Made by a program: the position numbers and the translations under genes
In this document: one piece after another, positions 1-64,000 of the stretch
Layout of the letters: each line of letters starts with the position of its first letter
Numbering within the stretch: position 1 is the first letter of the stretch
Assembly (NCBI GenBank): GCA_043820105.1
Contig: JBDREC010000103.1
Span: forward strand, 15,405-79,404
Reading direction: 5' to 3'
Source of the DNA: Pseudomonadota bacterium
GTDB taxonomy: Bacteria > Bdellovibrionota_F > JAHFAK01 > JBDREC01
DNA: 64,000 nt
The notes under the pieces: generated by a model
What the model was told of the DNA's origin: nothing
Databases searched by the model: none
Seen by the model: the letters and a program-made list of their open reading frames with translations, nothing else

Positions 1-40
1 TAATTGAATCCAAGGATCAGCATGTTTTTTTTCTTGAGTC
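1..40 (-). CDS. 5' end of an unidentified gene running off the window (MTQEKKHADPWIQL...)
   Basis: ATG at 38-40 on minus strand with GGAGG 5 nt upstream; frame open to window edge; only 13 codons visible. Confidence 0.3.
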
Positions 41-184
41 ATTTGACCTCCAAAATAATCATTATGTTTTAATGAATTATAGTAAACCTTTACATAAAGT
101 TTCAAGTTTAAAAGTGAAAATTTATTTTAGATTTGCTATTTTTTAATTATCATAATATTAGCTCATTTCTTTGTTTTGTAGGAA

Positions 185-859
185 ATGGAGTTTTTCATGG
201 AAGCTGTTATAATTGTAAAACGTATTGTCATGTTTATTGTGCCTTTTATTTTATCTTTATCAGTGCATGAATTTGCTCATGCCTGGATGGCAAATAGATT
301 GGGAGATCCAACAGCCAAAAATCTTAAAAGAATGACCTTAGATCCACGATCTCACATTGATTTATTTGGATCAATAATTTTTCCACTTATAAATATAATT
401 TTTCCATCAGCACTTTTTTTTGGTTGGGGAAAGCCAGTTCCTGTTAATCATTTGAATTTTAAAGATGCAAAAAAAGGCATGTTATGGGTATCTCTTGCTG
501 GCCCTGTGTCTAATGTCATTTTGGCAATTATTTGTGCTGTAATTTATCGTATAATAATTAATACCTATCCTATTATTCTAATGGTAAATAGTGGTTTTAC
601 GATTTTACAACCACTTGTAATATTTCTCAATATAATGATTTCAATAAATGTAGCCCTTGCTTTTTTTAACATGATTCCAGTTCCTCCCCTTGATGGAAGC
701 AAGATTTTAGCGGGTGTTTTGCCTGATAAATATACGGATCTTATTTACAGGTATGAACAATTTGGTTTTTTCTTTTTGATGATTCTATTAATTACTGGCT
801 TATATAGAATATTTGCATTTCCAGCGGTGTTATTTATTAAAATATTGACTGGAGTTTGA
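185..859 (+). CDS. Peptidase M50 family membrane zinc metalloprotease (site-2 protease-like)
   Basis: HExxH (HEFAH) in hydrophobic context plus NMIPVPPLDG (N-x-x-P-x-x-x-LDG) motif; multiple predicted TM segments. Confidence 0.7.
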   Translation: MEFFMEAVIIVKRIVMFIVPFILSLSVHEFAHAWMANRLGDPTAKNLKRMTLDPRSHIDLFGSIIFPLINIIFPSALFFGWGKPVPVNHLNFKDAKKGMLWVSLAGPVSNVILAIICAVIYRIIINTYPIILMVNSGFTILQPLVIFLNIMISINVALAFFNMIPVPPLDGSKILAGVLPDKYTDLIYRYEQFGFFFLMILLITGLYRIFAFPAVLFIKILTGV

Positions 860-905
860 TTAATATATATGTAGCTACCAGCTGTAATCTAATCAAAGAA
901 AAGAT

Positions 906-1622
906 ATGACACAGGAATTTAAAGTAAACATAGATATTTTTGAAGGTCCAATGGATCTTTTGTTATATCTTATTAATAAAAATGAAATTGATATTTTTGA
1001 TATTCCTATTGCAAAGATTACAGAAGAGTTCATTCTTTATCTTGATAAAATGAAAGAAATGAATATTGAGATTGCCTCTGAGTTTATTCTCATGGCAGCG
1101 ACTCTCATGTATATTAAGTCGAAAATGCTTCTGCCTATTGAAGGAGAAGATGAAGCAGGTGAAGAACTTGATCCAAGAGCTGATCTAGTTGCTCAGCTGC
1201 TTGAGTATAAGAAGTTTAAAAATGCAGCTCAAGCATTTGAACAATTTAATAGACTTGATAGAGAAATATTTAAAAGACCTGAAGATGTGATTTTGCCGGA
1301 TGAAGTTACTGTTGTTAGTGATCAAGTAGATATTTCCTTATTTGATTTGGTTGACGCCTTTCAAAAAGTCGTAAATAGGGTGAAATTAAAAGATGGTATT
1401 ACTCTTGACCCTGAACGTTTTACAATTCAAGAAGGGATAGATAAAATTTTAAATAAATTAGAAGAGAAAAACCGCATCTATTTTGAAGATGTATTTGAAA
1501 ATGTTTTTGATAAGATAGATCTGATTGTTTTATTTTTAGCACTTTTAGAGATTATTAAAGCAGGGCTTGTTAAAGTGTTTCAGGTGTCTGTAAATGAGCC
1601 AATAATTATAGAGAAGTCATAG
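906..1622 (+). CDS. scpA: Segregation and condensation protein A (kleisin ScpA)
   Basis: N-terminal FEGPMDLLLYLI...IDIFDIPIA signature typical of ScpA; followed directly by scpB. Confidence 0.8.
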   Translation: MTQEFKVNIDIFEGPMDLLLYLINKNEIDIFDIPIAKITEEFILYLDKMKEMNIEIASEFILMAATLMYIKSKMLLPIEGEDEAGEELDPRADLVAQLLEYKKFKNAAQAFEQFNRLDREIFKRPEDVILPDEVTVVSDQVDISLFDLVDAFQKVVNRVKLKDGITLDPERFTIQEGIDKILNKLEEKNRIYFEDVFENVFDKIDLIVLFLALLEIIKAGLVKVFQVSVNEPIIIEKS

Positions 1623-1658
1623 CTTAGCTTGTGGCTTGTAGCTTGTAGGGAAGAATAA

Positions 1659-2357
1659 ATGGAAAAAGAAAAAATTAAATCAATAATAGAATCAATACTT
1701 TTTGTTTCATCTGAACCTGTTTCTAATTCAAAACTTAGAGAGATTATTGGTAAAGACTATGGTGAAATAATTAAGGAAGCTATTGAAGAATTGGAAGAGG
1801 ATTTTGATAAGGAATATCATGGCATAGCATTGGAGAATGTCGCGAATGGTTGGCAGTTTAGAACAAAAGAAGAAAATGCACAGTTTATAATAAATTTCAA
1901 GAAGATCAAACCACAAAGAATTTCTAAGGCTTCAATGGATACTCTGGCAATTATAGCTTATCAACAACCGATAACAAAAGCAGAGGTTGAAAAATTAAGA
2001 GGAGTTGATTCTTCTGGTGTTATAAAAATGCTGCTTGCCAGGAAATTAATTAGGATTATTGGGAAGAAAGAGGAAGCTGGTCGACCAATGATTTATGGAA
2101 CCTCTAGTTTTTTTCTTGAGTCGCTTGGTTTAAAGAATTTGAAAGATTTGCCTCCACTATCAGAGTTTGAAGAGGCTCAGGCAGTTTTGGATGAGGATGA
2201 AGATTTAGAAGAGGGAGAAGTAGAAGTAGAGGTAGAGGAAGAAATAGAGAACAATGATAATGATGTCGTGCACGAACACGAGCACGTTCACGAGCACGTT
2301 CACGAGCACGAGCACGAGCACGAGAAAGATGAGGGGGAGGAGATTGATGAAGATTAA
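1659..2357 (+). CDS. scpB: Segregation and condensation protein B with unusual acidic His/Glu-repeat C-terminal tail
   Basis: IESILFVSSEPVS...ITKAEVEKLRGV winged-helix ScpB pattern; C-terminus HEHEHVHEHVHEHEHEHE encoded by cacgag repeats. Confidence 0.8.
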   Translation: MEKEKIKSIIESILFVSSEPVSNSKLREIIGKDYGEIIKEAIEELEEDFDKEYHGIALENVANGWQFRTKEENAQFIINFKKIKPQRISKASMDTLAIIAYQQPITKAEVEKLRGVDSSGVIKMLLARKLIRIIGKKEEAGRPMIYGTSSFFLESLGLKNLKDLPPLSEFEEAQAVLDEDEDLEEGEVEVEVEEEIENNDNDVVHEHEHVHEHVHEHEHEHEKDEGEEIDED

Positions 2358-3069
2358 GATAGCGAAATATTTGGCTGATTGTGGGATAGCTTCTAGAAGG
2401 AAATCTGAAGAATATATTTTACAAGGGCTTGTTAAGGTTAATGGCAAGGTTTGTAAAAACGTGGCTGAAAGAGTTGATCCTTCAGAGGATAGTATTAAAT
2501 ATAGAAATAGGATGCTTACTAGTACAGCTCCAAAATTATATTATTTAATAAATAAACCTAGAAATGTTATTTCAACTTGTGCAGATGAACATGGGAGAAA
2601 GACTGTTCTTGAGCTATTGCCAAAGCTAAAATCAACTGTTCGGCTTTTTCCAGTTGGTAGGCTGGATTACGATTCAAATGGTCTTATGCTTTTAACTAAT
2701 GATGGAGAGCTTGCAAATAAATTAATGCACCCAACTTATAAGTTTGATAAGGTCTATGAAGTAAAGTTATTTAAAAAGGATACTCCTGATAAAATTAAAG
2801 AAAAATTAGAAAAAGGAGTGAAGTTAGATGATGGCTTTGCAAAAGCCGAGGCAGTCAAAATAGCTAAAGTTACTCCCCAGTACATTTGGCTTAAGATTAC
2901 TTTAAAAGAAGGCAGAAATCATATTATCAAAAGACTTTGCGATGCCTTTGGATACAAATCCTTACGAATCAAGAGAGTTAGTATGGGGCCTTTGTCTGTT
3001 AAAGGAATTACCTCTGGTGGTTATAGAACTTTGTTTAAGAAAGAGAAAGAAGTTTTGGGGATTCTTTAG
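2347..3069 (+). CDS. RsuA/RluB-family pseudouridine synthase with S4 RNA-binding domain
   Basis: S4-like N-terminus (KIAKYLADCGIASRRKSEEYILQGLVKVNG) and catalytic-core-like FPVGRLDYDSNGLMLLTNDGELANKL; start set at ATG 2347 rather than the ORF-track 2254 which would overlap scpB. Confidence 0.75.
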   Translation: MKIKIAKYLADCGIASRRKSEEYILQGLVKVNGKVCKNVAERVDPSEDSIKYRNRMLTSTAPKLYYLINKPRNVISTCADEHGRKTVLELLPKLKSTVRLFPVGRLDYDSNGLMLLTNDGELANKLMHPTYKFDKVYEVKLFKKDTPDKIKEKLEKGVKLDDGFAKAEAVKIAKVTPQYIWLKITLKEGRNHIIKRLCDAFGYKSLRIKRVSMGPLSVKGITSGGYRTLFKKEKEVLGIL

Positions 3070-3212
3070 TTGCTGGTGATGAAAATGTTATATTGGTAAG
3101 CTCGCAATTTTTTAATATCAATTAATAATCTAATAAAAATTTTTATGTATTCTCTTAACTCTTAATCTTTAATCTTTAATTTTAAATTTTGAATTTTGAA
3201 TTTTGAATTAAT

Positions 3213-4205
3213 TCATATCTTCCTTCCCAATCCTAATTTATTCTCAACCTTTTTTAGCTTCTTATAAGAAATATTATTTGCTTTTTCTGCTCCAGCATCA
3301 AGAATTTCGGCAAGTTTATCTGAGTTTCTTATTTCATTAAATCTGTCCTGGATTGGTTTAATCTTTTCAACTACAATATTTGCTAGATCTTGTTTAAAGG
3401 TTCCATAATTTGAACCTTCATACTTTTTTTCAATTTCTTCAAATTTTAACTCAGTAAAAACTGAATAAATGGACATAAGATTTGCAATGCCTGGTTTTTT
3501 ATCTTTATCAAATTTCACTTCAGTTCCTGAATCAGTTACTGCTGATTTTACCTTTTTCTCAATTCTTTTTAAGTCATCAAGCAAAAGAATATAACCTTTG
3601 TCAGAATCATCAGATTTGCTCATTTTTTTTGTGGGATCTTGCAAGTCAGCAATTCTTGCTCCAACATTAGGAATGAAGGTTTCAGGTAAAGTAAAGATGT
3701 CACCATATTTGTTATTGAAACGTTGTACAAGCTCTCTGGTAAGCTCAACATGTTGTTTTTGATCATCTCCAACAGGAACAAGGTCAGCATCATATAAAAT
3801 AATGTCAGCTGCCATTAGGGAAGGGTAGGTAAATAGGCCAGCTGACAAGGCTTTTTCAGATCCATTTCTTGTTTTATCCTTAAATTGGGTCATTCTATTT
3901 AATTCACCCATATAAGTATGACATTCCATGATCCAGCCAAGTTGGGCGTGTGCTGGAACTTCTGATTGGATAAAGATTGTAGACTTCTCAGGATCAATTC
4001 CGCAGGCAATGTATAAGGCAGCTATATCCAGAATCCTTTTTCTAAGTTCAAGTTTTTCCTGTGGAACTGTGATTGCATGCTGATCAACAATGCAGAAAAA
4101 ACATTCATGCTGGTCTTGAAGTTTTACAAAGTTTCTAATTGCGCCAATATAGTTTCCTAGTGTTAAATCGCCAGAGGGCTTAATGCCAGAAAGAATTCGA
4201 GCCAT
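3213..4205 (-). CDS. trpS: Tryptophanyl-tRNA synthetase
   Basis: Class I aaRS N-terminal motif region (GIKPSGDLTLGNYIGA) and KMSKS motif; length 330 aa. Confidence 0.85.
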   Translation of the reverse strand: MARILSGIKPSGDLTLGNYIGAIRNFVKLQDQHECFFCIVDQHAITVPQEKLELRKRILDIAALYIACGIDPEKSTIFIQSEVPAHAQLGWIMECHTYMGELNRMTQFKDKTRNGSEKALSAGLFTYPSLMAADIILYDADLVPVGDDQKQHVELTRELVQRFNNKYGDIFTLPETFIPNVGARIADLQDPTKKMSKSDDSDKGYILLLDDLKRIEKKVKSAVTDSGTEVKFDKDKKPGIANLMSIYSVFTELKFEEIEKKYEGSNYGTFKQDLANIVVEKIKPIQDRFNEIRNSDKLAEILDAGAEKANNISYKKLKKVENKLGLGRKI

Positions 4206-4272
4206 TTTTACTTACCTATTTCATTTACATCCTTTGATGATTATTCATGATTAGATAGAATGCAAGAGAAAA

Positions 4273-4896
4273 TTAGTTTTTAGTCAATCTTTGCGCTACT
4301 TCAAAAATATTGCTATCTGCAATTGCTTTAAGCTTTTTTTTAATAATTCTTGAGTAGTATTCTGCTTCTGTTTTATTCAAATATTCATTATTTAGTTTTT
4401 TTAGAATGATTTGTTTTTGTTTTTTTGAAAATAAAATTGATAGATTGTGTTGAAAAGCAAGCTCATTTTTAGCAAGCTCTTTTTGTAATATTAGCTCTTG
4501 TTTGTTTCTTTTATATAGCTTGAAAAGGTCATAATATTTATCTTTTTCTTGAGAAGATAATGGTTGATTTGTTTTATCTGGGCCAAGGTGTGACTCAATT
4601 AAATTGCTTAGAGGTGTTTTTATTTGTAATTCTGTCCAAATTGAACATAATTTATTGAGAAAAATATTAGAAAAATTTTTAACATTAAAATATTCTGCAC
4701 TTTTCGGATTTGTATTAAGGTTTAATATATAAAAAGGTAATATATCTTTGAGTCTTTCATTGTCAGAAGCTAATATAAAATGAATAATATCTTGATCGAG
4801 TTTTTCAATGTTTGTTTGTATTAAATCAATTCCTTTTGTTCCCAGGTAAGAGGAAATTAATTTATCTAGTGCCAGGTTTTTATTAATTTTTGACAT
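4273..4896 (-). CDS. Hypothetical protein, downstream partner of nucleotidyltransferase-like gene
   Basis: ORF overlapping the upstream gene by 31 nt, suggesting co-translation; no recognisable motif. Confidence 0.4.
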   Translation of the reverse strand: MSKINKNLALDKLISSYLGTKGIDLIQTNIEKLDQDIIHFILASDNERLKDILPFYILNLNTNPKSAEYFNVKNFSNIFLNKLCSIWTELQIKTPLSNLIESHLGPDKTNQPLSSQEKDKYYDLFKLYKRNKQELILQKELAKNELAFQHNLSILFSKKQKQIILKKLNNEYLNKTEAEYYSRIIKKKLKAIADSNIFEVAQRLTKN

Positions 4897-5474
4897 TGCT
4901 TATTTGTCTCTTTATCAGTTTTTATTAATCTTAAAAAATATTCTATATTACTTTTCGCAAGATCTAATGAGTGCATAGAAATTTTAAAGGTTTCCATGTA
5001 CTGATTTATTAATTCTAAAGCATTAATATGAAAATGCTCAAAACATATAATTGAATCATCAATATCTCTTTTAGCGGAGCGAAACAGCTTTGTAATTATC
5101 AAGTCCAATGGATTAAGACATAATAATGCTAATTTTCTGGTTTTTAAAATTTGTATTGAGTTTTTATTTGAGTCCTGGGTTAATTGGGTTGAGAAAATAT
5201 ATCCAGCTTTAAATAAATAAAATCTATATTGATAAACAGGGGATGTATCCCATGAAAACGATGATGTTTTGCTAAAGCCCAGGTCATTAAAAGTGTTTGT
5301 AATTATTTCATAATCTTTATTAAAAGGAATATCAAAATCAATATCAATTGTTGAATCTTTCAAATCAAGCAGTGTCAAAGCAGTTCCTCCAACTGCTACC
5401 ATGGTGACTTTTTGTTTAAAGTACTTTGAAACTTCCTTTAAAAGGGAAATAAGATCAGATTTGTATATATTCAT
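4866..5474 (-). CDS. Putative nucleotidyltransferase-fold protein (AbiEii/MNT-like)
   Basis: VAVGGTALTLL ... STIDIDFDI resembles the GG-x-A ... D-x-D nucleotidyltransferase motif; assignment by motif only. Confidence 0.35.
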   Translation of the reverse strand: MNIYKSDLISLLKEVSKYFKQKVTMVAVGGTALTLLDLKDSTIDIDFDIPFNKDYEIITNTFNDLGFSKTSSFSWDTSPVYQYRFYLFKAGYIFSTQLTQDSNKNSIQILKTRKLALLCLNPLDLIITKLFRSAKRDIDDSIICFEHFHINALELINQYMETFKISMHSLDLAKSNIEYFLRLIKTDKETNKQCQKLIKTWH

Positions 5475-5647
5475 ACAAATTATTGTATAAAATTAAACAA
5501 ATAATGTCAGGCGAGAATTGTTTCTATGTTTTAGCTTGTAGCTGGTAGCTTGTAGGGGGGAAAAGAATTATCCTAGCCGTGATTATGTGTTTGTTACTAA
5601 ATTTCTAGATCATTGAGAATTGAAAATTGCTTGTTGATTATTGATTA

Positions 5648-7018
5648 TTACTCTTCAGTAGATTCGGCTGTATCTTCTTCAGCGTTATATGTTAAACTTT
5701 CAACAGTGGGTCTTGGTAAGAGATTTTGATATTTTCCATATGTGTGGATTGCACAATCTCTACCATCACCAGTACCAAAAAAGCCTATTCCTACCATAAC
5801 ACATTCATTGTCATCGCAGTTATCAAGGTCTGACAAGGAAAAAGTAACATCTGCAGAACCTGCATCTGTGCCAGCTTCTTTCGTCTTATCAGCTTCTGAT
5901 TTTTCTGTTTCTAACCAACCGTAAGATGTGGAACCAAGTGAATTCCATTCATCTTTAATTTTTCTTGTATAAAAAGTGCCTTCTAAATTGCAATCTTCAC
6001 CTGATAAGCCAAGACCTGTTAATACGGCACTTGGACTATCACTAACGTCGATCATTGTATCCGGTTCATCTCCAATGCAACCTTCCCAGACCTTTCCATC
6101 ACCAGTAAAGCCAACTTCAGCTGTGAGAGTTTCTCCTAATTCTCCACTGGGATATAATATTTTATAAAGTACTTTTACACATTGAACATCATCACAATTA
6201 TCACAACCAGCATCGCTAGTGGCTGCTATTTCTAGGCCTGTTATAAGCTTATCGTCATTTTCTGTTGCATCAATATACATTTCAGATTCCAGAAATGTTC
6301 CTAATCCATCATAAAAAGTATCACCACTAAATTCACCTTGTACTTCAATAATCATATCTTCAAGATCTAAAGTAATATCTTCTGTTAAATTAGTTTCACA
6401 TTCAAAGAACATTGTTTCATAATATTCTTCACCATCTATTGCATTTGCTTCGTATAGCCTGTAAGTTATTGTTCCACAGCATTCGCTTTCAGATAAAGCA
6501 TCTGGGCAATCTTCGCAGGCATCACCAAGGCCATCAATATCAGCGTCTGCCTGGTCTTCATTTGGAATATATCTACAGTTATCAATTGAGTTTTCTATAT
6601 TATCCAAATCATCATCATCTTCTTCACATACATCACCGACTCCGTTTTCATCTTCATCAAGTTGATCTTCATTAGCTGTGTTTGGGCAATTATCATCAAC
6701 ATCATTAATAGTATCACCATCTGTGTCGATGTTATCCATAGCTTCTTCACAAGTAGTAGCACATGCCAGATAGTCTTCTTTGTCTAGAATTGGATCATAT
6801 TCAGTTGAGCATTCAATTACACATTGAGTATAGACTTCATCAGGCGGATCAGTATCACCATCGCCATCACCATCACCATCACCACCATCACCGTCCCCAT
6901 CACCATCGCCGCCTGGCACTTGATCGCGTGCTGTTGATTTTGCACAACTTGTAAAAGATGAAGCCACTAATGAGAAAGCCAAAAGTAGCAAAAATAGAAT
7001 AAATAATTTCTTTAGCAT
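5648..7018 (-). CDS. Secreted lipoprotein with GD-repeat linker and thrombospondin type 3-like calcium-binding repeats
   Basis: Signal peptide with lipobox-like SSFTSC; (GD)n tract; DTDGDTINDVDDNCPNTANEDQLDEDENGVGDVCE and DNCRYIPNEDQADADIDGLGDACEDC match the TSP3 pattern; start at MLKKLF with GGAGG 8 nt upstream. Confidence 0.6.
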   Translation of the reverse strand: MLKKLFILFLLLLAFSLVASSFTSCAKSTARDQVPGGDGDGDGDGGDGDGDGDGDTDPPDEVYTQCVIECSTEYDPILDKEDYLACATTCEEAMDNIDTDGDTINDVDDNCPNTANEDQLDEDENGVGDVCEEDDDDLDNIENSIDNCRYIPNEDQADADIDGLGDACEDCPDALSESECCGTITYRLYEANAIDGEEYYETMFFECETNLTEDITLDLEDMIIEVQGEFSGDTFYDGLGTFLESEMYIDATENDDKLITGLEIAATSDAGCDNCDDVQCVKVLYKILYPSGELGETLTAEVGFTGDGKVWEGCIGDEPDTMIDVSDSPSAVLTGLGLSGEDCNLEGTFYTRKIKDEWNSLGSTSYGWLETEKSEADKTKEAGTDAGSADVTFSLSDLDNCDDNECVMVGIGFFGTGDGRDCAIHTYGKYQNLLPRPTVESLTYNAEEDTAESTEE

Positions 7019-7081
7019 GATCATATCCTCCAATTTCTAAGTAAATGTGCAAAAAACTTAAATTTAGTTTCTTGCGTCTAT

Positions 7082-7115
7082 CTAAGATAATACACTATTT
7101 TTACAATTATCTTAG
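7082..7115. promoter_or_regulatory. Perfect 10-bp inverted repeat (CTAAGATAAT-N14-ATTATCTTAG), candidate operator upstream of the TSP3-lipoprotein gene
   Basis: Read directly from sequence; sits 64-97 nt upstream of the minus-strand start at 7018. Confidence 0.3.
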
Positions 7116-7580
7116 TTTGAGCCTTTGTTTTATAGTGTATAGGTGCAAATATGATGCCGAATATTAGGCTGGGGAAAAATAACAATAAAATCAATGGGAT
7201 GTGTTTTGTTGCCAACTCTTTTTTATGTTAAATGCGGTAGTATATCTAACGTTTTTTTACATTTTAGTATCCACAAATTAAATCCAAATAATAATCCAAA
7301 ATCCAAAATTCAAAATCCAAAATTAATCCTCACTTGTAGATCCTTCTTCATAGTCTGGATTATCTGTAGCTGATTGAACTTCAACATCTTGTATAACTTA
7401 AAAATCATGATATTCATAGAACATGTTAAATAATATAAAGCAAAGGATGTGCCATAAATAAAGTTTTAATATTAGTATTTAATTATCAGATAGTTACAGA
7501 TCCTGGCCTGGAAATTATAATTCCAAAGAAGGGATTGATTCTTTATTAATTTTGAATGGTGACTGATGACAGGTGACCAA

Positions 7581-8774
7581 TTAACCCCTTGTTCCCTTGT
7601 TCCCTTGGGCTCTTGTTCTCTTAACCAAAACCTTAGCCCAAATCTGCCTTCTCCTCCCCCATAAAATCATAGGACAGATCAATAGTATCATCATCATCAG
7701 ATCAATTGTATCAGGATTAGAATTTATATATGCACAACCAGAACCATCACTAACACTCCAGCCTGAACCTGATGAAGATCCATAGTAATTTCCACCACCT
7801 GAATCAAAAACTTTAAAAGCTTTTTCTAATTTATCTTCAATACCTGCAGAGTTTGCAACTATTACATGATATTCTCCTTCTTTTGCACCTCTTAAATCAG
7901 CTTCACCGCTCATTGTCTGGCCATCTGAGTCAATTCTTATATTTCTTACAACTATTGCATCATCTTCTGAACCATCTTTAATAAGTCTAATTGATGATGT
8001 TTCCTTGAATTTAGACCCAGTTATTGAAGAAAGGGAAATTGTACCTGTGTTTGTTCCTGAAGATGGAGATATTCCTTCAAGAATTGGTTCAATTGGATCA
8101 ATTGATGGATAAAGATGCAGAATTCCGTTCATGTCATCATCTTCTAAAGACCTTGCATTTGTTGCACCAGGACTCGCTGCATAATACATTGTAGCAGCCC
8201 TTTCAAGTGAAGAGGCATCAGGAGACTCTGAATTATGATCAAGACCATAAAAATGGCCCGCTTCATGTGTAATAATATTTTGAATATCTATTTTTGAAGT
8301 ATAAGAATCAGAATCTGAATCAACTACTGACCAATCAAAGTATTCACAATTAATGTGGATGTCTGAATCTAATATTTCATCATTTTTAAAACTTGAAACT
8401 GTTACAGCTAATGCGTGTTCACTAGGGTGAAAATCAAGGTTTTGCCAGCCATCGCTAACTGCTTCAATTACATTGTGTCCATCATTATCAGAGTTTGATC
8501 TATCTGTTAATCCAAGGTAATAAGCTTGCACATCAGTGCCTGGAACTTGTGCCCATGTATTCATTGAATTTTTTAAAGCATTTATTGAATCAGTCTTATT
8601 TACATTTGTTCCAGAGCATTTTGAAAAAACATTTTCATTTATTTCGTAAGTTACTTCATTTTCTTGCCATTTTAGTTCTTTTCCATCATTTAAAATTACT
8701 GTGAAAGCTATAGAATGTGTTAGAAGGGCTAGGTTAAGGCCAGCAACGATTATGAAAAAGAAATATTTCTTCAT
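7581..8774 (-). CDS. Secreted metzincin-type zinc metalloprotease with C-terminal sorting-signal-like tail
   Basis: N-terminal signal peptide; HEAGHFYGLDH = HExxHxxGxxH metzincin zinc-binding motif; C-terminus Gly/Ser-rich then GC, hydrophobic stretch, RRR. Confidence 0.7.
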   Translation of the reverse strand: MKKYFFFIIVAGLNLALLTHSIAFTVILNDGKELKWQENEVTYEINENVFSKCSGTNVNKTDSINALKNSMNTWAQVPGTDVQAYYLGLTDRSNSDNDGHNVIEAVSDGWQNLDFHPSEHALAVTVSSFKNDEILDSDIHINCEYFDWSVVDSDSDSYTSKIDIQNIITHEAGHFYGLDHNSESPDASSLERAATMYYAASPGATNARSLEDDDMNGILHLYPSIDPIEPILEGISPSSGTNTGTISLSSITGSKFKETSSIRLIKDGSEDDAIVVRNIRIDSDGQTMSGEADLRGAKEGEYHVIVANSAGIEDKLEKAFKVFDSGGGNYYGSSSGSGWSVSDGSGCAYINSNPDTIDLMMMILLICPMILWGRRRQIWAKVLVKRTRAQGNKGTRG

Positions 8775-8912
8775 AGGAAAAACCTATCCTTTTGTTTCTT
8801 GTTCTTACAAAAATTGAAGAAAAATATAACTTTTTCAAAGCCCAAATTCTTTTTAGTAAATCTCAAAATTTTAAAACTCCTAAACTAATAGAAGTTTTTA
8901 AATTATAAGACT

Positions 8913-9503
8913 TTACATTGTAAGGTCTTTTAAAAATTCATCTAAATAAAATTTATTTTTAATTTCACTAGGATCAACTTTCATAAGCTTTCCAGTAAAG
9001 CGATCTTTTTTTAGTAAACTAACTTCAGTACTTGAATTTACTATTATTTCTCTTCCAGAAATTGCATCTTCAATTACTGTGAATTTTCCAAGTGAATATG
9101 CTAAAACTTCAGAGAAGTTAATATTTCTAAAAGCTTCAATATTTACATCTTTGACTGAATCTCTTAAAAATAATAAAACATTCTCACCATCTTTAAATGC
9201 AGGCGCTCCAAAAACCTTTACACCTTCACCATTTATTTTACCACCTGGATTTAATATTTCTATATATGAATTAGTTGGTTCATTTTTATAACTTTCTGTA
9301 ACTTCAACTGTTACTTTTGTATAAACCATGTTTGAGCCTTCTAATTTCTGAGCTTCCTGGGATATTACAGTGCCTTTTACAAGGTATTTTGAGTTTTCAT
9401 ATAGATCGTATTTATCCATATATAAAAGTGTTGTTGAAATGCATGGAAAAGTTGCCATCAAAAAAGCTATCAGAATTATTATTTTAGAAGTTTTTAAACT
9501 CAT
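8913..9503 (-). CDS. Hypothetical secreted protein (putative lipoprotein) upstream of the metzincin
   Basis: N-terminal hydrophobic signal with Cys (FPCIS); no catalytic motifs recognised. Confidence 0.4.
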   Translation of the reverse strand: MSLKTSKIIILIAFLMATFPCISTTLLYMDKYDLYENSKYLVKGTVISQEAQKLEGSNMVYTKVTVEVTESYKNEPTNSYIEILNPGGKINGEGVKVFGAPAFKDGENVLLFLRDSVKDVNIEAFRNINFSEVLAYSLGKFTVIEDAISGREIIVNSSTEVSLLKKDRFTGKLMKVDPSEIKNKFYLDEFLKDLTM

Positions 9504-9754
9504 ATCTCCAACTCTACATAATTAACCTTAGCGATTGACTCTTTTAAGTCCGTATAATAATATTTTAGCAAATTTAGTGATAATAGGCAATAGGCAGAGA
9601 TCACAAAAATTAAATTTTTTCATATAATTAGAGCACGTTTTTGTTATGGCCCAAATAATGCAGTAATATCGGCCAGATATGCTGCTTGTGAAAAAATGAC
9701 ATAAAGCAAAAAAAAATAATTTTTTTCGTTTTTTTTTAATACGGAGGTTTTTTT

Positions 9755-11158
9755 ATGACAATTAGAACAAGATTTGCACCAAGTCCAACTGGTTTTTTGC
9801 ATATTGGTGGGGCTAGGACTGCACTTTATAGCTATTTATATGCAAAGGCAAATAAAGGTAAATTTGTATTAAGAATTGAGGATACAGATACCGAAAGGTC
9901 CACAAAGGAATATGAAGAAGATATTCTAGCTTCAATGAAATGGTTAGGTCTTGATTGGGATGAGGGACCATTTTATCAATCAAAAAATGTGGATATCTAT
10001 AAGGAAGCTATAGATAAACTTTTTGAAAACGGTATGTTATATAAATGCTATTGCTCAAGAGAAAGACTTGACAAGGTTCGTGAAGAGGCAATGAAAGCAG
10101 GAGGAAAACCCAAGTATGATGGGAAATGCCGTGAATTCAATGAACATAAAGACGAGCCATATGTTATTAGATTTAAAATGCCGCAAGTTGGTCAAGTCCT
10201 GGTAAATGATTTGATTAAAGGTGAAACAACTTTTGATAACAGTGAGTTAGATGATTTAATAATTGTTAGGCAAAATGGAGCTTATACTTATAATTTTGTA
10301 GTTGTTATTGATGATGTTGAAGAAAAGATTACTCACATTGTTCGAGGTGATGATCATTTAAATAATACTCCAAAACAATTACATATTTACAATGCATTAG
10401 GAGCAGAGCCTCCAATTTTTGCACATTTACCTATGATTTTAGGACCAGATAAACAAAGATTATCAAAAAGACATGGAGCAACAGCTGTATCTGCTTATAA
10501 AGATGCAGGTTATTTACCTCATGCAATGCTGAATTATCTGCTTCGTCTTGGATGGTCCCATGGAGATGATGAGATTTTTTCAAAAGATGAAATGGTCCAA
10601 AAATTTCTTAATGGAAATCTAGGTAAGTCATCTTCTATTTTTGATATGGATAAATTTACCTGGCTAAATGGTCATTATATTAGGCATGAAACTGATGAAA
10701 AGTTGGTTGAACTATTAGGTGAAAAGCACCCGCAAGTTATAGAAAATAAAAACGAAAAAGTGTTAGAACTTGTTCGTCTATGCAAGGAAAGAGCAAAGAC
10801 AATAAATGAATTATATGATTGGATTTCTTTTTATTTTAAAGACGAAATTGCATATGATGAAACAGCGAGTCAAAAGTTTTTAAAGGGAAATGTATTAGAA
10901 CCATTTACAGAATTATATGAAAAATTAAATTCTCTTGAAGATTTCAAAGAAGAAGCTGTGCAAAGTCTATTTATGGGTATTTTAGAAAAACACGAAATTA
11001 AACTTGTCAAACTTGCTCAACCAGTACGGGTAGCCCTAACTGGCAAAAGCTTTAGCCCAGGAATTTTTGAAGTCATTTCAATCCTCGGCAAAGACAGAAC
11101 AATTTCCCGCCTTGAAAAGGGACTTGAATTTATTAAAGAGCGAGTTGTTGCTAGCTAG
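9755..11158 (+). CDS. gltX: Glutamyl-tRNA synthetase
   Basis: HIGH-type motif (PSPTGFLHIGGARTA) and KMSKS-type motif (RLSKRHG); 467 aa. Confidence 0.85.
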   Translation: MTIRTRFAPSPTGFLHIGGARTALYSYLYAKANKGKFVLRIEDTDTERSTKEYEEDILASMKWLGLDWDEGPFYQSKNVDIYKEAIDKLFENGMLYKCYCSRERLDKVREEAMKAGGKPKYDGKCREFNEHKDEPYVIRFKMPQVGQVLVNDLIKGETTFDNSELDDLIIVRQNGAYTYNFVVVIDDVEEKITHIVRGDDHLNNTPKQLHIYNALGAEPPIFAHLPMILGPDKQRLSKRHGATAVSAYKDAGYLPHAMLNYLLRLGWSHGDDEIFSKDEMVQKFLNGNLGKSSSIFDMDKFTWLNGHYIRHETDEKLVELLGEKHPQVIENKNEKVLELVRLCKERAKTINELYDWISFYFKDEIAYDETASQKFLKGNVLEPFTELYEKLNSLEDFKEEAVQSLFMGILEKHEIKLVKLAQPVRVALTGKSFSPGIFEVISILGKDRTISRLEKGLEFIKERVVAS

Positions 11159-11166
11159 CACATTTT

Positions 11167-11191
11167 AGCTTGTAGCTACCAGCTACAAGCT
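11167..11191. repeat. Palindromic intergenic element AGCTTGTAGCT-ACC-AGCTACAAGCT between convergent gltX and nlpD
   Basis: Perfect 11-bp inverted repeat with 3-nt loop; related copies at 1623-1650 and 5533-5560. Confidence 0.6.
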
Positions 11192-11200
11192 AGAATATAT

Positions 11201-11926
11201 TCAAAAATTAATATAACTTTCAGGATCAATTGATTCTACTCCTGAGCGTAATTCGAAGTGGAGATGGTTATTTTCTGCGTTTCCTGTGTTGCCAACTTCA
11301 GCGATATAATCTCCTTTTTGGACTTTATCGCCTTCTTTTACTAAGTTTTTGCTATTGTGTGCATAAACTGAGGTGAAATCTTGTTCGTGCTTGATAATTA
11401 CTAAATTTCCGTAGTCTTCTAGTTCTGATCCTGAATATACCACTACACCAGCTGCACAGGCTTTTATTTTGCTTCCTTTTGCTGCTTTTATATCTATACC
11501 ATGGTGTTTTTTGCCAGATCTATATCCATATTTTGATGTAATATTTCCAGATACTGGAGAAATGAATTGTAAAGTGCTTTTAGGTATTGCTTTTTCTTTT
11601 TTGGCAACTGGTGGTTTATAAGTATTTCTTTTTGCTGGTTTTGAAATAGCTTGGTCAATTCTAATAAGTCTGTCTGCACCTGGAATAAAGATTAGATCCC
11701 CTTCTGCAACTGACAAAGAAGTCATTTTATTTGCTTTAATAATATCTTTTTTAGCAATTTTATAAGCTTTAGATATCATGTCAAGGTCAACACCTTCAGT
11801 TACTTTATGATATACGCCGCCTTTTATGTCGATAATGTAGCTGTGGATTGGACCGCAGGAGGAAATTGATAATAATATTATGGCGTACAGCGTACAGAGT
11901 ACGGCGTGTTTAATTTTCAAATCCAT
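11201..11926 (-). CDS. nlpD: M23 family peptidase lipoprotein (NlpD-like)
   Basis: Lipobox (LSISSCG); HHGIDI ... YAHNS ... GNTGNAENNHLHFELR M23 zinc-site pattern; surE-pcm-nlpD order as in E. coli. Confidence 0.75.
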   Translation of the reverse strand: MDLKIKHAVLCTLYAIILLSISSCGPIHSYIIDIKGGVYHKVTEGVDLDMISKAYKIAKKDIIKANKMTSLSVAEGDLIFIPGADRLIRIDQAISKPAKRNTYKPPVAKKEKAIPKSTLQFISPVSGNITSKYGYRSGKKHHGIDIKAAKGSKIKACAAGVVVYSGSELEDYGNLVIIKHEQDFTSVYAHNSKNLVKEGDKVQKGDYIAEVGNTGNAENNHLHFELRSGVESIDPESYINF

Positions 11927-12551
11927 GTCTCCCTATTAGTTTTACAAATCTGCAGGCTCCTTCGCTTAAGATTTCAATATCTTCTTCACCTTTAATAAAT
12001 ACTTTAAGAATTTGTGAATCTTCATCTCCAATTGGGATGACAATTTTACCACCAATTTTTAGCTGTTCAATATATGTTCTTGGTATTTCTGGAGATGCAG
12101 CTGAAACAATTACAGCATCAAAAGGGGCTTCTTCAGCATAACCTAAAGTTCCATCTGATACTAAAAGTCTAGCATTATAATAATTAAGTTCATCAAGTGT
12201 TTTTTGTGCATTTCTTGAAAGTTCTTTAATTCTTTCTATTGAAAAAACTTTTTTTACAATTTCTGCTAAGATGGCTGTCATATATCCTGAGCCAGTGCCG
12301 ATTTCTAAGACTTTTTCATTTCCCTTTAATTCCAATAATTCTACCATTAATGAGACAATGTAGGGTTGGGAAATCGTTTGAGCAAAACCTATTGGAAGAG
12401 GATAGTCACCATATGCTCTAAGATATAAAGCTTCATCAACAAACATATGCCTTGGAACTTTTTTAAAGGCTTCAATAACTTTTATGTCTTTTATGCCTCT
12501 AGGGATTAATTGTGTGTTAACCATCTTGTTGCGTTCATATTGAAATTCCAC
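11910..12551 (-). CDS. pcm: Protein-L-isoaspartate O-methyltransferase
   Basis: SAM-binding motif VLEIGTGSGY; conserved surE-pcm arrangement. Confidence 0.8.
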   Translation of the reverse strand: MEFQYERNKMVNTQLIPRGIKDIKVIEAFKKVPRHMFVDEALYLRAYGDYPLPIGFAQTISQPYIVSLMVELLELKGNEKVLEIGTGSGYMTAILAEIVKKVFSIERIKELSRNAQKTLDELNYYNARLLVSDGTLGYAEEAPFDAVIVSAASPEIPRTYIEQLKIGGKIVIPIGDEDSQILKVFIKGEEDIEILSEGACRFVKLIGRHGFEN

Positions 12552-13301
12552 TTAGAATATTTTCCTTTCCTGTAAATCTTTTATTGCATCTAAGTCGGTA
12601 ACCTCGGTTTTAATCGGTGTTATTGAGATTTTATTTTCTTGTAATGCATAACAATCACTGCCCATACCATGACCCTTGGTATCAGCTACGCCCGTAAACC
12701 AGTAATAATCCCTGCCAATGGGGTCAATTCGTTTTTCTAAATTTTCTTTATATATCTTACTTCCTAATTTAGTTATTTCAACTCCTTTTATTTGATCATA
12801 GGGAAGATTGGGAATGTTTATATTATAAAGTATGTTATTGGGTAATTCATTTGATAATAGTTTTTTTGCAAAAACTTGTGCAAATTTTGCAGCGCTTTCA
12901 TAAATTGGATCTGAAAATGTGGCTAATGAAATTGCAAATGCTGGGACTTCTCTGTAAATAGCTTCCCAGGCTCCAGCAATGGTTCCTGAATAAAAGATAT
13001 CCTGGCCAACATTTTGACCAAGGTTTATGCCTGAAATTGCTAAGTCTGGCTGGCCATTGCAAATGTGTTGTATCCCTGCATTTATGCAATCACTTGGTGT
13101 GCCTTTTACAGCATAGATGTTTTCTTCAAGCTTTTTTATCCTAATTGGCTCTGCAATAGTGATGGATCTTCCACAGCCTGAAACTTCAACATTTGGAGCA
13201 GCAATATAAACTTCACCAATTTCCTTCATGTACTGGGCTAAAATTCTTATGCCTTTAGCGTGTACACCATCATCATTTGTTAACAATATCTTTATTGACA
13301 T
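12552..13301 (-). CDS. surE: 5'/3'-nucleotidase SurE
   Basis: N-terminal ILLTNDDGVHAKGI signature of SurE. Confidence 0.8.
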   Translation of the reverse strand: MSIKILLTNDDGVHAKGIRILAQYMKEIGEVYIAAPNVEVSGCGRSITIAEPIRIKKLEENIYAVKGTPSDCINAGIQHICNGQPDLAISGINLGQNVGQDIFYSGTIAGAWEAIYREVPAFAISLATFSDPIYESAAKFAQVFAKKLLSNELPNNILYNINIPNLPYDQIKGVEITKLGSKIYKENLEKRIDPIGRDYYWFTGVADTKGHGMGSDCYALQENKISITPIKTEVTDLDAIKDLQERKIF

Positions 13302-13302
13302 A

Positions 13303-13950
13303 TTATATTTCCTGTTTTTTTGAATCTTTTAAAAAGTTTTCAATAGCAATAGAAGTTAGTTCATGTTCAGTAATGATGGGAATTAAATCAGGTGTTATGG
13401 TAATTTCATTAATTCCAGCTGCCAAGGTTTTTTCAACATGTGCTCTTGTTTTAAAGCTCGCACAAAGGATTTTTGAGTTAAATTTATTTTCATAAAAAAT
13501 AGTTGAAAGCTCTACTAAAAAAGTAAAGAAATCCAGATTCGCTTTTTCCATTCTGCTCACGTAAGGGATAACATAATCAGCCCCTGCTTTTGCTGCCAAA
13601 ACCCCTTGAGAAATAGAAAAACAAGCAGTTGCAGCTGTTTTTACTCCAATTTCAGAAAGCCTTTCAATTGCTTTTAAGCCCTCAAAGTTAATTGGTATTT
13701 TAACAATAATTCTATTGCAGGATAAATCACTTAATTTATGAGCTTCATTAATGATATTTTCAGCATTAGTTTCTGTAACTTGAGCGAAAATAACGCCATC
13801 GCTTAATTCTGCGATTTTGGGAATTATTGTCTTAGTAGTTTCTCCAACTTTTGCACAAATTGTTGGATTTGTAGTAATTCCATCAAAAAGTTTTGGATTA
13901 TAATACTTTAAAATTTCAGCAGTATCAGCAGTATCTAAAAATATTTTCAT
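13303..13950 (-). CDS. Transaldolase / fructose-6-phosphate aldolase family (short Tal/Fsa type)
   Basis: MKIFLDTADTAEI ... GITTNPT and Schiff-base Lys context IIVKIP; start moved to the internal ATG at 13950. Confidence 0.7.
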   Translation of the reverse strand: MKIFLDTADTAEILKYYNPKLFDGITTNPTICAKVGETTKTIIPKIAELSDGVIFAQVTETNAENIINEAHKLSDLSCNRIIVKIPINFEGLKAIERLSEIGVKTAATACFSISQGVLAAKAGADYVIPYVSRMEKANLDFFTFLVELSTIFYENKFNSKILCASFKTRAHVEKTLAAGINEITITPDLIPIITEHELTSIAIENFLKDSKKQEI

Positions 13951-14157
13951 AAAACCTCTTTTATAAGTGGTAAGTGGTAAGATGTAAGTAGTAAGTATTA
14001 CTTTTAGTAATAATTTGTCAAACAACATTTCATTGAAATAAAATATCTTTAAACTTAATAAATTAACTTGATATTTTTATCATAATGGATGAATTTTAAA
14101 ATGTATTTTTTTTAACTTATTGTTCCAAATTGATTAATTATGTGATAGGGATTTTCA

Positions 14158-14601
14158 ATGGATGTTGGAAATAACGGCTCTAGCCGTAAAGTGCTCTCTG
14201 AAATAAATGTTACTCCCTTTGTTGATGTTATGCTTGTCTTATTGGTTATTTTTATGGTTACTGCTCCTTTGATTCAACATGGAGTAAAAGTAAACCTCCC
14301 AAAAGCAGACACAACAGCTATTGAGCCTTCAGAAAAAGAACAACTCATTGTAACAATAGATAAAAATAAAAACATATTTATATTAGCAGATAAGTATTCT
14401 TATGAGGATTTTGTTGTAAAAATACTAAGTATTGCGAAAAACAAAAAGGATAAAAAGGTTTTTTTAGGGGCTGATGGTAGTCTTAACTATGATGTAATTA
14501 TTAAAATCATGGCTATTATGAAAAACGCAGGTTTTGAGGAGATAGGTTTAATTACAGAGCCGGATATTGAGAAAACAGTGATGAAGAGTAAAGAGCTTTG
14601 A
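14158..14601 (+). CDS. tolR: ExbD/TolR family biopolymer transport protein
   Basis: NVTPFVDVMLVLLVIFMVTAPL single-TM ExbD/TolR signature; context tolA-tolB-pal downstream; no adjacent tolQ/exbB. Confidence 0.7.
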   Translation: MDVGNNGSSRKVLSEINVTPFVDVMLVLLVIFMVTAPLIQHGVKVNLPKADTTAIEPSEKEQLIVTIDKNKNIFILADKYSYEDFVVKILSIAKNKKDKKVFLGADGSLNYDVIIKIMAIMKNAGFEEIGLITEPDIEKTVMKSKEL

Positions 14602-14712
14602 TGCTGGTTGCTGGTGTTGCTTTCTCTGGTGCTCTGGTGATCTGGTGCTCTGGTGACCAAGATTAAGACTTAAGATTAAGATTTAAGATTAAGATTTAAG
14701 ATAAAGCTAAAG
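14602..14712. repeat. Low-complexity tandem-repeat spacer between tolR and tolA (CTGGTG-like block then ATTAAGA-like block)
   Basis: Read directly; contains a 21-codon hydrophobic ORF (14601-14666) overlapping the tolR stop as TGATG. Confidence 0.6.
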
Positions 14713-15603
14713 ATGGAAAAAATTAAGAGGAAAACAAGGTCGCATATTGGGACATTTATTGTAATGTTTGTGTTATCTTTGTCTGCACATCTATTTGCTT
14801 TTTATTTTCTGGCAAAAAGATATCCTGACAGTCTTGATAAGATTGAGATTCCTAAGATTAAATCAGTAAAGGGATATTTAATTTCGCAAGATGAGCTTTT
14901 AATTAAGGAAGTTTTAAAAATTAAGCAGCGAACAAAGCTTGCTGCTCCTAAATATACTCCACCCCCACCAAAACAAGTTGTTCCAAAAAACGTAGTTAAG
15001 CTTCCACCAAAGGAAGTTGAAAAGCCTAAGCCTAAAAAGACGAAGAGGCAAATTGAAAAGGACAAAGCTTTAGAAAATATTAAGAAGAAAATTGAAAAGA
15101 AGATTATTACCGAGAAAAAATTACCTATAAAAACTGATCCAACAGAAACACGTGAGGCTCCAAAGGCTGAGAATTTTCCTGTTCCAGAAGGGTGGAAGGA
15201 GACGGAGACAGCTAAGCTTAAGATTCCACTTGGTAGCCAAACCGGAAATGAAGGTGGCAAAGAATTAAATGAAGATATGATTAATTATGAAATCGCCAAG
15301 TATGGGCTTTTACTTAAAGATAGCATTATAGGCAATTTTATCTTAAGTAATAAACGAGCTCTTAGAGAAAATCCTGATATTGAAATACATGTAAGTGTAA
15401 AGACAGATTCAAATGGAAGATTAATTTTTATGGAACTTGTAAAAAGCTCTGGAGTTGATTCCTTAGATGGACAATGTCTAAGCGCTATAAAAAAGACTGA
15501 ACCATTTCCCAGACCCCCTCTTATTTTAAAAGGAAGATCTAGCTTCACTTTTAAATTTATTTTTCCTGGCAAAGATTTACTAAAACTTATTAATGAGGAA
15601 TAG
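14713..15603 (+). CDS. tolA: TolA/TonB-family protein (N-terminal TM anchor, Pro/Lys-rich spacer, TonB-C-like domain)
   Basis: Membrane anchor, PPPPKQVVPKNVVKLPPKEVEKPKPKK spacer, C-terminal domain; position between tolR and tolB. Confidence 0.6.
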   Translation: MEKIKRKTRSHIGTFIVMFVLSLSAHLFAFYFLAKRYPDSLDKIEIPKIKSVKGYLISQDELLIKEVLKIKQRTKLAAPKYTPPPPKQVVPKNVVKLPPKEVEKPKPKKTKRQIEKDKALENIKKKIEKKIITEKKLPIKTDPTETREAPKAENFPVPEGWKETETAKLKIPLGSQTGNEGGKELNEDMINYEIAKYGLLLKDSIIGNFILSNKRALRENPDIEIHVSVKTDSNGRLIFMELVKSSGVDSLDGQCLSAIKKTEPFPRPPLILKGRSSFTFKFIFPGKDLLKLINEE

Positions 15604-15605
15604 CT

Positions 15606-16952
15606 ATGAAGAAAACAATTTTTACAACTTTGTTAATGTTTATTTTAACTTGCACTTCATCCGTCAATGCTGAAGAAAAGGAGATTGTTATCACAATTGA
15701 CGATTTTCAGAAAAAGGCAACTCCAATTGCTATTGTTCCTTTTGTGGATCTTGGAGATGTAAAATATAATCATAAGGATTGGGCTTATCTTCATCAAACT
15801 ATACTTGATGACTTAGGTTTAACAGGGTGGTTTCGCCTCATTAAAGAAGACGCATTTTTAGCTTCAGCTCCAAAAGAAATTAGCGATTTTTCTGTATCAA
15901 AAATTCCCTTTCAAAAATGGGCTGTTTTAGATGCAGTATATTTATTAATGGGATTTTATAAAAAAGATGGAACTAAAGTTACTGTTAACTACTATCTTTA
16001 TAATGTAATTCAAAGAAAGCTTATTGTTAGCCAATCGCTACACAGCTCTAATCATATGGGAAGAAAAACAGCTCATAGAGTTGCTGACAGGGTTGTTGAA
16101 TATATTACTGGTGAAATGGGAATCTTTGAAACAAAGATTGTAGGAACCTATGTCACCTATGAGGGCGGAAATAAGATTGAACAAATTTTTATATCTGAAT
16201 TTGATGGTAAAAATATTGAAATGAAAACAAGTGGGAAAAATAAAAATCTTTCTCCTGCCTGGTCAAGTGATGGAAAGAAGATTGTATTTGTATCTGATAG
16301 AAGAGGTTCCTGGGAACTTAATATAATAGATTGGATCCAGAAAAAAATATATCCAATTACAAAACTTGAAACCACTATCATTAGTCCTACATTTAATCCT
16401 ACTAACGATGAAATCGTTGCCGCAATGTCTGTGAAGGGCGATACTAAGCTTTTTAGGTTCTCTCAAACGGGTAAGATGCTGCAACAATTGACAAAAGGTT
16501 GGAATAGCATGGATATTCAGCCAAGCTTTAGTCCTGATGGCACAAAAATTGCATTCTCTAGTAGTAGAAGTGGAAGACCTCAGATCTATGTAATGGATGC
16601 AAATGGCAATAATGTCAAGAGGTTAACCTTCGGTGAAATGAAAGATCAATGTCCAGCCTGGTCCCCAAAAGGGGACAAGATTGTCTATGCATCGCAGGAT
16701 GCGGACAAACATATGGACATATTTGTTATAAATGCTGATGGATCCGGGCAGCCTCAGAGGCTAACGTATGATAGTCGAAATAATGAAGATCCTACCTGGT
16801 CTCCGGATGGTCGTTTCATAGCATTTTCAACAGATAGGGAAAGGGGTAAGTATCACGTTTGGATTATGAATAAGGATGGTAAGAATGCAAGACCTTTGAC
16901 TAAGGGTAAAGGTGAATACATTATTCCATCGTGGTCCCCAAGAATTAAATAG
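15606..16952 (+). CDS. tolB: Tol-Pal system beta-propeller protein TolB
   Basis: Signal peptide; repeated SPxWSxDGxKIxF beta-propeller blades. Confidence 0.8.
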   Translation: MKKTIFTTLLMFILTCTSSVNAEEKEIVITIDDFQKKATPIAIVPFVDLGDVKYNHKDWAYLHQTILDDLGLTGWFRLIKEDAFLASAPKEISDFSVSKIPFQKWAVLDAVYLLMGFYKKDGTKVTVNYYLYNVIQRKLIVSQSLHSSNHMGRKTAHRVADRVVEYITGEMGIFETKIVGTYVTYEGGNKIEQIFISEFDGKNIEMKTSGKNKNLSPAWSSDGKKIVFVSDRRGSWELNIIDWIQKKIYPITKLETTIISPTFNPTNDEIVAAMSVKGDTKLFRFSQTGKMLQQLTKGWNSMDIQPSFSPDGTKIAFSSSRSGRPQIYVMDANGNNVKRLTFGEMKDQCPAWSPKGDKIVYASQDADKHMDIFVINADGSGQPQRLTYDSRNNEDPTWSPDGRFIAFSTDRERGKYHVWIMNKDGKNARPLTKGKGEYIIPSWSPRIK

Positions 16953-17030
16953 TTTTTCATCTTAAATGGGGGCTTGTAAAATCCAAAAGGATGATTAAAT
17001 AACTATTAAACGGTCAAATAGGAGTTTGAA

Positions 17031-17801
17031 ATGTACAAAATGTTGGGAGTTTTAATCTTAGCCTCTATTATTTTAGCAAGTTGCTTAACAAAAGCACCTT
17101 ACAAAGAAATAAATGAAGCTCAAGATGCCATGAGAAATGCTGTAAAGGCAAATGCACCTCAATATGCACCTAAAGAATTTGAATCAGCGCAAGAAGCAAT
17201 GGATAGAGCTACAAATGATCTTGTTGGCCAGGATTTTAATGGCGCAAGACATAATGCGAAAGTAGCCTCAGAACTTGCATATTTTGCAAAGATCGCTGCA
17301 ATTAGAAATAAAGATTGTATGGATGATACCTTGCTTGGTGAAGAAAGCATTACTGAATCCAACCTTGACGCTGGTTTAAAGGCACTTTCACTTGCAGATG
17401 AGCAAGAAGCAGCTGATTCATTTAAAGATTCATCAGTTTCAGAAGGCTTACTTGCTGAATTTGATGAAGCTGGATTAAAAGTGATTTATTTTGATTTTGA
17501 TCAGTATCAAATTAAAAAAGACCAGGAACAAAATGTATCAAAGAATATTAATTTCTTAAAGAAATATGATAATGTGAATTTGCTTGTTGAAGGTCATTGT
17601 GATGTTAGAGGAAGTAATGAATACAATTTAGCCCTTGGACAAAAAAGAGCTTATGCTATTCAAGACTTTTTTGATAAAAATGGCATCAGCCAAAAAAGAG
17701 TTAAGCTTGTTAGCTTTGGCGAGGAAAGACCTGCATTAATAGGTTCTGGCGAAGATATCCACTCAAAAAACAGAAGAGTTGAGTTTCAAATCACAGATTA
17801 G
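17031..17801 (+). CDS. pal: Peptidoglycan-associated lipoprotein (OmpA-like domain)
   Basis: Lipobox (LASC); OmpA-like C-terminal domain (VEGHCDVRGSNEYNLALGQKRAYAI ... RVEF). Confidence 0.75.
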   Translation: MYKMLGVLILASIILASCLTKAPYKEINEAQDAMRNAVKANAPQYAPKEFESAQEAMDRATNDLVGQDFNGARHNAKVASELAYFAKIAAIRNKDCMDDTLLGEESITESNLDAGLKALSLADEQEAADSFKDSSVSEGLLAEFDEAGLKVIYFDFDQYQIKKDQEQNVSKNINFLKKYDNVNLLVEGHCDVRGSNEYNLALGQKRAYAIQDFFDKNGISQKRVKLVSFGEERPALIGSGEDIHSKNRRVEFQITD

Positions 17802-17888
17802 TTTCAAAAGATCTTTTTTATTTTTCTTGAAACATCTAATTTTAATTTATATCCTTTAAAATACAAAAATAACTAAAGGTATAGTTCC

Positions 17889-19088
17889 ATGAAAAAATAT
17901 TTTCTTTTACTTTTCGTTCCCTTGATAATGTTTTCATGTTATGAAAAAAATAGTAAAAAAAGTACTCAGCCTAATGAGACTAAGAAAGTTAAAAAACAAG
18001 AACCCTCAGGAAGATTTGTTATAACATACACAACAAATAATTTTGGCGAAATATCAGACTGTGGTTGTGCAACTTTACAGTTAGGTGGACTTGCTAAAAG
18101 AATCACAATGCAAAATGAAATAAGGGGTGAGGGACTTGATCTTCTTTATTTGGATTCAGGTGATTATTTTTCAAAATCTCATATTTATCCAGAATTTTTA
18201 TTGGAAGATTTTAAAAAACGAGCGAACTTGTTGGCCCTCGGTGCGGAAAAACTTGAAATCTCTGCTTTAGCTCCAGGTGAAACAGATTTTGTTTTAGGCA
18301 AAGAATATTTGACAAGCACTGCTTTACCCTATGTATCTGCAAATATCGTCAACTCTGATAACTCTAAACCATATTTTGACCAATATGTTGTTAAAAATGT
18401 TGGCGGATATAAAGTTGCAATTACAGGTGTCATTGAAGAACGTTTTTCAAAATTATTTGATCAAAAGAATATGGGTATTAAATTTCTCAATATTAAAGAT
18501 TCCTTAAAGAGCTTGATTCCAAAGTTAAAGATAGTTGCAGATCTTGTAATAGTATTGGCTCATGTTGATGAAGAGACTATGGCTCAGTTAGTTACAGAAG
18601 TTGCTGGAATTGACTTTGTTATTTCCGGTCATAATGGAGTTTTAATGCATGAGGCAAGAAAATATGGCAACACCTTTTTCTTTGAAGCTGAAAAAAGAGG
18701 AAAGTATGTTGGACGAATTGATTTTGATGTGAAGTCAGCTCAAGGCTTTAAAAATGATATTTCCGGTGTTAAAAAATTAGAAAAACAACTTTGGTGGGTG
18801 AAAGAAGAGATATCAACTTTCAAAAAAGAAGCAAATTTGCCTGAAAATGCAAGCAAAGAAGACTTATTAAAAGCTTTCAAAGATGATGCTTTTTCCTTGA
18901 AAGAAATAGATGCACAATTTACTAAACTTAGCGAATTAGAAACAAAGCTTGCATCTATTCAATTACCAGTTAGTGGTGGTTTCTGGCATACTATCTTGCC
19001 TGTAGAAGAAGATATTGTTGATGATCCCGAATTTTTAAAGAAGTATGAAGAATTAGAAGAACAAAGAAAAGAAAAACAAGAAAAATAA
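17889..19088 (+). CDS. Lipoprotein with degenerate calcineurin-like metallophosphoesterase/5'-nucleotidase-like domain and C-terminal coiled coil
   Basis: Lipobox (MFSCY); ITYTTNNFGEI in place of the usual metal-binding D-x-H-G; occupies the position where cpoB/ybgF follows pal in E. coli. Confidence 0.4.
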   Translation: MKKYFLLLFVPLIMFSCYEKNSKKSTQPNETKKVKKQEPSGRFVITYTTNNFGEISDCGCATLQLGGLAKRITMQNEIRGEGLDLLYLDSGDYFSKSHIYPEFLLEDFKKRANLLALGAEKLEISALAPGETDFVLGKEYLTSTALPYVSANIVNSDNSKPYFDQYVVKNVGGYKVAITGVIEERFSKLFDQKNMGIKFLNIKDSLKSLIPKLKIVADLVIVLAHVDEETMAQLVTEVAGIDFVISGHNGVLMHEARKYGNTFFFEAEKRGKYVGRIDFDVKSAQGFKNDISGVKKLEKQLWWVKEEISTFKKEANLPENASKEDLLKAFKDDAFSLKEIDAQFTKLSELETKLASIQLPVSGGFWHTILPVEEDIVDDPEFLKKYEELEEQRKEKQEK

Positions 19089-19129
19089 ATTATTTTTAAG
19101 CAATGTAAATAAATAAATTTGAAAAAATT

Positions 19130-19570
19130 ATGAGTGAAATAATAATTACTATTGCCTTTATTATTGTTATTTATGTTTTCTTTTTCCAGGGGAAAAATAA
19201 GAAACCAGTTAATAAAATCATATTAAAGGAAAATGATCAAATAATTGCAGATAATGTTCGATGTGCTTATCTTACATTTCAAAGAATGGTTGGCTTGTTA
19301 AATACTCCATCAATTAATAAAGGTGAAGCATTAATAATTGATCCTTGCAAAGCTATTCATATGAAGTTTATGGGTTTTTCTATTGATGCTGTTTTTATAG
19401 ATAAAAAAGGTGAAATTGTTGCAATTTATGAAGACCTGGAACCTCAAAAAAAATATAGGGTATTTAGGCCAGGTAATAAAGCTAAAGCAGTTATTGAGCT
19501 TCCATTGTCTACAGTAAAAAAACATGAATTAAAGTTAGGTCAAATTCTTGAATTTATTTATGATGAATAG
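19130..19570 (+). CDS. DUF192-family protein
   Basis: N-terminal TM plus IDPCKAIHMKFMGFSIDAVFIDKKGEIV ... ELPLSTV pattern recalled for DUF192. Confidence 0.5.
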   Translation: MSEIIITIAFIIVIYVFFFQGKNKKPVNKIILKENDQIIADNVRCAYLTFQRMVGLLNTPSINKGEALIIDPCKAIHMKFMGFSIDAVFIDKKGEIVAIYEDLEPQKKYRVFRPGNKAKAVIELPLSTVKKHELKLGQILEFIYDE

Positions 19571-19584
19571 TTCTTTTGATAAGT

Positions 19585-20463
19585 CTAATTTTTTAAAATA
19601 ACTGATCCTGATTCAATATCAATTATGTATGTATAAATTTTATCGTGATTTTTTAAATATTTAAAGTCAATAGCATTCCCTACATCAAGCAAACAACGAT
19701 TAGTATTGCTTTCAATAGGTGTGTTGTCACTATTGATAAAAGAAAAAGCAGGGTTTAGTTTCTTTTTAACTGCTATTGTAAAATTAAATGCTTGATTTGG
19801 TTTTTCTTTAAAACAGGACTCGAATTTTTCAATATAAAGTTTTATTGAATTTGGGTTTTCAAAATGAGAGTTTAAGGAATAAAATTTTTCTTTAGCAAGC
19901 ACATTTTCACGATCTAATTCAAAAACAATTTGATAATTTTCTAAAGCACATCTTAAGTTAGAAGTATTTTCACACGCTTTAGCCAGATTTAGTCTATAAA
20001 TTGCGATATCTGGTTTGTTCTCAATAAGCCACCTATATCCTATCATTGCTTCTTCAAATCTTCCTAAATCAAAATAAGTATTATAAATATTAAATCTATA
20101 TCCCTCATTATCAGGTTGAATATCAATTGCTTTTTGAAAGTTAATTAAAGCGTCTTCTGTGTCTCCTGACATTTTCAATACAATTGCATAAAGATTAATT
20201 GCATCTGAGTCATGGGTTAGTTGCTTTAAGTATAGCTCTAAAAGCTTTTTTGCTTCTGATAGGCTAGGTTTGCCAAGACTGTTTTTTAATGGAGGTGATA
20301 TTTCATTAACATATAATATTTTTTTTGCTCTTGCTAAATATTCACTGGCTGGCATAGAAGGGTAACCCCAAAAACCACCACCTGATCTAGTTGAGCAACT
20401 AGTAAAAACCATAATAAAACAAGTAAAAATTATTAAATAAATGCTTAAAATTCGCTTATTCAT
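19585..20463 (-). CDS. TPR-repeat lipoprotein
   Basis: Lipobox (FTSCST) after MNKRIL start with AAGGA RBS; repeated 34-residue TPR-like helical motifs. Confidence 0.55.
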   Translation of the reverse strand: MNKRILSIYLIIFTCFIMVFTSCSTRSGGGFWGYPSMPASEYLARAKKILYVNEISPPLKNSLGKPSLSEAKKLLELYLKQLTHDSDAINLYAIVLKMSGDTEDALINFQKAIDIQPDNEGYRFNIYNTYFDLGRFEEAMIGYRWLIENKPDIAIYRLNLAKACENTSNLRCALENYQIVFELDRENVLAKEKFYSLNSHFENPNSIKLYIEKFESCFKEKPNQAFNFTIAVKKKLNPAFSFINSDNTPIESNTNRCLLDVGNAIDFKYLKNHDKIYTYIIDIESGSVILKN

Positions 20464-20719
20464 TTTATAACAATCCTTTTTTGCTAATATTAATACTGTC
20501 AGAATCATGCCTATAAAAAATAATTTAATCAATGATATATTATTTTGATATCCCACGTCAAAGAAAAATTTCAGCATTGGCTGTATCAAACTTGAGAAGC
20601 AAAGTATCAAATTTGCAAATATTCATTATGAGACAAAGAGTTTAGCTCTTGTAATAAAAGGAAACAATCATGGCCCTGTTTTTGCAATATGTGTATTAAA
20701 AGCGGATTGGGAGAATATT

Positions 20720-21712
20720 ATGTTAAATGAAAATACTCAAATAAAAGACTTAAAGATTGATAGAAAAATTGCTGATGGCGGTATGGGTGAAATATTTTTA
20801 GGCAAATGTGATTTTCTGGTTAATGATGAAGCACATTCAAGGCAAGTTGTTTTTAAACGAATGAAAAAAAGGAATAATCAAGCTAAGTATTTCCAAAAAA
20901 ATCATTTAGTACAAGAGGCTCAAAAGTATATGTTTTTAAGGCATGAAAATTTTCCGAAGTGCTATGGAATTTATTCTAAGTTTCCATACGAATATTTGAT
21001 TTTAGAACATGTTAACGGTTATAGCTTAAGGGAAATTTTGAACTATGTTTGGTCAAAGCAGGATAAGTTGGAAGAAACATTTATAATATATGTTTGGATT
21101 GAAGTTATAAAAAGTTTAATTGCTTTGAATAATATAAGCTATAAGGGCTTGGGCATTATTCATAGAGATATTACACCTCATAATATTATGGTTTCTATGG
21201 ATGGAAAAATTAAGTTAATAGATTTTGGGATATCGGTTTTTTATGAAAAAAAATATGTGCATGAGAATAGGTTTATTGCTGGTAAACCTTTATATATGTC
21301 ACCTGAACAATCTTCATACAGCGATATTGACTTAAGAAGTGATATCTACTCCCTATCAATCACAATGTATGAAGCTTTATCCAGGATACCTTTAATTAAA
21401 AAATACTGTGATTTAAGTTTTCAAAAAGATGAAATTATTTTAGGTTTAAAAAAAGACAGTGATATTAGTTTAAAATGTAAAAGGATATTAAAAAAAGGAC
21501 TTTCAATTGAAAAAAACAAACGGTTTTCCTCGCCAAAAGAAATGCATAAAAGAATTATACATGATTTTGGTTTTGTAAATCGCAGGGCAATATTTCCTTA
21601 TTTGAATCTGCTATTAAAAGAAATGGAAAGTAAAAATGGGATTTTAAAAGAATTAGATGACGAGAAAACAACTTTAAATTTTTATTTTACGGAAGGCCAA
21701 GAAAAACGATAA
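20720..21712 (+). CDS. Hanks-type serine/threonine protein kinase
   Basis: Catalytic loop HRDITPHN, DFG motif (LIDFGIS) and SPEQ activation-segment motif. Confidence 0.7.
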   Translation: MLNENTQIKDLKIDRKIADGGMGEIFLGKCDFLVNDEAHSRQVVFKRMKKRNNQAKYFQKNHLVQEAQKYMFLRHENFPKCYGIYSKFPYEYLILEHVNGYSLREILNYVWSKQDKLEETFIIYVWIEVIKSLIALNNISYKGLGIIHRDITPHNIMVSMDGKIKLIDFGISVFYEKKYVHENRFIAGKPLYMSPEQSSYSDIDLRSDIYSLSITMYEALSRIPLIKKYCDLSFQKDEIILGLKKDSDISLKCKRILKKGLSIEKNKRFSSPKEMHKRIIHDFGFVNRRAIFPYLNLLLKEMESKNGILKELDDEKTTLNFYFTEGQEKR

Positions 21713-21840
21713 TAATTAATTATATTTATAAAGGGTTATTTCTACAATCTCTGAGCGTTGGAAAAGCCTCATGTATGGTCCCCAGGTAGCAGTGCCAGCA
21801 TAAGGAAACAAGCAAAACTCCTGCGAAAATGACTAGAATT

Positions 21841-22545
21841 TTATTCATTTAAATAAGTCTTAAAAATTATTTTTAGATCATCAAGCAAGTTTTCACTTAA
21901 TAAAAAACTCACAATTCCACCTTGAGTATTTAGCTTAACAACAGCATTTAAATTGGCATCTTCAATTTTAACTTCTTTTAATCTTTCACAAAAGGCTCTA
22001 TTCATAATATCAATCTCAGAGTATATTTTTTGAAGTCCTTTTAGCTCAATATCAGGAAATTTGTCTTCTTTTAATAAAAAGTATTGGGCTACAAGATACA
22101 TAGATACAACTCTGTACATTGTTTCAACGTCTGTTGAAAATGGAAGGTGATATCTAACCATTGGTTTTAGTTTGGATACAACAGGGCAATCAGAAGCTGC
22201 CATTAAAAAGCCCATTAAGGAGCTAATTCCTTGTTGAAGGCTTGTTTTTTTGGAATAGGTTCTCATATTTGTTTCGCAAGTAATTAGCACTTCTTCATAT
22301 GAAAGCGATTTTGAATATGTTTCAATAACATCAATTACATTTATTGCAATAGGGCAATTGGAGTGTTTTTGAGGATCAAGTTTGCAATTTGGGCATTGAT
22401 TGTGGGAAAGTTGTACCCAGTCTGGAAAGCATGTCCTTTCTTTTGGTACAAGAGATAAAGTGTTTTCATTTAGATCTAATGTGAAAACATTTTCTTTTCC
22501 GTCAGCATGCTTAAATATATATTTAAAAGTAAGAATGTTATTCAT
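21841..22545 (-). CDS. Hypothetical Cys-containing protein
   Basis: Cys cluster CFPDW ... NQCPNCK ... SNCPIA suggests a metal-binding module; no family assigned. Confidence 0.4.
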   Translation of the reverse strand: MNNILTFKYIFKHADGKENVFTLDLNENTLSLVPKERTCFPDWVQLSHNQCPNCKLDPQKHSNCPIAINVIDVIETYSKSLSYEEVLITCETNMRTYSKKTSLQQGISSLMGFLMAASDCPVVSKLKPMVRYHLPFSTDVETMYRVVSMYLVAQYFLLKEDKFPDIELKGLQKIYSEIDIMNRAFCERLKEVKIEDANLNAVVKLNTQGGIVSFLLSENLLDDLKIIFKTYLNE

Positions 22546-22721
22546 TTTATTTCCATTTCTCTATGATAATATGCAAATACAGAGACAAATAGTGATGAAA
22601 AAGATGAAATTAATCAAGTTTTAATAGCACGGAATATATTTATAAAAAAAAGAATTCTTGCTTGTGTATAAAATTTAATATATGGATTTTTACTTTCATT
22701 ATTAATGAATAGGGCATAAAA

Positions 22722-23153
22722 ATGTCTAGAGAGCAAGCTTTTGTCCATAAAACAAAAGAAGATGTAGCCATTGTATATGTAAAAAGAAGCACAGCCTGTG
22801 AGCACTGTAATTCAAAGTCAGTTTGTCAAACTATTGATTCAGGAATGAATGAAATCAAAGTAAAAAATTCAATCTCAGCTAAAGAAGGAGACACTGTCAT
22901 TATAGAACTTGGATCCACAAAAGTAGTTAAAGCTTCTTTATTGGTTTATGGTTTGCCTATATTTTCATTTCTTATAGGAGCTATTTTCGGATTTTCTTTT
23001 AGTAATATTCTATCAATTAGCAAGGACAGTGCGGCTTTAATTTTTGGTTTTAGTGCTGTTTGCATTTCAATTGTAATAATTAAGCTTGTTTCTAATAAGC
23101 TAGAAAAATCTGGAACTTTCACTCCTGATATTATCAAGATACTCAAACAATAA
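22722..23153 (+). CDS. RseC/MucC-family membrane protein
   Basis: N-terminal AIVYVKRSTACEHCNSKSVC followed by two TM helices, typical RseC/MucC layout. Confidence 0.55.
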   Translation: MSREQAFVHKTKEDVAIVYVKRSTACEHCNSKSVCQTIDSGMNEIKVKNSISAKEGDTVIIELGSTKVVKASLLVYGLPIFSFLIGAIFGFSFSNILSISKDSAALIFGFSAVCISIVIIKLVSNKLEKSGTFTPDIIKILKQ

Positions 23154-23307
23154 TAATAAATTGACATATTATCAAAAATGGGAATTCATGGATTATTAAA
23201 AATGAGAATTTAATGATTTGACATATTGCATTAAATTTGTTAGTGCTTTCACATCTTTAGGTTACGGAGGTCAACTTAGATCAGGATATCCATGATAATC
23301 AAATCTT

Positions 23308-24435
23308 TTGGCAAAGAAATTAATATTAGGAAGATACTATAAAATGGTATGTAATAAAAGTAATGTTTTTTGTTTAATAAATTATAAATTAATCTTTTTT
23401 GTAATTGTAGCTTTTGTTTTGTTGATTAATTCAAGTTTACCGAAAAATTTTCAAGAAGCTGAAAATGAGCAGAAAAGAATATTTATCATTTTTAGCTATC
23501 CAATTGGTCCTTGGACAAAGGGTATTTTAAGAGGTTTTGAGCAGAAATTAAAAAATGGAAATGTAAAATATGAGTTAAAAACTTATGTTTATCATAGTTT
23601 ATATTTTATAAACAAGTCAGACACCGTAATAAGAGAAGAAATTGAAACTATTAAGCAGAAAATTAAAGACTTTAAAGCTGATTATATAATAGTTTTTGAT
23701 GATGAGGCGGCTGATGAAATTGTTTCAAAAATGTACTCCCTGGAGATTCCAATATTATTTGGAGGAATAAATAAGAAAAAAGAAGATGTCAAATGGCTTA
23801 AAAAAAACAGAAATATTACTGGTTATTTTGAATGGTTTCCATATGGGAAATCATTAAATTTGCTTTTAAACTTAACAAATAATAAAGTAAAAAAGATTTC
23901 AATTATTTCTTCTCAAAATCCTACATCAAAAATTATTATTGATCAAATGAAGACATTTTTTGAAGAGGAAAACAAAACTCAAGTTAAACTTTCTAAGATT
24001 TATAAATATGAAAAATGGACTGAATGGAAAAATGCTGTTTTAGAAATGAACAAGTCAGTTGACGCTTGTTATTTGGTTCTGCCTTATAATGTAGTCGATA
24101 AACAAGGCATTCGAATGGACTTAAAGGTCATGGCTAACTGGTTGCAAGCCAATGTCAAGATACCTGGTTTGGCGATTTCAGCAGTTGGTTTATCCATGGG
24201 AATGATTGCTACAATCGCAATTACACCTGAAATCGTTGGAGAAGATCTTGGAAATCTTATTTATAAAAATGTTAAGAAGAATATAAGTATAAATAAAATG
24301 ACATATCAAAGTCAGAGCAAAGGAGAGATAATGATTAATAAGAGTAAAATGGATCTTCTTGGCTTAAAAATACCTATTGATTTGTTAAATTACGCGATAA
24401 TTTATAATAACCCTAAATTAAATATGGAAGAATAA
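23308..24435 (+). CDS. Periplasmic substrate-binding-like protein partnered with the downstream histidine kinase
   Basis: N-terminal TM/signal, approx 340-aa soluble domain; stop 1 nt before the kinase start; family assignment tentative. Confidence 0.4.
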   Translation: MAKKLILGRYYKMVCNKSNVFCLINYKLIFFVIVAFVLLINSSLPKNFQEAENEQKRIFIIFSYPIGPWTKGILRGFEQKLKNGNVKYELKTYVYHSLYFINKSDTVIREEIETIKQKIKDFKADYIIVFDDEAADEIVSKMYSLEIPILFGGINKKKEDVKWLKKNRNITGYFEWFPYGKSLNLLLNLTNNKVKKISIISSQNPTSKIIIDQMKTFFEEENKTQVKLSKIYKYEKWTEWKNAVLEMNKSVDACYLVLPYNVVDKQGIRMDLKVMANWLQANVKIPGLAISAVGLSMGMIATIAITPEIVGEDLGNLIYKNVKKNISINKMTYQSQSKGEIMINKSKMDLLGLKIPIDLLNYAIIYNNPKLNMEE

Positions 24436-24436
24436 A

Positions 24437-27400
24437 ATGAGAAAACAAGATTATGTTTTGTTTATATTAATAGCCATTGTGCCAGTGGTATTCTTGAGCT
24501 ATCTTTTTTATAATTCTGTTATTGGCAATTCGAGACAAAATATGATGAACCATATAAATTATGAAATAAACAGTAATCTAAAGGAAGTTGCTAATTATAT
24601 AGATTTTAGGAAAAAAAACCTGGTTCACCTAAGTACCTTAAAAGATTTTTCAATTGCTACATATTATGAAAGATATGAAGGTATTGAAAGACTTTTTAAT
24701 TCTTATATTAATAATGATAGAGAAATTTATGGACTCTTGTTTTTTAATCTAGAAGATAAGTTGTTGGCTTTTAACACTTTTGATAATGCGGGTAAGTATA
24801 TAAATGATCCCAAAAACTATTGGCAGGTAATTTATAATAAAATTAATTTTTACAATGACTTTCTTGGCTCACTTCCTGATTCTGATAACACAAGAAAAAT
24901 TGTGGTTTATTCAAAAGTATATAATGAATTTGAAGATGTTCTTGGTAAAGTAGTCGTAATTTATCACAACAATTATTTGGGTACCTTTTTTAGGAATACT
25001 TATAAAAAATTAAAAAACATACATAAACTGGACAGTGATTATTATTTGACCTTAAAGTCAAGGCACAGAGAGGATTTGATTTTAGTTTCTGGGAATTTAA
25101 AAGATGATATTAAAGAAAAGAAATTTATTAAAAATAAAAAATTATACAACTATTTTCAAAAAGATGCCAGTATAGAGGATGGGCTTTCCCTATTAACATC
25201 ATTCAGAATATTAAACAAACAATTGTTTTATAAAAACTTTCAATTAGAAGTAATTTTTATTTTAGTTTTTGCCTTATCAATTGGAATAATAATTATACTT
25301 TCAATGGTTTTAATTAAAAAAAGCTTCCGTCCAACAAAACTAGTTTTATCTAAGCTCGAAGAACTTTCTCATGGAGATTATAGTAAGCTGTCTTCTGAAA
25401 AGGATCCCTATACTAAATATTACGTTGATATAGCGAACTCTTTAATTGATAGAATTGAATCTTTAAGAAAAATTCAAGATAAGAATTCAAAGCTGGCTGC
25501 CATCGGTCAAACCGCTGCCTTGCTAGCTCATGATATTAGAAAACCATTTTCGAATTTGAAGTCATTTTTGGATATGTTTGAAACTTATAAACACAATAAA
25601 AATGCTTTAGAAGCAGCAAAAAAATCTGTTCAAACATCCATTGCTCATGTTGAAAGAATGGTTGGTGATATTATTGATTTTTCAAAGTCAACTCATCTTG
25701 ATCAAAGTGATGAACAGCTAAGTTCGATTATAGATTTGGCTTTAAAGGAAATCGCCAGTGGATTTTCCGATCTAGATATTTCCTTTTGTTATGATATTAA
25801 TCATACCTTAAAACCTTTTGTTGATAAAGATAGAATGATACGTGTGTTTTCTAACATTTTATCTAATGCAATTGAAGCAATTACCATAATTGGGAAAAGA
25901 AGCTATGGAACAGTATGGATTAAGAGTACTGATCTTTTAATAGATGATAAAAAATATATAGAAATCATAATTGGAAATGATGGACCAAATATTTTAGATG
26001 ATGATTTGGAAAAATTATTTGATTCATTTTATACAAAAGGAAAAAAACGTGGAACTGGCTTGGGCCTAGCTTCTGCTTATAGCATTATTAAAAAGCATGG
26101 CGGTTCATTGATGGCTCGAAATACGGAAGATGGATTTGGTGTAGAATTCGTGATAATAGTTTCAGGTTCACAATATTTAGATAAAGGCAAAATTGATATT
26201 TTACCAGGAAAATTGAAAGAAATTGTCTTTGTTGAAGAACAGGCAGAAGATAGATTTAATAAGCCAAACCTTGCCTTATTAAACACAACAAGTAATTTCC
26301 ATAAGTTAATATTGATAGAAGACGAAGCTTTATACAGGGCATCTGTGAGAAATCTTATTAGCAGTGATGAAATATTAAATAAATCAATTGTCCTTTATGA
26401 GGCTAATAATGTTGAAGACTCTATAACTTTAATTAAAAAAGAAAATATAAAGATAGCTATTGTTGATATTGATTTAAAACAAAATATGAATGGCTATGAT
26501 TTTTTAAGAGAAGTAAAACAGCAAAATTTAAAGGTGCTTTCACTAGTTCATTCAAATAGGTATTTAAAAGATGATATGAAAAAAGCATATGAGTTGGGAG
26601 CCTGTGCCTATATGAACAAACCATTGACTCTCAATGGTCTTTTGAATTTTATGGAAATAGCTTTAAAGAAGCAGAAACAATCCTATGGTGAACTTGAGAA
26701 AAATAGATTCAAAGCAAATAATGCAAAATCCTTGGTCTGTTTTATTGTTGATGATTCAGTAATATCCAGAAAGTATTTTAAAAGCATGATTCAAAATATT
26801 TTAATGGACCATGAATTTATGGTTTTTGAATTTTCTGATCCTCAAGAGGCTTTGGATGCTTTTGGTAAGCTGAAACCACAATTGGTTTTTACAGATCAAT
26901 ATTTTGAAAATAATTTAAATTTTCTGGGCACTGATTTTATAAAAAGTATAAGAATGCAGAGTAAAGAAACCAAGATTTACTTATACTCAAATACTTCTGA
27001 TGATATTCTTAAGGACATGTCAAAAGACTATGATGTTAATGCAACAATAATACCTGATATTTCATTTGAAGATTTGAAAACTATTGTTTTTAGAGATTTG
27101 CATGTTGATAAAATGGAAAATAAATTAAGTGGGATTGATATTGATGAGTATATTCCAAAGTTATTTCATGATATTAATAAACCAATATCAAATACTTTTA
27201 TGATATTTAATTCCTGCAAAAGTGTTTTAAATAATGAGTCACAAGAGAAAATCATAGAAATGCTCACTCGACATAAAGAAGAAATAAAAAAAGTTATACA
27301 TGAAAATAAAAAAAAGATATATCAAGGAAAAGAGTTGTTGAGCAGGTATCCTGGATTAGATGTTGATGCGATTATAATGCACTATAACTCTCAGTTTGAT

Positions 27401-27544
27401 TTTATCCAAAACTATATTGAAAAAGATCTTTCTGAAACATTTTTTAATGTCCAAGAAAGAGATAAAATTCTATTATCACTTCAAGAAATTAATAAAAACA
27501 ATAATAGGCTTGCTAAGGATGTTATATCTGTGGTTTTAAACTAG
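24437..27544 (+). CDS. Hybrid sensor histidine kinase with C-terminal receiver domains
   Basis: TM sensor region; H-box LLAHDIRKPFSNL; HATPase G-box GTGLGLASAYSIIKKHGG; receiver-like segments with IAIVDIDL. Confidence 0.75.
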   Translation: MRKQDYVLFILIAIVPVVFLSYLFYNSVIGNSRQNMMNHINYEINSNLKEVANYIDFRKKNLVHLSTLKDFSIATYYERYEGIERLFNSYINNDREIYGLLFFNLEDKLLAFNTFDNAGKYINDPKNYWQVIYNKINFYNDFLGSLPDSDNTRKIVVYSKVYNEFEDVLGKVVVIYHNNYLGTFFRNTYKKLKNIHKLDSDYYLTLKSRHREDLILVSGNLKDDIKEKKFIKNKKLYNYFQKDASIEDGLSLLTSFRILNKQLFYKNFQLEVIFILVFALSIGIIIILSMVLIKKSFRPTKLVLSKLEELSHGDYSKLSSEKDPYTKYYVDIANSLIDRIESLRKIQDKNSKLAAIGQTAALLAHDIRKPFSNLKSFLDMFETYKHNKNALEAAKKSVQTSIAHVERMVGDIIDFSKSTHLDQSDEQLSSIIDLALKEIASGFSDLDISFCYDINHTLKPFVDKDRMIRVFSNILSNAIEAITIIGKRSYGTVWIKSTDLLIDDKKYIEIIIGNDGPNILDDDLEKLFDSFYTKGKKRGTGLGLASAYSIIKKHGGSLMARNTEDGFGVEFVIIVSGSQYLDKGKIDILPGKLKEIVFVEEQAEDRFNKPNLALLNTTSNFHKLILIEDEALYRASVRNLISSDEILNKSIVLYEANNVEDSITLIKKENIKIAIVDIDLKQNMNGYDFLREVKQQNLKVLSLVHSNRYLKDDMKKAYELGACAYMNKPLTLNGLLNFMEIALKKQKQSYGELEKNRFKANNAKSLVCFIVDDSVISRKYFKSMIQNILMDHEFMVFEFSDPQEALDAFGKLKPQLVFTDQYFENNLNFLGTDFIKSIRMQSKETKIYLYSNTSDDILKDMSKDYDVNATIIPDISFEDLKTIVFRDLHVDKMENKLSGIDIDEYIPKLFHDINKPISNTFMIFNSCKSVLNNESQEKIIEMLTRHKEEIKKVIHENKKKIYQGKELLSRYPGLDVDAIIMHYNSQFDFIQNYIEKDLSETFFNVQERDKILLSLQEINKNNNRLAKDVISVVLN

Positions 27545-27573
27545 TACCGCTAAAAGAAAAAGGGGTTTTGTTA

Positions 27574-28962
27574 ATGGTAATGCAAAAAAAATTATTAATT
27601 GCTGATGATGAATATTCTGTTAGGGCATCATTATCTTTAATACTTGGCAAGAAATATTCCATTGTTGAAGCAGATAGTTTTACTTCATGCATTGATGCTT
27701 ATAAAAATAATGATATTTCTCTGACCATTCTAGATATTGACTTTAAAGAAGATAAAGATGGACTTAATCTTTTAAAGCAAATTAGGCAGATTGATAAATC
27801 AGCACCTGTTATTATGCTATCAGATATTATTTCAATAAATAAAATAGTGGAATCCATGAAACTTGGGGCTTACGATTATATTGCAAAATCTTCAGATAAC
27901 CTCAAAGAAGATCTCTTAATTAGAATTGAAAACTGTTTGCGTAGAAGCGTAAGAGAAAAATGCTATGAACTTTTAAAGACTAAAGTAAAAAAAGAACATC
28001 ATATTGTAACACAAGATAAAAGTATTTTGGCAGCCCTGAATGAAATTAATTCAATAGGTGAAATGAATATTTTAATAGAAGGTGAGACAGGTGTTGGAAA
28101 AACTCCTGTTGCTCTTTATGCAAACACTGTTTTGTCAAGCAGCAGTAAAGCTAGACCCTTTGTTCGCATAAATTGTGCAGGTTTGAATAGGGCCAGACTC
28201 CAGGATGAACTTTTTGGCCATAAAAAAGGTGCATATACTGGAGCTGAAAATGATAAGCAGGGGCTTGTAGAGCTAGCTAATAATGGAGATCTGTTTTTTG
28301 ATGAAATAGGGGACCTTGACCTTGAGTGCCAAGCTGAGCTACTAATGTTTTTAGATAGCGGTGAGTTTAGAAGACTTGGAGATCCAATTTTAAGGAGTAC
28401 AAATTGCAGGATTGTCTGTGCCACAAATAGTAATTTAAAACAAAAAGTTAATGATGGAAGTTTTAGACACGATCTTTATTCAAGAATTTCTCAGTGTCCG
28501 TTTGTAATCCCTCCTTTGAGAGATAGAAAACAGGATATTAAAATAATTATGGAATATTATATTAATGAGTTCGCAGGTTTTGATAAACCTTACGAAAAAA
28601 AAATATTAGAAACATTTAACGATTATCATTGGTATGAAGGAAATGTGCGTGAATTAAAAAATGCAGTTCTTTACATGTGTCAAAAATCAAAGAAAGAAGA
28701 GATGATTAAGTTTTCTCATATTAATTATGAGTATCTTAAGGAAAATAGTTCCTTTAATAATAATGGTCAGCAAAAGCTCATTGATAAGGAAAAAATATTT
28801 GATTTAGGCCTTGAAAATTATCTGAAATATATTGAAAAGGATATTTATAAAGAAATAATCGATGGAGAAAAGGATTTAAGAATTCTTGCTAAAAAGTTAA
28901 AAGTTCCTGAATCCACATTTTATAGAAAACTTAAAAGCTATAAGATCAGCAAAGATTACTGA
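27574..28962 (+). CDS. Sigma-54-dependent response regulator (NtrC family)
   Basis: Receiver domain (LLIADDE ... LDIDF), AAA+ Walker A GETGVGKT, sigma-54 interaction-like GAYTGA, C-terminal HTH. Confidence 0.8.
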   Translation: MVMQKKLLIADDEYSVRASLSLILGKKYSIVEADSFTSCIDAYKNNDISLTILDIDFKEDKDGLNLLKQIRQIDKSAPVIMLSDIISINKIVESMKLGAYDYIAKSSDNLKEDLLIRIENCLRRSVREKCYELLKTKVKKEHHIVTQDKSILAALNEINSIGEMNILIEGETGVGKTPVALYANTVLSSSSKARPFVRINCAGLNRARLQDELFGHKKGAYTGAENDKQGLVELANNGDLFFDEIGDLDLECQAELLMFLDSGEFRRLGDPILRSTNCRIVCATNSNLKQKVNDGSFRHDLYSRISQCPFVIPPLRDRKQDIKIIMEYYINEFAGFDKPYEKKILETFNDYHWYEGNVRELKNAVLYMCQKSKKEEMIKFSHINYEYLKENSSFNNNGQQKLIDKEKIFDLGLENYLKYIEKDIYKEIIDGEKDLRILAKKLKVPESTFYRKLKSYKISKDY

Positions 28963-29031
28963 TTTATTTTTGATAGAACAATTTCTTTACAAGTAATTGA
29001 TAAAAGTATAAATTCTTTCATAATTTATTTA

Positions 29032-29089
29032 AACCTAAACAAGGCGATTTATTTTTTGTAAACAAAAAATAAATCGCTTTGTTTAGGTT
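29032..29089. terminator. Long imperfect inverted repeat (26-bp arms, 6-nt loop) between the NtrC-like gene and the downstream kinase
   Basis: AACCTAAACAAGGCGATTTATTTTTT-GTAAAC-AAAAAATAAATCGCTTTGTTTAGGTT, one mismatch; could be a terminator, binding site or small repeat element. Confidence 0.4.
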
Positions 29090-29112
29090 AAAATTTAATA
29101 AGGACAATATAA

Positions 29113-30573
29113 ATGGATTATATGATCTCCATCTATTTTTTTTATGGCTTGTCATTTATTATTCTTGGAGTTTCTGTTTTTATTTATCCAAAGGATAACA
29201 GTTATTTTAAAATTTCAAAACACTTTTGGCTAATTGGCTTATTTGGTATCCTTCAAGGTTTTAATGAATGGATAGATCTTCTAATATATCTTGATTTTGA
29301 ACCACATATCTTAGATTTGAATTATTTAGGTTTGTTTATTGGCTTAATATCTTTTGTTCCTTTACTACAATTTGGCATTAGTCTTATTGTTGAGTGGTAT
29401 GAAGTTAATGGCTTTATTGTTAAATTTATGCCCATGCTCATTTTTCTTGTTTGTCTGCTGGTAATCGGTGTAATTGGATTTGATTACAATGGTGGCCAGA
29501 TTTTAGGACGTTATAGTATTGGCCTTCCTGGTTCAATCTTTACTTCAATTGCTCTTTTAATGTTTGCCAGACAATATGATAAAAAAACTTTGTTTAATAT
29601 AAAAAATGACTTTCATGTTGCCTCATTTTTATTTGCTCTTTATGCAATTTTTGCAGGACTCATTACACCTGTTGGTAATTTTTTTCCAAGTAATATTTTT
29701 AACAATGAAATCTTTTTTGATATTTTCGGTTTTGATGTACATGTTTTTAGAGCTTTAATTGCCTTTGGTTTATCTATTTGTATAGTTAGAAGTCTCAGAA
29801 TATTTGATTTAGAAAACAAAGAAAAATTAAAAAATTTAAATAAAATGATTCTTGAAAAGAATGAAAAATTATCCCAATTTGATAAATTAAAATCTGCCTT
29901 TGTTGCAAATGTTTCTCATGAGTTTAAAAATCCTTTAGCAATTATTAAAAGTAATGTGGAATTTTTAGAAGAACTTCTCGCACCTAAAATGGACAATGAT
30001 CAAAAGGAATTGTTTGCTTCATCAATTAAAGTCACTAATCGTCTCACACGCCTTGTTAACGATCTCTTAGATCTGTCGAAAATTGAATCCGGAAAAATGG
30101 AAATTAAAAAAGAAATTATTGATTTAAAGGAAATGTTAAATGAAGTTATTGCATCTTTTAAGCTTATTTCTGCTAAAAAGAATATTGAGATTGCAACTAA
30201 TATTGATAATAATATTGGGGTTATCATTGGAGATAGAGATAGGTTAATAGAAGTTTTATCCAATATATTGAATAATTCTGTGAAATATAGCCCTGAAAAT
30301 ACACGTGTTGAAATAAGTGTTGAAGGCTGTGAAAAACTCTGTAAGTTTAGCATAAAAGACCAGGGCCCTGGGATTCCTGTAGAATACAGAGCTAAAATAT
30401 TTGATAAATTTGAGAGAATTAAGTCAGAGAAACAAGAAGGAACTGGTTTGGGTTTGCCAATTGCTAAAGATATTGTTGAACTTCACAAGGGGCGAATTTG
30501 GATAGAAGATACAAATGATCAAAGTGGAAGCAAGTTTGTCTTTGAAATTCCAAGGACAATACTAAATAGATAA
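29113..30573 (+). CDS. Sensor histidine kinase with polytopic membrane N-terminus
   Basis: Multiple TM helices; H-box VSHEFKNPLAII; HATPase motifs (NSVKYSP, DQGPGIP, GTGLGLPIAKDIVELHKG). Confidence 0.75.
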   Translation: MDYMISIYFFYGLSFIILGVSVFIYPKDNSYFKISKHFWLIGLFGILQGFNEWIDLLIYLDFEPHILDLNYLGLFIGLISFVPLLQFGISLIVEWYEVNGFIVKFMPMLIFLVCLLVIGVIGFDYNGGQILGRYSIGLPGSIFTSIALLMFARQYDKKTLFNIKNDFHVASFLFALYAIFAGLITPVGNFFPSNIFNNEIFFDIFGFDVHVFRALIAFGLSICIVRSLRIFDLENKEKLKNLNKMILEKNEKLSQFDKLKSAFVANVSHEFKNPLAIIKSNVEFLEELLAPKMDNDQKELFASSIKVTNRLTRLVNDLLDLSKIESGKMEIKKEIIDLKEMLNEVIASFKLISAKKNIEIATNIDNNIGVIIGDRDRLIEVLSNILNNSVKYSPENTRVEISVEGCEKLCKFSIKDQGPGIPVEYRAKIFDKFERIKSEKQEGTGLGLPIAKDIVELHKGRIWIEDTNDQSGSKFVFEIPRTILNR

Positions 30574-30643
30574 TTAAAACAATGGCATAGCTATTCAATG
30601 GCCGAAATAAATTTATTGTCAATAGCATATCTCTAGATCAATT

Positions 30644-30672
30644 TTGCATTTATCATATAATTTTGCTATAAT
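30644..30672 (+). promoter_or_regulatory. Near-consensus sigma-70-type promoter (TTGCAT-N17-TATAAT with TGc extension) upstream of the LamG-like lipoprotein gene
   Basis: Read directly: -35 at 30644-30649, -10 at 30667-30672, start codon at 30741. Confidence 0.45.
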
Positions 30673-30740
30673 CGTATGTATAGTTAATAATTTAAGCAAA
30701 TCTGCTTAATTGTTAAGAGTTTTGTTGGGGAGACTACATT

Positions 30741-32369
30741 ATGAAGATTATACCTCGGAAAAAACTGTTTGCATCTCTTTTACTTTTATTTCTTTTTTCA
30801 TGTCAGCCAACAGAGGATTTGAAGATTGAAGACGGAAGCAATAATGAAAATCAGTCAAATATTTCTGAAGAAGATCTAGAGCTGATAGCTGATCTTAGAA
30901 TTAATTTAAGCGCTCAAATAGATTATGAATCAGTTTTAAATGATATAGGTGATCGCAGTTATATTATTACAAGAACTGATATTATTACCAGGACAGATAT
31001 CATAACAAGAACTGACATGAATTTTGAGCAAGATTTCAACGTATCAATTATTCCTAAAAGTGTTATTTCAAAGAAAAGTTCACTTTCCGAGATTACAGAT
31101 CCTTCTGAGCTATATATGCTTATTACATTAGAGCAGGCGTCTTCTACAGAAACATTAAAATCAATAAAGAATTTAAATGAAACAAAAATGGTTTATGGAT
31201 ATGCTTTCACCGATGAAGATGGAAGTTTTTTATTAAATGCCCCTTTAATTGACCTGGACCTTGAACTAAGATCCTATTTTTTAACAGAAACTAATGAGCT
31301 GATCTTTTATAGTGTTATAAAGTCCTTGGATGATGAGGGTACGATTAACTTTGCATCTTTAATACTTGATGAAGTTAATGAAAGTGAGATTGCTGATGAA
31401 AAAGAAGGATTTTTCTTAGCCAATGCAAGTATTGACATTAATTTGGGTCGATTTAATGCTGTTGCTGGAGAATTAACTGGAGAATTTCAAACTTTTTCTG
31501 AACTTATTGCTGAAGCTATTTTAGAAGAAATTGAAACCTATACAGCTGGTGGTGGCGATTTAGGTGATGGAGATGGTGACGGTGACGGCGACGGCGATGG
31601 AGATGGCGACGGCGATGGTGACGGCGATGGTGACGGCGACGAGGAAGAAAATCCATTTTCAGAAATGGGCCTTTATTTTGCCTTTAATGAGGGAAGTGGA
31701 GATTCCTTCTCATCTGATGCTTCAGTCACTCTAGCAATGGAAGAGGATATGTGGGAAACAAATCCTGCGAATGTCAAAGCTGGGAATTCCTCTCTCTATC
31801 TCCCAAATCAACCAAATAGGGAATGTGTAATTGCTGAACAGCTACCAGAAATTACAAATCAGTTAACTATTATGGCGTGGGTAAAGGCAGAGGCAGGGTT
31901 TTTGAATGAAAACCTAGGAAAACCTCTCGTTATAGTAAGTAAATATGATGATGATTACTATGAAAACAGTTCATTAAATCTATACCTAAGTGGTACAAAT
32001 ACAAGGTGGGAGCTTGTTTTTGAACTTTTCAGAGATGATTCTTCAATGGAAATTGGACAGAACTCTGTGAGTGCTAATTTGCAACCTGATATCTGGTACC
32101 ATATTGCTGCAGTATATGATAAGGGGTATATTTATCTTTATTTGGATGGTATTTTGTTAACAGATATCGATCCAGAAGAACGCGGTGATGGTAGTTTGTC
32201 AAATATCCTTGATAGCACAGATGTAAATCTTGTAATTGGGGCAGAGCAAAATGGTGAAAATGAATTAGGTAAAATATATCGTTCGAATTTTGAAGGACTA
32301 ATGGATGAAGTATTTATATTAAATCAGGCTTTATCAGAAAGCCAGATTTATGATTATCTTAATCCTTAA
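30741..32369 (+). CDS. Secreted lipoprotein with IITRTD x3 repeat, long (GD)n tract and C-terminal LamG/ConA-like lectin domain
   Basis: Lipobox (LFSCQ); GDGDGD...GD tract encoded at 31563-31640; C-terminal LTIMAWVKAE ... IWYHIAAVYD ... LYLDG ... EGLMDEVFILNQAL resembles laminin-G/pentraxin-like fold. Confidence 0.55.
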   Translation: MKIIPRKKLFASLLLLFLFSCQPTEDLKIEDGSNNENQSNISEEDLELIADLRINLSAQIDYESVLNDIGDRSYIITRTDIITRTDIITRTDMNFEQDFNVSIIPKSVISKKSSLSEITDPSELYMLITLEQASSTETLKSIKNLNETKMVYGYAFTDEDGSFLLNAPLIDLDLELRSYFLTETNELIFYSVIKSLDDEGTINFASLILDEVNESEIADEKEGFFLANASIDINLGRFNAVAGELTGEFQTFSELIAEAILEEIETYTAGGGDLGDGDGDGDGDGDGDGDGDGDGDGDGDEEENPFSEMGLYFAFNEGSGDSFSSDASVTLAMEEDMWETNPANVKAGNSSLYLPNQPNRECVIAEQLPEITNQLTIMAWVKAEAGFLNENLGKPLVIVSKYDDDYYENSSLNLYLSGTNTRWELVFELFRDDSSMEIGQNSVSANLQPDIWYHIAAVYDKGYIYLYLDGILLTDIDPEERGDGSLSNILDSTDVNLVIGAEQNGENELGKIYRSNFEGLMDEVFILNQALSESQIYDYLNP

Positions 32370-32420
32370 AATCTATTTTCTTAATATTATTTTTCAAATA
32401 TATTTTTGATCGTTCAAATT

Positions 32421-33863
32421 TTAATTAGTTCCCTTCCTGAAATTCACTTTTTACGATCAATTTAAAGAGCAATTTCACAACTTTTGTATCTAATGAAATT
32501 TTCATACATGAATCGATCAACAAATGACTCTAAGAAGTGTTTTAATCAAAAAGCAGACGAACCCCGCCTTTATTTTAAAGCGTTTTCGATAAATCAGACT
32601 ATATATAATTGCTGTGCTAATTTAACAGATGTCTCGCTATCATCAGCAAATTAGCCGAGATAACCGATGACCATGCAAAACTTTTGAACGATTCAAAACC
32701 TGACAAGTTACACCTATCCAAACTAAAGCATCTCTTCAAAAAGGAGATCATTCCTTCTATGCCTGCACGAAAATCGCGCAGTCTTTTGTAGACCCAGGTG
32801 CTTTTTACCATATCGATTATTTTGATCCCTCTCTTACGGCTGAACATTACATCTTTTACTCCAAGCTCTTTGATTTCTTTTACATTATCCTTTGAAGCAA
32901 AGCCTCCATCCATCGCGACTTGCCTTGGCAATCGATTAAAAACATCTTCTTGCCTTTCAACCATTTTTACTGCTAATGAGGTATCAGAAGGATTGCCTTT
33001 TTCTATTTTTAAATCTGTAATTAATCCTGAAACTCCACTTGTAAGTGCTATTTTATGACCAAATTCAGTTTCTCGTTTTTTCTCTGATCTAGTGTTTAGG
33101 ATGCCCATTCTGCGCCTTTTTGCTCGTTTTGTATGGTCTATGAAATTAAATCCATTTACATCTAGCTTATCTTTTGCCTTCATCATAATTCTTGATAAAA
33201 CTCTAACACAATCATATAGCAATGATGAATCATAAGGTTTATGAATGTTTGTTTCCGTTTCAGTACAGTCAATTCTTACCTTCCTGCCTTTCTCAATTCC
33301 TTTTTCTACTGCAATTTTGATTAAGATTATATTTATTGACTCTAATGTAGTTGGTTTTAATTTTTTTATAGCTCGTTGAAGTGCAGACTTTTTCGGAGGA
33401 CAATCAGCAAAACCAATTCTACAAAAGTTGCGATAAGTTCTTGAATCAGCTAAATGAAAGGCCAATTGTTCATAGCTAAAGTTATTCATTTGCTTTATAA
33501 TGAGCAAACGAATTGCAAGCTCAGCACTAACCCCATTACGACCTATCTTGGGTTTCTTCCTTCCCGCAATAAGATCAGCATGAACAAGCTCCATGATCTT
33601 TTTTGATTCGTCTAATAGTTCTGATATTTTTTCCAATTCTTTTGCATGTTGATGTTCAAAATTTGTCTCGACAAGTGCTTGTTGATGTTTTATGATTTCT
33701 CTCATCAGGGCTTTTCCTCCTTCAATATTGCGGTGTTCCGCAATATTGTTTGAATTTTAGATTATATTTGGAGGATACAAAAGCCCTGATTATTTTTCAA
33801 GAATATTGTCTCTTTTGCCTGATTTTTCTGCTATTTAGAATTTCGGGATGGGAACTATTTAGA
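32421..33863. mobile_element. IS element of the IS4/IS5 superfamily, approx 1.44 kb, with imperfect 25-bp terminal inverted repeats
   Basis: Left end TTAATTAGTTCCCTTCCTGAAATTC (32421-32445) matches the reverse complement of the right end 33838-33863 at about 21/25 positions; single DDE-type transposase ORF inside. Confidence 0.6.
32617..33705 (-). CDS. DDE transposase (IS4/IS5 superfamily)
   Basis: C-terminal RAGIEGMISFLKR ... signature and DCTETETNIHKPYDSSLL region typical of IS4/IS5-type transposases; lies between terminal inverted repeats. Confidence 0.7.
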   Translation of the reverse strand: MREIIKHQQALVETNFEHQHAKELEKISELLDESKKIMELVHADLIAGRKKPKIGRNGVSAELAIRLLIIKQMNNFSYEQLAFHLADSRTYRNFCRIGFADCPPKKSALQRAIKKLKPTTLESINIILIKIAVEKGIEKGRKVRIDCTETETNIHKPYDSSLLYDCVRVLSRIMMKAKDKLDVNGFNFIDHTKRAKRRRMGILNTRSEKKRETEFGHKIALTSGVSGLITDLKIEKGNPSDTSLAVKMVERQEDVFNRLPRQVAMDGGFASKDNVKEIKELGVKDVMFSRKRGIKIIDMVKSTWVYKRLRDFRAGIEGMISFLKRCFSLDRCNLSGFESFKSFAWSSVISANLLMIARHLLN

Positions 33864-34084
33864 GCATTAACACCTTCCGAAATGGCGTCATTAGAAAATT
33901 ATTAAAAAATGTTTTTTATTGCCTTCCTTTTTTAAATGACATAATATATCTAAATTAATTAAAACATTGTTTTTTGGTGTTGGAACTTGCGAATTAAAAG
34001 ACATATTTTTATTGTTAGTATATTTTTACTTTACTCCATAAATTCTTATGCATCTTCTTTTTTATTTTTTTCTTTGTTCAGTGC

Positions 34085-34276
34085 TTGTGCATCGCCAGGG
34101 AAGATATTATTGTTGAGGTTGATTCATCAGAGCCCCTTATGAACAGTGAAGAATTTACTACAAAATTTATAACCGGATTAGACAACTTATGTGACTATTT
34201 TGATGAACTGATAATATTTGGAGAAGCTCTTAAATCAGACGATATTTCAAAAATCTATGATTTCTATACAAAATAA
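34085..34276 (+). CDS. Small acidic ORF of uncertain reality, possibly remnant of a gene disrupted by the IS
   Basis: ORF-track start is TTG; internal ATG lacks an RBS; 20 nt upstream of the next gene. Confidence 0.2.
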   Translation: MCIAREDIIVEVDSSEPLMNSEEFTTKFITGLDNLCDYFDELIIFGEALKSDDISKIYDFYTK

Positions 34277-34296
34277 AATTTGCCAGAGAGGAAAAT

Positions 34297-35403
34297 ATGG
34301 ACGGGAAGGTTTTCTATCTTAGACTCTATGATGTTGGAGGCACTATTGATATAAGAAAACTAAAAGAAAGAGTTAAGGACTCAACAAAGAAATTAAAGCT
34401 TTCTATTCAATCTTTTTCTTCAAATTATTTTGATTTGCCTTCATATTTTGTTATGGAAACTTCGTGTGTAAATTTGGAAACTTCATTTGGGTGTTTTGAA
34501 ATTGAACCGGAAATTAAAATATTTCCAATAGGGGTTGTTTCCTTAAGTATCTGCGTTGAATTTAATGGGATATCATTTGAGAAGTTGAATGAATACCATG
34601 AATTAAAAATAATTGATAATGGCGAGGAAAAAGAGCTTCAAACTTTTTTTCGAAAACATTTTGATGATGTCATGCAAAAGATAAAGTTTGCCTTGACCGA
34701 GATATATGAAATTGATGTAGCACCTGAAATTTACACCGTTTTTTGCGTACATAATACTGACGGAATATCTGTTGATGATTTATTAAGCACTCATAGAAAA
34801 AAACTAGCTGGTTTGATTACAAATGATAAAACTTATAAAAATTTGGGTGAAAAACAGGTCGATGATATCCTGAACTGGTGGTTTTCTTATGATAAAAACG
34901 ACTTAACAGTACTTGATTGGGATGCAGCTTTTATTGTTGATTCAAAAAAAGATTTTGATGCCATGCTTTTTGTTTTTGAAATCAGCAATATTATGCTTCT
35001 TGAGCTTAAAACTTATGATATATACTTAAATAAAATTTTAGAAAAAGCATATAGAGATATAGACAAATTTTATGGTAAAAAATTGAAATTTTCTATTCCC
35101 AGTATAACTTTAAAAGAAATTATAAAAACAAGGATGGATTTTTTAAAAATGACAGATCAGCTGACAAATACTACGAAATTTTTAGGAGAATGGTTTTTTG
35201 CCAAAGTTTATAATGCATGTACTGATAAATTTCATTTAAATGACTGGGAAAAAAGTATAAATAAAAAGCTTGCAACATTGAATGAACTCTATACTGTTCT
35301 TTCAGATTCGATGAGAAACAGGGCAGCCTTAGTACTTGAATCAAGTATAGTTCTATTGTTCATTGTTGATGTAATAATTCTTGTTATTCCATTAATTTTC
35401 TAA
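34297..35403 (+). CDS. Hypothetical protein with C-terminal membrane anchor, first gene of the radical-SAM cluster
   Basis: GAGG RBS 7 nt upstream; C-terminal hydrophobic helix LVLESSIVLLFIVDVIILVIPLIF; no family recognised. Confidence 0.5.
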   Translation: MDGKVFYLRLYDVGGTIDIRKLKERVKDSTKKLKLSIQSFSSNYFDLPSYFVMETSCVNLETSFGCFEIEPEIKIFPIGVVSLSICVEFNGISFEKLNEYHELKIIDNGEEKELQTFFRKHFDDVMQKIKFALTEIYEIDVAPEIYTVFCVHNTDGISVDDLLSTHRKKLAGLITNDKTYKNLGEKQVDDILNWWFSYDKNDLTVLDWDAAFIVDSKKDFDAMLFVFEISNIMLLELKTYDIYLNKILEKAYRDIDKFYGKKLKFSIPSITLKEIIKTRMDFLKMTDQLTNTTKFLGEWFFAKVYNACTDKFHLNDWEKSINKKLATLNELYTVLSDSMRNRAALVLESSIVLLFIVDVIILVIPLIF

Positions 35404-35592
35404 AATAATTCTTATAATGTGCACTACTTTCCTGCTTCCACTGATAAGCTTCAAATATCACAAAGTAATTTTATGCACCGCTTTTGACGGGGTACTTTTA
35501 GATCGAAATCTTTAACTTGACTAGTATTTAAATTAAATCAATAGAATGGATTATTGCAAAAAACTAAAAGTTATTAAACCTAGGTTATTAAA

Positions 35593-37218
35593 ATGAATAA
35601 AAAAAAATTAATATACAGTTCGATAAAAGCCATTAAAATTAGTGAACCTAGGATTGAACATTTACAAAAAACAATTGAAAACTTGCTTGGCATAGTTGAA
35701 TTTGAATATAAAGGAAAACCCGTCAAAATAGATGCTTTTAGATTAAAAAAGCTTAAAACATGGGCTAATAATCATTGTCATTATTCTTCTTTTATTAATT
35801 TTGACCTTGCTCGTGAATGTAATATTAACTGTGTTTTTTGTGTTCATCACGGTGACCCGAAAGATCTAATCTTTGAAAATGGCAAGTGTCATATTTCAGA
35901 AGAAGAGTTTTATACTAGATTAAAATATTACAATCCAACCTTACAAACTGGTTTGTTTATACCTTTATATAGGTGGAGAGAAGCTCTTCTTAGTGAAAAA
36001 TCGATAAAATATTTTAAAAAAATTAGAGAAAAAACTAATGGATTATTGACATTCTGGTCAAATGGATCCGTTTTAACGGAAAAAGTTATTAAAAAATTAA
36101 GTAAACTTAAACCAATTTTTTTAATGCTATCGTTAAACAATGCAAGAGAAGAATATCGCTTCAAATTTATGAATGATAAAAATCCTAAAATAGCCATAGA
36201 TTCTCTTAAACTTCTAGATAAACATCAGATAGCCTATGCTGTTAGTATTTTAAAATGGCCAGGTGTTGATATTGAAAGTCTTGAAGAAACTGTTTTTTAC
36301 GTATCAAAACACAATCCAATTTTCATTAGATTTATACTGCCGGGTTTTACAAAATATTCTAACCTTCCTAAAAAACACCAATTTGAAAACATTGAAGATG
36401 AATGGAAATGTATTATTAAATTGGCCAATAAACTGAGAAATAAAATATCCTGTCCTTTGCTTACTGTGCCGATGGTGTATGAAGATGATTTCTATCATAA
36501 GAAGATAGATAAATTAATAGTAGGGGGGGTAGTGAAAAACGCCCCTGCTTACAATTTAATAAAAAACAAAGACATTATCCTTGGAATTAACAATATTACA
36601 GTTGGAGGAAGACAAGAGGGAGTTGATTATTTAACAAGTCTTTATGAATATAAAAAACTCAAAAAAATTAAGCTGAAAGTCTTAAGACAAAAACAAATAA
36701 TTTATGTTACATTAACAAAGCATCCATATAGTTTTCCTTATACTAGAGAATATGAAGAAATTTATTCATTTCCCTTTGGTATGATTTTTGCCAATGGGTT
36801 TGATGATATGACAATCCAGGGAATAGCCAAAATTATTGAAGAAAACAAAGCAAAAAATGTAGTTATATTTGTAAGTGATTTAATAAAACCATCCTTCTTA
36901 AAAACAATTAAAAGGTTAAAATTAAAACAATATTTAAGGGATAATTTTAAAGCAAAGTTTAGAGTAGAAACAGCTGAGAATGATTTTTTTGGCAAAGCAA
37001 TCTTACCAGGAAGTCTACTTGTTTGCGATGATTACATAAAAAGAATTAAAACTTTATTAAAGGAAAATATAAAGATAGATCTTATTATAATTCCCTCCTC
37101 CATATTTTTTTCTTCAATGGGCTGGAAGAGAGATTTAAAGGGAGATATATTTAAAAAAATAGAAAAAGAATGCAAAATAAAAGTAGAAATAATTGATTGC
37201 GAGATAATGAATAATTAA
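35593..37218 (+). CDS. Radical SAM enzyme with internal PDZ-like domain
   Basis: CxxxCxxC (CNINCVFC) near residue 77; PDZ-like segment LIVGGVVKNAPAYNLIKNKDIILGINNITVGG; 541 aa. Confidence 0.6.
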   Translation: MNKKKLIYSSIKAIKISEPRIEHLQKTIENLLGIVEFEYKGKPVKIDAFRLKKLKTWANNHCHYSSFINFDLARECNINCVFCVHHGDPKDLIFENGKCHISEEEFYTRLKYYNPTLQTGLFIPLYRWREALLSEKSIKYFKKIREKTNGLLTFWSNGSVLTEKVIKKLSKLKPIFLMLSLNNAREEYRFKFMNDKNPKIAIDSLKLLDKHQIAYAVSILKWPGVDIESLEETVFYVSKHNPIFIRFILPGFTKYSNLPKKHQFENIEDEWKCIIKLANKLRNKISCPLLTVPMVYEDDFYHKKIDKLIVGGVVKNAPAYNLIKNKDIILGINNITVGGRQEGVDYLTSLYEYKKLKKIKLKVLRQKQIIYVTLTKHPYSFPYTREYEEIYSFPFGMIFANGFDDMTIQGIAKIIEENKAKNVVIFVSDLIKPSFLKTIKRLKLKQYLRDNFKAKFRVETAENDFFGKAILPGSLLVCDDYIKRIKTLLKENIKIDLIIIPSSIFFSSMGWKRDLKGDIFKKIEKECKIKVEIIDCEIMNN

Positions 37219-37235
37219 AAGAATTAAGGATATAT

Positions 37236-37439
37236 ATGTCAAATCCAAATCTTTCAAATACTAAAGACTTCATTTATAGATACAAAATAAATACCAATAA
37301 ACCAGAAATGGATCTTGTTTCATTTTATAAACAGCAAATTAAAGACTTATTAGAGATTGTTGATCTATATTCTAGCAATAAGAAAATTAACTTAAATGGA
37401 TTTTCTTTTATAAATAAAAATAAAATTCACAAACTCTAA
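37236..37439 (+). CDS. Small protein (67 aa) between the two radical SAM genes; candidate precursor peptide or accessory factor
   Basis: AAGGA RBS 8 nt upstream; no Cys; C-terminus NLNGFSFINKNKIHKL rich in aromatic/Asn/Lys residues. Confidence 0.4.
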   Translation: MSNPNLSNTKDFIYRYKINTNKPEMDLVSFYKQQIKDLLEIVDLYSSNKKINLNGFSFINKNKIHKL

Positions 37440-37464
37440 TTAATATTATTTTAAAGAAAAAAAT

Positions 37465-38265
37465 ATGAATTTAAGTTTCAAGTTAACAAATAAATGCAAT
37501 TATAAGTGTAAGTACTGCTATTTAGCTCCTACTAAAAAAACAACTAATTTAAAATTAGAACATTTTGATAAGTTTCTTCAGTTCGCTGATCCAAAAAAAG
37601 ATTTAATAACCCTGTCAGGGGGTGAACCAACTTTGCACCCTGAAATAGATAAGATCTTAAGGCGCCTTGAGCATCACCAGATACGAATCTGTACAAATGG
37701 CACTTATCTTCAAAATATAATCCAAATGTTGGTACCTGAACATACAACTATTGATCTAAGTTTCCATTATTTTAACCGCCAAATTAAAAATGCTATTTCT
37801 CTTCTCATAAAATATAAGATAGAATATTTTATTAATATTGTCATACATGATGCAACTAAAAATAGGTTAAAAGAAATTATTGAACATACAAAACCTACAA
37901 AAAATTATCATCTTCTACACCCAACTGCAACAGATTCAAACACTATAGATGAAATCCAAGAAAATCAGTGGCGAACTTTAGTAAAAACAGCTAAAATTAT
38001 TTTTGATAAATATAATAAAAAAGTTTTTTATGAAAAATCATATAAAGATAAAACAGATAACTATTTTAGAAAAAAAATATGCTCTGGAACATATTCCAAT
38101 TTTATTGATGAGTATGGAAGAATATATCCATGTTCCTTCGGACCTGAATATGGTTTACCCTCTCTTAAGAAAACAGGTTCAATAAATTTTCATTCGAATT
38201 GTCCTTATTTGAAAAGTTCTATAGATAAAACTAAGACTTGCCCTTTTTTTATGGTGTTGCTGTAA
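37465..38265 (+). CDS. Radical SAM enzyme with C-terminal Cys-rich auxiliary-cluster (SPASM/twitch-like) region
   Basis: CxxxCxxC (CNYKCKYC) at residues 11-18; C-terminal Cys at CSGT, YPCSF, SNCPY, KTCPF. Confidence 0.65.
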   Translation: MNLSFKLTNKCNYKCKYCYLAPTKKTTNLKLEHFDKFLQFADPKKDLITLSGGEPTLHPEIDKILRRLEHHQIRICTNGTYLQNIIQMLVPEHTTIDLSFHYFNRQIKNAISLLIKYKIEYFINIVIHDATKNRLKEIIEHTKPTKNYHLLHPTATDSNTIDEIQENQWRTLVKTAKIIFDKYNKKVFYEKSYKDKTDNYFRKKICSGTYSNFIDEYGRIYPCSFGPEYGLPSLKKTGSINFHSNCPYLKSSIDKTKTCPFFMVLL

Positions 38266-38269
38266 AATT

Positions 38270-38395
38270 TTAGATTATTTTCAAATTCACAGTTTTATCC
38301 TTAACTGATCTTATAGGTTTCTCAATAGTTTTTCTCATAATAGATTCAGAAATTTCTTTGGTATTTTTTTTTATTCTAGTTTTTTTTGCTGGCAT
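38270..38395 (-). CDS. Unannotated 41-codon Lys-rich small ORF (MPAKKTRIKKNTKEISESIMRKTIEKPIRSVKDKTVNLKII)
   Basis: ATG at 38393-38395 on minus strand with GGAGA RBS approx 9 nt upstream; below the ORF-track length cut-off. Confidence 0.3.
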   Translation of the reverse strand: MPAKKTRIKKNTKEISESIMRKTIEKPIRSVKDKTVNLKII

Positions 38396-38631
38396 CTTAG
38401 TTTTCTCCTGTTTTAAACAAAATACATAATAATAATTTTATCGCAAGTTGTCATGATTGTCAAATTGTTTGTAATTTATTACATAGTGTTTCAAAATAAT
38501 CTGAAAAATTGCTGTGGGTTTAAAAGAATATTTTAAATTGACTTTGATGCAATAATACTCAAATGTTTAGCACAAAAATTGGTTAAAATATTATTTTATA
38601 TGCCAATTTTAATCATTAATTACACATTAAA

Positions 38632-39612
38632 TTGAAATTTATCAATATGGAAAATATAAGCAAACTATTTATAGAAGCCTTAAAGTTAAATAGTCTTGAA
38701 TTGCTTCGCCAAATACCTAAATCAGATTTACACAACCATGGCTTGCTTGGAGGAAGGCTAGATGAATATAAGAAATGGCAAAGATGTAATATTCCAAAAC
38801 CTCCTAATCGATTTTATAGTTTTAAAGCTTTTACAGACTATGTTGATAATGAAATTGCAATTAATTTCAAAGGGTGTAATTTACAGGACCTAAAACAGAA
38901 AATTACTTTTCTTATTGAATCAGCCTTTAGAGAAGCAAGAAAAGATAGCATTAAAATATTTGATATGAGTGTTGATGTATCTCTGCAAAATCTCTTTCAT
39001 GGAAATATAAAAGAGTTAATAAAATTTTTAAGTAATATTCATAAAAAAATAGCACCTCAAATTATTTATCGCCCATGTCTTGGAATAATTCGAACTACTA
39101 AACTTGAAGAATTTGAAAAACTTGTGTTTTCTTGTATTGAATCAGGTTTTTTTAAGTCAATAGATCTTTATGGAGATGAATATTATGGAAATATTAAGTC
39201 ATTTAGAAAAATATTTCAACGAGCAAAACAAGCAGGATTGAAATTAAAAATGCATGCAGGGGAATTTCGAGATGCAAGTTATGTAATAAAATGTATTGAA
39301 ACACTCGAAATTGATGAGATTCAACATGGCATATCAACTGCAAAATCCTTAGAAGCAATGAAATATCTCTATAGAAACAAAATTCGGTTAAATATCTGTC
39401 CTACAAGTAACATTAAGTTAAATAGAATTAAAAATTATGCTATTCATCCAATTCGTATTTTATATGATAATGGTGTGAATGTGACAATTAATTCAGATGA
39501 TATTATGATCTTCAATCAATGTGTTTCTGAAGAATACTTGAATCTTTTTAATGCTGATTTATTTAGCGCAAATGAACTGGATAATATTCGTATAACTGGA
39601 TTAGATCATTGA
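38632..39612 (+). CDS. Adenosine/AMP deaminase-like amidohydrolase
   Basis: PKSDLHNHGLLGG (metal-binding HxH near N-terminus) and VTINSDD near C-terminus resemble the adenosine deaminase family. Confidence 0.5.
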   Translation: MKFINMENISKLFIEALKLNSLELLRQIPKSDLHNHGLLGGRLDEYKKWQRCNIPKPPNRFYSFKAFTDYVDNEIAINFKGCNLQDLKQKITFLIESAFREARKDSIKIFDMSVDVSLQNLFHGNIKELIKFLSNIHKKIAPQIIYRPCLGIIRTTKLEEFEKLVFSCIESGFFKSIDLYGDEYYGNIKSFRKIFQRAKQAGLKLKMHAGEFRDASYVIKCIETLEIDEIQHGISTAKSLEAMKYLYRNKIRLNICPTSNIKLNRIKNYAIHPIRILYDNGVNVTINSDDIMIFNQCVSEEYLNLFNADLFSANELDNIRITGLDH

Positions 39613-39667
39613 ATTAAAATCAACCTTACATTAGAATGGTTATACAAAATAATTCCAGAGGAAGTTT

Positions 39668-40192
39668 TCAGCTAAGACACGTAATGTGCTCTGGCGCTAC
39701 TTTCCCAAGTGTCTTAACAAAAGTAACTTTTGAGTCATTTAAGTCATAAAAATCTTTTAATATACTTTCTTGGATATAGCCATTTTTTAAGTAAAATTGC
39801 CTGGTAGACTCATATTGAGGCTTAGAAGAAGTTTCAGCATATATATTTTTTCCGCCAAAACTGGCTATTTTTTGTTCTGTTTCTTTTAATAAATTTGACC
39901 CTATTTTTTGTCCTCTACAATCATTAGAAATTGCAATCCAATATAAATCATAACTACTTTTTGTACAAGCAATGTGCCCGAAAGAAGTGAAACCAACTGT
40001 TTTATTGTTATATTCTGAAAAGATAAAATTATATCCGCTTTTAATTCCTTTATCTAATCTTTCTTTAACAATCTCAACTGCTGTATCAATTTCATAATCA
40101 TGAAAAAAGCCAGTTGACGCAGTGATGAGTTTTACATTTTCGAGATCTTTTACTGATACTTCTTCTCGAAAATTTAATGATTTGTTTTCCAT
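39668..40192 (-). CDS. GNAT family N-acetyltransferase
   Basis: Acetyl-CoA-binding motif region CRGQKIGSNLL; last gene of the KamA/ATP-grasp operon. Confidence 0.65.
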   Translation of the reverse strand: MENKSLNFREEVSVKDLENVKLITASTGFFHDYEIDTAVEIVKERLDKGIKSGYNFIFSEYNNKTVGFTSFGHIACTKSSYDLYWIAISNDCRGQKIGSNLLKETEQKIASFGGKNIYAETSSKPQYESTRQFYLKNGYIQESILKDFYDLNDSKVTFVKTLGKVAPEHITCLS

Positions 40193-40222
40193 ATAATCCT
40201 TAAATAAATTAGTTAATAATAT

Positions 40223-41212
40223 TTAAATAGAATCCGAGATGATACTTTTTACAATTTCAAAAATGTCAATTCCACTTTCTGCGGCGGCTGCTACAAATCC
40301 AGCATCTGGAGAAAGACATGGATTAATATTGATTTCAAGTACAAATGGATTATTGTTTTTATCAATTCTAAAATCAACCCTTGCATAACCCATAACATCA
40401 AAAACATTCCAACACTTTACAGATATATTTCTAAGTTTTTTTAATAAGGTATAATCTTTTTTCTCAAATTTAAAATTCCGCTTTGTATTGATATATTCAA
40501 AGGACTGTTCATCCCATTTTGCTTTATAAGCAATAATTTTAGGTTTATTTTCAGGAAAATTAATAAATTGAATTTCAGCACACGGCAAAACTGTTGGTGT
40601 TTTCTTTTGATTTCCAAGCAAAGCGATGTTAAATTCTCTGCCATCAATATATGATTCAATAAAATATTCATTTAGAATTATTTTATTTTTGTTCTTGTAC
40701 TTTATTAAGTCATTTTTTGTATAAAAAACAGACTTATCATTTAAGCCTTTTGATGCATGATCATAAATAGATTTTAATATATATGGGGGTTCAAATGAAA
40801 TATTATCATTTGATAAATCACTTAACAAAACCGAATTAGGAGTAGAAACATTATTTAGGCGTAATAATTTTTTTAATAATAATTTGTTTGTTGTTAAATT
40901 AAAGGTAAAAGCTTTTGAGCCTGTATATTTTATTCCCATTGAATCAAGCAATGCAGGAATGATAGCAGCAAGATTATCTTTATTTGCAATTGACTCAACC
41001 AAATTAAAAACAAATGATATTTTATTTTCTTTTAATTTTATTAATAGCTTTTCTAGGTTAAGGTTTACAGGAATTTCAATTGGATGATAAGCAAGCTTGC
41101 TTAAAGCATTTTTAATATATTTAACTTGAGTATATGTATCAAGATCATCTAAGGATGATTGAGAAGATAATTTGCCATATAATATTCCAATATTTTTCAT
41201 GTCTTGTTTCAT
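40223..41212 (-). CDS. ATP-grasp ligase, D-Ala-D-Ala ligase-like
   Basis: ATP-grasp C-terminal motifs (YIDGREFNIALLG; YARVDFRIDKNNNPFVLEININPCLS); 4-nt overlap with upstream ATP-grasp gene. Confidence 0.65.
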   Translation of the reverse strand: MKQDMKNIGILYGKLSSQSSLDDLDTYTQVKYIKNALSKLAYHPIEIPVNLNLEKLLIKLKENKISFVFNLVESIANKDNLAAIIPALLDSMGIKYTGSKAFTFNLTTNKLLLKKLLRLNNVSTPNSVLLSDLSNDNISFEPPYILKSIYDHASKGLNDKSVFYTKNDLIKYKNKNKIILNEYFIESYIDGREFNIALLGNQKKTPTVLPCAEIQFINFPENKPKIIAYKAKWDEQSFEYINTKRNFKFEKKDYTLLKKLRNISVKCWNVFDVMGYARVDFRIDKNNNPFVLEININPCLSPDAGFVAAAAESGIDIFEIVKSIISDSI

Positions 41213-42183
41213 TTAATTCTTTTTTTTGCAAAATAAATTATTTTACTGATTAATTCTTCATAAGAAATATTTACTTTTTTACAAAGTATTATAAGATCTC
41301 CGACAACAGGATGTATGCCAGCCAAGGGATTTACTTCTAAAAAATTTGGTCTGCCATATTTATCACTTTTAATGTCTATTCTTCCAGCATCCCTACAACC
41401 TAAAACTTTCCAGGCATTTAAAGCAAGATTCATTGCCAGCCTTGCTTCTTCATCATTAACAAGATTATATTCGACTCTATCTAAATAGTTTTCTTTATTT
41501 GAATAAGTATAAAGCTCTTTTTCCGCGTTTTGATTTAGCAATATTTCTAATGTACCAATTGCTTCTGCCTCATCGCCTGTTCCTATGATTCCAACTGTAA
41601 ATTCTCTGCCTGGTAAAAAATCTTCAGCTAAAACAGGTTGCGAGAAATTTTTTAGTAAATTTTCTGCCATTGATTTTAGCTGATCAATATTTTCAACTTT
41701 TGAAAGATGAGATATCCCTTTTCCAGTGCCTTCTGCAAGAGGTTTAACAATAATAGGGAAGTTTAAATTAAAATTATCTATATCCTTAATATCTTCAATA
41801 ATAAAAAAATCAGGTGTTAATAATTTTGCATCTCTTACAATTCTTTTAGTCATTGCCTTATGAAGGGTTAATGATAAAACCAAAGGATCAGAAAATGTAT
41901 AGGGGATATTATAAGCATCAAGGATTGCAGGAACTTGAGCTTCCCTTCCAAAACCCTTAACACCTTCTGCAATATTAAAGACCAGATCCCATTTTTCTTC
42001 CTTGCATAGTCTTGAAACAAGGTTTTTTATGTGTCCAATTCTTGTAGTTTGATGCCCTAAACTTTTTAGTGTAGTGTCTATTGCATCAATAGTTGCTAGT
42101 TGATCAAATTCCGCAACTTCTTCTTTTCCATAACCCATTTCTAGATAATCATCTTTTAGATCATATGTAATTCCAATATGCAT
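41209..42183 (-). CDS. ATP-grasp ligase, D-Ala-D-Ala ligase-like
   Basis: GREFTVGIIGTGDEAEAIGTLEIL and GRIDIKSDKYGRPNFLEVNPLAG match Ddl-family ATP-grasp patterns. Confidence 0.65.
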   Translation of the reverse strand: MHIGITYDLKDDYLEMGYGKEEVAEFDQLATIDAIDTTLKSLGHQTTRIGHIKNLVSRLCKEEKWDLVFNIAEGVKGFGREAQVPAILDAYNIPYTFSDPLVLSLTLHKAMTKRIVRDAKLLTPDFFIIEDIKDIDNFNLNFPIIVKPLAEGTGKGISHLSKVENIDQLKSMAENLLKNFSQPVLAEDFLPGREFTVGIIGTGDEAEAIGTLEILLNQNAEKELYTYSNKENYLDRVEYNLVNDEEARLAMNLALNAWKVLGCRDAGRIDIKSDKYGRPNFLEVNPLAGIHPVVGDLIILCKKVNISYEELISKIIYFAKKRIK

Positions 42184-42219
42184 TGGAAACTCCTTTTTAA
42201 AATATTTATTTTAATAAAA

Positions 42220-43527
42220 TTATTTTGATTTAGCTTTTTTGTTTAAGGGATATTTATAAAGTAATCCTTTATAATTTTTAAGGATGATATCATTTTCATT
42301 GATACTATCAACATAATTGGGAAGAAGTGGTATTTTACCACCACCATCAGGCGCATCAATAACAAATGTTGGAATAGCATACCCACTTGTATGCCCTCGT
42401 AAGCCATTTATAATTTCAAGACCTTTTTCTATGGGGGTTCTGAAATGAGCTGAACCCACAATTGGATCACATTGATATAGATAATAGGGTCTAACACGAA
42501 TTTTTAGTAAATTATGAAAAAGTGTTTTCATTGTTTTAATATTATCATTAATCCCTGCAAGCAAAACTGTTTGACTTCCAAGAGGGATACCATAATCAGC
42601 TAATCTGTTGCATGCTTGACTAACTTCAGGTGTTATTTCATTCGGGTGAGTGAAATGAATACTTAAATATAAAGGTTGATATTTTTTAAGTATCCTTAAT
42701 AAATTTATTGTAATACGCTGAGGTAATACTACAGGTGCCTTGGTTCCTATGCGAATTATCTCAACATGAGGAATTTGTCTGAGTCTACTGAGTAAATATT
42801 CAATTTTATTATCTACAACAATGAGCGGATCTCCTCCTGACAACAATACATCTCTGATATTTTTATTTTGTTCTATATAGTTTAAAGCTTTTTCCCAATA
42901 ATTAACTTTAAAACGATATTTATCATTTGGTCTCATGATTCGAGATCGAGTACAATATCTGCAATTTGAGGTGCAAAATTTTGTTACTAAAAGTAAAACC
43001 CTATCAGGATATCTATGAACAATTCCAGGAACTGGACTGTCTTTATCTTCGCCAAGGGGATCAAAGTTTTCTTCTGGAGAATGTATGAGTTCTTTAGTTA
43101 TAGGAATTACAGTTTTTTTGATGTAACTATTTTTTGCCAGGCTTGCATAATAGGGGGTCATTGTAACTAAAAACTTATTTTCAAACAATGATATAGCTTT
43201 TTTTTCATCTTCACTTAATTTTATTATTTTTTCTATTTTTGAAAGACCGTGCACTCTGTTTTTCAATTGCCATTGCCATGAATTCCAATCATTATTACTG
43301 GCTTCAGGATAATATTTATTTCTAAATTCATCTGATGTTGAACTTATTGTAAAAAATTCATTTGCTTTTGAATCCCTCTTGTCTAAATAATTTATAGATA
43401 GGATACCATTCTGTAATGAATTTGTTTCTAAAGAATTGGAATTTATTAGATTACTAGCAAGTAAATTATTCTCAATAGAAAGTGGCGGAGGCTCTCCATC
43501 TTCTAAACCGATTATTTTATTTATCAT
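42220..43527 (-). CDS. Lysine 2,3-aminomutase-family radical SAM enzyme (KamA/AblA/EpmB-like) with approx 80-aa N-terminal extension
   Basis: WQWQLKNRV ... TPYYASL N-terminal signature; CxxxCxxC as CTSNCRYCTRS; extension rich in Asn/Ser/Leu. Confidence 0.75.
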   Translation of the reverse strand: MINKIIGLEDGEPPPLSIENNLLASNLINSNSLETNSLQNGILSINYLDKRDSKANEFFTISSTSDEFRNKYYPEASNNDWNSWQWQLKNRVHGLSKIEKIIKLSEDEKKAISLFENKFLVTMTPYYASLAKNSYIKKTVIPITKELIHSPEENFDPLGEDKDSPVPGIVHRYPDRVLLLVTKFCTSNCRYCTRSRIMRPNDKYRFKVNYWEKALNYIEQNKNIRDVLLSGGDPLIVVDNKIEYLLSRLRQIPHVEIIRIGTKAPVVLPQRITINLLRILKKYQPLYLSIHFTHPNEITPEVSQACNRLADYGIPLGSQTVLLAGINDNIKTMKTLFHNLLKIRVRPYYLYQCDPIVGSAHFRTPIEKGLEIINGLRGHTSGYAIPTFVIDAPDGGGKIPLLPNYVDSINENDIILKNYKGLLYKYPLNKKAKSK

Positions 43528-43751
43528 ATAAAACTATCTTAAAAATTAATAAAAGTTTATTTATTTATGTGACTATTACTATAAAATATCTTTAAGGAAG
43601 TAAATAGAATAATTATATAAACATAAAATATTATTAAAATAAGGCCTGCGGCTACAATTTTTATCAATATAATCAATTCCAATAGAATTTAAAATTTAGA
43701 ATTAATTGCCGGATAAAATAAATCATACGCTTGTTTTGTGTCTAGTTCTAG

Positions 43752-44557
43752 TTAGATTCTGCCTAAAAAGTGGGCAAAATAAATTGTAAAAAACTTCAGG
43801 ATTTTAAATGTCTTTATTTAAAAAACAATTTCATTATAAGTTAGATTATATTTTCCGCAATAATATTTATAGCAAAAAAGGCTGGAATATTACCTGTTTC
43901 AGCCCTCAATATCCACAAGCTAAACCAAGACGCTTTATATTAAAAGAAATCGCAGTAAAATAAAGCTGCAATCGAAAATTTAATTTCCCACGATATCTAC
44001 ATCTGCAAAAACCGTATCCTCTTTTCAATGCTGATATCGTTCCCTCAATCGCATTTCTATTTTTCATCTCTTCTTTATACTCATCTGTCTTCATCAACTT
44101 TCTTGCTTCATCATGATCGACTACTCTCTGTCGCCAGACTGATAACAATTGATAACTAAAACCTGCATATTCCAGGTCAAGCTCTAATGCAATTTTCCAG
44201 TCTAATCTAAATATCAGATTTTGAATCGTTTGCCTGTCAGGAAGCTTTTCCAGAAACTGTAATATTGTTACACACATTAATAACCTCGGTGACACTGGTG
44301 GTCTTCCACCTTCTTTATACATCTGTTCGAAATCAGTATCTAATATTTTGGGAAATATAAATTCATGACATACCTTCACATGATCTCTGATTTCTGGAAA
44401 CACATTTAACATGATACCCGCCTTGAATAATGATTGTTGATTGTACTTTGATAAGTCCTTTGGCATCTATATTATATAAGCATTATCTGCACTTTGTAAA
44501 GATCTTGAGCTTAATTATTTGCTTAATATTTTAGCCCACTTTTTAGGCAGAATCTAA
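43752..44557. mobile_element. Internally deleted IS5/IS1182-like element (approx 806 bp) with perfect 24-bp terminal inverted repeats
   Basis: TTAGATTCTGCCTAAAAAGTGGGC at 43752-43775 is the exact reverse complement of 44534-44557; encloses a transposase ORF lacking the catalytic core. Confidence 0.75.
43906..44466 (-). pseudogene. Truncated transposase: IS5/IS1182-like N-terminal domain fused to C-terminal tail, DDE core missing
   Basis: N-terminal GRPPVSPRLLMCVTILQFL ... (DUF772-like) joined to C-terminal AIEGTISALKRGYGFCRCRYRG ... NIKRL; only 186 aa. Confidence 0.6.
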
Positions 44558-44712
44558 TTAAATTTTAAACCTATATCTTTGTAAATTGTTATTAAATTTT
44601 TAGTTTTGCTCTGACCCTAAAATTCCCAAAATTCCAACCATAAAATTCTGACCAAAATTTAAAAATTATTCTAAAATTATTGGCAATTGTAGAATGTCAA
44701 ATCCTAATCATA

Positions 44713-45000
44713 TTAAACTTTAGCTGCGCCAATGACACAGCTCAAAAGATATTGAACGCCATTGTTAAGGTTACCTGAAATGCAATAACTCATTTCGTCT
44801 GTTTCATTACCGCTAGTGCAACTGGGAACGACCATCCAGTATGAAGGTCCGGAACCCACACCGCAATCAGCACCTGAGGCGCTTTCTCCTGATTGGCATG
44901 ATTTGCCCCGCGTACTTGGCGTGGTAGCACCTGAGCCAGTCGAACAGTACAGTCTTTTTAAGTTGAGTAGAGTGTGTAATATTGGAGGAGAATACTTCAT
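44713..45000 (-). CDS. Small Cys/Gly/Ser-rich protein with conserved MKY...P.L...L..L.YC.TGSGA N-terminus (paralogue 1)
   Basis: ATG at 44998-45000; paralogue of 63233-63577 with the same N-terminal pattern and Cys roughly every 12-15 residues. Confidence 0.5.
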   Translation of the reverse strand: MKYSPPILHTLLNLKRLYCSTGSGATTPSTRGKSCQSGESASGADCGVGSGPSYWMVVPSCTSGNETDEMSYCISGNLNNGVQYLLSCVIGAAKV

Positions 45001-45301
45001 AATTACCACCTTTATAACTGAATAACGCTGAGAAGATACGCAACAGTTAGTAGCTTTTCATACTTACTTCTATTAATCTTTAACCTGATAGGTTACCTAT
45101 TTTAGTTATCACCTCGTGTGTGGGTTCTAATGCATGTGACCGAACAAACACTTAGGAAATAGAATTAAACTATGCAAAACCAAAAATATTGTCAATGTGG
45201 AATATTGTCAATTATATTTTCTTCACTAACTGAGCAGGTAGTAGTTATGGGACTGACATGCGTATTAATAATCAAGATTATGCATTAGAAAAAAATTCAA
45301 A

Positions 45302-45320
45302 GGGGTCAGGCCTTGACAAT
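45302..45320 (+). repeat. REP-like element copy (GGGGTCAGGCCTTGACA core) upstream of RAYT gene
   Basis: Same core at 45397-45420 (direct) and 46567-46588 (inverted). Confidence 0.5.
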
Positions 45321-45396
45321 AGACAACAAATCAATAATTTTACTGAAAAATATAGCTAACTTTTGAAAATACATGAAATTATCAATATTAGAAATA

Positions 45397-45420
45397 GGGG
45401 GGGGGCAGGCCTTGACATTC
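45397..45420 (+). repeat. REP-like element copy (GGGGGCAGGCCTTGACATTC) upstream of RAYT gene
   Basis: Core CAGGCCTTGACA shared with 45302-45320 and the inverted copy at 46567-46588. Confidence 0.5.
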
Positions 45421-45589
45421 GGCAGCAGGTTCCCTTTTATACAAAGTGTTTTTTTCCTTTAATTCTTTTTCTTTCTCCATTTTTAAGACAAATCTATAAA
45501 GACTTTGAGCTACTGAAGCATTATTAATTGAACTCTGTTTGAATATTAAGCTCCATATATTTAGGAACTAATCAATTTAGGGGTAATTT

Positions 45590-46582
45590 ATGCCTAGACC
45601 TAAAAGAATTGAATATGAAGGTGCTTGGTATCACGTCATGAATAGAGGTGCTAGCAAGAAAAACATTTTTCATTCACATGATGACAGGAACTTTTTTTTA
45701 AAAATGCTAGCGCATGTCAGTGATCAATGGAATTTTCAGACACATGCCTATTGTTTAATGACAAATCATTATCATTTGCTTGTGCATACACCAAATCTTG
45801 GCTTGTCAGAAAGTATGCGACATCTTTCTTCAATTTATACAATGAGATATAATAAGAAATATAAAAGGGATGGAGCATTGTTTAGAGGTAGATTCAAATC
45901 AATATTGTTAGATAGGGATGATTGTGCATCAGCAATATTAAGATACATTCACCAAAATCCCGTAAAGGCAGGTTTATGTAAAAATGTAGAATCATACAAG
46001 TGGTCTAGTCACAGAGCATATTTAAATGAAAAAAATAAACCGTCATTTCTATATACAGATGAGATATTGAAAGATTTTGCAAAGATTAGTTCTAAGGCAA
46101 GGCGAAAATTGCATGAGTTTGTGACTGGAAGAGAATCTAAAGATTTTATTAACTCTATAGAAGGGCCAAGACCTGTATCTGTAATGGGATCAGAGGGTTT
46201 TAGAGATTGGATAAAAGATAATTATTTATATAAAGTAAACAAAGATAAGTTAATTTCAACAGCAAGAAGTAATAAGCGCCCTGAAATTATACCAAAGCAA
46301 ATGTTATCATATGTTAGCTCTGAATTCAGTGTCAGTAAAAAAAGCATTATGGAAAATAAGTCTGGATCCATTGCAAATATACCAAGACTGACATATTTAT
46401 ATTTATTGCATAAAATTGCAGGTTTTACACATAATGAAATCGCTGAGATAAGCAAATCAGGAAACAAAGCTTCAGTAGCTCAAAACATTTATCGTTTTTC
46501 AAGGAGATTGGAAGAGGATGAATGTTTGGGCGAAAGGATTAAAGGTATGAAGGGGAATTTGTTGTCGAATGTCAAGGCCTGA
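45590..46582 (+). CDS. REP-associated tyrosine transposase (IS200-like HuH Y1 transposase) with C-terminal HTH-like extension
   Basis: YHVMNRG N-terminus, HuH motif HYHLLVH, catalytic Tyr context RYIHQNPVKAGL; flanked by inverted REP-like repeats. Confidence 0.7.
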   Translation: MPRPKRIEYEGAWYHVMNRGASKKNIFHSHDDRNFFLKMLAHVSDQWNFQTHAYCLMTNHYHLLVHTPNLGLSESMRHLSSIYTMRYNKKYKRDGALFRGRFKSILLDRDDCASAILRYIHQNPVKAGLCKNVESYKWSSHRAYLNEKNKPSFLYTDEILKDFAKISSKARRKLHEFVTGRESKDFINSIEGPRPVSVMGSEGFRDWIKDNYLYKVNKDKLISTARSNKRPEIIPKQMLSYVSSEFSVSKKSIMENKSGSIANIPRLTYLYLLHKIAGFTHNEIAEISKSGNKASVAQNIYRFSRRLEEDECLGERIKGMKGNLLSNVKA

Positions 46583-46588
46583 CCCCTC
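46567..46588 (-). repeat. REP-like element copy in inverted orientation immediately downstream of RAYT gene
   Basis: GAATGTCAAGGCCTGACCCCTC is the reverse complement of the upstream REP core; overlaps the RAYT stop region. Confidence 0.5.
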
Positions 46589-46591
46589 GTC

Positions 46592-46933
46592 TTAGTTCTT
46601 TCTCCATTTTTGATACTTTTCTTTCATGATTTTGCTTAAACCTGCTTTTTTTTCATTTACCCAGCTTGCTTCACCAATAAAATATTTGCATTCTTCATGC
46701 AATCGTTCCTTGACCGCCTCCCAGGCATCCATGAATGATTCAATCAGCTCCTGGTATTTTTTCTGTCTTTCTTTTGGAGTGCAGCCCAGACCCTCATAAA
46801 TCGGAGATGGGGTAATTAAAGGATCTTCTTTCCCTTCAGCATAATAAGCATAGGATGAAAACTTGTTCCAAAACTGGTTCCAGGGCCCAGTCATAGTTAT
46901 GGAATCTAAGAGTAACATGAAAATAGCAATCAT
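46592..46933 (-). CDS. Hypothetical protein
   Basis: ORF only; no recognised motif. Confidence 0.3.
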   Translation of the reverse strand: MIAIFMLLLDSITMTGPWNQFWNKFSSYAYYAEGKEDPLITPSPIYEGLGCTPKERQKKYQELIESFMDAWEAVKERLHEECKYFIGEASWVNEKKAGLSKIMKEKYQKWRKN

Positions 46934-47268
46934 CCTGCAAAACAGCAGATCTTGGAACAGAAGGTATAAATTGGCTTTATAAAAGTTAAGATGAAATTTT
47001 TATATACAAAAATTATGCAAAAAAAGTAGGGTTGAATGAAATTAAGTGCTTGGAATGAAAATATAGATCAAATATCGAAAAACTTTCCAAAATCAAAGCT
47101 TGGATTTCGGAATCTGAAAAGATTTGCACCTCCGTATTTATGGTTTTTTGTAATTTAAGAACATAAAATTAGGAAAAATAAGGCCTCCAGTCAATATATT
47201 AAGAGATCTTGTGATTTGGGAGTGGTATGTAAAGGACGTTTAAAAATATACTTTATTTATGACTTATT

Positions 47269-48522
47269 TTAATTATTTCCAATTCCATATAGTAGAAAAG
47301 ATTGGAAATGATATGCATCTATTTTTTCTTTATTATTATTAAAAAAACGTAATCCTATATCTGCAATAGGTCCTGTTTTATCATTATTAAATTCATAAAT
47401 GACCTCACCTAAGTTTGTATCAAATTCTTTTACTTCCAGTTCTATTGGCACTTCTTCATCATCGTACGGGTACAATACAACTTGAACATATTTCACATCT
47501 GGAATTCCAACTAAAGCTTGATATTCTGACATAAATTTTCTTGCTTTGCTATTGTCCTCTGATGCTAGGTACTCTTTGCTCAGTAATGCAGATATTATTA
47601 ACTGATAATTATCATCATTTTTGGTACCAGTAATTATTGGTTCATAAAAGAAAACATCATCCTTACTGATTGCATTTAAATTATTTGTACGAGAATGATA
47701 TGCCTTTATTGGTACAGGTGGATCTTGGTAAAGCTCATATGAAGCAATACCTTTACTTAAAGTCATATCAGGAGAATCTATAAAAAAATATGGGTCAAAA
47801 TATCTTTTGAAAGTATATACTGGCAAATTATTATAATCAAATATAAGAGTTTCTTCAAAAAGTTTATCTATTGGAAAATAGTACTCAATGAGAAAAATAT
47901 TATCATAATCTTTCTTAAAATATTTATAAAAAATGGGGTGTTCAAATTGAATTATTTCTCCAATTTTAAATAAGAATCCCTTTGTAATTTCTATTCTTGC
48001 AGAACCCCCTGTTTTAGGTATTTCATTATTTTCAAAAATCTCATCATATCTTACTTTGATTTTCCCATTTTCAATTGTAAAGTTCCCTGTAACTTCATAT
48101 CTATATTCAAAGAAATAGTAATGTCTTACATATACATTAACCTCTGATTCCATTTTTTCGAAATCAAATTTTATATAAACTTGCATATCATATTCTGGAC
48201 GATCTTTATATTGATCGTGAAAATCATAAATGGTCTCACCTTTATGCTTAATGTTTGCTAATTGATAGAGAACACTATTGCGCTTATAAAGTTTCTTTAG
48301 ATCTTCAATCTTTTCAATATCAGTTTTTACTATTGGCTTTGGAGGATCAGGAATCGGTGGTTTTGGTAGATCTAGAACTGGAGGAGTCGGAGGGATAGGT
48401 GCTGGTTCGTGAAGAATAACAGTAGGTTTAGGTTTAGATGTGGGCTTAGAAGTGTTTCCGTTACATCCGATTAATAAAGAAATTGTAATAAATATAGGGA
48501 TAAAAAGTTTGATGACTTTCAA
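47269..48522 (-). CDS. Hypothetical lipoprotein with Pro-rich linker
   Basis: Lipobox (LLIGCNG); PTPPVLDLPKPPIPDPPKP linker. Confidence 0.5.
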   Translation of the reverse strand: MKVIKLFIPIFITISLLIGCNGNTSKPTSKPKPTVILHEPAPIPPTPPVLDLPKPPIPDPPKPIVKTDIEKIEDLKKLYKRNSVLYQLANIKHKGETIYDFHDQYKDRPEYDMQVYIKFDFEKMESEVNVYVRHYYFFEYRYEVTGNFTIENGKIKVRYDEIFENNEIPKTGGSARIEITKGFLFKIGEIIQFEHPIFYKYFKKDYDNIFLIEYYFPIDKLFEETLIFDYNNLPVYTFKRYFDPYFFIDSPDMTLSKGIASYELYQDPPVPIKAYHSRTNNLNAISKDDVFFYEPIITGTKNDDNYQLIISALLSKEYLASEDNSKARKFMSEYQALVGIPDVKYVQVVLYPYDDEEVPIELEVKEFDTNLGEVIYEFNNDKTGPIADIGLRFFNNNKEKIDAYHFQSFLLYGIGNN

Positions 48523-48590
48523 TAGAGATCTCCCAATATATTGAAAGGCGATTTATGTAACGCTAAGCAGTAAAGGTCAAGGGAATAATC

Positions 48591-48794
48591 TCACCCAATC
48601 CCAAACCTCTTAATCTTATTAAACAAAGTCTTTCGACTTATCCCCAAATCATCAGCGGTCTTTGTCCTATTATCAAAATTATCTTTAAGCCTTTCAACAA
48701 TTATTTTCTTTTCATTGAATTCAGCAAAATCGTTGCAAGTGATAGCTGTAAAACTTGATGCATCATTGTTTTTTATTCTTAGGGGTAGGTGCAT
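48591..48794 (-). pseudogene. Fragment encoding only a Fis-type HTH (C-terminal end of an NtrC-family activator)
   Basis: TADDLGISRKTLFNKIKRFGI matches the C-terminal HTH of sigma-54 activators; no AAA+ domain upstream. Confidence 0.45.
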
Positions 48795-48878
48795 TAGATC
48801 TAACTTGCAGCATTGGAATGTCGTTTCGTTTTTATTTTAGAAAGTAATACATGGGTTTTAAGGGGTGTTTTAAGGATA

Positions 48879-48933
48879 TGCGAGAGGGGGGACTCGAACC
48901 CCCACACCTCACGGCACCAGATCCTAAGTCTGG
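48879..48933 (-). tRNA. Partial tRNA-Leu(TAG): anticodon arm, long variable arm, T arm and 3' acceptor strand only
   Basis: Minus-strand read gives CCAGA-CTTAGGA-TCTGG, TGCCGTGAGGTGT, GGGGG-TTCGAGT-CCCCC, CTCTCGC-A; no D arm or complementary 5' acceptor strand upstream. Confidence 0.6.
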
Positions 48934-49050
48934 CGCGTTGATTTTAAGAGTTGCCATGAAATCAATATGTTAAGGTTTTTGGTGATAAGGGAATTCTAAA
49001 TATCTTCTAAATTATACATGTAGTAACCGAATTTATGTAATGAGGTTGCT

Positions 49051-49260
49051 ATGACATTTCAGAAAAGATTGCTTTATTTGAGAAAAAGAAACTGCTTAAC
49101 GATTAGGCAGGTGAGTGAAAAATTGGGGGTTTCACAATCAACTTATTTTCAGTGGGAAGTTGAATCGTTTCCTACGAAGCCGGTTTATTATAAGATGTTG
49201 GCTATGCTTTATGAGTTGGATCTTGAGATGTTGATGTTTGGGGATAAAAAAGACTGTTAA
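49051..49260 (+). CDS. XRE-family helix-turn-helix transcriptional regulator (69 aa)
   Basis: LTIRQVSEKLGVSQSTYFQWE HTH pattern; GAGG RBS; its 3' portion is duplicated at 50752-50890. Confidence 0.6.
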   Translation: MTFQKRLLYLRKRNCLTIRQVSEKLGVSQSTYFQWEVESFPTKPVYYKMLAMLYELDLEMLMFGDKKDC

Positions 49261-49338
49261 TTTGAATTGTTTTATATTATTATTTATTCCAATTAATTAT
49301 AACAATTTAAACTTAAGTTTATGCATATGGAGCTAATA

Positions 49339-50748
49339 ATGACCAAAAAAGAACTGGATTTAATTTTACATGAAGGGGAAAACTATAAAATCGAGTTCAA
49401 AGAAAATGTTAACTCTGATTTGTCAAAAGAAATGGTTGCTATGGCAAATTCATCTGGAGGTAGGATATTTATTGGGATTAATGATAAAAACGAAGTAATA
49501 GGTGTGAAAGCAACAAATGCTTTGTTATCTAAAATTCAGAATATGGCCCAGGATTGTGATCCCTCAATTATTATCAACATTAATACTTATAAAAATATTT
49601 TAATTATTAATGTTAAAGAAGGTTTAAATAAACCATATCGCTGTAGTAAAGGTTTTTATACTAGGAATGGTTCAAATTCACAGAAAATGACAACCAGAGA
49701 GATAACTGAATTTGTGCAAGCAGAAGGTAATGTTAGGTTTGATGAAAAGCTTCGGGAAGATATAAATATAAGTAAAAAAATTAAAAAAGAACTGCTTAAT
49801 CATTATTTGCAATTAGCAAACATTAATAAGACAATGGATGATGAATTTATACTAGAAAATTTAGGAGTACTGGAGCAAAAGAATAAGAAATCATATCTTA
49901 ATAATGCTGGGCTATTGTTTTTTTGCGATTCTACTAACCCACATCTTCATTATGCAAATATTACTTGTGCTTTATACAAGGGCAGTGAAAAGCTAAATGT
50001 TTTGGACAGAAAAGATTTTTCATCTGATATAATTTCTAATATCGAAGATACCATGTTGTTTTTGAAAAAGCATTTAAATCTTAGATATGAAATAACATCA
50101 TTAAGAAGAAAGGAAATTCTTGAGCTGCCTGAAGTTGCTTTGCGTGAAGCAGTAGTCAACGCTGCTTGCCACAGAGACTATTTTGAAAAAGGTGCCAATA
50201 TTATGGTTGAGATATTTGATGATAGGGTCCAAATAACTAACCCTGGTGGATTGCCTAAAGGCTTGTTACCAGAAAAATTTGGAACCAGAAGCGTATCAAG
50301 AAATCCTTTAATCACTTCATTGTTCCATCGTGTTGGCTACATTGAAAAAATGGGAACAGGTATAGGTAGAATAAGAAAGTCCCTCAAGGAATCAGGTAAT
50401 TCAGAAGCTGTATTTGAATATGACAGTTTTTTTTCAGTGATATTTAAAAGATCTATCTTAGAAAATGGAGCTAGTTCAGACATACAAGTTACCGGACAAG
50501 TCACCGGACAAGTTCCCGAACATGTCACCAAACTACTTAGTATATGCAAAGGAGAGTTGTCTCGTAGTGAATTGCAGGATATATTAAAATTAAAGCACAG
50601 AGAGAACTTTGTGAATTTATATCTAAACCCAGCATTGGAATCTGCTTTTATCGAAATGACAATTCCAGGCAAACCAAGATCAAGCAAACAAAAATACCGC
50701 TTAACAAAAAAAGGGAAAGATTATTTAAAGAAACTGCCTGAAAATTAA
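49339..50748 (+). CDS. Schlafen/AlbA_2-like domain protein with HATPase_c_4-like domain and C-terminal wHTH (COG2865-type regulator)
   Basis: N-terminal KELDLILHEGENYKIEFKE ... ANSSGGRIFIGIND; central REAVVNAACHRDYF ... NPGGLP ... SRNPLI ... MGTGIGRI; VTGQVTGQV linker repeat; start at ATG 49339 with GGAG RBS. Confidence 0.6.
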   Translation: MTKKELDLILHEGENYKIEFKENVNSDLSKEMVAMANSSGGRIFIGINDKNEVIGVKATNALLSKIQNMAQDCDPSIIININTYKNILIINVKEGLNKPYRCSKGFYTRNGSNSQKMTTREITEFVQAEGNVRFDEKLREDINISKKIKKELLNHYLQLANINKTMDDEFILENLGVLEQKNKKSYLNNAGLLFFCDSTNPHLHYANITCALYKGSEKLNVLDRKDFSSDIISNIEDTMLFLKKHLNLRYEITSLRRKEILELPEVALREAVVNAACHRDYFEKGANIMVEIFDDRVQITNPGGLPKGLLPEKFGTRSVSRNPLITSLFHRVGYIEKMGTGIGRIRKSLKESGNSEAVFEYDSFFSVIFKRSILENGASSDIQVTGQVTGQVPEHVTKLLSICKGELSRSELQDILKLKHRENFVNLYLNPALESAFIEMTIPGKPRSSKQKYRLTKKGKDYLKKLPEN

Positions 50749-50752
50749 GCAC

Positions 50753-50890
50753 GTGAGTGAACGAATAGGTGTTTCGCAGTCAACTTATTTCCAGTGGGAG
50801 GTTGAATCGTTTCCAACGAAGCCGGTTTATTATAAGATGCTGGCTAAGCTTTATGGGTTTGATGTTGATAGGTTGATGTTTGGGGGGTGA
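50753..50890 (+). pseudogene. Duplicated 3' fragment of the xre-like gene (approx 85% identical to 49100-49260)
   Basis: Direct nucleotide comparison; begins right after the Schlafen-like gene stop; lacks the 5' part of the HTH. Confidence 0.55.
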
Positions 50891-51172
50891 TTAAAGGGAT
50901 AAATAGCGTCCTTATGACCTGCCACAGAATAAGATTATTAATTAGTTGGTAGGGACGAGGGGGCAAAGGTGTTGTTGCTTAATTCAGCTTGATAGCTATC
51001 ATATTTATCGCAAAAGAGATTATGTTTTATCAATATTCATTGTTGCTATTTCTCGTAATTCTTATCACATTTGGAGGTGTTGAAAATTATAGTAAAAAAT
51101 ATTATGCAATACGAAAAAAAATGATGAAAAAGAACGAGCAGATGGCTTGTGTAATCAATTGGGGGATATCAG

Positions 51173-51418
51173 ATGAAAAATGATGATACAATAAGAGTTT
51201 CAGAATTAATAGAAATTCTAAATAAATACCCAAAAGATATGGTAGTTGTAACAGATGGATATGAAAGCGGTTATGAAAATATACTTTACCCTGGAATAAT
51301 TGATGTTATCCTGGAACCTGAAAACATGTATTTTGACGGTGAATATCAAAATGCTAACGATAAGGATAAAAACAAACTTGAAGTATTAGCTATTAGGCGA
51401 AATAAAAGATGGGATTAA
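51173..51418 (+). CDS. Hypothetical small protein (81 aa)
   Basis: GGGGGA RBS approx 7 nt upstream of ATG. Confidence 0.35.
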   Translation: MKNDDTIRVSELIEILNKYPKDMVVVTDGYESGYENILYPGIIDVILEPENMYFDGEYQNANDKDKNKLEVLAIRRNKRWD

Positions 51419-51729
51419 GGGGAGGATCACCATGAAGCTTAAAATGAAAAATTAGAGAAGGTTTCTATAAATTGTGCAGGATCTTCAACGCTTGGTGATT
51501 CTGAAGAAGATAATGCCAATTGCTATTCAGTTTATAAATTTACCTACAACAGGATTGAGGAAGAGCAAATAAAGATGATTGAATAATTGTAAATAAAAAA
51601 TATTTAATTTATCTGAAAATTTAGGATGGTTTTGTTTAAGGATGATTTGAATTTAATGTATCTTATTGCTATTTATTTTCTTGTATTTAAACATATATTG
51701 AAAAGTATCAAAGGGGAAAATGAAAAAAA

Positions 51730-52413
51730 ATGTGTTTTAAATCTTATTTATCTTTCCATGTCATAACATCAACATATTTAGTTCTTTTAATGTGTATAGC
51801 AATCCTTACGTGTTTTTATGGTACGGTAATAATAATACTTTTAAAAAACACGGATAAGAAAAATAGGGGAAAATTCATTAAAAGCTACTTTACCAAAGAC
51901 AAACTATATAAGGAAAGTGCAAGTTTAGGGGCATTTATTGCCCTGATTTTATCCTATTTTTACCTTTATTACAAAAGCAATGGAATAGGAGATATACGAT
52001 TCATAGTTGCACTTGAAGAGAGTCCTCTTATAAGCCTTATATGGAGTGCATTTGCAATTGGTTTTATAATAAGAGCTTTTTATCATGGATTTTGTGAAAT
52101 AAGAGATGCAAGAGTTATTGTTAAGGGATATAAAAAATGGATTAAATGGAAGAGATTTCACTTCGTTTGGTCTATAGCAGAAATATTATCCATGTTTATT
52201 CCGTCTACTTTAATTGTAAAAGGATGGATAAAAGGCTTGTCTTTGGGAGTAAGAATATTAAGCCCTGTGCTTCGGAAGGCACTGTCTAAAAAGGTTGATA
52301 AAATAATTCATTCAGAAATATCAAAATCCATTGGGGCAGCAATTATTAATGGCGTCCTGGAATATTTTGCAAGAATAGTATTTATTCTTTTAGCGATTAA
52401 CATTGTGACTTAA
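51730..52413 (+). CDS. Hypothetical polytopic membrane protein
   Basis: Several predicted TM helices; no motif recognised. Confidence 0.4.
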   Translation: MCFKSYLSFHVITSTYLVLLMCIAILTCFYGTVIIILLKNTDKKNRGKFIKSYFTKDKLYKESASLGAFIALILSYFYLYYKSNGIGDIRFIVALEESPLISLIWSAFAIGFIIRAFYHGFCEIRDARVIVKGYKKWIKWKRFHFVWSIAEILSMFIPSTLIVKGWIKGLSLGVRILSPVLRKALSKKVDKIIHSEISKSIGAAIINGVLEYFARIVFILLAINIVT

Positions 52414-52980
52414 TTCATTGAGATTTAATAAAATATATAAAAATCCAAATTGTTTAAAAACATCGGTTTGCTAGCCGCTTACATTGGAAATAAAATAAAT
52501 ATATACAATGGAAAATTAAATTTTTTTTTTAACACCTGAGCTTATATGGTGGTTGTGATGGTATTGGCCCATATAGGATAACTGAAGACGATGGGAAATG
52601 TGCCTAATAAGCCAAGGGATTTTATAAAGGTTCTTCTGGAAAAGGAATCTGCCATAAGATTTTCCTATTTATGATTATTTGCATATTCAGGAAAATGCAC
52701 TATAACAGATGGTTGTGACAGGTTAGGGCATTTGCATGAAGAAAATTTTAGAACACCTGATATCGAAGATTATACTTTAATATCAAAATTAGCAAGTTAT
52801 GGGTGCAATGAAAACATGATTTCATGATTTGAAATAACAATTATGTGTAAGGTTTGCAAAAAGATGACTACAAATAAGAAAATTTGGTATTTCAAATCAT
52901 ATCAATTCAAATAGATAAAATATTACTTCATTTTCTTATTCAAAATTAATAAATCACAGATATTTATATAATTGATAAAC

Positions 52981-54804
52981 TTAATTAATTCTTTTTAAAT
53001 ATACATGTACTTGTTCATAAATTTCCTTATAAGTTCCATCTTTCTTCAACCAGTTATTTGTATCAGTAGATATCCAATCTTCTTTTTTATATTCTTTTTT
53101 TCCTTCCTTTTTTACATCTAATCTATTTTGTAATGAATTGATAATTTTTAAAATATAGTTATCAAAATCTTCTCCAATCTCCAAGCAATACTGTGAATTT
53201 TTTGAAATATATTTTTGACCGTGTAATGTTTTAAGTTTATCTTTTAAATTATCAATAGTTGAAATACTATTAATATCATTTTTGAAAAAATAGATTGCAC
53301 TCAAAGCAAGTATTACATCATTTATATAATTATTTTGAAGAATTTCATACTTCATAATATTATTGTTTTTTATCTGATTAATCTTTTCTGATATTCTATA
53401 AGATAGCATTAATTTATGAAATTGGTCTTCTTCATTTATTGTCATGCTAAAAATATTATCATAACAATGATCTGAAAAAACAAGTTTATATCTTCCTTTT
53501 GTAGATATTGGTATTTGGAGAAAAAAAGACATAAAAGATATTCCAATATCTATGTTCTTAATCTTTAAATGCAAAGGACTTTTACCAAAAGGATTACGGT
53601 ACTTGCTTTTTTCAACAGTTGCCCATTCACCGTCCTTTTTGTCATAAAAGATTCCAACATCATCAAGGAATTTAAAAATTTTAACTTGTATTCTATCACC
53701 TGAATGTAGATCTCTTGTGCTAATAGCATTTTGACTATTACTGGCAACAGCAATATCCTTTGAAATTTTTGAAATTTTTGATTTTTTATTTATTTTTGTA
53801 AGTCGCATTAGAATCTGTACATTGTCAGGCAATTCGTTTACAATTCTTGTTAATGTCTTTGTAGTCTGTCCACCATTAACAATTTGAAAATTAGTAATCT
53901 GTAGTTTATTTTCATTTAATATCTTAAAGTCTTCACATATTGAATTGATACCATTGTTTAATATCCAAAAATTGGAACGACTACCTTTTGAGTATTCGTG
54001 TTTAATTTTTGAATTGATTTCATTTTCTCCTTTATAATAACGGACATTTAAAGCTAAAATCATCTCTTTATGTTTTTCTATTATAGGCCTCAAGGAGTTC
54101 GCTTTTATACTCGTAACAATAGTTTCAATTTCGGTTTTATCGTTATCATCATAAAAGTTTGAACATTTTTTAAAATATTCTTTTTCTACAATATCTATGA
54201 TTATTTCATTTTTAGGCATTTCAGTATCATCATAAAGCATTTCAAGACGGTTATAGTCAAAAAAATCAGGATAAAAATTAATTCCTTTATCTTCATAATT
54301 AGTGAATAATGCCATTATGTCAGTTTTGATATTGGTAGAATCAAAGGTGTTGTCTATATAATAAAAGTAAATATTATAATTATTATTTTCAATATTTTGA
54401 GGTGTTAATAAAGTATTAATTTCGTTATCAATTATTTTTTGTAACTTTTTGTTCGGTTTTTGCTCATCATAATTTATTTTTAAAAGCCGATCTATAAATT
54501 TTTTATTTTTTCTAATCTCATCTGTATTTAATAGATTATTATTTGAATATTTGAATTGAAATACATATATATCATGGTTATTTTGATTAGTAAAAATAGC
54601 ATCATTCCCTAAATCATTTGACATATCAACAATGTGCTCTTTAATGAACTCATTAATGTCTATGCCATCGTAGTCAAATTCAATTATTTTCCTGCTAAAA
54701 CACTCTTTAATAATAAAATGACCAAATGCTGTACCATCATTAGGATAATTAAAGGTTTCTCTTAAATCTGAAACCTGATCTTTTATTCTTTCATAAAAAC
54801 TCAT
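52981..54804 (-). CDS. AIPR-like abortive-infection family protein (putative)
   Basis: N-terminal restriction-endonuclease-like region (YDGIDI ... GNDAIF ... IYVFQFKYS) and central FQIVNGGQTTKTL motif as recalled for AIPR; start set at ATG 54804 with AGGAGA RBS. Confidence 0.45.
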   Translation of the reverse strand: MSFYERIKDQVSDLRETFNYPNDGTAFGHFIIKECFSRKIIEFDYDGIDINEFIKEHIVDMSNDLGNDAIFTNQNNHDIYVFQFKYSNNNLLNTDEIRKNKKFIDRLLKINYDEQKPNKKLQKIIDNEINTLLTPQNIENNNYNIYFYYIDNTFDSTNIKTDIMALFTNYEDKGINFYPDFFDYNRLEMLYDDTEMPKNEIIIDIVEKEYFKKCSNFYDDNDKTEIETIVTSIKANSLRPIIEKHKEMILALNVRYYKGENEINSKIKHEYSKGSRSNFWILNNGINSICEDFKILNENKLQITNFQIVNGGQTTKTLTRIVNELPDNVQILMRLTKINKKSKISKISKDIAVASNSQNAISTRDLHSGDRIQVKIFKFLDDVGIFYDKKDGEWATVEKSKYRNPFGKSPLHLKIKNIDIGISFMSFFLQIPISTKGRYKLVFSDHCYDNIFSMTINEEDQFHKLMLSYRISEKINQIKNNNIMKYEILQNNYINDVILALSAIYFFKNDINSISTIDNLKDKLKTLHGQKYISKNSQYCLEIGEDFDNYILKIINSLQNRLDVKKEGKKEYKKEDWISTDTNNWLKKDGTYKEIYEQVHVYLKRIN

Positions 54805-54903
54805 AATAAATCTCCTATTTAAAAATTCAATTGTATCTATCATGTCATGAATTAATAGTCAAAATTCACTCAAGCTAATTAAAAAATTTGGTTCTCGTCC
54901 GTC

Positions 54904-55506
54904 TTACGATAACAACTTCGCGATAGATGGAACTATAAGATCGTGACTTAAACCTTGAGTATGCCGGGCGGAATGATCCAGATCAGGCATCTGGTTTTTT
55001 ATACATTTTGATTCCGTGTGATAATAAATATTATTCAATGCACCTTCGTGTATAAAACGCTTTTTAAGATTTGCTATATTTTTTTTATTTGAACCTCCCC
55101 AGACATACCATCTCCATGGAAAGACTCTATTTTCAGAATCACATTTGGGAGGTTTATCATAATTCGACAGTTCGATAATTGCTTCATCTAGTGAGGGATT
55201 ACATAAGTAAAACAAATTCTGAACCTGAATATATGAATTTCTGGAATATGTTTTGTTAGAATATTCATAGGCTTTTTCAACGATTGAACGAACATTCGGT
55301 AATAGTTTGTCATTTGACAGTTTAATTTTTTGAATTCCCGATATTGACAGATCAGTGGGTTTTGCAGAACCCGGGTTCTTTCCTGCAATTGCTCCAATGC
55401 ATGTATCGTTTGCTTCAGGTTTTGCAATAGATTCAAGATATATTCTTGTATCAAACCTGAAAATATTGGAGCCATCCTTTTTAAATATTGCCCAATAGAA
55501 AGCCAT
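54904..55506 (-). CDS. DUF1643-like protein
   Basis: CIGAIAGKNPGSAKPTD, IQVQNLFYL and WYVWGG resemble the DUF1643 pattern recalled from memory; GAGGTG RBS. Confidence 0.4.
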   Translation of the reverse strand: MAFYWAIFKKDGSNIFRFDTRIYLESIAKPEANDTCIGAIAGKNPGSAKPTDLSISGIQKIKLSNDKLLPNVRSIVEKAYEYSNKTYSRNSYIQVQNLFYLCNPSLDEAIIELSNYDKPPKCDSENRVFPWRWYVWGGSNKKNIANLKKRFIHEGALNNIYYHTESKCIKNQMPDLDHSARHTQGLSHDLIVPSIAKLLS

Positions 55507-55872
55507 AAATCACCTCTTATTAAAATATATTCTTATTGATACCTTAATCAACCTTCACAATAATTACATTAGTCCACCTTGCAAGACTCATTTTAATGAA
55601 TATATTACCTGGAAATCAATATGCCAAAAAATAATTAGAGCAAAGCTCAAATCTTTGTGTTTTCATTTAATTTATGGATACAGTAAACAAATCTATAGGG
55701 AAGCGTGAATATATCTATAATATCGAAGCGCAGTTCATCTATTTTCTTTTTTGTTTTACCATGACAAATATCAAGAATATATTTTTTAAGATTAAAGATT
55801 ATTCTCTATTTATTATTATGTATTATTCTTATTGGAATATAAATAAGGTTGTTTTTTAGGTTGAATTTTAAT

Positions 55873-56142
55873 TTAGCTATTTGCAAATCTTAATCCCATA
55901 AAAGGTATTTCTTCAATTTCAAGATCCTTCCATCCAGTATATCCAAAAACCATATCTGATAATTTTCCCTTTATACGGTATTCATCATAGACTTTTTTTC
56001 CTTCTGTGCTGGCGAAGATAACCTTACCTTTTATCACTATATTTTTGTTGGAATCTTTCTTTTTTTCCTTAAAATTATCCAGCAAAACAAAAGTATTAGG
56101 ATACATTTTTTTAATTTCATCCCATGTCATTAGTTCTTCCAT
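55873..56142 (-). CDS. Hypothetical small protein (89 aa)
   Basis: ORF only. Confidence 0.3.
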   Translation of the reverse strand: MEELMTWDEIKKMYPNTFVLLDNFKEKKKDSNKNIVIKGKVIFASTEGKKVYDEYRIKGKLSDMVFGYTGWKDLEIEEIPFMGLRFANS

Positions 56143-56306
56143 TTTGATTATCCATTTAATGTTTTATTTAATATTTAATAATTTATAATTTTACATATCT
56201 TACGAATAAAGGCAATACGAATTAAATAGGTTTTTAAAAAAAATAATCCAAAGATTGACCCAATCTGACAAACATTCATGATAAATAAGTCTGTTTAAAA
56301 TTAAAT

Positions 56307-58727
56307 ATGATTAACAAAGGAAAACTGGTGAATATGATGGATACTAAATATGGTTTTTCACATTTGCATTTGCATACCCAATATAGTCTGCTGGATTCAA
56401 CAATAAAAATAAGTGATCTTATAGAAACAGTTAAAAAACTAGACATGGACTCTGTAGCAATTACAGACCATGGAAATCTTATGGGAGCGATTGAATTCTA
56501 CAAGGAAGCAAAAAAACAGGATATAAAAGCAATTATAGGCTCTGAGGTTTATATTGCACAAACTGGGCGTTTTGATAAAAGTACAAAACTGCATCATCAT
56601 CTTGTTCTGCTCGCGGAAAACAATACTGGGTACATTAATCTCATAAAACTTGTCAGCATAGGATATACAGAAGGATATTATAATGTCCCAAGAATAGACA
56701 ACGAAGTTTTAAGGCAACATTCTGAAGGACTAATAGGACTATCTGGTTGTATGGGTGGAGAAATTCCGCATTACATTTTAAGAGATGAACTTTCCACAGC
56801 AATTAAAGCTGCAATGGAATATAAAACAATTTTTGGAGCTGAAGCATTTTATCTTGAACTTCTGGAAACAGGATTGTCAGGTCAGAAAAAAGTAAATGAC
56901 GGACTTATTCATATATCAAAAGAATGTAACATTCCCCTTGTTGCTACTAACAATTGTCATTATTTAAAAAAAGAAGAGCATCAGGTTCATGCAGTTTTAT
57001 CGTGTATTCAAGCAGGGAAAACATTAGATGAAATCGAAATTGAAACTGATCAGCTATATCTGAAATCAGCACATGAAATGCTGGACCTTTTCAAGGATCA
57101 TCCTGAAGCAATCCAAAACACAAAGAAAATTGCAGACAGATGCAACGTAGAAATTGAACTTGGCAGGAAACAGCTGCCTCATTTTCAGACACCGGAAAAA
57201 ATTTCTCATGCAGCTTTTCTTGAAAAACTTGCCTTTGAAGGATTGGATATGAGATTTGACACAATTATAAGCGATAGGAACATATCAAAATACACTAAGA
57301 GATTGAAACATGAACTTGAAGTTATAAATAACAAAGGATTTGCTGCATATTTCCTTGTGGTCTGGGATTATGTAAAATATGCCATGGAAGCAGGGATTCC
57401 AGTGGGACCTGGAAGAGGTTCCTCTCCAGGTTGTCTTGTTGCTTATTTGCTAGGAATAACAGACATTGATCCGGTAAGATACAGCCTGCATTTTGAAAGG
57501 TTTCTGAATCCTGACAGGGATATATTGCCTGATTTTGATATAGACTTCGGCTACGATCAAAGGGATGAAGTTATAGAATACATTACAAAAAAGTGTGGGA
57601 AAAACAAGGTATCCAAAATAATAACATATGTAACTTTCAGAGCAAGAAGTGTCATCAGGGATGTAGGAAGAGCTCTTAATATTCCATATGACGAGGTTGA
57701 TAAGGTAGTAAAGCTTTTATCTGAATTTTTTGATATGAGTCTTGAAAGAGCATTAGAGCTTAAACCAGAACTTAATAAAATACATGAAAAAAACAAAATA
57801 TACCAGGATCTAATTAGGTTTTCATTCACATTAGAGGGACTTAAGCGTCACACAGGTGTTCATACATGTGGCATTGTAATATCTCCAAAAGCACTTACCC
57901 AATATATTCCATTATATTGCAACACATCTGGTGATCAGATAAGTCAGTTTACAAAAGATGAACTGGAAGATATAGGACTTGTAAAATTTGATATTCTTGG
58001 TCTTAAAGCATTAACCGTTTTGGATAATGCCTGTAAACTGATAAATAAAAATGGTGATGAAATATTTGATATAAAACAAATACTACATGATGATCCAAAA
58101 GTATTTGAACTGCTTACATCAGGAAACACATCAGGTGTTTTCCAGTTTGAAAGTTGTGGAATTAAGGATATCATAAAAAAGATAAAACCAGACTGTTTTG
58201 AAGATATAATTGCAGCTTACGCATTATACAGACCAGGTCCATTAGCCAGCGGCATGACAGAAGATTTTTGGAAAAGAAAACATGGACTCATTGCAAGCAA
58301 TTATCCACATCCAAAGCTTGAAGATATTTTAAAAGTAACATATGGAATTATTGTCTACCAGGAACAGATAATGGAAGCAGCTTCAAGAATTGCAGGATTG
58401 CCTTTTCAACAGGCGGATATTTTACGCAGAATAATGGGCAAGAAGAAAGCCAATCAAATAGAAAAGCAAAAGGAAATCTTCGTAGAAGGTGCCAGGAAAA
58501 ATGATATATCATATGAAAAAGCAAATGAGATATTTGATCTTTTAGAATATTATTCAGGATACGGTTTCAACAAGGCACATGCTGCAGCTTATGCATTGAT
58601 CTCATACAGATGCGCATATCTTAAATGTCATTATCCTATGGAATATTCTGCAGCCTTAATATCTTCAGAAAAAGATAACCCTGAAAAGGCATTGAGATAT
58701 CTTAAGGAATGGAAAAGCATGAATTAA
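56307..58727 (+). CDS. dnaE: DNA polymerase III alpha subunit (DnaE), C-terminally truncated: PHP domain and polymerase core only (806 aa)
   Basis: PHP motif FSHLHLHTQYSLLD; polymerase-core GYGFNKAHAAAYALISYRCAYLKCHYP; ends about 45 residues after this motif, where a full-length DnaE would continue for several hundred residues. Confidence 0.7.
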   Translation: MINKGKLVNMMDTKYGFSHLHLHTQYSLLDSTIKISDLIETVKKLDMDSVAITDHGNLMGAIEFYKEAKKQDIKAIIGSEVYIAQTGRFDKSTKLHHHLVLLAENNTGYINLIKLVSIGYTEGYYNVPRIDNEVLRQHSEGLIGLSGCMGGEIPHYILRDELSTAIKAAMEYKTIFGAEAFYLELLETGLSGQKKVNDGLIHISKECNIPLVATNNCHYLKKEEHQVHAVLSCIQAGKTLDEIEIETDQLYLKSAHEMLDLFKDHPEAIQNTKKIADRCNVEIELGRKQLPHFQTPEKISHAAFLEKLAFEGLDMRFDTIISDRNISKYTKRLKHELEVINNKGFAAYFLVVWDYVKYAMEAGIPVGPGRGSSPGCLVAYLLGITDIDPVRYSLHFERFLNPDRDILPDFDIDFGYDQRDEVIEYITKKCGKNKVSKIITYVTFRARSVIRDVGRALNIPYDEVDKVVKLLSEFFDMSLERALELKPELNKIHEKNKIYQDLIRFSFTLEGLKRHTGVHTCGIVISPKALTQYIPLYCNTSGDQISQFTKDELEDIGLVKFDILGLKALTVLDNACKLINKNGDEIFDIKQILHDDPKVFELLTSGNTSGVFQFESCGIKDIIKKIKPDCFEDIIAAYALYRPGPLASGMTEDFWKRKHGLIASNYPHPKLEDILKVTYGIIVYQEQIMEAASRIAGLPFQQADILRRIMGKKKANQIEKQKEIFVEGARKNDISYEKANEIFDLLEYYSGYGFNKAHAAAYALISYRCAYLKCHYPMEYSAALISSEKDNPEKALRYLKEWKSMN

Positions 58728-58778
58728 AAGATCAACTATGACAAATTGCACACATAAATCTCATCAGGACAGAGATAT

Positions 58779-60287
58779 TCAAGGAAGGGCACAGATGTTC
58801 TCCAGCTCCTCCAAAAGTTTCACCATCGCCAATGTATCCTGACCACAATAAACTTTAAGAGCCTTGTAGATCTTTTCCTTTATTTCTAATTCAGTTGAAT
58901 CTGAGATCATCTCTAAATATTTAAGTGAGGCTATTCCTCCTTCTCCGATTTCAAGATCGTGGTAATTCATGTTGGGAATAAAAGCAGGGAGCACTTTTTT
59001 AATGGATGCTGAACCCTCCTGATTTGGATGATATAAGAAGCGTTGTTTAAATGGGATCAATAGGTCTTTCATTTTTTGGTTAATTTCTAAAAGCTCCTTT
59101 TTATATTCAGGAAAAGCAGCGGCAAGCGATTTGTTGATAGTAGCTTCAAAAGGTTTATTGTAAACTATGACGGTTCCAGCACATTTGCCATTTTTACAAC
59201 AGGATGAAACAAGCATTTTGACCAAACCTGCTCTTGGATCAGAAAATTCATTGTGCAAATATTCAAGGTGTTCAAGTGTGCCACCCTTTTTTTTCTGGAT
59301 ATGCAGAGAAAACTGAAAGGGAACCTGTCCATAGGGTTTTGTTCCATCAAAAAGCGGAATAGCAGGAAAAATAGTTTCATAATCAAGAAAATATAGGGGA
59401 TATTTTAGCAGTTTTAAAAAATCGTCTATTTTTGCTTTATCCTTATAAATTTCACCATTTTGATAACTTTCAATATCAATTCTTTGTTTGCTGCTAAGAT
59501 CAAGGTCTAAAGGGATATCTCCGACCTTAATAATATTTTGATCTAAAAGTTTTTTAAGCTTATTTTTATTTCTTTTAAATATATTATAGACTGAATATTT
59601 TGGGATGCTACTCCAGCAGTAGTCAATAAAATCACAGTCAAAAGGATTGTTACAATGAGAACCCACAGGAATTTCAAACTCTTCAGACTGGGATAATATT
59701 TTCAAAAACTTCTGCACATTTCTTTTTACTTTAGCTTGTCCTTTAATTGCAGCTTCTGTTACATCTTCAAGAACAAAAAATTCAGAAAGATCAATTTCTC
59801 CATTCTTAATAAATTTATTATTTATATGCATTAATATTGATTTATTGATTTTATAGCCCGCGTTTTCAAAAACATACCGTTGAAAAGCAACATCATCAAG
59901 GTGATATTTTGCAACATGAGTGGATTGCTTAACTTCAATCATGTCCCAGCCCTGACCATCAGCTGCCTTTCTAAGAATATCAATCCTGCAAAACAAGCCC
60001 TCTGTGGTTGAAGCAGTTGCCTCAAAAATAATAGCCGAGCCGCCTGCTATATTTTTTTTCGTGGAATCAATAGCACCAGGAATATTTTTGTAATCTTCAG
60101 TAATCTCAATTCCAGCTTTAAAATATTTCTGTGCGAGTTTCCCAACTTCATGTCCCTGATCAAAAGTATGCTGTAAGGATAAAGGTATTTCTTCAGGTAA
60201 AAGATCTTTTCTGTGTTTATGAAGCCAAAGTCTGAGAGGACATTGGCAGCCTAAAAGATAGTTCGATTTTGAAAGTAAAAGTTGCAT
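58779..60287 (-). CDS. Predicted nuclease: Cas4-like PD-(D/E)xK domain with Fe-S Cys ligands fused to DUF2779-like (DnaQ-like) exonuclease domain
   Basis: N-terminal GCQCPLRLWL, RIDIL ... DMIEVKQS, C-terminal CNNPFDCDFIDYC Cys cluster; second half YFLDYETI ... VPFQFSLH. Confidence 0.5.
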   Translation of the reverse strand: MQLLLSKSNYLLGCQCPLRLWLHKHRKDLLPEEIPLSLQHTFDQGHEVGKLAQKYFKAGIEITEDYKNIPGAIDSTKKNIAGGSAIIFEATASTTEGLFCRIDILRKAADGQGWDMIEVKQSTHVAKYHLDDVAFQRYVFENAGYKINKSILMHINNKFIKNGEIDLSEFFVLEDVTEAAIKGQAKVKRNVQKFLKILSQSEEFEIPVGSHCNNPFDCDFIDYCWSSIPKYSVYNIFKRNKNKLKKLLDQNIIKVGDIPLDLDLSSKQRIDIESYQNGEIYKDKAKIDDFLKLLKYPLYFLDYETIFPAIPLFDGTKPYGQVPFQFSLHIQKKKGGTLEHLEYLHNEFSDPRAGLVKMLVSSCCKNGKCAGTVIVYNKPFEATINKSLAAAFPEYKKELLEINQKMKDLLIPFKQRFLYHPNQEGSASIKKVLPAFIPNMNYHDLEIGEGGIASLKYLEMISDSTELEIKEKIYKALKVYCGQDTLAMVKLLEELENICALP

Positions 60288-60727
60288 ATTTTAATCCTTA
60301 TTGATTTAACTCATTTTATTATAATGTATCAGCATGTCAATTAATGACTTCTTTTGTTGTATTTATATTTTTAAAGGATGTTGTTCATAATATGACTTCC
60401 TTTACCAAAAATATCTAAATTTTATTGCTTATTCAGGCTGTATAAATATCCTGATTTTAGTAAAATTGAAACAAATATCTTTATTAATGGATATCCAAAT
60501 AAAATAATCCATGGAACAGAATCGAAAATCCAAAGTAATACCTATTGGAGAAACCATAATAATAGCCAGTTTTCCAGTTTCAGATAGTAAATTTCTCATT
60601 TTAGTGATAAAAGTCTTTTGATCAACTTTTTCACATGACTTTTTTCATGGCAATAACTAAGATATATCACTTATTTAAAAAGCATTCTTTCAAGAGGAGT
60701 TATGGAAGCTAAAAGGAATCAACTACA

Positions 60728-62083
60728 ATGAACAAAAAAGAACTAGACTTCATTATTAAACAAGGTGAAGGTCAGCATATAGAGTTTAAAGAATCTTTTG
60801 ATAAATCTCTTGTTAAAGAAATAATTGCTTTTGCAAATGCTCAAGGGGGCAGGATTTATTTAGGGATAAATGACAAAGGACTAATAAAAGAAATTAATAT
60901 TACAAATTCCTTGAAATCTCAAATTCAGGATATTGCTAAAAATTGTGATCCTTCAATTCTTGTCAATTTAAGTGCATATAAGAATATATTAATTGTTAAT
61001 GTTCATGAAGGAAATGACAAACCTTATTCTTGTTCAAGTGGATTCTATTTAAGGATGGGAGCAAATACACAAAAGTTAACGCGAGATGAAATCATGCAAT
61101 TTGCCATTTCCGAAGGAAAAAAACTGTTTGATGAGCAAATTTGTGATGATTTTGTTTTTTTAGATGATTTTGATGAAGATAAACTGAAAAGTTACTTAAA
61201 AGAAGCAAAAATTGAAAGCGAGCTTGATAATAAATCAATCCTTTTAAACCTTGGTGTTGCAAAACTTATAAATAAGCAATTCAAATTTACGAATGCTGGG
61301 ATACTATTTTTTGCAAAAAAACCTTCAAAATATTTTATGACAACAAAGGTAGTTTGTGCTGAATATGCAACAAACGAAAAAGTTAAAATATTAGATCGTA
61401 AGATTTATGATGAGGGTATTTTAAAAAACCTAAAAAATGCAATTAACTTTATAAGTAAAAGAATTAAAATAGAATTTGAAATTAAATCTGCTAAAAGAAA
61501 GGAAATCCCACAATTTCCAGAGGAAGCTTTTAGAGAAGCAGTTGTTAATGCCATAATGCATAGAGATTATTTTGATAAAACCTCTGAAATTATGATTGAA
61601 TGTTACAGGAATAAAATTGTTGTTTATAATCCCGGAGGACTTGTCAAATGGTTAAGACCCGAAGAATTTGGAAAAATTAGTAAACTTAGAAACCCTTTAA
61701 TTGCTTCACTTTTATCAAGAACAATATATGCTGAAAAAATGGGAACTGGCATAAAAAGAATGAATAAGGCTATGATCAAAGCCGGATTGAAAGAGCCTGC
61801 TTATGAATATTATGACACTTCTTTTTATACACAATTTGATGATAAAAATATCGAAAAAAGAAAAGGGAAAAGTTCGGTGAAAAGTTCGGTAAAAAGTACG
61901 GTGAAAAGTTCGGTGAAAATTCTTAATCTTATTAAAAAAGATGCATATATTACAATTCCAGAAATCGCTAAAACCCTAAATTTAACAACAAGAGCAATTG
62001 AAAAGCAAATAGCAAACTTAAAAAAAACAGGCAAAATAAAAAGAATTGGCCCTGACAAAGGCGGATATTGGGAGGAATTATGA
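60728..62083 (+). CDS. Schlafen/AlbA_2-like domain protein with HATPase_c_4-like domain and wHTH (paralogue 2)
   Basis: KELDFIIKQGEGQHIEFKE ... ANAQGGRIYLGIND; REAVVNAIMHRDYF ... NPGGL ... RNPLIA ... MGTGIKRM; KSSVKSSVKSTVKSSVK linker from a 15-bp tandem repeat. Confidence 0.6.
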   Translation: MNKKELDFIIKQGEGQHIEFKESFDKSLVKEIIAFANAQGGRIYLGINDKGLIKEINITNSLKSQIQDIAKNCDPSILVNLSAYKNILIVNVHEGNDKPYSCSSGFYLRMGANTQKLTRDEIMQFAISEGKKLFDEQICDDFVFLDDFDEDKLKSYLKEAKIESELDNKSILLNLGVAKLINKQFKFTNAGILFFAKKPSKYFMTTKVVCAEYATNEKVKILDRKIYDEGILKNLKNAINFISKRIKIEFEIKSAKRKEIPQFPEEAFREAVVNAIMHRDYFDKTSEIMIECYRNKIVVYNPGGLVKWLRPEEFGKISKLRNPLIASLLSRTIYAEKMGTGIKRMNKAMIKAGLKEPAYEYYDTSFYTQFDDKNIEKRKGKSSVKSSVKSTVKSSVKILNLIKKDAYITIPEIAKTLNLTTRAIEKQIANLKKTGKIKRIGPDKGGYWEEL

Positions 62084-63138
62084 AGGCCACCAAAGAATCC
62101 AATCCTACCTATCAGAATGCAATTACCATAGTTGAGATATTTCTTTATTTAAAGCAGTTTCCAAGAGGTGTTTTATCATCTCAAATACAAGAGGAATATT
62201 ATCAGGATAAGGATGACAGGACCTTTCATAGAGTTAAAAAAGCCCTGGAAGATTTTCTTTTTGATCCTCAAGGTGATAAGGTATTCTTTTTTGAAGGCGA
62301 GGGTAAAAATCAGACTATACGCTTGCATCCAAAGCATTTTAATACCTCTGATGTAATGGAATGGCATCTCTTTGGTTTAATGATGTCCAATGTAATGATG
62401 ACCAACATCAAGGGTGATGTGGATTCCTCGCCTGATATTAAAAGCGGGGTGCTGCAATTGCGTGATCTTATTGTTAGTAATCTTGAAGCTGATTTTTATA
62501 AGAGTAATGCAGATGGTGAAATAAGCGAAGTTAGAGAAAATCTATTAAATAAAATTAAGAAGAAATATTACTGCAAGAAAGTTGGGCAGAAGATTTATGG
62601 CAAAGATGACAAATCAACTGAGATCCTTGATAAAATTACACAGGCTTTATATAAAGAAAACAAGCTAAAGATTCATAAGTATAAAAATGAAAAAAAGAAA
62701 GACTGGGTATTTTCACCTTATACACTTTTATCATATAATGATGCCTTTTATGTAATGGGAAAGCTTGCAAAGGGCTATATGCTTACCCTTGCTATTGACC
62801 GGATTGATGAGCTTGAAGTTTTGAAGAAAACCTTTAATTATCCCAAAGACTATCATCCCTCAGAGATTCTCAATAAAGGCTTTGGAGTAGGGGACGTGAA
62901 TCAGGAGGCTGTTAAAGTTGAGCTCTTGTTTGACCAGGCTGTTTCCTATCTAATCACAGAACGTTTTTGGCATCATTCACAAATGATTACAGAAAAAGAA
63001 GATGGTTCTGTTTTACTGGAAATGGAAGTGCCTGACAGCTTTGAGTTAAGAAAGTTTGTTTTGAGTTTTGGGTCAAATGTGAAAGCATTAGCGCCAGATT
63101 CGCTTGGACAATTTATTAAAGAAGATAAGAGCAAATAG
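62080..63138 (+). CDS. WYL-domain transcriptional regulator (wHTH-WYL-WCX; BrxR/CapW/PafBC-like)
   Basis: N-terminal wHTH, central WVFSPYTLLSYNDAFYVMGK WYL-like segment, C-terminal WCX-like region; start ATG 62080 overlaps upstream stop as ATGA. Confidence 0.5.
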   Translation: MKATKESNPTYQNAITIVEIFLYLKQFPRGVLSSQIQEEYYQDKDDRTFHRVKKALEDFLFDPQGDKVFFFEGEGKNQTIRLHPKHFNTSDVMEWHLFGLMMSNVMMTNIKGDVDSSPDIKSGVLQLRDLIVSNLEADFYKSNADGEISEVRENLLNKIKKKYYCKKVGQKIYGKDDKSTEILDKITQALYKENKLKIHKYKNEKKKDWVFSPYTLLSYNDAFYVMGKLAKGYMLTLAIDRIDELEVLKKTFNYPKDYHPSEILNKGFGVGDVNQEAVKVELLFDQAVSYLITERFWHHSQMITEKEDGSVLLEMEVPDSFELRKFVLSFGSNVKALAPDSLGQFIKEDKSK

Positions 63139-63232
63139 ATAGTATTCCTCTGTTCTAGATTAAGGTAAAACGAACATAGAAGGTTTATTAAGCTGAAACA
63201 TAATAAAGTAATGCGACAATTTGCCCTTTAAT

Positions 63233-63577
63233 TTAAAAACCTACTTCAGTATTTGAGCGGCCTTGAGAACATGTAGTTCCAACATTTGCACTGCCTTCAT
63301 AGCAGCCACCATTTACAACGGTATTATTGTTATTAGTTCCAGCATTGCAAACACCATAATAAAAACTTCCAGATGTATTTGATGGTCCAGTGTAACATCC
63401 GCGGTTAACGCCTACATTGGCTCCAGTTCCGGTTGAACAATAAGAATCTCCGCTTATTCCACTTCCGGATCCGCAAAGGGTGTTGGATGCTATGCTTCCA
63501 CTTGCACCTGAACCTGTATAGCAATAGTTTAAGCCAGGCAATGAAATGTTTATAAGCTTAGGCGTTAGGTATTTCAT
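63233..63577 (-). CDS. Small Cys/Gly/Ser/Asn-rich protein with conserved MKY... N-terminus (paralogue 2)
   Basis: ATG at 63575-63577 with GGAGA RBS 8 nt upstream; Cys at regular approx 13-residue intervals; paralogue of 44713-45000. Confidence 0.55.
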   Translation of the reverse strand: MKYLTPKLINISLPGLNYCYTGSGASGSIASNTLCGSGSGISGDSYCSTGTGANVGVNRGCYTGPSNTSGSFYYGVCNAGTNNNNTVVNGGCYEGSANVGTTCSQGRSNTEVGF

Positions 63578-63758
63578 TATTTTTTTCTCCAGAATATTAG
63601 AATAAAAACCCAATAATAATGCTCATGTATTTGAGTTCTTTTATTTATTATTTTATACCTATTTGCAAACAAAAAACTATATAAAATTAAAAATATGCAC
63701 TTTTCCATTCTGTGGTATTTTCCTGATAGTTTTGAATATAGTTAAATATTATGTTTAC

Positions 63759-63986
63759 TTACATCTTTCCATTACAATACCACCTGGTTTTGCCATCAAC
63801 TTTTTCAGAATAAATTGGAACACCTGCTTTTTCAATAGCTTCAATGTCCCTGCGTAAAGTTCTTAAAGATACCTTGAAATCTAAAATAATTTTTTGATGA
63901 ATATCTTCAAGGCTTACTCCAAACCTTGCTTTTTCTATAATTTTACAGATTCTTAAAATCCTTGCTACCTGATCTCCTCTGGCCAT
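63759..63986 (-). CDS. Small HTH DNA-binding protein (DeoR/HTH_11-like, resembling the N-terminal domain of WYL regulators)
   Basis: ATG at 63986 with GGAGG RBS 5 nt upstream; ARFGVSLEDIHQKIILDFKVSLRTLRRDIEAIEKAGVPI HTH pattern; 75 aa only. Confidence 0.5.
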   Translation of the reverse strand: MARGDQVARILRICKIIEKARFGVSLEDIHQKIILDFKVSLRTLRRDIEAIEKAGVPIYSEKVDGKTRWYCNGKM

Positions 63987-64000
63987 AGATGCCTCCCGAC

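Follow-up and report, generated by a model that had tools for sequence, protein, structure and literature searches.

Borosins (OphMA-type) are autocatalytic peptide N-methyltransferases in which the substrate segment is either fused to the enzyme or encoded by a separate adjacent gene; the enzymes belong to the class I SAM N-methyltransferases and carry their core at the C-terminus. PqqD/RRE partners are small proteins that mediate substrate recognition, either on their own or as N-terminal fusions to a radical SAM maturase. Proteusin/NHLP and bottromycin pathways employ B12-radical SAM C-methyltransferases of class-1 with an N-terminal B12 domain, and in bottromycin an N-terminal core is followed by a follower peptide. 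Cobalamin binding, synthesis of methylcobalamin from SAM and formation of 5'-deoxyadenosine were seen with each of the four DUF512 proteins tested (PMC11659888, PMC13331322). Mmp10 (methanogenesis marker protein 10) is a cobalamin-dependent radical SAM enzyme that acts as an arginine C-methyltransferase on a protein, methyl-coenzyme M reductase (PMC11659888, PMC13331322).

The locus analysed here lies in a 64,000-nt stretch of contig JBDREC010000103.1, hereafter the window. Four ORFs run in one direction (34297-35403, 35593-37218, 37236-37439 and 37465-38265, all +), as an earlier note on this DNA had described, and the IS element that it placed next to them is present as a minus-strand ISNCY-family transposase gene (32617-33705; 346 bits, cut-off 325). 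The supported unit consists of three of the four ORFs, encoding a 541-aa enzyme (ENZ), a 67-aa protein (S) and a 266-aa radical SAM enzyme. The remaining gene (34297-35403, +) encodes a 368-aa hypothetical protein that is C-terminally anchored, ending in the hydrophobic stretch AALVLESSIVLLFIVDVIILVIPLIF. The earlier note counted it as a cluster member, but the protein matches no Pfam or NCBIfam family, its gene is separated from that of ENZ by 189 nt, no homologue is found at any of the related loci compared, and nothing links it to the other three.

ENZ (35593-37218, +) is a radical SAM enzyme of the DUF512/Mmp10 class (class-2) and is probably cobalamin-dependent. Its domains are arranged in the order D, radical SAM, PDZ and DUF512, as judged from Pfam, phmmer and the model of a relative. 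Residues 74-235 match Radical_SAM (Pfam, 33 bits, above cut-off) and contain the CxxxCxxC [4Fe-4S]/SAM motif C76/C80/C83 (35818-35841, +), which is invariant in alignments A1, A2, A3 and A7, including those of 40 and 66 relatives. The PDZ domain (residues 306-374; 36508-36714, +) is an insertion that separates the radical SAM core from the cobalamin domain. In ENZ itself the PDZ_2 match is under the Pfam cut-off (21.3 bits), while PDZ_6 exceeds its cut-off in the relatives P0002 (35.1 bits) and P0108 (40.8 bits). A PDZ-like domain C-terminal to the Fe-S motif of a radical SAM enzyme had been correctly recognised before; the DUF512/Mmp10 class had been missed.

Residues 381-534 (36733-37194, +) form a DUF512-type cobalamin-binding domain, whose PF04459 match of 22.3 bits falls below the cut-off of 25. 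A phmmer search with ENZ matches pfDUF512 (PDB 9cg2) over the radical SAM and cobalamin regions; ENZ residues 455-526 align with residues 267-336 of the 9cg2 chain, and L475 aligns with the Leu of pfDUF512 whose lower-axial role is described in PMC11659888. Within the full-length family (178 cluster representatives at E<1e-30), we used the AF2 model of P0018, a natural S-ENZ fusion 33% identical to ENZ (pLDDT 90.9). Its best structural matches are 9cg2 (7e-13), csDUF512 of C. sporogenes (PDB 9cg1; 9e-12) and Mmp10 (PDB 7qbs; 2e-7), and it also resembles RseP PDZ structures. ENZ does not reach any NCBIfam model of the Mmp10 family. In the cobalamin loop, K468 and S474 stand in place of a G and a D that are near-invariant in the family, a caveat to the domain assignment and a point against the reading of ENZ and S proposed below.

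ENZ resembles Mmp10 in that a four-stranded cobalamin domain with a lower-axial Leu lies C-terminal to its radical SAM core, and it may also share the use of a protein or peptide substrate (PMC11659888, PMC13331322). However, identity to Mmp10 in the structural alignment is 12%, and Mmp10 is without a PDZ domain, a D domain or a dedicated small partner gene, its substrate being a large enzyme. With pfDUF512, the best sequence match, and csDUF512, ENZ shares the DUF512 domain, and with csDUF512 also the PDZ domain; both lack a D domain, and a partner protein is not reported in their papers. The earlier note had found the order of radical SAM before PDZ unusual. The difference is real, in that the PDZ of the solved C. 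sporogenes protein precedes the other domains; spanning residues 1-80, it completes a truncated barrel (PMC11659888). The order is not unique, as P0003, a DUF512 homologue 27% identical to ENZ, is also arranged radical SAM-PDZ-DUF512.

S (37236-37439, +) comes from an unnamed family that comprises at least 82 clusters, every one of them annotated as hypothetical; wherever the locus could be assessed, family members lie beside ENZ or are fused to it. S itself has no Pfam, NCBIfam or PDB match, Pfam's PqqD included. The ATG is preceded, 6 nt upstream, by a Shine-Dalgarno-like AAGGA, and the ORF scores 31.4 bits (E 2.9e-9; 329 window ORFs) with an HMM of 60 other family members built without the window's own sequence. 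By this HMM match it is not a chance ORF. The product has no Cys, as had been read from the sequence, and is divided into two parts. Near the N-terminus is the motif DFIYRYKI (37266-37289, +), with the family consensus [DE]-Y-x-F-R-Y-K-L; across 61 sequences, conservation of its Y, F, R, Y and L positions is 90% or more. The motif has no secondary structure in the model of S (pLDDT 47-59) and is predicted to be disordered in the P0018 fusion (pLDDT <50 at 1-3 and 9-18, block mean 49 for 1-20). Residues ~24-66 (37305-37433, +) form a putative docking domain with an invariant G55-F56, predicted by AF2 as a helix followed by strands (H27-41, E44-46, E49-51, E57-60, E63-66); the fusion model shows the same topology at pLDDT 84-95.

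The D domain of ENZ, an N-terminal putative docking domain of ~45 aa (residues ~14-57; 35632-35763, +), contains an EPRIE motif; it has one helix plus three strands and ends in KIDAFRLK..W. Comparison of the S and D profiles with hhalign gives 97.3% (E 2.4e-11), the HMM of 60 S proteins matches ENZ residues 14-52, and BLASTP against L1_79 gives E 5e-5. From these alignments, the C-terminal domain of S and D are paralogues; the motif of S has no counterpart in D by hhalign. Previously, any modification of S had been placed in its C-terminal half, but that half is the folded D-paralogous domain, and the conserved disordered motif is N-terminal.

S and ENZ are strictly coupled. In every assessable locus, representing ~26 distinct enzymes from several phyla, S either is the immediate neighbour of ENZ or forms an in-frame fusion with its N-terminus (window, L001, L006, L009, L010, L011-L030, L032, L034, L035, L037, L038 and L039), with gaps of 0-50 nt where the genes are separate; across the deep branches ENZ identity is only 29-44%. 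Co-occurrence of the 67-aa gene with a radical SAM gene in other genomes, suggested earlier as a check, is thus borne out as conserved, tight linkage to the 541-aa gene, and we read ENZ and S as an obligate two-component module. In the fusion forms, which occur in many relatives, S is joined to D by a low-complexity linker of 20-90 residues. This fused-or-split pattern is also that of borosins, but ENZ belongs to the radical SAM/cobalamin enzymes, and S would carry its core at the N-terminus. A fused substrate would imply single turnover or modification in trans, a consideration against S as substrate.

Because S is beside or fused to ENZ in every assessable locus, we regard it as a candidate substrate. 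Our tentative reading, to which we give somewhat less than even chances, is that S docks by its D-like domain and has its N-terminal motif modified, probably by C-methylation. S would be a dedicated protein substrate whose helix-plus-strands domain docks on ENZ, most likely against the paralogous D and perhaps assisted by the PDZ domain, and docking would bring the flexible motif to the active site. There, the 5'-deoxyadenosyl radical would take a hydrogen atom from a motif residue, and methylcobalamin would then give a methyl group to the unactivated carbon of that residue. We infer S as the substrate, methylation as the reaction and which residue would be modified. Since ENZ is of the DUF512/Mmp10 class and probably cobalamin-dependent, methylation is likelier than a crosslink. 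The motif Arg is replaced by His in several family members, so an Mmp10-like Arg methylation cannot be the general rule.

The main rival, which we consider less probable than this reading, is that S is a stoichiometric subunit or adaptor, PqqD/RRE-like, that pairs with D and either completes ENZ or recruits another substrate: an NHLP-type or other precursor in radical-SAM-rich clusters, and a protein or an acyl-CoA-related small molecule in a Chloroflexi-type clade. S is indeed small and free or fused to the enzyme N-terminus, as PqqD/RRE partners are, and fusion to an enzyme, like paralogy with one of its domains, is commoner in subunits and adaptors than in substrates. However, its predicted helix and three or four strands differ from the winged-helix RRE fold, and genuine PqqD genes are encoded separately alongside S at L035 and L038, where they already provide the RRE function. 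Moreover, the most conserved part of S is the predicted-disordered motif, not the docking domain, and enzymes with an extra, motif-less D-like copy (P0002/L001, L010 and P0016/L034) still keep a separate motif-bearing S.

The genomic context of relatives bears on both accounts. Deep-branch clusters hold YydG-like epimerases, B12-radical SAM enzymes, rSAM-SPASM proteins with PqqD, ABC or MFS transporters and NHLP-type precursors. The adaptor account can point to bona fide or candidate precursors beside ENZ, which could be the real substrates instead of S: two ORFs of the Os1348/NHLP clan, one of 70 aa at L031 that reaches the NF038399 cut-off (40.9 vs 40 bits) and an NHLP-like one of 79 aa at L009, where it separates S from ENZ, and aroma-sacti-like ORFs at L010, L034 and L039. 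Against it, the loci do not all share any second candidate substrate, and the window contains no NHLP-like ORF. In proteusin/NHLP and bottromycin pathways, too, several radical SAM or B12-radical SAM enzymes surround a small precursor, and the C-terminal recognition part of S, behind its N-terminal core, would resemble a follower peptide. Nevertheless, S does not resemble NHLP leaders or the precursor of bottromycin, and its recognition part is a folded domain paralogous to an enzyme domain.

In a large clade (enzymes 48-92% identical, Chloroflexi-type), S-ENZ is found inside acyl-CoA metabolism operons, between enoyl-CoA hydratase and a B12 acyl-CoA mutase. At L012, L013 and L018-L027 the pair is 0-60 nt from enoyl-CoA hydratase, and at some loci also from acyl-CoA mutase genes, which is consistent with the adaptor account; these operons contain no protease, transporter or other RiPP gene. 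Both this clade and the lack of a protease, RRE or exporter in the window count against S as a substrate. For the earlier proposal of a peptide-modification pathway, the outcome is mixed. The conserved linkage of S and the radical-SAM-rich, RiPP-like deep-branch clusters make a peptide or protein modification pathway a reasonable reading, but the S-ENZ fusions and acyl-CoA operons are not RiPP-typical.

We think it improbable that the module makes a classical secreted RiPP antibiotic, with S as an ordinary precursor whose product is released from the folded domain for export, and with the 368-aa membrane protein in an immunity or export role. Such a pathway would fit a radical-SAM-rich cluster adjoining an IS element, the ABC or MFS transporters of relatives and an M23 peptidase near the L038 module. 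Yet no protease, transporter or RRE is found in the window, related modules lack the 368-aa protein, and the fused forms and the acyl-CoA operon clade argue for an intracellular role.

The third gene of the unit (37465-38265, +) encodes the 266-aa radical SAM enzyme (Radical_SAM, 56.8 bits), with CNYKCKYC at residues 11-18 and a twitch/SPASM-like four-Cys C-terminal region, CSGTYSNFIDEYGRIYPC (Cx13Gx4C) followed by two more Cys, in keeping with the Cys-rich C-terminus reported earlier. Its best NCBIfam and PADLOC matches are viperin/pVip (57 bits and 69.7 bits, E 6e-20), and an adenosine deaminase gene downstream (38632-39612) matches the deaminase part of the PADLOC CARF-ADA model. These matches, and the occurrence of P0003 among housekeeping genes (tsaD-like genes, groES), would fit accidental neighbours: a housekeeping DUF512 protein, a viperin-like antiviral nucleotide modifier acting with adenosine deaminase, and a 67-aa ORF without a role. 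We find this very improbable, given the conservation of S and its invariable coupling to ENZ; P0003 has no D domain and no S at its locus. The viperin score is far under the NCBIfam cut-off of 180, and the pVip model gives ordinary rSAM-SPASM maturases and YydG-like enzymes 45-60 bits, so the pVip match is generic. Viperins are not known to carry a four-Cys twitch-like tail such as this one. The protein is otherwise an orphan, and its only real homologue (26% identical over 233 aa, E 4e-23) sits in another S-ENZ cluster, at L006.

The window's gene order of ENZ, S and radical SAM is mirrored, as ENZ-S-rSAM(-PqqD), in L035/L036 and L038, and the 266-aa protein probably acts as a second modifying enzyme. 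Its gene lies 25 nt downstream of S, and this twitch-type enzyme would add a second modification to S; the end product would be a modified small protein or peptide. Found beside or fused to ENZ in every assessable locus, S is the first concrete candidate substrate for enzymes of the DUF512/Mmp10 class.

Four co-directional genes on the forward strand make up the locus for which the earlier note had proposed a peptide-modification pathway. They encode a 368-aa protein with a hydrophobic C-terminal tail (34297-35403), a 541-aa radical SAM enzyme, hereafter ENZ (35593-37218), a 67-aa protein, hereafter S (37236-37439), and a second radical SAM enzyme of 266 aa (37465-38265; PF04055, 56.8 bits). 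The note was exact on all four ORFs and their coordinates, as well as on the lack of Cys in the 67-aa product and on the neighbouring IS element, an ISNCY-family transposase gene on the opposite strand (32617-33705; 346 bits against a cut-off of 325). The genes are separated by 189, 17 and 25 nt, an AAGGA site lies 6 nt 5' of the ATG of S, and the four proteins are annotated singletons (MFH1729756-59). GC content is even over the cluster and its flanks (~27-31%), and a promoter and terminator scan was uninformative in this AT-rich DNA, with 28 sites against 32 expected. The pathway itself stands only in part: S is conserved and coupled to ENZ, whereas nothing supports membership of the 368-aa protein in the S-ENZ unit. 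This protein matched no family even at E<=10 and has no homologue in the related loci; its Cas2b match (PADLOC, 16.8 bits) is spurious.

Its conservation shows S to be more than a chance ORF. BLASTP matched it to a small ORF beside the gene of a 36%-identical enzyme, P0002 (E 5e-11), and an HMM of 60 other members scored it at 31.4 bits (E 2.9e-9 among 329 window ORFs). Loci of ENZ relatives were gathered by exact-protein look-ups, a GTDB genome scan, which yielded Clostridiales bacterium PH28_bin88 and a Desulfonatronospira MAG, and a metagenome scan (20 loci); both scans used a three-sequence alignment. S accompanies ENZ, adjacent or fused, in every assessable locus, a count that leaves out L031 (which ends 97 nt past ENZ), L025 (which starts within ENZ) and P0039. 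Separate S homologues are 67-99 aa long and lie directly up- or downstream of ENZ, the S of L035 being divergent (12-13 bits). In the fused form S is joined in frame to the ENZ N-terminus, giving proteins of 600-640 aa (L011-L014, L016, L017, L024, L028, L029), and such fusions are also frequent among database representatives. A profile search placed 82 clusters in the S family, all annotated as hypothetical, from Chloroflexi/Dehalococcoidia, Tectomicrobia, Thermodesulfobacteriota, Clostridiales and the present MAG. S matched no Pfam, NCBIfam or PDB profile, and Foldseek with its low-confidence model (pLDDT 64.5) found nothing.

Among curated families, ENZ reaches the threshold of Radical_SAM alone (PF04055, residues 74-235, 33 bits against a cut-off of 29.5), and no NCBIfam model fits it. 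PDZ_2 at 306-374 and DUF512 at 381-534 are each slightly under their Pfam cut-offs; for DUF512 (PF04459, cut-off 25) ENZ scored 22.3 bits, P0002 25.2 and the homologue P0003 45.1. An exhaustive HMMER search recovered 498 cluster representatives of ENZ relatives with full-length coverage, 178 of them at E<1e-30; a word-indexed search had returned three proteins only. The CxxxCxxC motif of the [4Fe-4S] cluster (C76/C80/C83) is invariant across this family. Among PDB sequences, phmmer matched the radical SAM and C-terminal parts of ENZ to the Pyrococcus DUF512 protein 9cg2, with residues 455-526 aligned to its cobalamin domain. L475, within the family consensus GDLLVV, aligns with 9cg2 chain residue 287, which is L286 of PMC11659888 if the 358-residue chain has one extra N-terminal residue; L475 thus aligns with the predicted position of the lower-axial Leu of cobalamin. 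An AlphaFold2 model of the relative P0018 (pLDDT 90.9, pTM 0.89) gave as top structural matches 9cg2 (7e-13), 9cg1 (9e-12) and Mmp10 (2e-7), then SuiB and SkfB, two enzymes that modify peptides, and its PDZ domain matched RseP; this fold match rests on P0018, which is 33% identical to ENZ, not on ENZ itself. Taken by fold and motifs, ENZ appears to belong to the Mmp10/DUF512 structural class. The window copy is a divergent member of its family: K468 and S474 (nt 36994-36996 and 37012-37014) are G and D in at least 90% of 40 relatives, and their loop corresponds in the alignment to NxFFGGxIxxGDLL, the segment with which DUF512 proteins bind cobalamin.

Two variants of the architecture were seen among the relatives. 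In P0161 (1053 aa) the radical SAM core and PDZ are of ENZ type, and behind them stands a classical B12-binding domain (PF02310, 52 bits) that replaces or supplements the DUF512 segment; fusion with an adjacent class-1 B12-radical SAM gene may have produced this protein. Family representatives of 700-750 aa have N-terminal extensions of ~200 aa without a Pfam domain.

DUF512 was shown by Wang et al. 2024 to be a cobalamin-binding domain (PMC11659888). In that study four DUF512 proteins bound cobalamin, which was methylated with SAM, and cleaved SAM to 5'-dA, their substrates being unknown (PMC11659888). [quoted passage not shown] In csDUF512 the PDZ domain occupies residues 1-80 and completes a truncated beta3-alpha4 barrel, and a DDD motif ligates the unique iron (PMC11659888). 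The PDZ domain of ENZ, in contrast, follows the radical SAM core at residues 306-374, and ENZ has no DDD motif of the csDUF512 type; on these two counts it is not of that type. It does have an EEE run at 103-105, with E105 family-conserved, at a distance past the last Cys similar to that of the csDUF512 DDD. The earlier note gave a PDZ-first order for such proteins, and this holds for the solved C. sporogenes protein; the order in ENZ is nevertheless not unique, since P0003, a 450-aa DUF512 homologue encoded beside tsaD-like genes and groES, is also arranged rSAM-PDZ-DUF512.

The S family (61 sequences) has its near-invariant positions in two blocks, an N-terminal motif [DE]-Y-x-F-R-Y-K-L, which reads DFIYRYKI in the window, and a C-terminal block that ends in an invariant D-G-F. 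For the C-terminal block AlphaFold2 predicts a helix and then three or four strands, and it leaves the motif unstructured in the model of the window S (pLDDT 47-59). The model of P0018, a fused protein, agrees: pLDDT is below 50 at residues 1-3 and 9-18 and 84-95 in the folded block, which is followed by a disordered linker of ~25 residues. The same topology recurs within ENZ itself, in an N-terminal domain at residues ~14-57 that we call D. An HMM from S proteins only matched ENZ residues 14-52, and hhalign aligned S 24-59 to ENZ 17-52 (97.3%, E 2.4e-11); by these profile comparisons D and the folded block of S are homologues. P0003, by comparison, has neither D nor an S at its locus. Nothing in D corresponds to the motif: hhalign ruled out an equivalence of FRYKL in S with EPRIE in ENZ, and aligned EPRIE with the helix start of S at DPLLEM, which leaves the motif as an extra N-terminal element. 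Binding of the conserved S C-terminus by the PDZ domain was rejected as a general mechanism, given that EER[SP]L is conserved in one clade only and that the C-terminus is not free in fused forms.

With a folded D-like block and a conserved flexible motif, S looks like a docking domain bearing a payload. The paralogy of S and D, together with the S-ENZ fusions, would also suit the main rival explanation, in which S acts as an adaptor or subunit and brings other substrates to ENZ. Two features of S speak against this: the payload-like motif is its best-conserved part, and enzymes with an extra D-like copy keep a motif-bearing S. Such a second copy, itself without the motif, is found in P0002/L001, L010 and P0016/L034, each alongside a separate S.

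Sequence comparison divides the ENZ relatives into two groups, and their genomic contexts bear on the same question. Deep branches, in which ENZ is 29-44% identical, comprise the window, L001, L006, L009, L010, L031, L032 and L034; L035-L039 were absent from the identity comparison and are assigned here by their similar contexts. Radical SAM genes abound in these contexts, which look similar to RiPP clusters. B12-radical SAM genes occur in L001, L006, L032 and L039; L006 also has a homologue of the 266-aa protein and an RlmN-like methylase. The ENZ-S-rSAM order of the window is mirrored by ENZ-S-rSAM(-PqqD) in L035/L036 and L038. A two-gene cassette (L010 2-1261, L034 333-1857, L039 2469-4153) lies directly upstream of ENZ or its B12-radical SAM neighbours. 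It combines a small ORF, whose C-terminal part weakly resembles the aroma-sacti cluster domain (E 0.003), with a 347-353-aa homologue of the radical SAM peptide epimerase YydG (TIGR04078, below cut-off, E 6e-35 in L034 and 6e-28 in L010). Other small ORFs beside ENZ are an Os1348-family NHLP clan ORF in L031 (144-356; 40.9 bits against an NCBIfam cut-off of 40), an ORF with NHLP-type leader features between S and ENZ in L009 (9658-9897) and an NHLP-like ORF in L032 (1207-1413) that is similar by eye only. No NHLP-like ORF that could be an alternative precursor was found in the window.

The second group is a large clade, L011-L028, probably Chloroflexi-type, in which ENZ is 48-92% identical. 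Here separate or fused S-ENZ lies 0-60 nt from an enoyl-CoA hydratase gene (for example L012 4503-6356, L021 9671-11587). Other genes close by, named like the hydratase by eye and typical motifs rather than by individual Pfam runs, include those for a B12 acyl-CoA mutase and its small subunit, MmgE/PrpD and a family III CoA-transferase, and further carboxyltransferase, biotin-carrier and decarboxylase subunits, ETF and TRAP transporters. Both this acyl-CoA operon context and the extra precursor-like ORFs of some deep-branch loci would be consistent with S as an adaptor. On the other side, no other substrate is universal, and L035 and L038 already have PqqD. Weighing these points, we regard the adaptor or subunit role as somewhat unlikely.

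A classical secreted RiPP pathway, in which the 368-aa protein would serve export or immunity, was also considered. As in RiPP clusters generally, a short gene, that of S, is conserved with a modifying enzyme and lies 17 nt past it, and some relatives have further typical partners: an rSAM-SPASM gene with PqqD in L035 and L038, accompanied by ABC-transporter genes in the former and an MFS gene in the latter, and an rSAM-SPASM gene with an MFS gene in L037. The window itself, searched with Pfam and NCBIfam, holds no PqqD/RRE, protease or transporter, and the recognition part of S is a predicted folded C-terminal domain, not a linear leader. We consider a classical secreted RiPP quite improbable.

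The 266-aa protein is a probable second tailoring enzyme, as far as its sequence indicates. Its tail, CSGTYSNFIDEYGRIYPC, reads Cx13Gx4C followed by two more Cys, which fits the Cx9-15Gx4C SPASM/twitch signature; the Pfam SPASM model (PF13186) gave no match at E<=0.01. A homologue search returned the protein itself and generic N-terminal radical SAM matches only. The sole clear homologue, L006_269, is encoded in the S-ENZ cluster of L006 (26% identity over 233 aa, E 4e-23); the first two tail Cys align between the two, and the later pair matches by eye only. An assignment as viperin was rejected (NF038283, 57.4 bits against a cut-off of 180, N-terminal part only), as was one as a pVip defence enzyme: the PADLOC match of 69.7 bits is generic, with scores of 45-60 for ordinary rSAM-SPASM maturases. 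That the genes are neighbours by chance and the 266-aa protein is viperin-like, as the viperin matches might suggest, has the homologue in L006 against it and seems very improbable to us.

The surroundings of the cluster show several further features. An 11-bp-stem hairpin (33723-33748) lies just outside the ISNCY transposase gene, and transposase genes of IS21, Mu, IS110 and DDE type stand beside other S-ENZ clusters (L006/L007, L009, L035, L037), which suggests that these clusters sit on mobile islands. Directly 5' of the 368-aa gene, a 63-aa ORF (34085-34276, forward strand) ends in ...FDELIIFGEALKSDDISKIYDFYTK, resembling the C-terminus ...LMDEVFILNQALSESQIYDYLNP of a Laminin_G_3 protein (30741-32369, forward strand); it may be a paralogue remnant severed by the IS insertion. 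A long (GD)n repeat in the Laminin_G_3 protein accounts for a GC spike at 31500-32000. On the 3' side of the cluster, an adenosine deaminase gene with a TTG start (38632-39612, forward strand; NF006856, 321 bits, below the cut-off of 510) matches the deaminase part of the PADLOC CARF-ADA model (74 bits), with no CARF domain seen. On the reverse strand, 1.4 kb past the cluster (39668-43527), are genes for a KamA-like 2,3-aminomutase, two Ddl-like ATP-grasp ligases and a GNAT acetyltransferase. These four genes recur, their order kept, in the unrelated locus L011 (17145-20961; 48/38/30/30% identity), 5.5 kb downstream of a fused S-ENZ gene; a link to S-ENZ may be chance, since the cassette occurs in 2 of the 23 compared loci only.

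Returning to the docking-and-payload view of S, the reading that we favour, tentatively and at a little under an even chance, is that S is a dedicated substrate of ENZ. The folded domain of S would dock on ENZ, most simply against the paralogous D, and the N-terminal motif would then enter the cleft between the cluster and the cobalamin. There a residue of the motif would be C-methylated by an Mmp10-type mechanism, and in the window the twitch-like 266-aa enzyme would add a further modification. ENZ would in this respect work like Mmp10 and the DUF512 proteins. The motif Arg is replaced by His in several S members, which makes a strict analogy with the arginine methylation of Mmp10 unlikely in general.

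S-ENZ recalls the borosins in its fused-or-split partner, and S recalls PqqD/RRE as a small protein that is either free or fused; folds and chemistry differ from both. S-ENZ might represent a new substrate-recognition principle and possibly a source of a new peptide-derived cofactor, a proposal that we think unlikely. The docking domain of S would pair with its paralogous copy at the ENZ N-terminus and so replace leader peptide and RRE. In anaerobic acyl-CoA metabolism the motif, aromatic and basic, would once modified act as a protein- or peptide-derived cofactor, or as an activating element, comparable to PQQ or mycofactocin. If true, this would explain the occurrence of the module both in RiPP-like islands and in enoyl-CoA hydratase/B12-mutase operons, as well as the frequent fusion of S and ENZ.

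Literature searches (PDZ with radical SAM and precursor peptide; DUF512) returned no description of the ENZ subfamily, the D domain or S. From the sequence and model comparisons, we rate S-ENZ as a putative B12 radical SAM system for the modification of a protein or peptide, in which the partner family is undescribed and the recognition architecture unusual. The ENZ subfamily is defined by a dedicated small protein that accompanies it or is fused to it, itself an unnamed family of at least 82 clusters, and the domain common to enzyme and partner may provide a new form of substrate recognition. The link of the S-ENZ module to anaerobic acyl-CoA metabolism in Chloroflexi-type organisms, alongside its presence in RiPP-like islands, is puzzling. 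A modification of S by ENZ would give the DUF512 class its first bacterial substrate and reaction.

Follow-up and report, generated by a model that had tools for sequence, protein, structure and literature searches.

A widely conserved cluster of a lysine 2,3-aminomutase homologue, two ATP-grasp ligases and a GNAT acetyltransferase with a possible role in the synthesis of an N-acetylated β-lysine amide or peptide

Lysine 2,3-aminomutases of the KamA family are encoded together with a GNAT acetyltransferase in the AblA/AblB system of methanogens and some bacteria and in the yodP-kamA locus of Bacillus subtilis, the latter also having a deacetylase-like gene nearby. KamA furthermore initiates lysine fermentation in clostridia, and in the EpmB/EpmA system a KamA-family aminomutase supplies β-lysine to a dedicated ligase for the β-lysylation of EF-P. 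Amide bond formation by ATP-grasp enzymes is exemplified by LysX, which joins an amino acid to the acidic carrier tail of LysW, and by carnosine synthase, which ligates the carboxylate of a β-amino acid to an amino acid. The dipeptide osmolyte N-acetylglutaminylglutamine amide is made by the Ngg/AsnO pathway, in which a single fused protein unites the joint action of a GNAT and an ATP-grasp ligase. Natural-product pathways are also known to combine aminomutases with ligases that form amide bonds.

The 64-kb stretch of DNA analysed here (64,000 nucleotides; hereafter the window) carries four genes on the minus strand, coding in order of transcription for a KamA-family radical SAM/PLP lysine 2,3-aminomutase (positions 42220-43527; 435 aa), two ATP-grasp ligases with a Ddl fold, ligase A (41209-42183; 324 aa) and ligase B (40223-41212; 329 aa), and a small GNAT N-acetyltransferase (39668-40192; 174 aa). 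Both the coordinates and the family assignments of the initial annotation were confirmed, the latter by profile searches, as was the overlap of the two ligase genes by 4 nt (41209-41212; AATGAAAC), visible in the coordinates and in the sequence itself. This ATGA start/stop overlap suggests translational coupling, and together with the remaining intergenic gaps of only 36 and 30 nt it makes the four genes look like one operon. Compared to AblA/AblB and yodP-kamA, the locus is distinguished by the insertion of two ligases, predicted to be active, between the aminomutase and the GNAT, by a GNAT of a different, shorter family, and by a KamA with an N-terminal E-P-P tail and without a C-terminal zinc domain.

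The KamA protein contains Radical_SAM and LAM_C domains (profile search), passes the KamA family model TIGR00238 (334 bits; cut-off: 199) and matches the lysine 2,3-aminomutase of PDB entry 2A5H over residues 71-429 (e-value: 1e-127). Among the NCBIfam models, AblA scores 468 bits, glutamate aminomutase 424, arginine aminomutase 382 and EpmB 236, with the AblA equivalog TIGR03820 requiring 525. The window protein has the three cysteines of the radical SAM motif CxxxCxxC (equivalents of C125, C129 and C132), as do 74/74 KamA proteins of related clusters. Likewise kept in 74/74 are R134 and K337, which we take from the 2A5H structure to be the carboxylate-binding arginine and the PLP-binding lysine, respectively. 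Equivalents of D293 and D330, the aspartates binding the ε-ammonium group of lysine in the same structure, are found in the window protein when aligned with 2A5H and in 74/74 cluster KamAs; these two aspartates are replaced in glutamate 2,3-aminomutase. Judged from these alignments, every catalytic and lysine-binding residue of a lysine 2,3-aminomutase is retained. The zinc ligands C268, C375, C377 and C380 of the Clostridium enzyme are, by contrast, absent from the window protein and all cluster KamAs, the former stopping near residue 376 of 2A5H and thus being devoid of the Clostridium C-terminal zinc/tetramerisation tail. EpmB was rejected as an identity for this protein, as the EpmB equivalog TIGR03821 (cut-off: 369 bits) yields the lowest score of the KamA-type models and both lysine-binding aspartates are kept. 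The grouping with EpmB that the initial annotation had named as contrary to its reading was therefore not observed.

Residue 71 of the window KamA aligns with residue 7 of 2A5H, leaving an N-terminal extension of approximately residues 1-70 (43318-43527), and the public NCBI annotation (MFH1729765.1) has the identical 435-aa start. The extension, initially described as about 80 aa long and unusual, does exist but is typical of the cluster family, since every cluster KamA examined at 73 related loci has one, of 47-110 aa, while the Clostridium enzyme has none. It consists of a conserved acidic motif, which reads LEDGEPPPLS in the window protein (residues 8-17; 43477-43506) and has the family consensus E-T-L-x-x-E-[ED]-[ED]-E-P-P-[SG], followed by an N/S-rich low-complexity linker. 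A [DE]PP element lies within the extension of 70/74 cluster KamAs (shuffled sequences, 500 trials: mean 7.2, maximum 16), at a median of 62 residues ahead of the WNDWRWQ core. The acidic E-P-P tail would probably serve as a docking site for a partner enzyme. A bolder version, which we consider improbable, sees the tail, borne on a flexible linker some 60 residues long, as an integral carrier or docking arm that hands β-lysine to both ligases and the GNAT, even tethering it covalently through a glutamate side chain, with the amidohydrolase of some relatives releasing or recycling the product. Such an arm would be reminiscent of the amino-group carrier system LysW/LysX, although a separate carrier protein is absent here and a carrier role for the tail is pure speculation. 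In a translational variant, the E-P-P(P/S/G) sequence could make the synthesis of KamA itself EF-P-dependent.

Both ligases match the Dala_Dala_lig_C profile (e-values: 1.5e-23 for ligase A and 1.9e-18 for ligase B) and share 24% amino acid identity with each other. The sequence search returned at least 8000 homologues of ligase A (e-value ≤ 0.001), the nearest of which outside the source MAG, among the matches listed, are ~60% identical. The AlphaFold model of ligase A (pLDDT: 88) superimposes on DdlB with a TM-score of 0.77 at 25% identity, and the predicted model of ligase B (pLDDT: 89) with 0.78; in Foldseek both fall at 0.75-0.78. With Ddl and VanA they thus share the fold as well as the ATP, Mg and catalytic residues. 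In the numbering of the verified DdlB reference sequence, all 82 ligase A and all 67 ligase B sequences have equivalents of K97, K144, E180, E187, K215, R255, D257, E270 and N272. They differ from Ddl and VanA, however, in their low identity (15-26% to solved Ddl structures), in scores below all family cut-offs, including that of the best Ddl model, NF002378 (141 bits for ligase A and 113 bits for ligase B; cut-off: 243), in their substrate residues, and in a genomic context of KamA rather than of cell-wall genes. Ligase A carries H63→E in 82/82, L282→D in 81/82 and Y216→E in 63/82 sequences, along with S150→T, while ligase B carries Y216→W in 67/67, S150→A and G276→C each in 65/67, along with S281→A and L282→G. 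Neither the E15-S150-Y216 triad of Ddl nor S281/L282 is kept, the alignment of the E15 column being uncertain for ligase A. As such, both ligases look active in their sequences and predicted structures, though not as Ddl. In place of the serine that is equivalent to Ddl S281 in 80/82 relatives, the window ligase A has G295, and it deviates at four further near-invariant sites, so that its activity could be altered or weakened.

The GNAT protein matches the Acetyltransf_1, Acetyltransf_7 and Acetyltransf_10 profiles. Its top named family is RimI-like, below the cut-off. It belongs to the same family as PDB entry 2R7H (e-value: 3.8e-28), a structural-genomics entry named as a putative D-alanine N-acetyltransferase of the GNAT family. 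A cluster with the same four genes (KamA, ligase A, ligase B and GNAT) encodes a protein that shares 99% identity with the 2R7H chain, and the "D-alanine" of the name probably reflects neighbouring genes annotated as Ddl.

Relatives of ligase A were identified in at least 593 species genomes from more than ten phyla (confirmed matches of the ligase A scan), and 80 distinct loci of these matches were examined. The order KamA, ligase A, ligase B, GNAT on a single strand is found in 48 of the 58 loci with enough flanking sequence, and the window matches it. With extreme e-values for homology and the same order in dozens of unrelated genomes, the grouping of the four genes is far beyond chance. 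Ligase B and the GNAT are fused in some relatives (P0136, L041 and L031), a spirochaete has an ATP-grasp-GNAT fusion of a second type, and deacetylase-GNAT fusions are also found among the relatives. The ATP-grasp-GNAT fusions can be likened to the fusion logic of Ngg/AsnO, from which the present system differs by its ATP-grasp subfamily, the lack of an amidotransferase and the use of β-lysine from a dedicated aminomutase as the building block. Among the genes that accompany KamA, ligase A is the best conserved, being its invariant partner. Approximately a quarter of the loci with enough flank (16/58) additionally encode an accessory deacetylase of the acetylpolyamine amidohydrolase (APAH) type. 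Its matches to APAH structures (PDB 9GKZ, 6PHR and 3Q9B) have e-values of 1e-68 to 1e-60, the best of them being far stronger than the matches to protein deacetylases (~1e-28), and it is set apart from APAH by an added N-terminal GNAT-like domain and by its occasional fusion to the cluster GNAT. No gene for this combination of GNAT-like domain and amidohydrolase was found by tblastn in the entire 64-kb window. The cluster is also present in a cultured bacterium, Desulfovibrio mangrovi. A literature search returned no paper describing this KamA/ligase A/ligase B/GNAT system, which is apparently a widely conserved biosynthetic operon that has so far gone uncharacterised.

The strict synteny, the ligase B-GNAT fusions and the APAH-like accessory deacetylase strengthen the idea that the four genes form a functional unit acting on one small molecule. 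In the pathway that we propose, and that we regard as on balance probable, lysine is converted via β-lysine to a small N-acetylated β-lysine amide or peptide. KamA would catalyze the first step, in which the radical SAM/PLP mechanism of lysine 2,3-aminomutase turns L-lysine into β-lysine (3,6-diaminohexanoate), a step to which its sequence lends strong support. Ligases A and B would then act as carboxylate-amine ligases, coupling an acyl phosphate intermediate to an amine and adding one or two amide bonds to β-lysine, the partner of which could be a second β-lysine, another amino acid or a polyamine; the conserved acidic residues gained in ligase A suggest a pocket suited to a cationic diamino-acid substrate. 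Finally, the GNAT, which its fusion to ligase B in some species suggests to work with that enzyme, would N-acetylate a free amine, probably one at the end of an alkyl chain and resembling the ε-amine of β-lysine. In the quarter of the relatives with an APAH-type enzyme, the acetyl group could be taken off again. The product would stay in the cytoplasm and serve as a compatible solute or as a polyamine-like molecule of tunable charge, a solute role being neither favoured nor excluded by the absence of an exporter or osmotic regulator. The initial suggestion of a small amide or oligopeptide containing β-lysine, rather than the simple acetylated solute, is thus supported at the level of a predicted product.

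Chemistry directed at a protein or peptide instead, with the ATP-grasp enzymes placing β-lysine on a protein, in an EF-P-like manner with a ligase replacing EpmA, or on a glutamate of the acidic KamA tail, and with the GNAT and deacetylase acting on the tethered group, has precedents in EpmA/EpmB with EF-P, LysX with LysW, and RimK. Although the conserved acidic motif on a flexible tail and the RimI-like affinity of the GNAT are consistent with this, we consider it unlikely, as known members of the Ddl fold join small molecules and KamA scores poorly against EpmB. The system differs from EpmB/EpmA in that its ligases are ATP-grasp enzymes and not paralogues of lysyl-tRNA synthetase, and in that neither efp nor a gene like epmA belongs to the families conserved in its flanks. 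Moreover, no gene for a target protein, a transporter or resistance is conserved beside the related loci. Together with the far closer match of the accessory deacetylase to small-molecule acetylpolyamine amidohydrolases than to protein deacetylases, this points to a small molecule as the probable substrate. That this molecule is a secreted specialised metabolite built on β-lysine, such as an antibiotic or a metal chelator, after the fashion of the streptothricin-, negamycin- or blasticidin-type pathways, in which an aminomutase is paired with ligases, would accord with that known pairing, with the joint mention of ATP-grasp and β-lysine in some papers and with MFS transporter genes adjoining a few of the clusters (L001, L065 and L085). 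This appears quite unlikely, however, in view of the absence of a conserved exporter, resistance gene or tailoring enzyme in the flanks, and a small, uniform cluster spread over so many species and phyla fits housekeeping or stress physiology better.

Plain synthesis of N-ε-acetyl-β-lysine by the AblA/AblB route, with the ATP-grasp genes unrelated to it, would accord with AblA being the best-scoring model for KamA and with the literature, which gives KamA plus GNAT as the known path to this solute. The GNAT was nevertheless rejected as an AblB orthologue, reaching 17.9 bits against the AblB model TIGR03827 (cut-off: 205) and, at 174 aa, being about 100 residues shorter than this model (AblB: ~266 aa, two domains). 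Furthermore, the ATP-grasp genes, which overlap each other, separate KamA from the GNAT in almost all genomes, ligase B and the GNAT are fused in several, and at one locus (L065) KamA and ligase A persist without the GNAT, all of which renders this route very unlikely. Lysine fermentation or catabolism with β-lysine as the first intermediate, for which the clostridial role of KamA provides the model, is still harder to credit, as β-lysine 5,6-aminomutase, the dehydrogenase and the cleavage enzyme are neither part of the cluster in the window nor conserved in the flanks of its relatives, and ATP-consuming ligases point to biosynthesis. That the two ligases are true D-Ala-D-Ala ligases of the cell wall, the other contrary outcome named in the initial annotation, is extremely unlikely despite their predicted Ddl fold and the public annotation of one gene, given their sub-cut-off scores, low identity and replaced D-alanine-binding residues (E15, S150, Y216 and L282, with the uncertainty at E15 in ligase A noted above), and their constant linkage to KamA, with no mur or fts gene linked to them at any locus examined.

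The public name of that one ATP-grasp gene is D-alanine--D-alanine ligase, and no other ddl was found within the 64-kb window. In some lineages genes for sigma-54 activators are located upstream of the cluster, a hint of regulation.

The operon consists of four head-to-tail genes on the minus strand, encoding a KamA-family enzyme (42220-43527; 435 aa), two ATP-grasp enzymes with the D-Ala-D-Ala ligase (Ddl) fold, termed ligase A (41209-42183; 324 aa) and ligase B (40223-41212; 329 aa), and a GNAT acetyltransferase (39668-40192; 174 aa). The ORF positions in the initial annotation were exact, and the 4-nt overlap it noted between the ligase genes is real (ATGA); the remaining intergenic gaps are 36 and 30 nt. 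In NCBI the same four proteins occur in a row (MFH1729762.1 to MFH1729765.1) on a 123,279-bp contig of a 'Pseudomonadota bacterium' MAG, and each is a singleton when clustered at 90% identity. Ligase A homologues number in the thousands, the closest outside its own MAG being ~60% identical among the matches listed. Scanning a single genome for each species yielded at least 593 confirmed relatives of ligase A, with Thermodesulfobacteriota, Syntrophales/Smithella, Pirellulales, Phycisphaerae, Ignavibacteriales, Spirochaetota, Thermoanaerobaculia, Bacteroidales and others among the taxa listed. Nearly all of the best 80 loci among these (at least 593) relatives carry KamA, ligase A, ligase B and GNAT in that order on one strand, and all four genes are present in 48 of the 58 loci with enough flanking sequence. 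Ligase B is fused to the GNAT in P0136, L031 and L041, another kind of ATP-grasp-GNAT fusion occurs in a spirochaete (L023), and a minimal variant (L065) consists of KamA and ligase A alone, with an adjoining MFS transporter. No replacement enzyme was found in L052, L053 and L082, which lack an adjacent KamA. The four genes form a conserved, co-oriented and at times fused unit.

The KamA protein encoded in the window aligns with Clostridium lysine 2,3-aminomutase (2A5H) across residues 71-429 (e-value: 1e-127) and passes the KamA-family model (334 bits; cut-off: 199). Its NCBIfam scores against the AblA (468 bits), glutamate aminomutase (424 bits), arginine aminomutase (382 bits) and EpmB (236 bits) models each fall below the respective equivalog cut-off; the question raised initially, whether the enzyme groups with EpmB, is answered in the negative, this model scoring lowest of the aminomutase models. 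In an alignment of 74 KamA proteins from clusters of the same type with the Clostridium enzyme, every protein retained R134, D293, D330, K337 and the three Fe-S cysteines, and every protein lacked the C-terminal domain and the four zinc ligands. We take D293 and D330 to be the aspartates that bind the lysine epsilon-ammonium group, and the roles of R134 and K337 are likewise presumed from the 2A5H structure and work on glutamate aminomutase. The window KamA deviates at eight near-invariant family positions and retains all catalytic residues. Given the model scores and the residues conserved in 74/74 proteins, it very likely belongs to a distinct clade of lysine 2,3-aminomutases.

Both ligases are predicted to adopt the Ddl fold (AlphaFold pLDDT: 88 for ligase A and 89 for ligase B; Foldseek TM to DdlB: 0.75-0.78; identity: 15-26%), share only 24% identity with each other, and score 141 (ligase A) and 113 bits (ligase B) against NCBIfam Ddl models that require 243. 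Fold searches with both enzymes returned only Ddl structures and thus gave no clue to the substrate. Substrate-residue analysis, proposed with the initial annotation, was conducted by aligning E. coli DdlB (identical in sequence to 2DLN) with 82 ligase A and 67 ligase B sequences, and revealed that the D-alanine-binding residues are replaced and the catalytic ones kept. The ATP, Mg and catalytic residues of DdlB are invariant in both families, and both ligases should therefore be active. In ligase A, H63 is replaced by glutamate (82/82), Y216 by glutamate (63/82), L282 by aspartate (81/82) and S150 by threonine (80/82), with G276 (81/82) and S281 (80/82) kept. The corresponding ligase B positions are not conserved (H63) or carry tryptophan (Y216; 67/67), glycine (L282; 67/67), alanine (S150; 65/67), cysteine (G276; 65/67) and alanine (S281; 50/67). 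The newly acidic conserved residues of ligase A would suit a cationic substrate, such as beta-lysine. Window ligase A itself retains all catalytic residues and deviates at five near-invariant family positions; at one of these positions, G295 (41301-41303) replaces the equivalent of Ddl S281, giving HPVVGD versus the consensus HPxHSD. Together with the other four changes, this suggests that specificity has altered or constraint has relaxed in the window lineage.

The sole significant PDB relative of the window GNAT is 2R7H, a 'putative D-alanine N-acetyltransferase' (e-value: 3.8e-28), and in L085 and L086 a protein 99% identical to the 2R7H chain is encoded by a cluster of the same four genes that lies behind a sigma-54 activator. 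An extra protein of ~580 aa, comprising a weak N-terminal GNAT-like domain and a histone-deacetylase-family domain, is encoded in 16 of the 58 loci with enough flank, and a deacetylase-GNAT fusion of ~750 aa also occurs (e.g. L075). The deacetylase domain matches acetylpolyamine amidohydrolases (e-value: 1e-68 to 1e-60) far better than protein deacetylases (~1e-28), and is predicted to be of the small-molecule type. Neither a deacetylase nor a YitT or second ddl-like gene was found when looked for across the 64-kb window, and the copy in the window is a typical if somewhat divergent family member without the optional deacetylase.

We lean modestly towards a model in which KamA would convert lysine to beta-lysine, two ATP-dependent amide-bond formations would follow, and the free amine would then be N-acetylated, the product being a small acetylated beta-lysine amide or peptide retained in the cell. 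Clustering of 571 neighbouring ORFs of related loci revealed no conserved transporter, regulator or target protein; beta-lysylation directed at a protein appears unlikely, and a secreted specialised metabolite quite unlikely. Apart from lineage-specific genes, recurrence in the flanks was confined to regulators of the two-component and sigma-54 types, each seen in ~10-12 loci. Sigma-54-dependent activators lie directly upstream on the same strand in L084 (3857-5293), L085 (3874-5310) and ~8 further loci of Desulfovibrio and several other lineages; the window has one ~13 kb away (27568-28962), and none adjoins the cluster. A ~120-aa ORF with no Pfam match was observed near the cluster in four loci (e.g. 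L027, 12132-12491; L024, 7142-7510). The closest functional analogies to the proposed intracellular pathway include the AblA/AblB solute pathway, carnosine synthase and Ngg, a GNAT-ATP-grasp enzyme producing an acetylated dipeptide osmolyte, but the cluster is a member of none of these. Synthesis of plain N-acetyl-beta-lysine is very unlikely for a unit that includes two conserved ligases, lysine catabolism is extremely doubtful, and a true Ddl function, the fold notwithstanding, can be virtually dismissed.

Known roles of beta-lysine in bacteria and archaea are those of osmolyte precursor, modifier of EF-P and antibiotic building block; the operon would represent a fourth, apparently unstudied use. 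A literature search, which lay mostly outside subscription journals and may have missed earlier work, found only mentions of the canonical ablA/ablB genes (e.g. PMC3543383 and PMC11201294), with nothing on an aminomutase combined with two ATP-grasp ligases and a GNAT. On present evidence, the operon is a new and widespread variant of beta-amino-acid solute or conjugate biosynthesis. Carriers, in at least ~590 species genomes, include sulfate reducers, syntrophs, planctomycetes, spirochaetes, Ignavibacteria, Bacteroidales and other dominant members of anoxic sediments and digesters. Identification of the product would bring a new small molecule (a stress solute or a polyamine-like compound) into anaerobe physiology, allow thousands of 'D-alanine--D-alanine ligase' annotations to be corrected, provide a function for the orphan crystal structure 2R7H and establish two new substrate specificities for the Ddl fold. 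Cultured Desulfovibrio species carry the cluster, which opens the question to direct testing; the complete genome of D. mangrovi (L084; CP104208.1) encodes a sigma-54 activator, KamA, ligase A, ligase B, GNAT and GNAT-like deacetylase in order.

The N-terminal extension of KamA described in the initial annotation is real and absent from the Clostridium enzyme, but is common to the whole clade (47-110 residues) rather than peculiar to the window gene. Near its start is a short acidic motif (consensus E-T-L-x-x-E-[ED]-[ED]-E-P-P-[SG]), represented by LEDGEPPPLS in the window (43477-43506, minus strand), followed by a variable low-complexity linker, with a median of 62 residues before the core. 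The [DE]PP triplet occurs in 70 of the 74 extensions, whereas composition-matched shuffles averaged 7.2 and never exceeded 16. The tail has the anatomy of a putative tethered docking or carrier motif. Proline-rich stretches of the E-P-P-[S/G/P] kind stall ribosomes lacking EF-P, and the presence of such a potential EF-P-dependent staller (EPPP in the window) within a beta-lysine-forming enzyme is a curious coincidence.

Promoter and terminator scan hits were not enriched relative to shuffles, and neither a lysine nor any other riboswitch was found with Rfam 5′ of the operon in the window and eight related loci. A c-di-GMP-I-GGC riboswitch in L001 (15494-15578, minus strand) exceeds the gathering score at 72 bits; it is situated close to a PEP-CTERM-type gene and is unrelated to the cluster. 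The four operon proteins had no match in a PADLOC defence search. Three plus-strand genes (35593-39612) converge on the GNAT gene from downstream, encoding a radical SAM/DUF512/PDZ protein (35593-37218), a small radical SAM protein with hits to prokaryotic viperin models (37465-38265; PADLOC pVip e-value: 6e-20; NCBIfam viperin: 57 bits, below the cut-off of 180) and an adenosine-deaminase-family protein (38632-39612), which also matches the PADLOC CARF_ADA domain (e-value: 2.5e-21); they may constitute a nucleotide-modifying or defence module. Directly upstream of KamA are two mobile-element remnants (43906-46933): on the minus strand a DDE transposase fragment of 186 aa (43906-44466), and on the plus strand an IS200-like Y1 transposase that carries a DnaA-type HTH (45590-46582). 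The operon may lie at the edge of a variable region. Defence-type genes follow at 49321-54843, one for a Schlafen AlbA_2/HATPase_c_4/Fic-like_C protein (49321-50748) and one for an abortive-infection protein of the AIPR type (52981-54843). The ORF for DNA polymerase III alpha (56307-58727, plus strand) spans just 806 aa; it has PHP, polymerase and finger domains, lacks the C-terminal OB region and is followed by an oppositely oriented gene, and may be a truncated or split gene or a pseudogene.

Follow-up and report, generated by a model that had tools for sequence, protein, structure and literature searches.

The window, that is, the whole 64-kb stretch of DNA analyzed here, contains an 804-bp insertion sequence (IS) which, with a probability of about 0.9, is an internally deleted, catalytically dead, non-autonomous element of the IS1182 family. 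Both of its terminal inverted repeats are retained, and in the open reading frame (ORF) between them, the N-terminal domain typical of an IS1182-family transposase is directly followed by the C-terminal tail. The features of this short element and of related loci are collected in Table 1.

Table 1. Features of the short IS1182-family element and shortened relatives found in other loci. Positions refer to the window unless a locus is named.
Feature	Position	Strand	Remarks
Whole element, internally deleted IS1182-family IS	43753-44556	-	804 bp; 806 bp (43752-44557) counting the extra complementary pair
Terminal inverted repeat, downstream end relative to the ORF	43752-43775	+	18-bp core, then TGGGC
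18-bp core, TAGATTCTGCCTAAAAAG	43753-43770		the same in L001 and L006-L017; followed by the copy-specific extension TGGGC
Terminal inverted repeat, upstream end relative to the ORF	44534-44557	-	exact reverse complement of 43752-43775
Left flank, cTAgt	43748-43752	+	TA at -4/-3 from the tip
Right flank, atTAa	44557-44561	+	mirror image of the left signature
Sequences bordering the insertion			...GTTCTAGT on one side, ATTAAATTT... on the other
Marker string for copies of the element			TAGATTCTGCCTAAAAAGTGGGC
Truncated transposase ORF	43906-44466	-	186 aa, between the two repeats
NCBI version of the ORF, MFH1729766.1	start at 44412	-	168 aa, starts at an internal Met
Codons 1-123, N-terminal DUF772-type domain	44098-44466	-	presumed DNA-binding; profile 2-122, 193.8 bits; Pfam DUF772
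Codons 120-186 and stop, C-terminal DDE tail	43906-44109	-	NAIEGT glutamate motif; profile 444-506, 98.4 bits
Deletion junction zone, codons 120-123 (EARK)	44096-44109	-	spanned by both the N-side and the tail-side homologies
Junction sequence, GATGAAGCAAGAAAGTTGATGAAG	about 44091-44114	-	
Promoter-like site, TTTACA-18-TATAAT	44471-44500	-	11/12 matches; immediately precedes the ATG at 44466; consensus match only
Solo end	L006		19-mer scan
Miniature element of about 127 bp	L007 874-1000		both ends, TTAGATTCTGCCTAAAAAG ... CTTTTTAGACAGAATCTAT; no coding capacity; MAG of an "uncultured proteobacterium"
Partly deleted copy	L008		19-mer scan
Truncated end	L009		19-mer scan
Independently shortened relative of about 1.39 kb	L003 878-2274		279-aa N-terminal ORF and 84-aa tail ORF; ends TAGATTGTGCTGAAAAAGCC

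Ends and Extent of the Element

TTAGATTCTGCCTAAAAAGTGGGC at one end and its exact reverse complement at the other constitute a perfect 24-bp inverted repeat; the window has no further match to TTAGATTCTGCCTAAAAAGTGGGC at up to three mismatches. The termini, TAGATTC...GAATCTA, are the same as in the full-length relatives described below. Because the outermost base of the repeat differs among these relatives, being T, A, G, or C, the element proper most likely has 23-bp repeats and the extent given in Table 1, and the 24th complementary pair is probably flanking sequence. The repeat can be extended to 31 nt at 94% match because both flanks carry a mirror-symmetric site signature.

Full-Length Relatives and the Lineage

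A word-indexed protein search with the ORF returned the ORF itself (P0001, 168 aa, on a 123-kb contig of an NCBI MAG) and fragments of longer transposases, whose contigs hold complete elements. One of these elements (L001) is 1,820 bp long and has 31-bp perfect repeats, the outer 19 bases of which are those of the short element. Its transposase gene contains an in-frame TGA at 517-519 (QL*SVWR), where both the truncated ORF and P0278 have Leu. P0278 (on L011), found by profile search, is an intact 513-aa version of the L001 transposase without the stop; the intact and the nonsense-bearing copies of this IS occur in different samples. Profile search also yielded P0279 (on L010), which is 85% identical to P0278, and P0130, a full-length transposase present on L012-L017, several of which are marine metagenomes. 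All three pass the NCBIfam IS1182 cut-off of 270 bits (288 for P0278, 277 for P0279, and 280 for P0130), which places the lineage in the IS1182 family, with the short element as its truncated derivative.

The full-length relatives occur in metagenomes, are 1.78-1.82 kb long (1,784-1,818 bp, and 1,820 bp for L001), possess terminal inverted repeats, and share 67-78% amino acid identity with the truncated ORF over the retained segments. L001, L010-L017, and the short element all end in the same 18-bp tip. The lineage defined by this tip together with TA two bases outside the ends was seen only in metagenomes and MAGs.

A 19-mer scan of genomes and metagenomes yielded four more loci (L006-L009), none of them a second copy of the short element, and a search of a plasmid collection in the distant mode gave no match to it. 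The L007 miniature element is a true MITE of this IS1182 lineage, and L003 and L008 are further copies shortened independently. The shortened relative in L003 adjoins a threonyl-tRNA synthetase gene and a gene for an ankyrin-repeat protein.

The Truncated Transposase and the Deletion

The ORF begins with an M..L..YNQ.SLF motif, located upstream of the start chosen in the NCBI record and conserved in the relatives. It has two Pfam matches, DUF772 at aa 54-126 and DDE_Tnp_1_6 at aa 118-180. The latter corresponds to profile positions 61-124 of 125, that is, to the C-terminal half only, and the middle of the transposase is absent. The domain order of the IS1182 family (N-terminal DUF772, then a DDE region ending in DDE_Tnp_1_6) is nevertheless present. 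The best NCBIfam model is IS1182 (NF033551), matched at positions 5-118 of 488 and in the tail; the score of 101.1 bits, in two stretches, is below the cut-off of 270 because the catalytic core is deleted.

To measure the extent of the deletion, five full-length relatives were combined in an HMM of 513 positions. Positions 2-122 and 444-506 of this profile are matched by the ORF, and positions 123-443 (about 321 positions, or about 970 bp) are absent. The same two-block picture was obtained by tblastn and by blastn against the 1,820-bp L001 element, where positions 113-462 of the short element correspond to 108-458 of the full one (75%) and positions 456-628 to 1429-1601 (73%). Beyond these blocks, the two elements match in the 19-bp tips only. 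There is an overlap of 7 nt between the blastn segments and of four residues (aa 120-123, EARK; 44098-44109) between the HMM domains, which suggests that the deletion probably occurred between short similar stretches in the same frame. A short-word blast against L001, L010, and L012 narrowed the breakpoint only to the junction zone of about 14 nt, the true parent being unsampled.

The gap contains the motifs RIDSTH (residue 145 of the L001 protein) and YTDQGY (339) and two CxxC motifs (386 and 412), and NAIEGT (464) is kept. By analogy with enzymes of the IS4/IS5 type, RIDSTH, YTDQGY, and NAIEGT would carry the D, D, and E residues of the catalytic triad. The truncated protein lacks the Cys cluster and, on this assignment, both catalytic aspartates; it keeps only the glutamate segment of the triad and cannot catalyze transposition.

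The sequence-only reading had described both a perfect 24-bp terminal inverted repeat and an IS5/IS1182-like N-terminus joined to a C-terminal tail with no catalytic core. Both descriptions agree with our results, the former with the exact reverse complements at the two ends and the latter with Pfam, NCBIfam, blastn, tblastn, and the HMM. It had also allowed for a coincidental palindrome should there be no full-length relatives and no further copies of the ends; L001/L011, L010, and L012-L017 carry the same ends.

Insertion Site

The site signature was derived from 27 unique flanks, taken from 17 loci and the short element. TA is found at positions -4/-3 from the tip in 22 of them, against a background of 7%, and C is frequent at -5. 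Both flanks of the short element carry this TA, which argues that we are dealing with a genuine insertion, made by the transposase of this lineage, and not with a chance palindrome.

Within the IS1182 family, target duplications vary or are lacking, and some members use palindromic targets. No direct repeat flanks the short element, the flanks being mirror-symmetric, and no target-site duplication of 2-4 bp is consistent across the copies of the lineage, some metagenome contigs of which have chimeric flanks. For instance, L017 consists of the left flank of L014 and the right flank of L015, so that a duplication test cannot rely on pairs of flanks taken from short metagenome contigs. A further assembly artefact was observed in L002, where Nextera adapter sequence (CTGTCTCTTATACACATCT...) is present at both contig ends (1-44 and 1849-1892). 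ISPse1 makes a 4-bp target duplication (PMC3281130); with IS1272, target hairpins are replaced and no duplication arises (PMC5678879). A duplication is likewise not evident at the short element, which is compatible with the IS1182 family.

Full-length copies are often found next to another IS, at a distance of exactly 2 bp from its ...CTA tip. In L011 (1-66), the copy abuts the end of a related IS (GCAAAATCTA-ca-TAGATTC). In L010 (about 2116-2135), L012 (about 1967-1986), and L013 (about 1785-1804), the copies abut AACNCCGAACNNGCYCTA, which in these three loci adjoins an ORF of 446-449 aa, with a weak DUF772 match in L010. Both orientations are represented by L012 and L013. These arrangements suggest that the lineage may target IS ends.

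In-Place Relic or Mobile Short Form

Our preferred scenario, to which we give slightly better than an even chance, is a deletion in place after the insertion of a once-complete copy. A complete IS1182-family IS of about 1.8 kb would have inserted, by ordinary DDE transposition, into AT-rich intergenic DNA 225 bp upstream of a kamA-like gene, at a target that fits the lineage preference Y-TA-NN / element / NN-TA-R. Later, the transposase gene would have lost about 970 bp between two short similar stretches, and with them profile positions 123-443. Both terminal repeats, both non-coding ends, the promoter-like site, and the in-frame ORF would have been left over, and the remaining 186-aa product would combine the presumed DNA-binding N-terminal domain with the last 65 or so residues, including the glutamate motif. 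The anatomy, the assignment to the family, the size of the deletion, and the site signature are established by the sequence, whereas the order of events, insertion first and deletion second, is what we infer, as is the DNA-binding role of the N-terminal domain.

This scenario fits because the element is single and no partner was found. The window contains one copy and one transposase-like region (tblastn and end search), and the protein cluster of the ORF is a singleton known from one contig. Among NCBI-sourced full-length relatives, identity does not exceed about 41%, and none is close among the annotated proteins of the MAG. The exact 24-mer has no match in 185,579 species-representative genomes, a set from which the source genome is absent. 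For sister assemblies, exact-protein queries with KamA and with both forms of the ORF product, 168 aa and 186 aa, returned none on record. No syntenic sister genome for an empty-site test was obtained via KamA orthologues, the nearest KamA relatives being about 60% identical in full-length matches and at most 64% among the matches listed. One-off deletions of this kind are usual, as 11 other short fused proteins among the best 150 representatives, all singletons, illustrate.

The absence of a partner and of further copies is weak evidence in itself, as only 64 kb of the genome was seen, MAG assemblies commonly lose or collapse multi-copy IS, and PGAP makes no protein record for pseudogenes or contig-edge genes. 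The age of the element is likewise loosely constrained. Signs of recency are the perfect ends, the intact ORF, and the near absence of private changes in the ORF: of the 166 columns that do not vary among five full-length relatives, it departs at one, whereas the more divergent full-length proteins P0130, P0131, and P0132 have more such changes. The perfect ends are a weak clock because 18 of the 23 repeat bases belong to the core that all members of the lineage share; the absence of changes at 46 sites only bounds the neutral divergence to a few percent.

Alternatively, the 804-bp form could itself be mobile, having reached this site already deleted by means of transposase provided in trans by another, full-length copy within the cell. 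The sequence-only reading had taken the perfect ends to imply recent mobility, presumably through a full-length copy acting in trans. As the catalytic core is missing, the element cannot move by itself, and it could move only if the cognate full-length transposase were supplied. All cis elements (perfect ends and complete non-coding termini) are intact, the retained coding segments show no decay, and full-length, intact-looking transposases exist elsewhere (P0278, P0279, and P0130). At least one miniature derivative that keeps both ends, the MITE in L007, belongs to the lineage, which makes trans-mobilizable derivatives plausible. The flanks carry the site signature of the transposase, but the same signature is expected if the full-length parent had inserted, and the intact ORF, promoter-like site, and perfect ends would fit a mobilized or a functional short form equally well. 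Set against this are the single known copy with its one protein record on one contig, the annotation of the MAG, which contains no close full-length partner, and the comparable fused forms elsewhere, all of which are singletons. Nothing found supports the claim of recent mobility: there is one copy in the window, the protein cluster has one member, and the nearest NCBI full-length relative is about 41% identical. The search for full-length copies with the same ends, which the sequence-only reading had recommended, was successful in metagenomes and gave none close among the annotated proteins of the MAG. We regard an arrival in the deleted form as unlikely, though to be taken seriously, and with deletion in place as the preferred reading, the element is probably an immobile, recently made relic in this genome.

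Fused Short Transposases

Of 1.84 billion representatives searched exhaustively with HMMER, the best 150 were inspected. Most of the strong matches are 490-570 aa long and match in two stretches. In the 11 short proteins mentioned above, the N-terminal domain is fused to the C-terminal region. The right breakpoints of three lie near position 440, those of two near 404, and those of another three near 375; that of our ORF is at profile position 444. Since all 11 are singletons, found on one or two contigs each, and the breakpoints vary, such fusions look like sporadic, independent decay products.

A different explanation is that the 186-aa ORF has been kept for a function, its product binding IS ends or pairing with the full-length transposase and so damping transposition. 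Truncated proteins that damp transposition include Tn5 Inh, IS1 InsA, and the P-element KP repressor, and the domain content of our ORF would fit this analogy, the assumed DNA-binding and multimerization parts being kept and catalysis lost. In favor of this, the ORF is an intact, in-frame fusion preceded by a promoter-like site, conserved residues are kept, and the fused architecture occurs in 12 of the best 150 representative clusters, four of them with right breakpoints near 440. Yet each of these proteins is a singleton, with no conserved orthologous family, and the breakpoints differ. One deletion in three would be in frame by chance, and the search recovers in-frame fusions only, so that the recurrence is inflated. 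Moreover, no target transposase is seen in this genome. We consider a retained function highly improbable. The more general proposal, that the protein is a recurrently generated trans-dominant regulator of IS1182-type transposition, with the fusions reflecting a deletion hotspot or selection, seems to us just as doubtful.

Finally, a coincidental palindrome around an unrelated small ORF, which has the AT-rich context in its favor and nothing else, can be dismissed with near certainty, as 100 dinucleotide-preserving shuffles produced 0 chance matches to the repeat, the ends are those of 1.8-kb elements encoding homologous transposases, and the ORF is homologous to both ends of these transposases.

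Comparison with Known Elements

The short element shares with the IS1182 family (NF033551; Pfam DUF772 and DDE_Tnp_1 / DDE_Tnp_1_6) a homologous N-terminal domain and C-terminal tail, and its terminal inverted repeats are common to it and to the transposase-encoding elements. It differs in the loss of about 321 profile positions with both aspartates, which leaves the triad incomplete. IS1182-family elements are about 1.3-1.95 kb long (the ISfinder range); at 804 bp the short element is outside this range, whereas its relatives of 1,784-1,818 bp are within it.

Prokaryotic MITEs usually measure 50-500 bp, and those of type I are IS-derived and non-autonomous (PMC10969869). Like a type I MITE, the short element is IS-derived and non-autonomous, has terminal inverted repeats, and shares its internal sequence with the parent IS (PMC10969869), and like a MITE it has repeats that match those of the autonomous element. 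In contrast to a MITE, it exceeds 500 bp, holds a 186-aa ORF, and, where MITEs form several dispersed copies in a genome, has one known copy. The MITE label was rejected on these grounds of size, coding content, and copy number.

The maize Ds element, compared with Ac, and the Drosophila KP element, compared with the P element, are internally deleted DNA transposons that encode truncated transposases. The short element resembles both in its internal deletion, the preservation of both ends, and an in-frame protein with an N-terminal, supposedly DNA-binding part and no catalytic center. Ds and KP are eukaryotic and multi-copy, and trans-mobilization (Ds) or repression (KP) has been established experimentally, whereas the short element is bacterial and has one known copy; the likeness is in form only.

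Genomic Surroundings

AT-rich intergenic DNA surrounds the short element, which lies 225 bp upstream of a co-oriented gene of the KamA family of radical SAM proteins (42220-43527), and the insertion may affect expression of the kamA-like operon. Rfam and tRNA scans detected no RNA gene or tRNA near the element.

Another mobile element, unrelated to the first, is situated about 750 bp from it (45301-46587). The protein encoded by its ORF (45590-46582, forward strand, 330 aa) combines an IS200-like/RAYT Y1 transposase domain with a DnaA-C-like helix-turn-helix; the NCBIfam REP_Tyr_transpos score is 79.5 bits against a cut-off of 80, and Pfam Y1_Tnp is matched. The ORF is flanked by inverted GGGGTCAGGCCTTGACA repeats (45301-45331 and 45401-45442 versus 46545-46587), and a paralog with at least 90% identity is present on another contig of the same MAG (MFH1728435.1).

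Directly beside the short element, a patch of about 45-50% GC (44700-45050) stands out from a region of about 30% GC. It gave no Rfam match (E<=1), no Pfam match in its ORFs, and no plasmid or phage match, and its folding does not surpass that of shuffled sequence (z = -0.45 and +0.75). A 159-nt direct repeat with 86% identity (49085-49243 and 50727-50885) is associated with a 475-aa ORF (49321-50748) that has no NCBIfam match; the first copy is just upstream of the ORF and the second overlaps its 3' end. The repeat and the ORF may constitute another mobile or duplicated unit.

Significance

The short element itself is an ordinary decayed copy of a known kind of IS, with nothing surprising to a specialist. 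For annotation purposes, its ORF should be labeled as a truncated, catalytically dead IS1182-family transposase in a non-autonomous element. Mildly interesting by-products of the analysis are the TA-NN signature, the siting of copies 2 bp from ...CTA tips, and the recurrent in-frame fusions of the transposase N-terminus to the C-terminal tail. Through its relatives, the element leads to an apparently undescribed lineage of the IS1182 family, which includes copies in marine metagenomes and is distinguished by a sharply conserved 18-bp tip and the TA-NN insertion signature.

What the first reader, a model, noticed from the sequence alone, without database searches (positions are those of the whole stretch)
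44713..45000. Two paralogous small Cys-rich proteins with a shared leader-like N-terminus (also at 63233-63577)
Both begin MKY..P.L......L..L.YC.TGSGA and continue as Gly/Ser/Thr/Asn-rich sequence with Cys about every 12-15 residues. The N-terminus is not a typical Sec signal, so the architecture resembles leader plus core of a ribosomally synthesised modified peptide or a bacteriocin-like peptide. One copy sits beside the mini-IS, the other in the defence island; no maturase is immediately adjacent.
Basis: seen in the sequence. Interest (0 to 1): 0.6.

Follow-up and report, generated by a model that had tools for sequence, protein, structure and literature searches.

The report
Orphan ScmA-like radical-SAM peptide precursors
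The two small Cys-rich genes are real and belong to a rare, unpublished family of leader-plus-repeat peptides that in other genomes sit beside the "SynChlorMet" radical-SAM peptide-modifying enzymes, but this window holds none of those enzymes, so both copies are stand-alone precursor-like genes.

Summary
Both ORFs exist as described, on the minus strand: A at 44713-45000 (95 aa) and B at 63233-63577 (114 aa). They share an MKYxxPxL N-terminus. Every Cys (6/6 and 7/7) starts a C-x-x-G unit, and no other ORF in the window has more than two.

They belong to a sparse family. I collected 36 unique members from very diverse bacterial and archaeal MAGs. The shared architecture is YxxPx[LIMV], 9-12 residues, then 4-8 units of C-x-[TSDN]-G-[ST]-[GS]-[AP]-[ST].

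In four independent loci, family peptides lie beside SynChlorMet cassette proteins: ScmC (HPrK-like), ScmD (PqqD-like), and ScmE/ScmF (radical SAM/SPASM). Three components score above NCBIfam's curated cut-offs and ScmD is just under.

A profile built only from those enzyme-adjacent peptides scores A at 32 bits and B at 33 bits. Composition-matched shuffles reach at most 11 bits.

NCBIfam's narrow precursor model (TIGR04252, ScmA) misses both window proteins. The window has no Scm enzyme. About three quarters of loci elsewhere also lack one.

The chemistry (probably Cys thioether cross-links) and whether maturation occurs in this organism remain inferred. I found no publication on the system. 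Verdict: a new variant of a known but uncharacterised kind, of moderate interest.

The parts
44713..45000 (-). Copy A coding sequence (95 aa plus stop), an ScmA-like precursor-type peptide
   Evidence: ORF. Scores 32.0 bits against a profile built only from Scm-adjacent peptides, against a maximum of 10.7 for 500 shuffles. GC3 is 0.385 against 0.224 +/- 0.041 for window genes. Not found in the public protein collection.
44947..45000 (-). Copy A leader-like region, residues 1-18 (MKYSPPILHTLLNLKRLY), with Y3-x-x-P6-x-L8
   Evidence: Alignments (P6 invariant, Y3 at least 90%). The spacing from the motif to the first Cys is 10 residues, within the family range of 9-12.
44716..44946 (-). Copy A core, residues 19-95: six units starting CSTG, CQSG, CGVG, CTSG, CISG, CVIG
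   Evidence: Unit layout; 6 of 6 Cys in CxxG.
45006..45013 (-). Shine-Dalgarno-like AAAGGTGG, 5 nt upstream of copy A's ATG
   Evidence: Read directly from the sequence. The upstream GTG at 45009 lies inside this site, so the ATG at 45000 is the likely start.
63233..63577 (-). Copy B coding sequence (114 aa plus stop), an ScmA-like precursor-type peptide; public record MFH1729782.1, 'hypothetical protein ABIA04_15325'
   Evidence: ORF; identity to the public record. Scores 33.1 bits against the Scm-adjacent profile, against a shuffle maximum of 5.5. GC3 is 0.261, close to the window average.
63524..63577 (-). Copy B leader-like region, residues 1-18 (MKYLTPKLINISLPGLNY), with Y3-x-x-P6-x-L8
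   Evidence: These first ~9 residues are the only part of the AlphaFold model with pLDDT above 60.
63236..63523 (-). Copy B core, residues 19-114: seven units starting CYTG, CGSG, CSTG, CYTG, CNAG, CYEG, CSQG
   Evidence: Unit layout; 7 of 7 Cys in CxxG.
63587..63590 (-). GGAG, 9 nt upstream of copy B's ATG
   Evidence: Read directly from the sequence.

Best explanation
Copies A and B are ribosomally made precursor-type peptides of an extended ScmA-like family.

Proposed mechanism, with each step marked as shown or inferred:
1. An ~18-residue N-terminal leader carries Y-x-x-P-x-L. The motif and its fixed 9-12 residue distance to the first Cys are shown.
2. The leader is bound by a PqqD-like recognition protein (ScmD). 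This is inferred from ScmD adjacency in L017 and from the role of the same motif in lasso peptides.
3. Two radical SAM/SPASM enzymes (ScmE, ScmF) then modify the repeated C-x-[TSDN]-G-[ST]-[GS]-[AP]-[ST] units. The most likely product is one Cys-derived thioether cross-link per unit. This is inferred from the invariant Cys and Gly and from ScmE's closest solved relatives: SkfB and CteB (thioether-forming) and PqqE.
4. The HPrK-like ScmC may phosphorylate Ser or Thr, as lasso-associated kinases do, and an ABC transporter may export the product. Both are inferred.

In this window none of the enzymes is present. Both copies are stand-alone genes that either depend on a cassette elsewhere in the genome or are unprocessed cargo of variable, mobile-element-rich regions.
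For: The family is real:
- The exhaustive profile search found 6 further members.
- A degenerate DNA pattern found 26 candidate matches among 58 loci in genome and metagenome collections, about 25 of them true members (one, L060, was excluded); with the other searches this gives 36 unique sequences.
- Family statistics: motif to first Cys is 9-12 residues in 35 of 36; 199 of 214 core Cys are in CxxG; the unit motif is defined.

Enzyme association:
- ScmC in L015: 240 bits against a cut-off of 125.
- ScmD in L017: 93 bits against 100.
- ScmE in L017 and L043: 536 and 464 bits against 400.
- ScmF in L043 and L055: 553 and 558 bits against 400.
- All are next to family peptides. L017 carries three peptides (gene maps).

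Link to the window proteins:
- A profile built from only the six Scm-adjacent peptides scores A at 32.0 bits and B at 33.1 bits.
- Shuffles reach at most 10.7 bits, and all other window ORFs at most 4.5 bits.
- Short family members weakly hit NCBIfam's precursor model TIGR04252 SCM_precur_ScmA from the YxxPxL motif onward.

Other support:
- YxxPxL is the lasso leader motif used together with a PqqD-like B1 protein and an HPrK-like kinase (PMC10368454).
- There is no Sec-type hydrophobic segment.
- AlphaFold gives no fold (pLDDT 38.8).
- Both genes have ribosome-binding sites.
- ScmE's nearest solved structures are SkfB, PqqE and CteB.
Against: - The window has no ScmC or ScmD, and only generic radical-SAM similarity to ScmE/F.
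- Neither window protein hits TIGR04252, even at E up to 10.
- Only 4 of about 16 independent loci with roughly 3 kb or more of context carry any Scm gene. This is unusually low for RiPP precursors. It could mean many copies work without the cassette or do not work at all.
- The enzyme association was found starting from the peptides. The reverse test, from enzymes to peptides, could not be run (searches found no true ScmF).
- There are no expression data. No experimental work on any Scm component was found.
- The AlphaFold alignment had only 11 sequences, so the absence of a fold is weak evidence.
Confidence: 0.72

Rival explanations
1. The peptides are substrates of other radical SAM enzymes encoded in the window, not of Scm enzymes. 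Candidates are the DUF512+PDZ radical SAM (35593-37218) with the 266-aa twitch-like radical SAM (37465-38265), or the KamA-like enzyme (42220-43527) 1.2 kb downstream of copy A.
For: - A DUF512-type radical SAM is embedded among the three peptides of the L017 cluster. It is collinear with the window's DUF512 protein (21% identity over 287 aa, E=2e-5).
- The 266-aa radical SAM joins the ScmE/F BLAST cluster at E<1e-8 and has a Cx12Gx4C motif.
- A KamA-family enzyme also lies 670 bp upstream of the peptide in L006.
Against: - The window enzymes are 6.5-9 kb from copy A, on the opposite strand, with an unrelated operon in between.
- Similarity to ScmE/F is confined to the generic radical-SAM core (38 and 30 bits to the ScmF and ScmE models).
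- The window's KamA-like protein is near-canonical (468 bits to lysine 2,3-aminomutase). It sits with two Ddl-like ligases and a GNAT, which fits a small-molecule beta-amino-acid pathway, and it is only 26% identical to the L006 enzyme.
- An IS fragment separates it from copy A.
Confidence: 0.1
2. The two copies are non-functional passengers here: intact-looking but unprocessed genes carried into variable regions by mobile elements, with no role in this organism.
For: - There is no maturase in 64 kb.
- Copy A is flanked by an IS fragment and a Y1 transposase with REP-like repeats. Its GC3 is an outlier (0.385 against a window maximum of 0.333).
- Copy B sits in a defence island.
- Mobile-element neighbours recur elsewhere: an integrase in L001 (rve), IS701 in L015 and group II intron RT in L027/L059/L062, and a HicA toxin in L056.
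- L022 carries a truncated copy.
Against: - Both ORFs are full length with every family feature, including the invariant P6 and all the C/G pairs and a typical C-terminal unit. Both have ribosome-binding sites.
- Copy B's codon usage looks native.
- Dispersed precursors served in trans are known in other RiPP classes (my own knowledge, for example prochlorosins).
Confidence: 0.15
3. They are small unmodified Cys-rich repeat proteins, for example metal-binding or disulfide-stabilised structural or secreted proteins, and not enzyme substrates.
For: Regularly spaced Cys with a Gly/Ser/Thr/Asn-rich composition could form a solenoid or a metal-binding ladder. Most loci lack modifying enzymes.
Against: - There is no signal peptide, no predicted fold (pLDDT 38.8), and no Pfam or NCBIfam domain.
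- The conserved N-terminal motif matches an enzyme-recognition motif.
- Four loci have Scm enzymes adjacent.
- The number of Cys is often odd (7 in copy B).
Confidence: 0.05
4. They are chance ORFs in locally GC-richer DNA.
For: Copy A's region is about 50% GC in a 31% GC window and has ORFs in several frames. Copy A is not annotated publicly.
Against: Protein-level conservation across 36 sequences from unrelated lineages, with invariant Pro, Cys and Gly; the profile scores against shuffles; ribosome-binding sites; no Rfam match.
Confidence: 0.01

Closest known systems
SynChlorMet cassette precursor ScmA (NCBIfam TIGR04252, 'SCM_precur_ScmA') with ScmC/D/E/F (TIGR04249, 04248, 04250, 04251)
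   Same: - The N-terminus starts at the Y-x-x-P-x-L motif and is followed by Cys-containing units. In L001d the model's positions 1-47 align from 'YDCPALIDL...'.
- Family peptides lie beside ScmC, ScmD, ScmE and ScmF.
   Different: - The curated model is 49 positions long and fits short peptides with three or four 10-residue units. The window proteins are 95 and 114 aa, with six and seven units spaced 11-16 residues apart.
- They do not hit the model at all. The best family hit is 15.6 bits against a cut-off of 35.
- The window has no cassette.
- The cassette exists only as database definitions. No paper was found.
Lasso peptide precursors (leader motif YxxPxL, bound by the PqqD-like B1 protein; some clusters include an HPrK-like kinase)
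   Same: The leader motif is identical, and the same two accessory protein types appear in the associated cassette: PqqD-like ScmD and HPrK-like ScmC.
   Different: - There is no Thr/Ile/Val at the position that would be -2. An aromatic residue and the first Cys fall there.
- The core is 77-96 aa instead of about 15-26, with no Gly1 or Asp/Glu7-9 macrolactam pair.
- No lasso cyclase or B2 protease was seen in any annotated neighbour.
Radical SAM/SPASM thioether RiPPs (sactipeptides such as SKF; ranthipeptides such as SCIFF/CteA and freyrasin/PapA)
   Same: Cys-rich cores processed by PqqD-dependent radical SAM/SPASM enzymes. ScmE's nearest solved relatives are SkfB and CteB. PapB, SCIFF and other such models are secondary hits.
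   Different: - The unit here is an 8-residue motif after each Cys, with a 9-16 residue period. It is not CxxxD/CXXX repeats or a compact six-Cys cluster.
- There are two different SPASM enzymes plus an HPrK-like protein.
- The chemistry is unknown.

Membership tests
ScmA (NCBIfam TIGR04252, SynChlorMet cassette precursor) | Scores at or above the curated cut-off (35 bits) against the TIGR04252 model | tested here: not met
   Copies A and B give no hit at E up to 10. The best family members reach 15.6, 15.3 and 11.9 bits.
ScmA (NCBIfam TIGR04252, SynChlorMet cassette precursor) | Encoded next to the ScmC/ScmD/ScmE/ScmF cassette | tested here: not met
   No ScmC or ScmD, and only generic radical-SAM similarity, in the 64 kb window. 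This feature is met for relatives in L015, L017, L043 and L055. The rest of the 123 kb contig and genome could not be examined.
ScmA (NCBIfam TIGR04252, SynChlorMet cassette precursor) | N-terminal YxxPxL-type leader followed by repeated Cys-containing units | tested here: met
   Y3, P6 and L8 are present in both copies, with 6 and 7 C-x-x-G units. A profile from Scm-adjacent peptides gives 32.0 and 33.1 bits.
Lasso peptide precursor | YxxPxL leader motif at -17 to -12 | tested here: met
   The motif is present at residues 3-8. Its definition is taken from PMC10368454.
Lasso peptide precursor | Thr (rarely Ile/Val) at -2, then a short core with Gly/Ala/Ser/Cys1 and an Asp/Glu at position 7-9 | tested here: not met
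   The residue 10 after the Leu is Tyr in both copies. The cores are 77 and 96 aa with no acidic residue at 7-9 (sequences; layout).
Lasso peptide precursor | Lasso cyclase (Asn-synthetase-like) and B2 protease nearby | tested here: not met
   Neither was found among the annotated neighbours in the window or in related loci.
Sactipeptide / ranthipeptide (radical SAM thioether RiPP) | Cys-to-carbon thioether cross-links installed by a radical SAM/SPASM enzyme | not testable with these tools
   This needs mass spectrometry or NMR of the matured peptide. The only evidence here is enzyme family resemblance.
Sec-secreted small protein or lipoprotein | N-terminal signal peptide with a hydrophobic core | tested here: not met
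   The maximum 9-residue Kyte-Doolittle mean is 1.57 (B) and 1.19 (A). Family leaders carry 1-10 charged residues. SignalP itself was not available.
Double-glycine-leader (class II) bacteriocin | GG/GA/GS cleavage site at the end of the leader and a C39-peptidase ABC exporter | tested here: inconclusive
   Gly is at -2 of the first Cys in 16 of 36 members, but in neither A nor B. The ABC exporter in L015 is cut at its N-terminus, so a C39 domain cannot be judged. The window has none near either copy.

The most novel reading that the evidence does not exclude
The extended multi-unit peptides define a distinct, still uncharacterised RiPP class. A lasso-type YxxPxL leader would deliver a long tandem-repeat core to two SPASM enzymes (plus a kinase-like protein, and in some clusters a DUF512-type radical SAM), giving a poly-cross-linked peptide. 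Dispersed 'orphan' precursors like the two here would be matured in trans, possibly with a role tied to mobile or defence regions.
Probability: 0.2. Interest if true: 0.7.

Novelty: new variant of a known kind. Interest (0 to 1): 0.5.

Why it matters
The SynChlorMet cassette is a database-defined peptide-modification system with no published biochemistry that I could find. Its curated precursor model recognises only a narrow set of short peptides.

This work links a wider set of long tandem-unit peptides to that cassette. These peptides are unannotated or labelled 'hypothetical', and they come from very diverse bacterial and archaeal bins. The work provides:
- a clear sequence definition (leader motif, fixed spacing, 8-residue unit);
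- compact candidate clusters for expression (L017, L043);
- a concrete, testable hypothesis that a lasso-type leader is recognised by ScmD.

For this window specifically, it turns one hypothetical and one unannotated ORF into recognisable precursor-type genes, and it shows that they are stand-alone.

Tried and rejected
- Pfam and NCBIfam on the two proteins: no hits.
- Word-indexed homologue searches: copy B found only itself; copy A found nothing, not even itself.
- Looking up the parent contig by exact protein: not on record, so DNA beyond the window could not be read.
I replaced it with a hand-made degenerate DNA pattern.
- KamA link. I first suspected the KamA-like radical SAM downstream of copy A, because L006 also has a KamA-family gene. 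I rejected it as the main explanation: the two enzymes are 26% identical and belong to different subfamilies, and the window's sits in a small-molecule-type operon.
- The window's 266-aa radical SAM as an Scm orthologue: rejected, because only core similarity is present.
- Reverse test from ScmF in viral contigs and plasmids: no true orthologues, best 28% identity.
- Asn or Asp at -3 of each Cys (an NxxC-type motif): no enrichment.
- Rfam over the whole window: nothing.
- Intrinsic terminators at either locus: none.
- My initial recollection that the cassette's precursor had never been defined was wrong. TIGR04252 exists.

Full report
**Observation**

- Copy A is 44713-45000 (95 aa from the ATG). 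AAAGGTGG lies 5 nt upstream. The alternative GTG start lies inside that site.
- Copy B is 63233-63577 (114 aa), with GGAG 9 nt upstream.

The pair is weakly but specifically similar.
- The first 26 residues are 46% identical.
- A gapped alignment gives 32% identity over about 100 residues.
- In a MAFFT alignment all six Cys of A align with the first six of B's seven.

Every Cys in both proteins starts a C-x-x-G motif. No other six-frame ORF of 40 aa or more in the window has more than two. A degenerate DNA pattern for the shared N-terminus hits only these two sites, with none in 100 shuffles. There is no DNA-level similarity between the copies. Rfam finds nothing in the window.

Copy B is a public 'hypothetical protein' of a Pseudomonadota MAG (MFH1729782.1). 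Copy A found no match in the protein database, not even itself, and so appears not to be annotated.

**A real but rare family**

Neither protein hits Pfam or NCBIfam. An exhaustive profile search of 1.8 billion representatives found six more small proteins with the same architecture.

A degenerate DNA pattern run over the genome and metagenome collections gave 58 loci. Twenty-six passed the filter, and about 25 are true members (one, L060, was excluded). They come from bins labelled WOR-1/Saganbacteria, Kapabacteria, Desulfatiglandales, Lentisphaerota, Eubacteriales, Aminicenantes, a deltaproteobacterium, Woesearchaeota and Micrarchaeota.

With tandem neighbours this makes 36 unique sequences. 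Their shared features are:
- Y-x-x-P-x-[LIMV], usually at residue 3.
- 9-12 residues from the motif to the first Cys, in 35 of 36 members.
- 199 of 214 core Cys in C-x-x-G, with a Cys period of mostly 9-16 residues.
- A core made up 69% of G/S/T/A/C/N, with under 2% K+R.
- Leaders that are usually charged (1-10 charged residues) and never hydrophobic enough for a Sec signal.

The unit is an aromatic residue enriched at -1, then C-x-[T/S/D/N]-G-[S/T/G]-[G/S]-[A/P]-[S/T], then a 2-8 residue linker.

**What sits next to the family elsewhere**

I clustered all flanking ORFs and built gene maps. These showed radical SAM proteins directly beside the peptides in several loci. NCBIfam identifies them as the SynChlorMet (Scm) cassette.

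| Component | Type | Locus and coordinates | Bits vs cut-off |
|---|---|---|---|
| ScmC | HPrK-like | L015:1236-2144 | 240 vs 125 |
| ScmD | PqqD-like | L017:5050-5397 | 93 vs 100 |
| ScmE | rSAM/SPASM | L017:5397-6471 | 536 vs 400 |
| ScmE | rSAM/SPASM | L043:1-900 | 464 vs 400 |
| ScmF | rSAM/SPASM | L043:834-2078 | 553 vs 400 |
| ScmF | rSAM/SPASM | L055:2744-4060 | 558 vs 400 |

- L017 is a compact cluster: three family peptides, a DUF512-type radical SAM, ScmD and ScmE.
- L043 reads ScmE, ScmF, peptide.
- L055 reads ScmF, peptide.
- L015 has an ABC exporter and ScmC convergent with the peptide.

The four loci come from different organisms. The two ScmF proteins are 56% identical.

NCBIfam also holds a precursor model, TIGR04252 'SCM_precur_ScmA' (49 positions, cut-off 35 bits). 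Only short family members touch it, at 12-16 bits, and the match starts at the YxxPxL motif. The window proteins do not hit it.

To tie the window proteins to the cassette without circularity, I built a profile from only the six Scm-adjacent peptides. It scores A at 32.0 bits and B at 33.1 bits. Controls:
- The best of 500 composition-matched shuffles each reach 10.7 and 5.5 bits.
- The best of the other 468 window ORFs reaches 4.5 bits.
- All 28 remaining family members score 15-51 bits.

**The window itself**

tblastn of ScmC, D, E and F against the window finds no ScmC or ScmD. It finds only generic radical-SAM core similarity at 37465-38265 (22-37% identity). That ORF scores 38 and 30 bits against the ScmF and ScmE models. 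Both copies are therefore stand-alone with respect to these 64 kb.

This is common for the family. Only 4 of about 16 independent loci with roughly 3 kb or more of context carry any Scm gene.

Copy A lies between an internally deleted IS5-like fragment (43906-44466) and a Y1/IS200-like transposase (45590-46582) flanked by inverted REP-like repeats. Its GC3 is 0.385, above every other window gene tested (mean 0.224, maximum 0.333). That suggests recent acquisition.

Copy B has native-looking codon usage. It sits among an AbiU/AIPR protein, two Schlafen-AlbA_2 proteins, a DUF2779/Cas4-like protein and a WYL regulator.

**How it most likely works**

*Shown:* the conserved leader motif at a fixed distance from the first repeat unit; the invariant Cys and Gly in each unit; and the adjacency of relatives to a PqqD-like protein, two radical SAM/SPASM enzymes, an HPrK-like protein and ABC transporters.

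*From the literature:* YxxPxL is the conserved lasso-peptide leader motif at -17 to -12. That paper tests its effect on phosphorylation and leader removal using co-expression with the B1 protein and an HPrK-like kinase (PMC10368454). Those are the same two protein types as ScmD and ScmC.

*Inferred:*
1. ScmD binds the leader.
2. ScmE and ScmF modify each unit. The most likely product is a Cys-derived thioether, because ScmE's closest solved relatives are SkfB, PqqE and CteB, and PapB, SCIFF and QhpD-type maturases are secondary hits.
3. ScmC may phosphorylate Ser or Thr.
4. An ABC transporter exports the product.

AlphaFold predicts no fold for copy B (pLDDT 38.8; only the first ~9 residues exceed 60). 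This fits a disordered substrate, but the alignment had only 11 sequences.

**Comparison and membership**

- **ScmA.** The proteins work like ScmA but fail the curated membership test. They are about twice as long, with six or seven units at 11-16 residue spacing instead of three or four at 10.
- **Lasso precursors.** They share the leader motif but fail the -2 residue, core length, macrolactam pair and cyclase criteria.
- **Sacti- or ranthipeptides.** They resemble these precursors in enzyme type only.

I therefore class them as a new variant of a known, though experimentally uncharacterised, kind. No paper in the searchable library mentions the cassette, its accessions, or a CxxG-repeat radical-SAM peptide.

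**Rivals**

- Other radical SAM enzymes in the window could be the maturases: the DUF512+PDZ and twitch-like pair at 35.6-38.3 kb, or the KamA-like enzyme. This is possible but weakly supported.
- Non-functional passenger copies cannot be excluded without the rest of the genome or expression data.
- An unmodified structural or metal-binding protein is unlikely.
- Chance ORFs are effectively excluded.

**Limits**

- The enzyme association was discovered starting from the peptides.
- The origin of the cassette's name and the behaviour of dispersed precursors in other RiPP classes rest on my own knowledge.

Noticed in passing
window 45302-45318 (-), 45401-45417 (-), 46570-46586 (+): Three copies of TGTCAAGGCCTGNCCCC (0 expected by chance) lie in inverted orientation on either side of the Y1/IS200-like transposase gene 45590-46582. 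This is a REP/RAYT-style arrangement immediately upstream of copy A.
   Followed up: partly
window 34297-38265: A possible separate peptide-modification module. It contains a 368-aa protein with no family hit, a 541-aa radical SAM with DUF512 and PDZ domains (35593-37218), a 67-aa ORF (37236-37439), and a 266-aa radical SAM with a Cx12Gx4C twitch-like motif (37465-38265). A DUF512-type radical SAM is also embedded in the L017 Scm cluster.
   Followed up: partly
window 39668-43527 (-): An operon of a near-canonical amino-acid 2,3-aminomutase (468 bits to AblA, below the 525 cut-off), two Ddl-like ATP-grasp ligases and a GNAT. It looks like a beta-amino-acid (beta-lysine-type) small-molecule or dipeptide pathway. 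An IS fragment separates it from copy A. A divergent KamA-family gene also lies 670 bp upstream of the family peptide in L006.
   Followed up: partly
window 49321-63986: A defence-island-like stretch: two Schlafen-AlbA_2/HATPase_c_4 proteins (49321-50748, 60728-62083), an AbiU/AIPR protein (52981-54843, 115 bits), a DUF2779/Cas4-like protein (58779-60287), a WYL/WCX regulator (62068-63138), and an 806-aa DnaE-like protein (56307-58727). The DnaE-like protein has PHP, polymerase and finger domains; from my own knowledge it looks short for a full-length Pol III alpha subunit.
   Followed up: partly
window 63759-63986 (-): A 75-aa ORF with only an HTH_11 domain matches the N-terminal part of WYL-regulator models. 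It lies directly upstream of copy B on the same strand. It could be a fragment or a small stand-alone regulator.
   Followed up: no
window 43906-44466 (-) and 32617-33705 (-): The 'mini-IS' next to copy A is a 186-aa ORF that joins the N-terminal DUF772 part and the C-terminal DDE part of an IS5-like transposase, so it looks internally deleted. A longer, possibly intact 362-aa ORF with related IS5-type transposase domains (DUF772 and DDE_Tnp_1) lies at 32617-33705; the two were not compared directly.
   Followed up: no
L001 1465-2862; L056 2279-2767; L017 2584-4766: Family peptides often occur as tandem arrays of diverged paralogues. There are four in a 3.1 kb contig binned as Micrarchaeota (next to an integrase), two in a WOR-1/Saganbacteria contig followed by a HicA toxin gene (the small ORF before it had no Pfam hit), and three in the L017 Scm cluster.
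   Followed up: partly
L027 1-342, L059 1-351, L062 3656-4405: A group II intron-type reverse transcriptase ORF ends about 20 bp upstream of the family peptide. The L062 ORF scores 110 bits to TIGR04416; the L027 and L059 ORFs were assigned to it by BLAST clustering. The three loci may reflect one or two insertion events.
   Followed up: no
L053 6824-7516, L061 3008-4102, L022 7164-7763, L020 1422-4109: An ABC-transporter ATPase gene lies next to the peptide: directly upstream in the Aminicenantes-type loci (18 bp away in L053, 141 and 195 bp in L022 and L061), and about 2 kb upstream in L020 as part of a GntR, ABC ATPase and membrane-protein set. This could be an export or immunity module.
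   Followed up: partly
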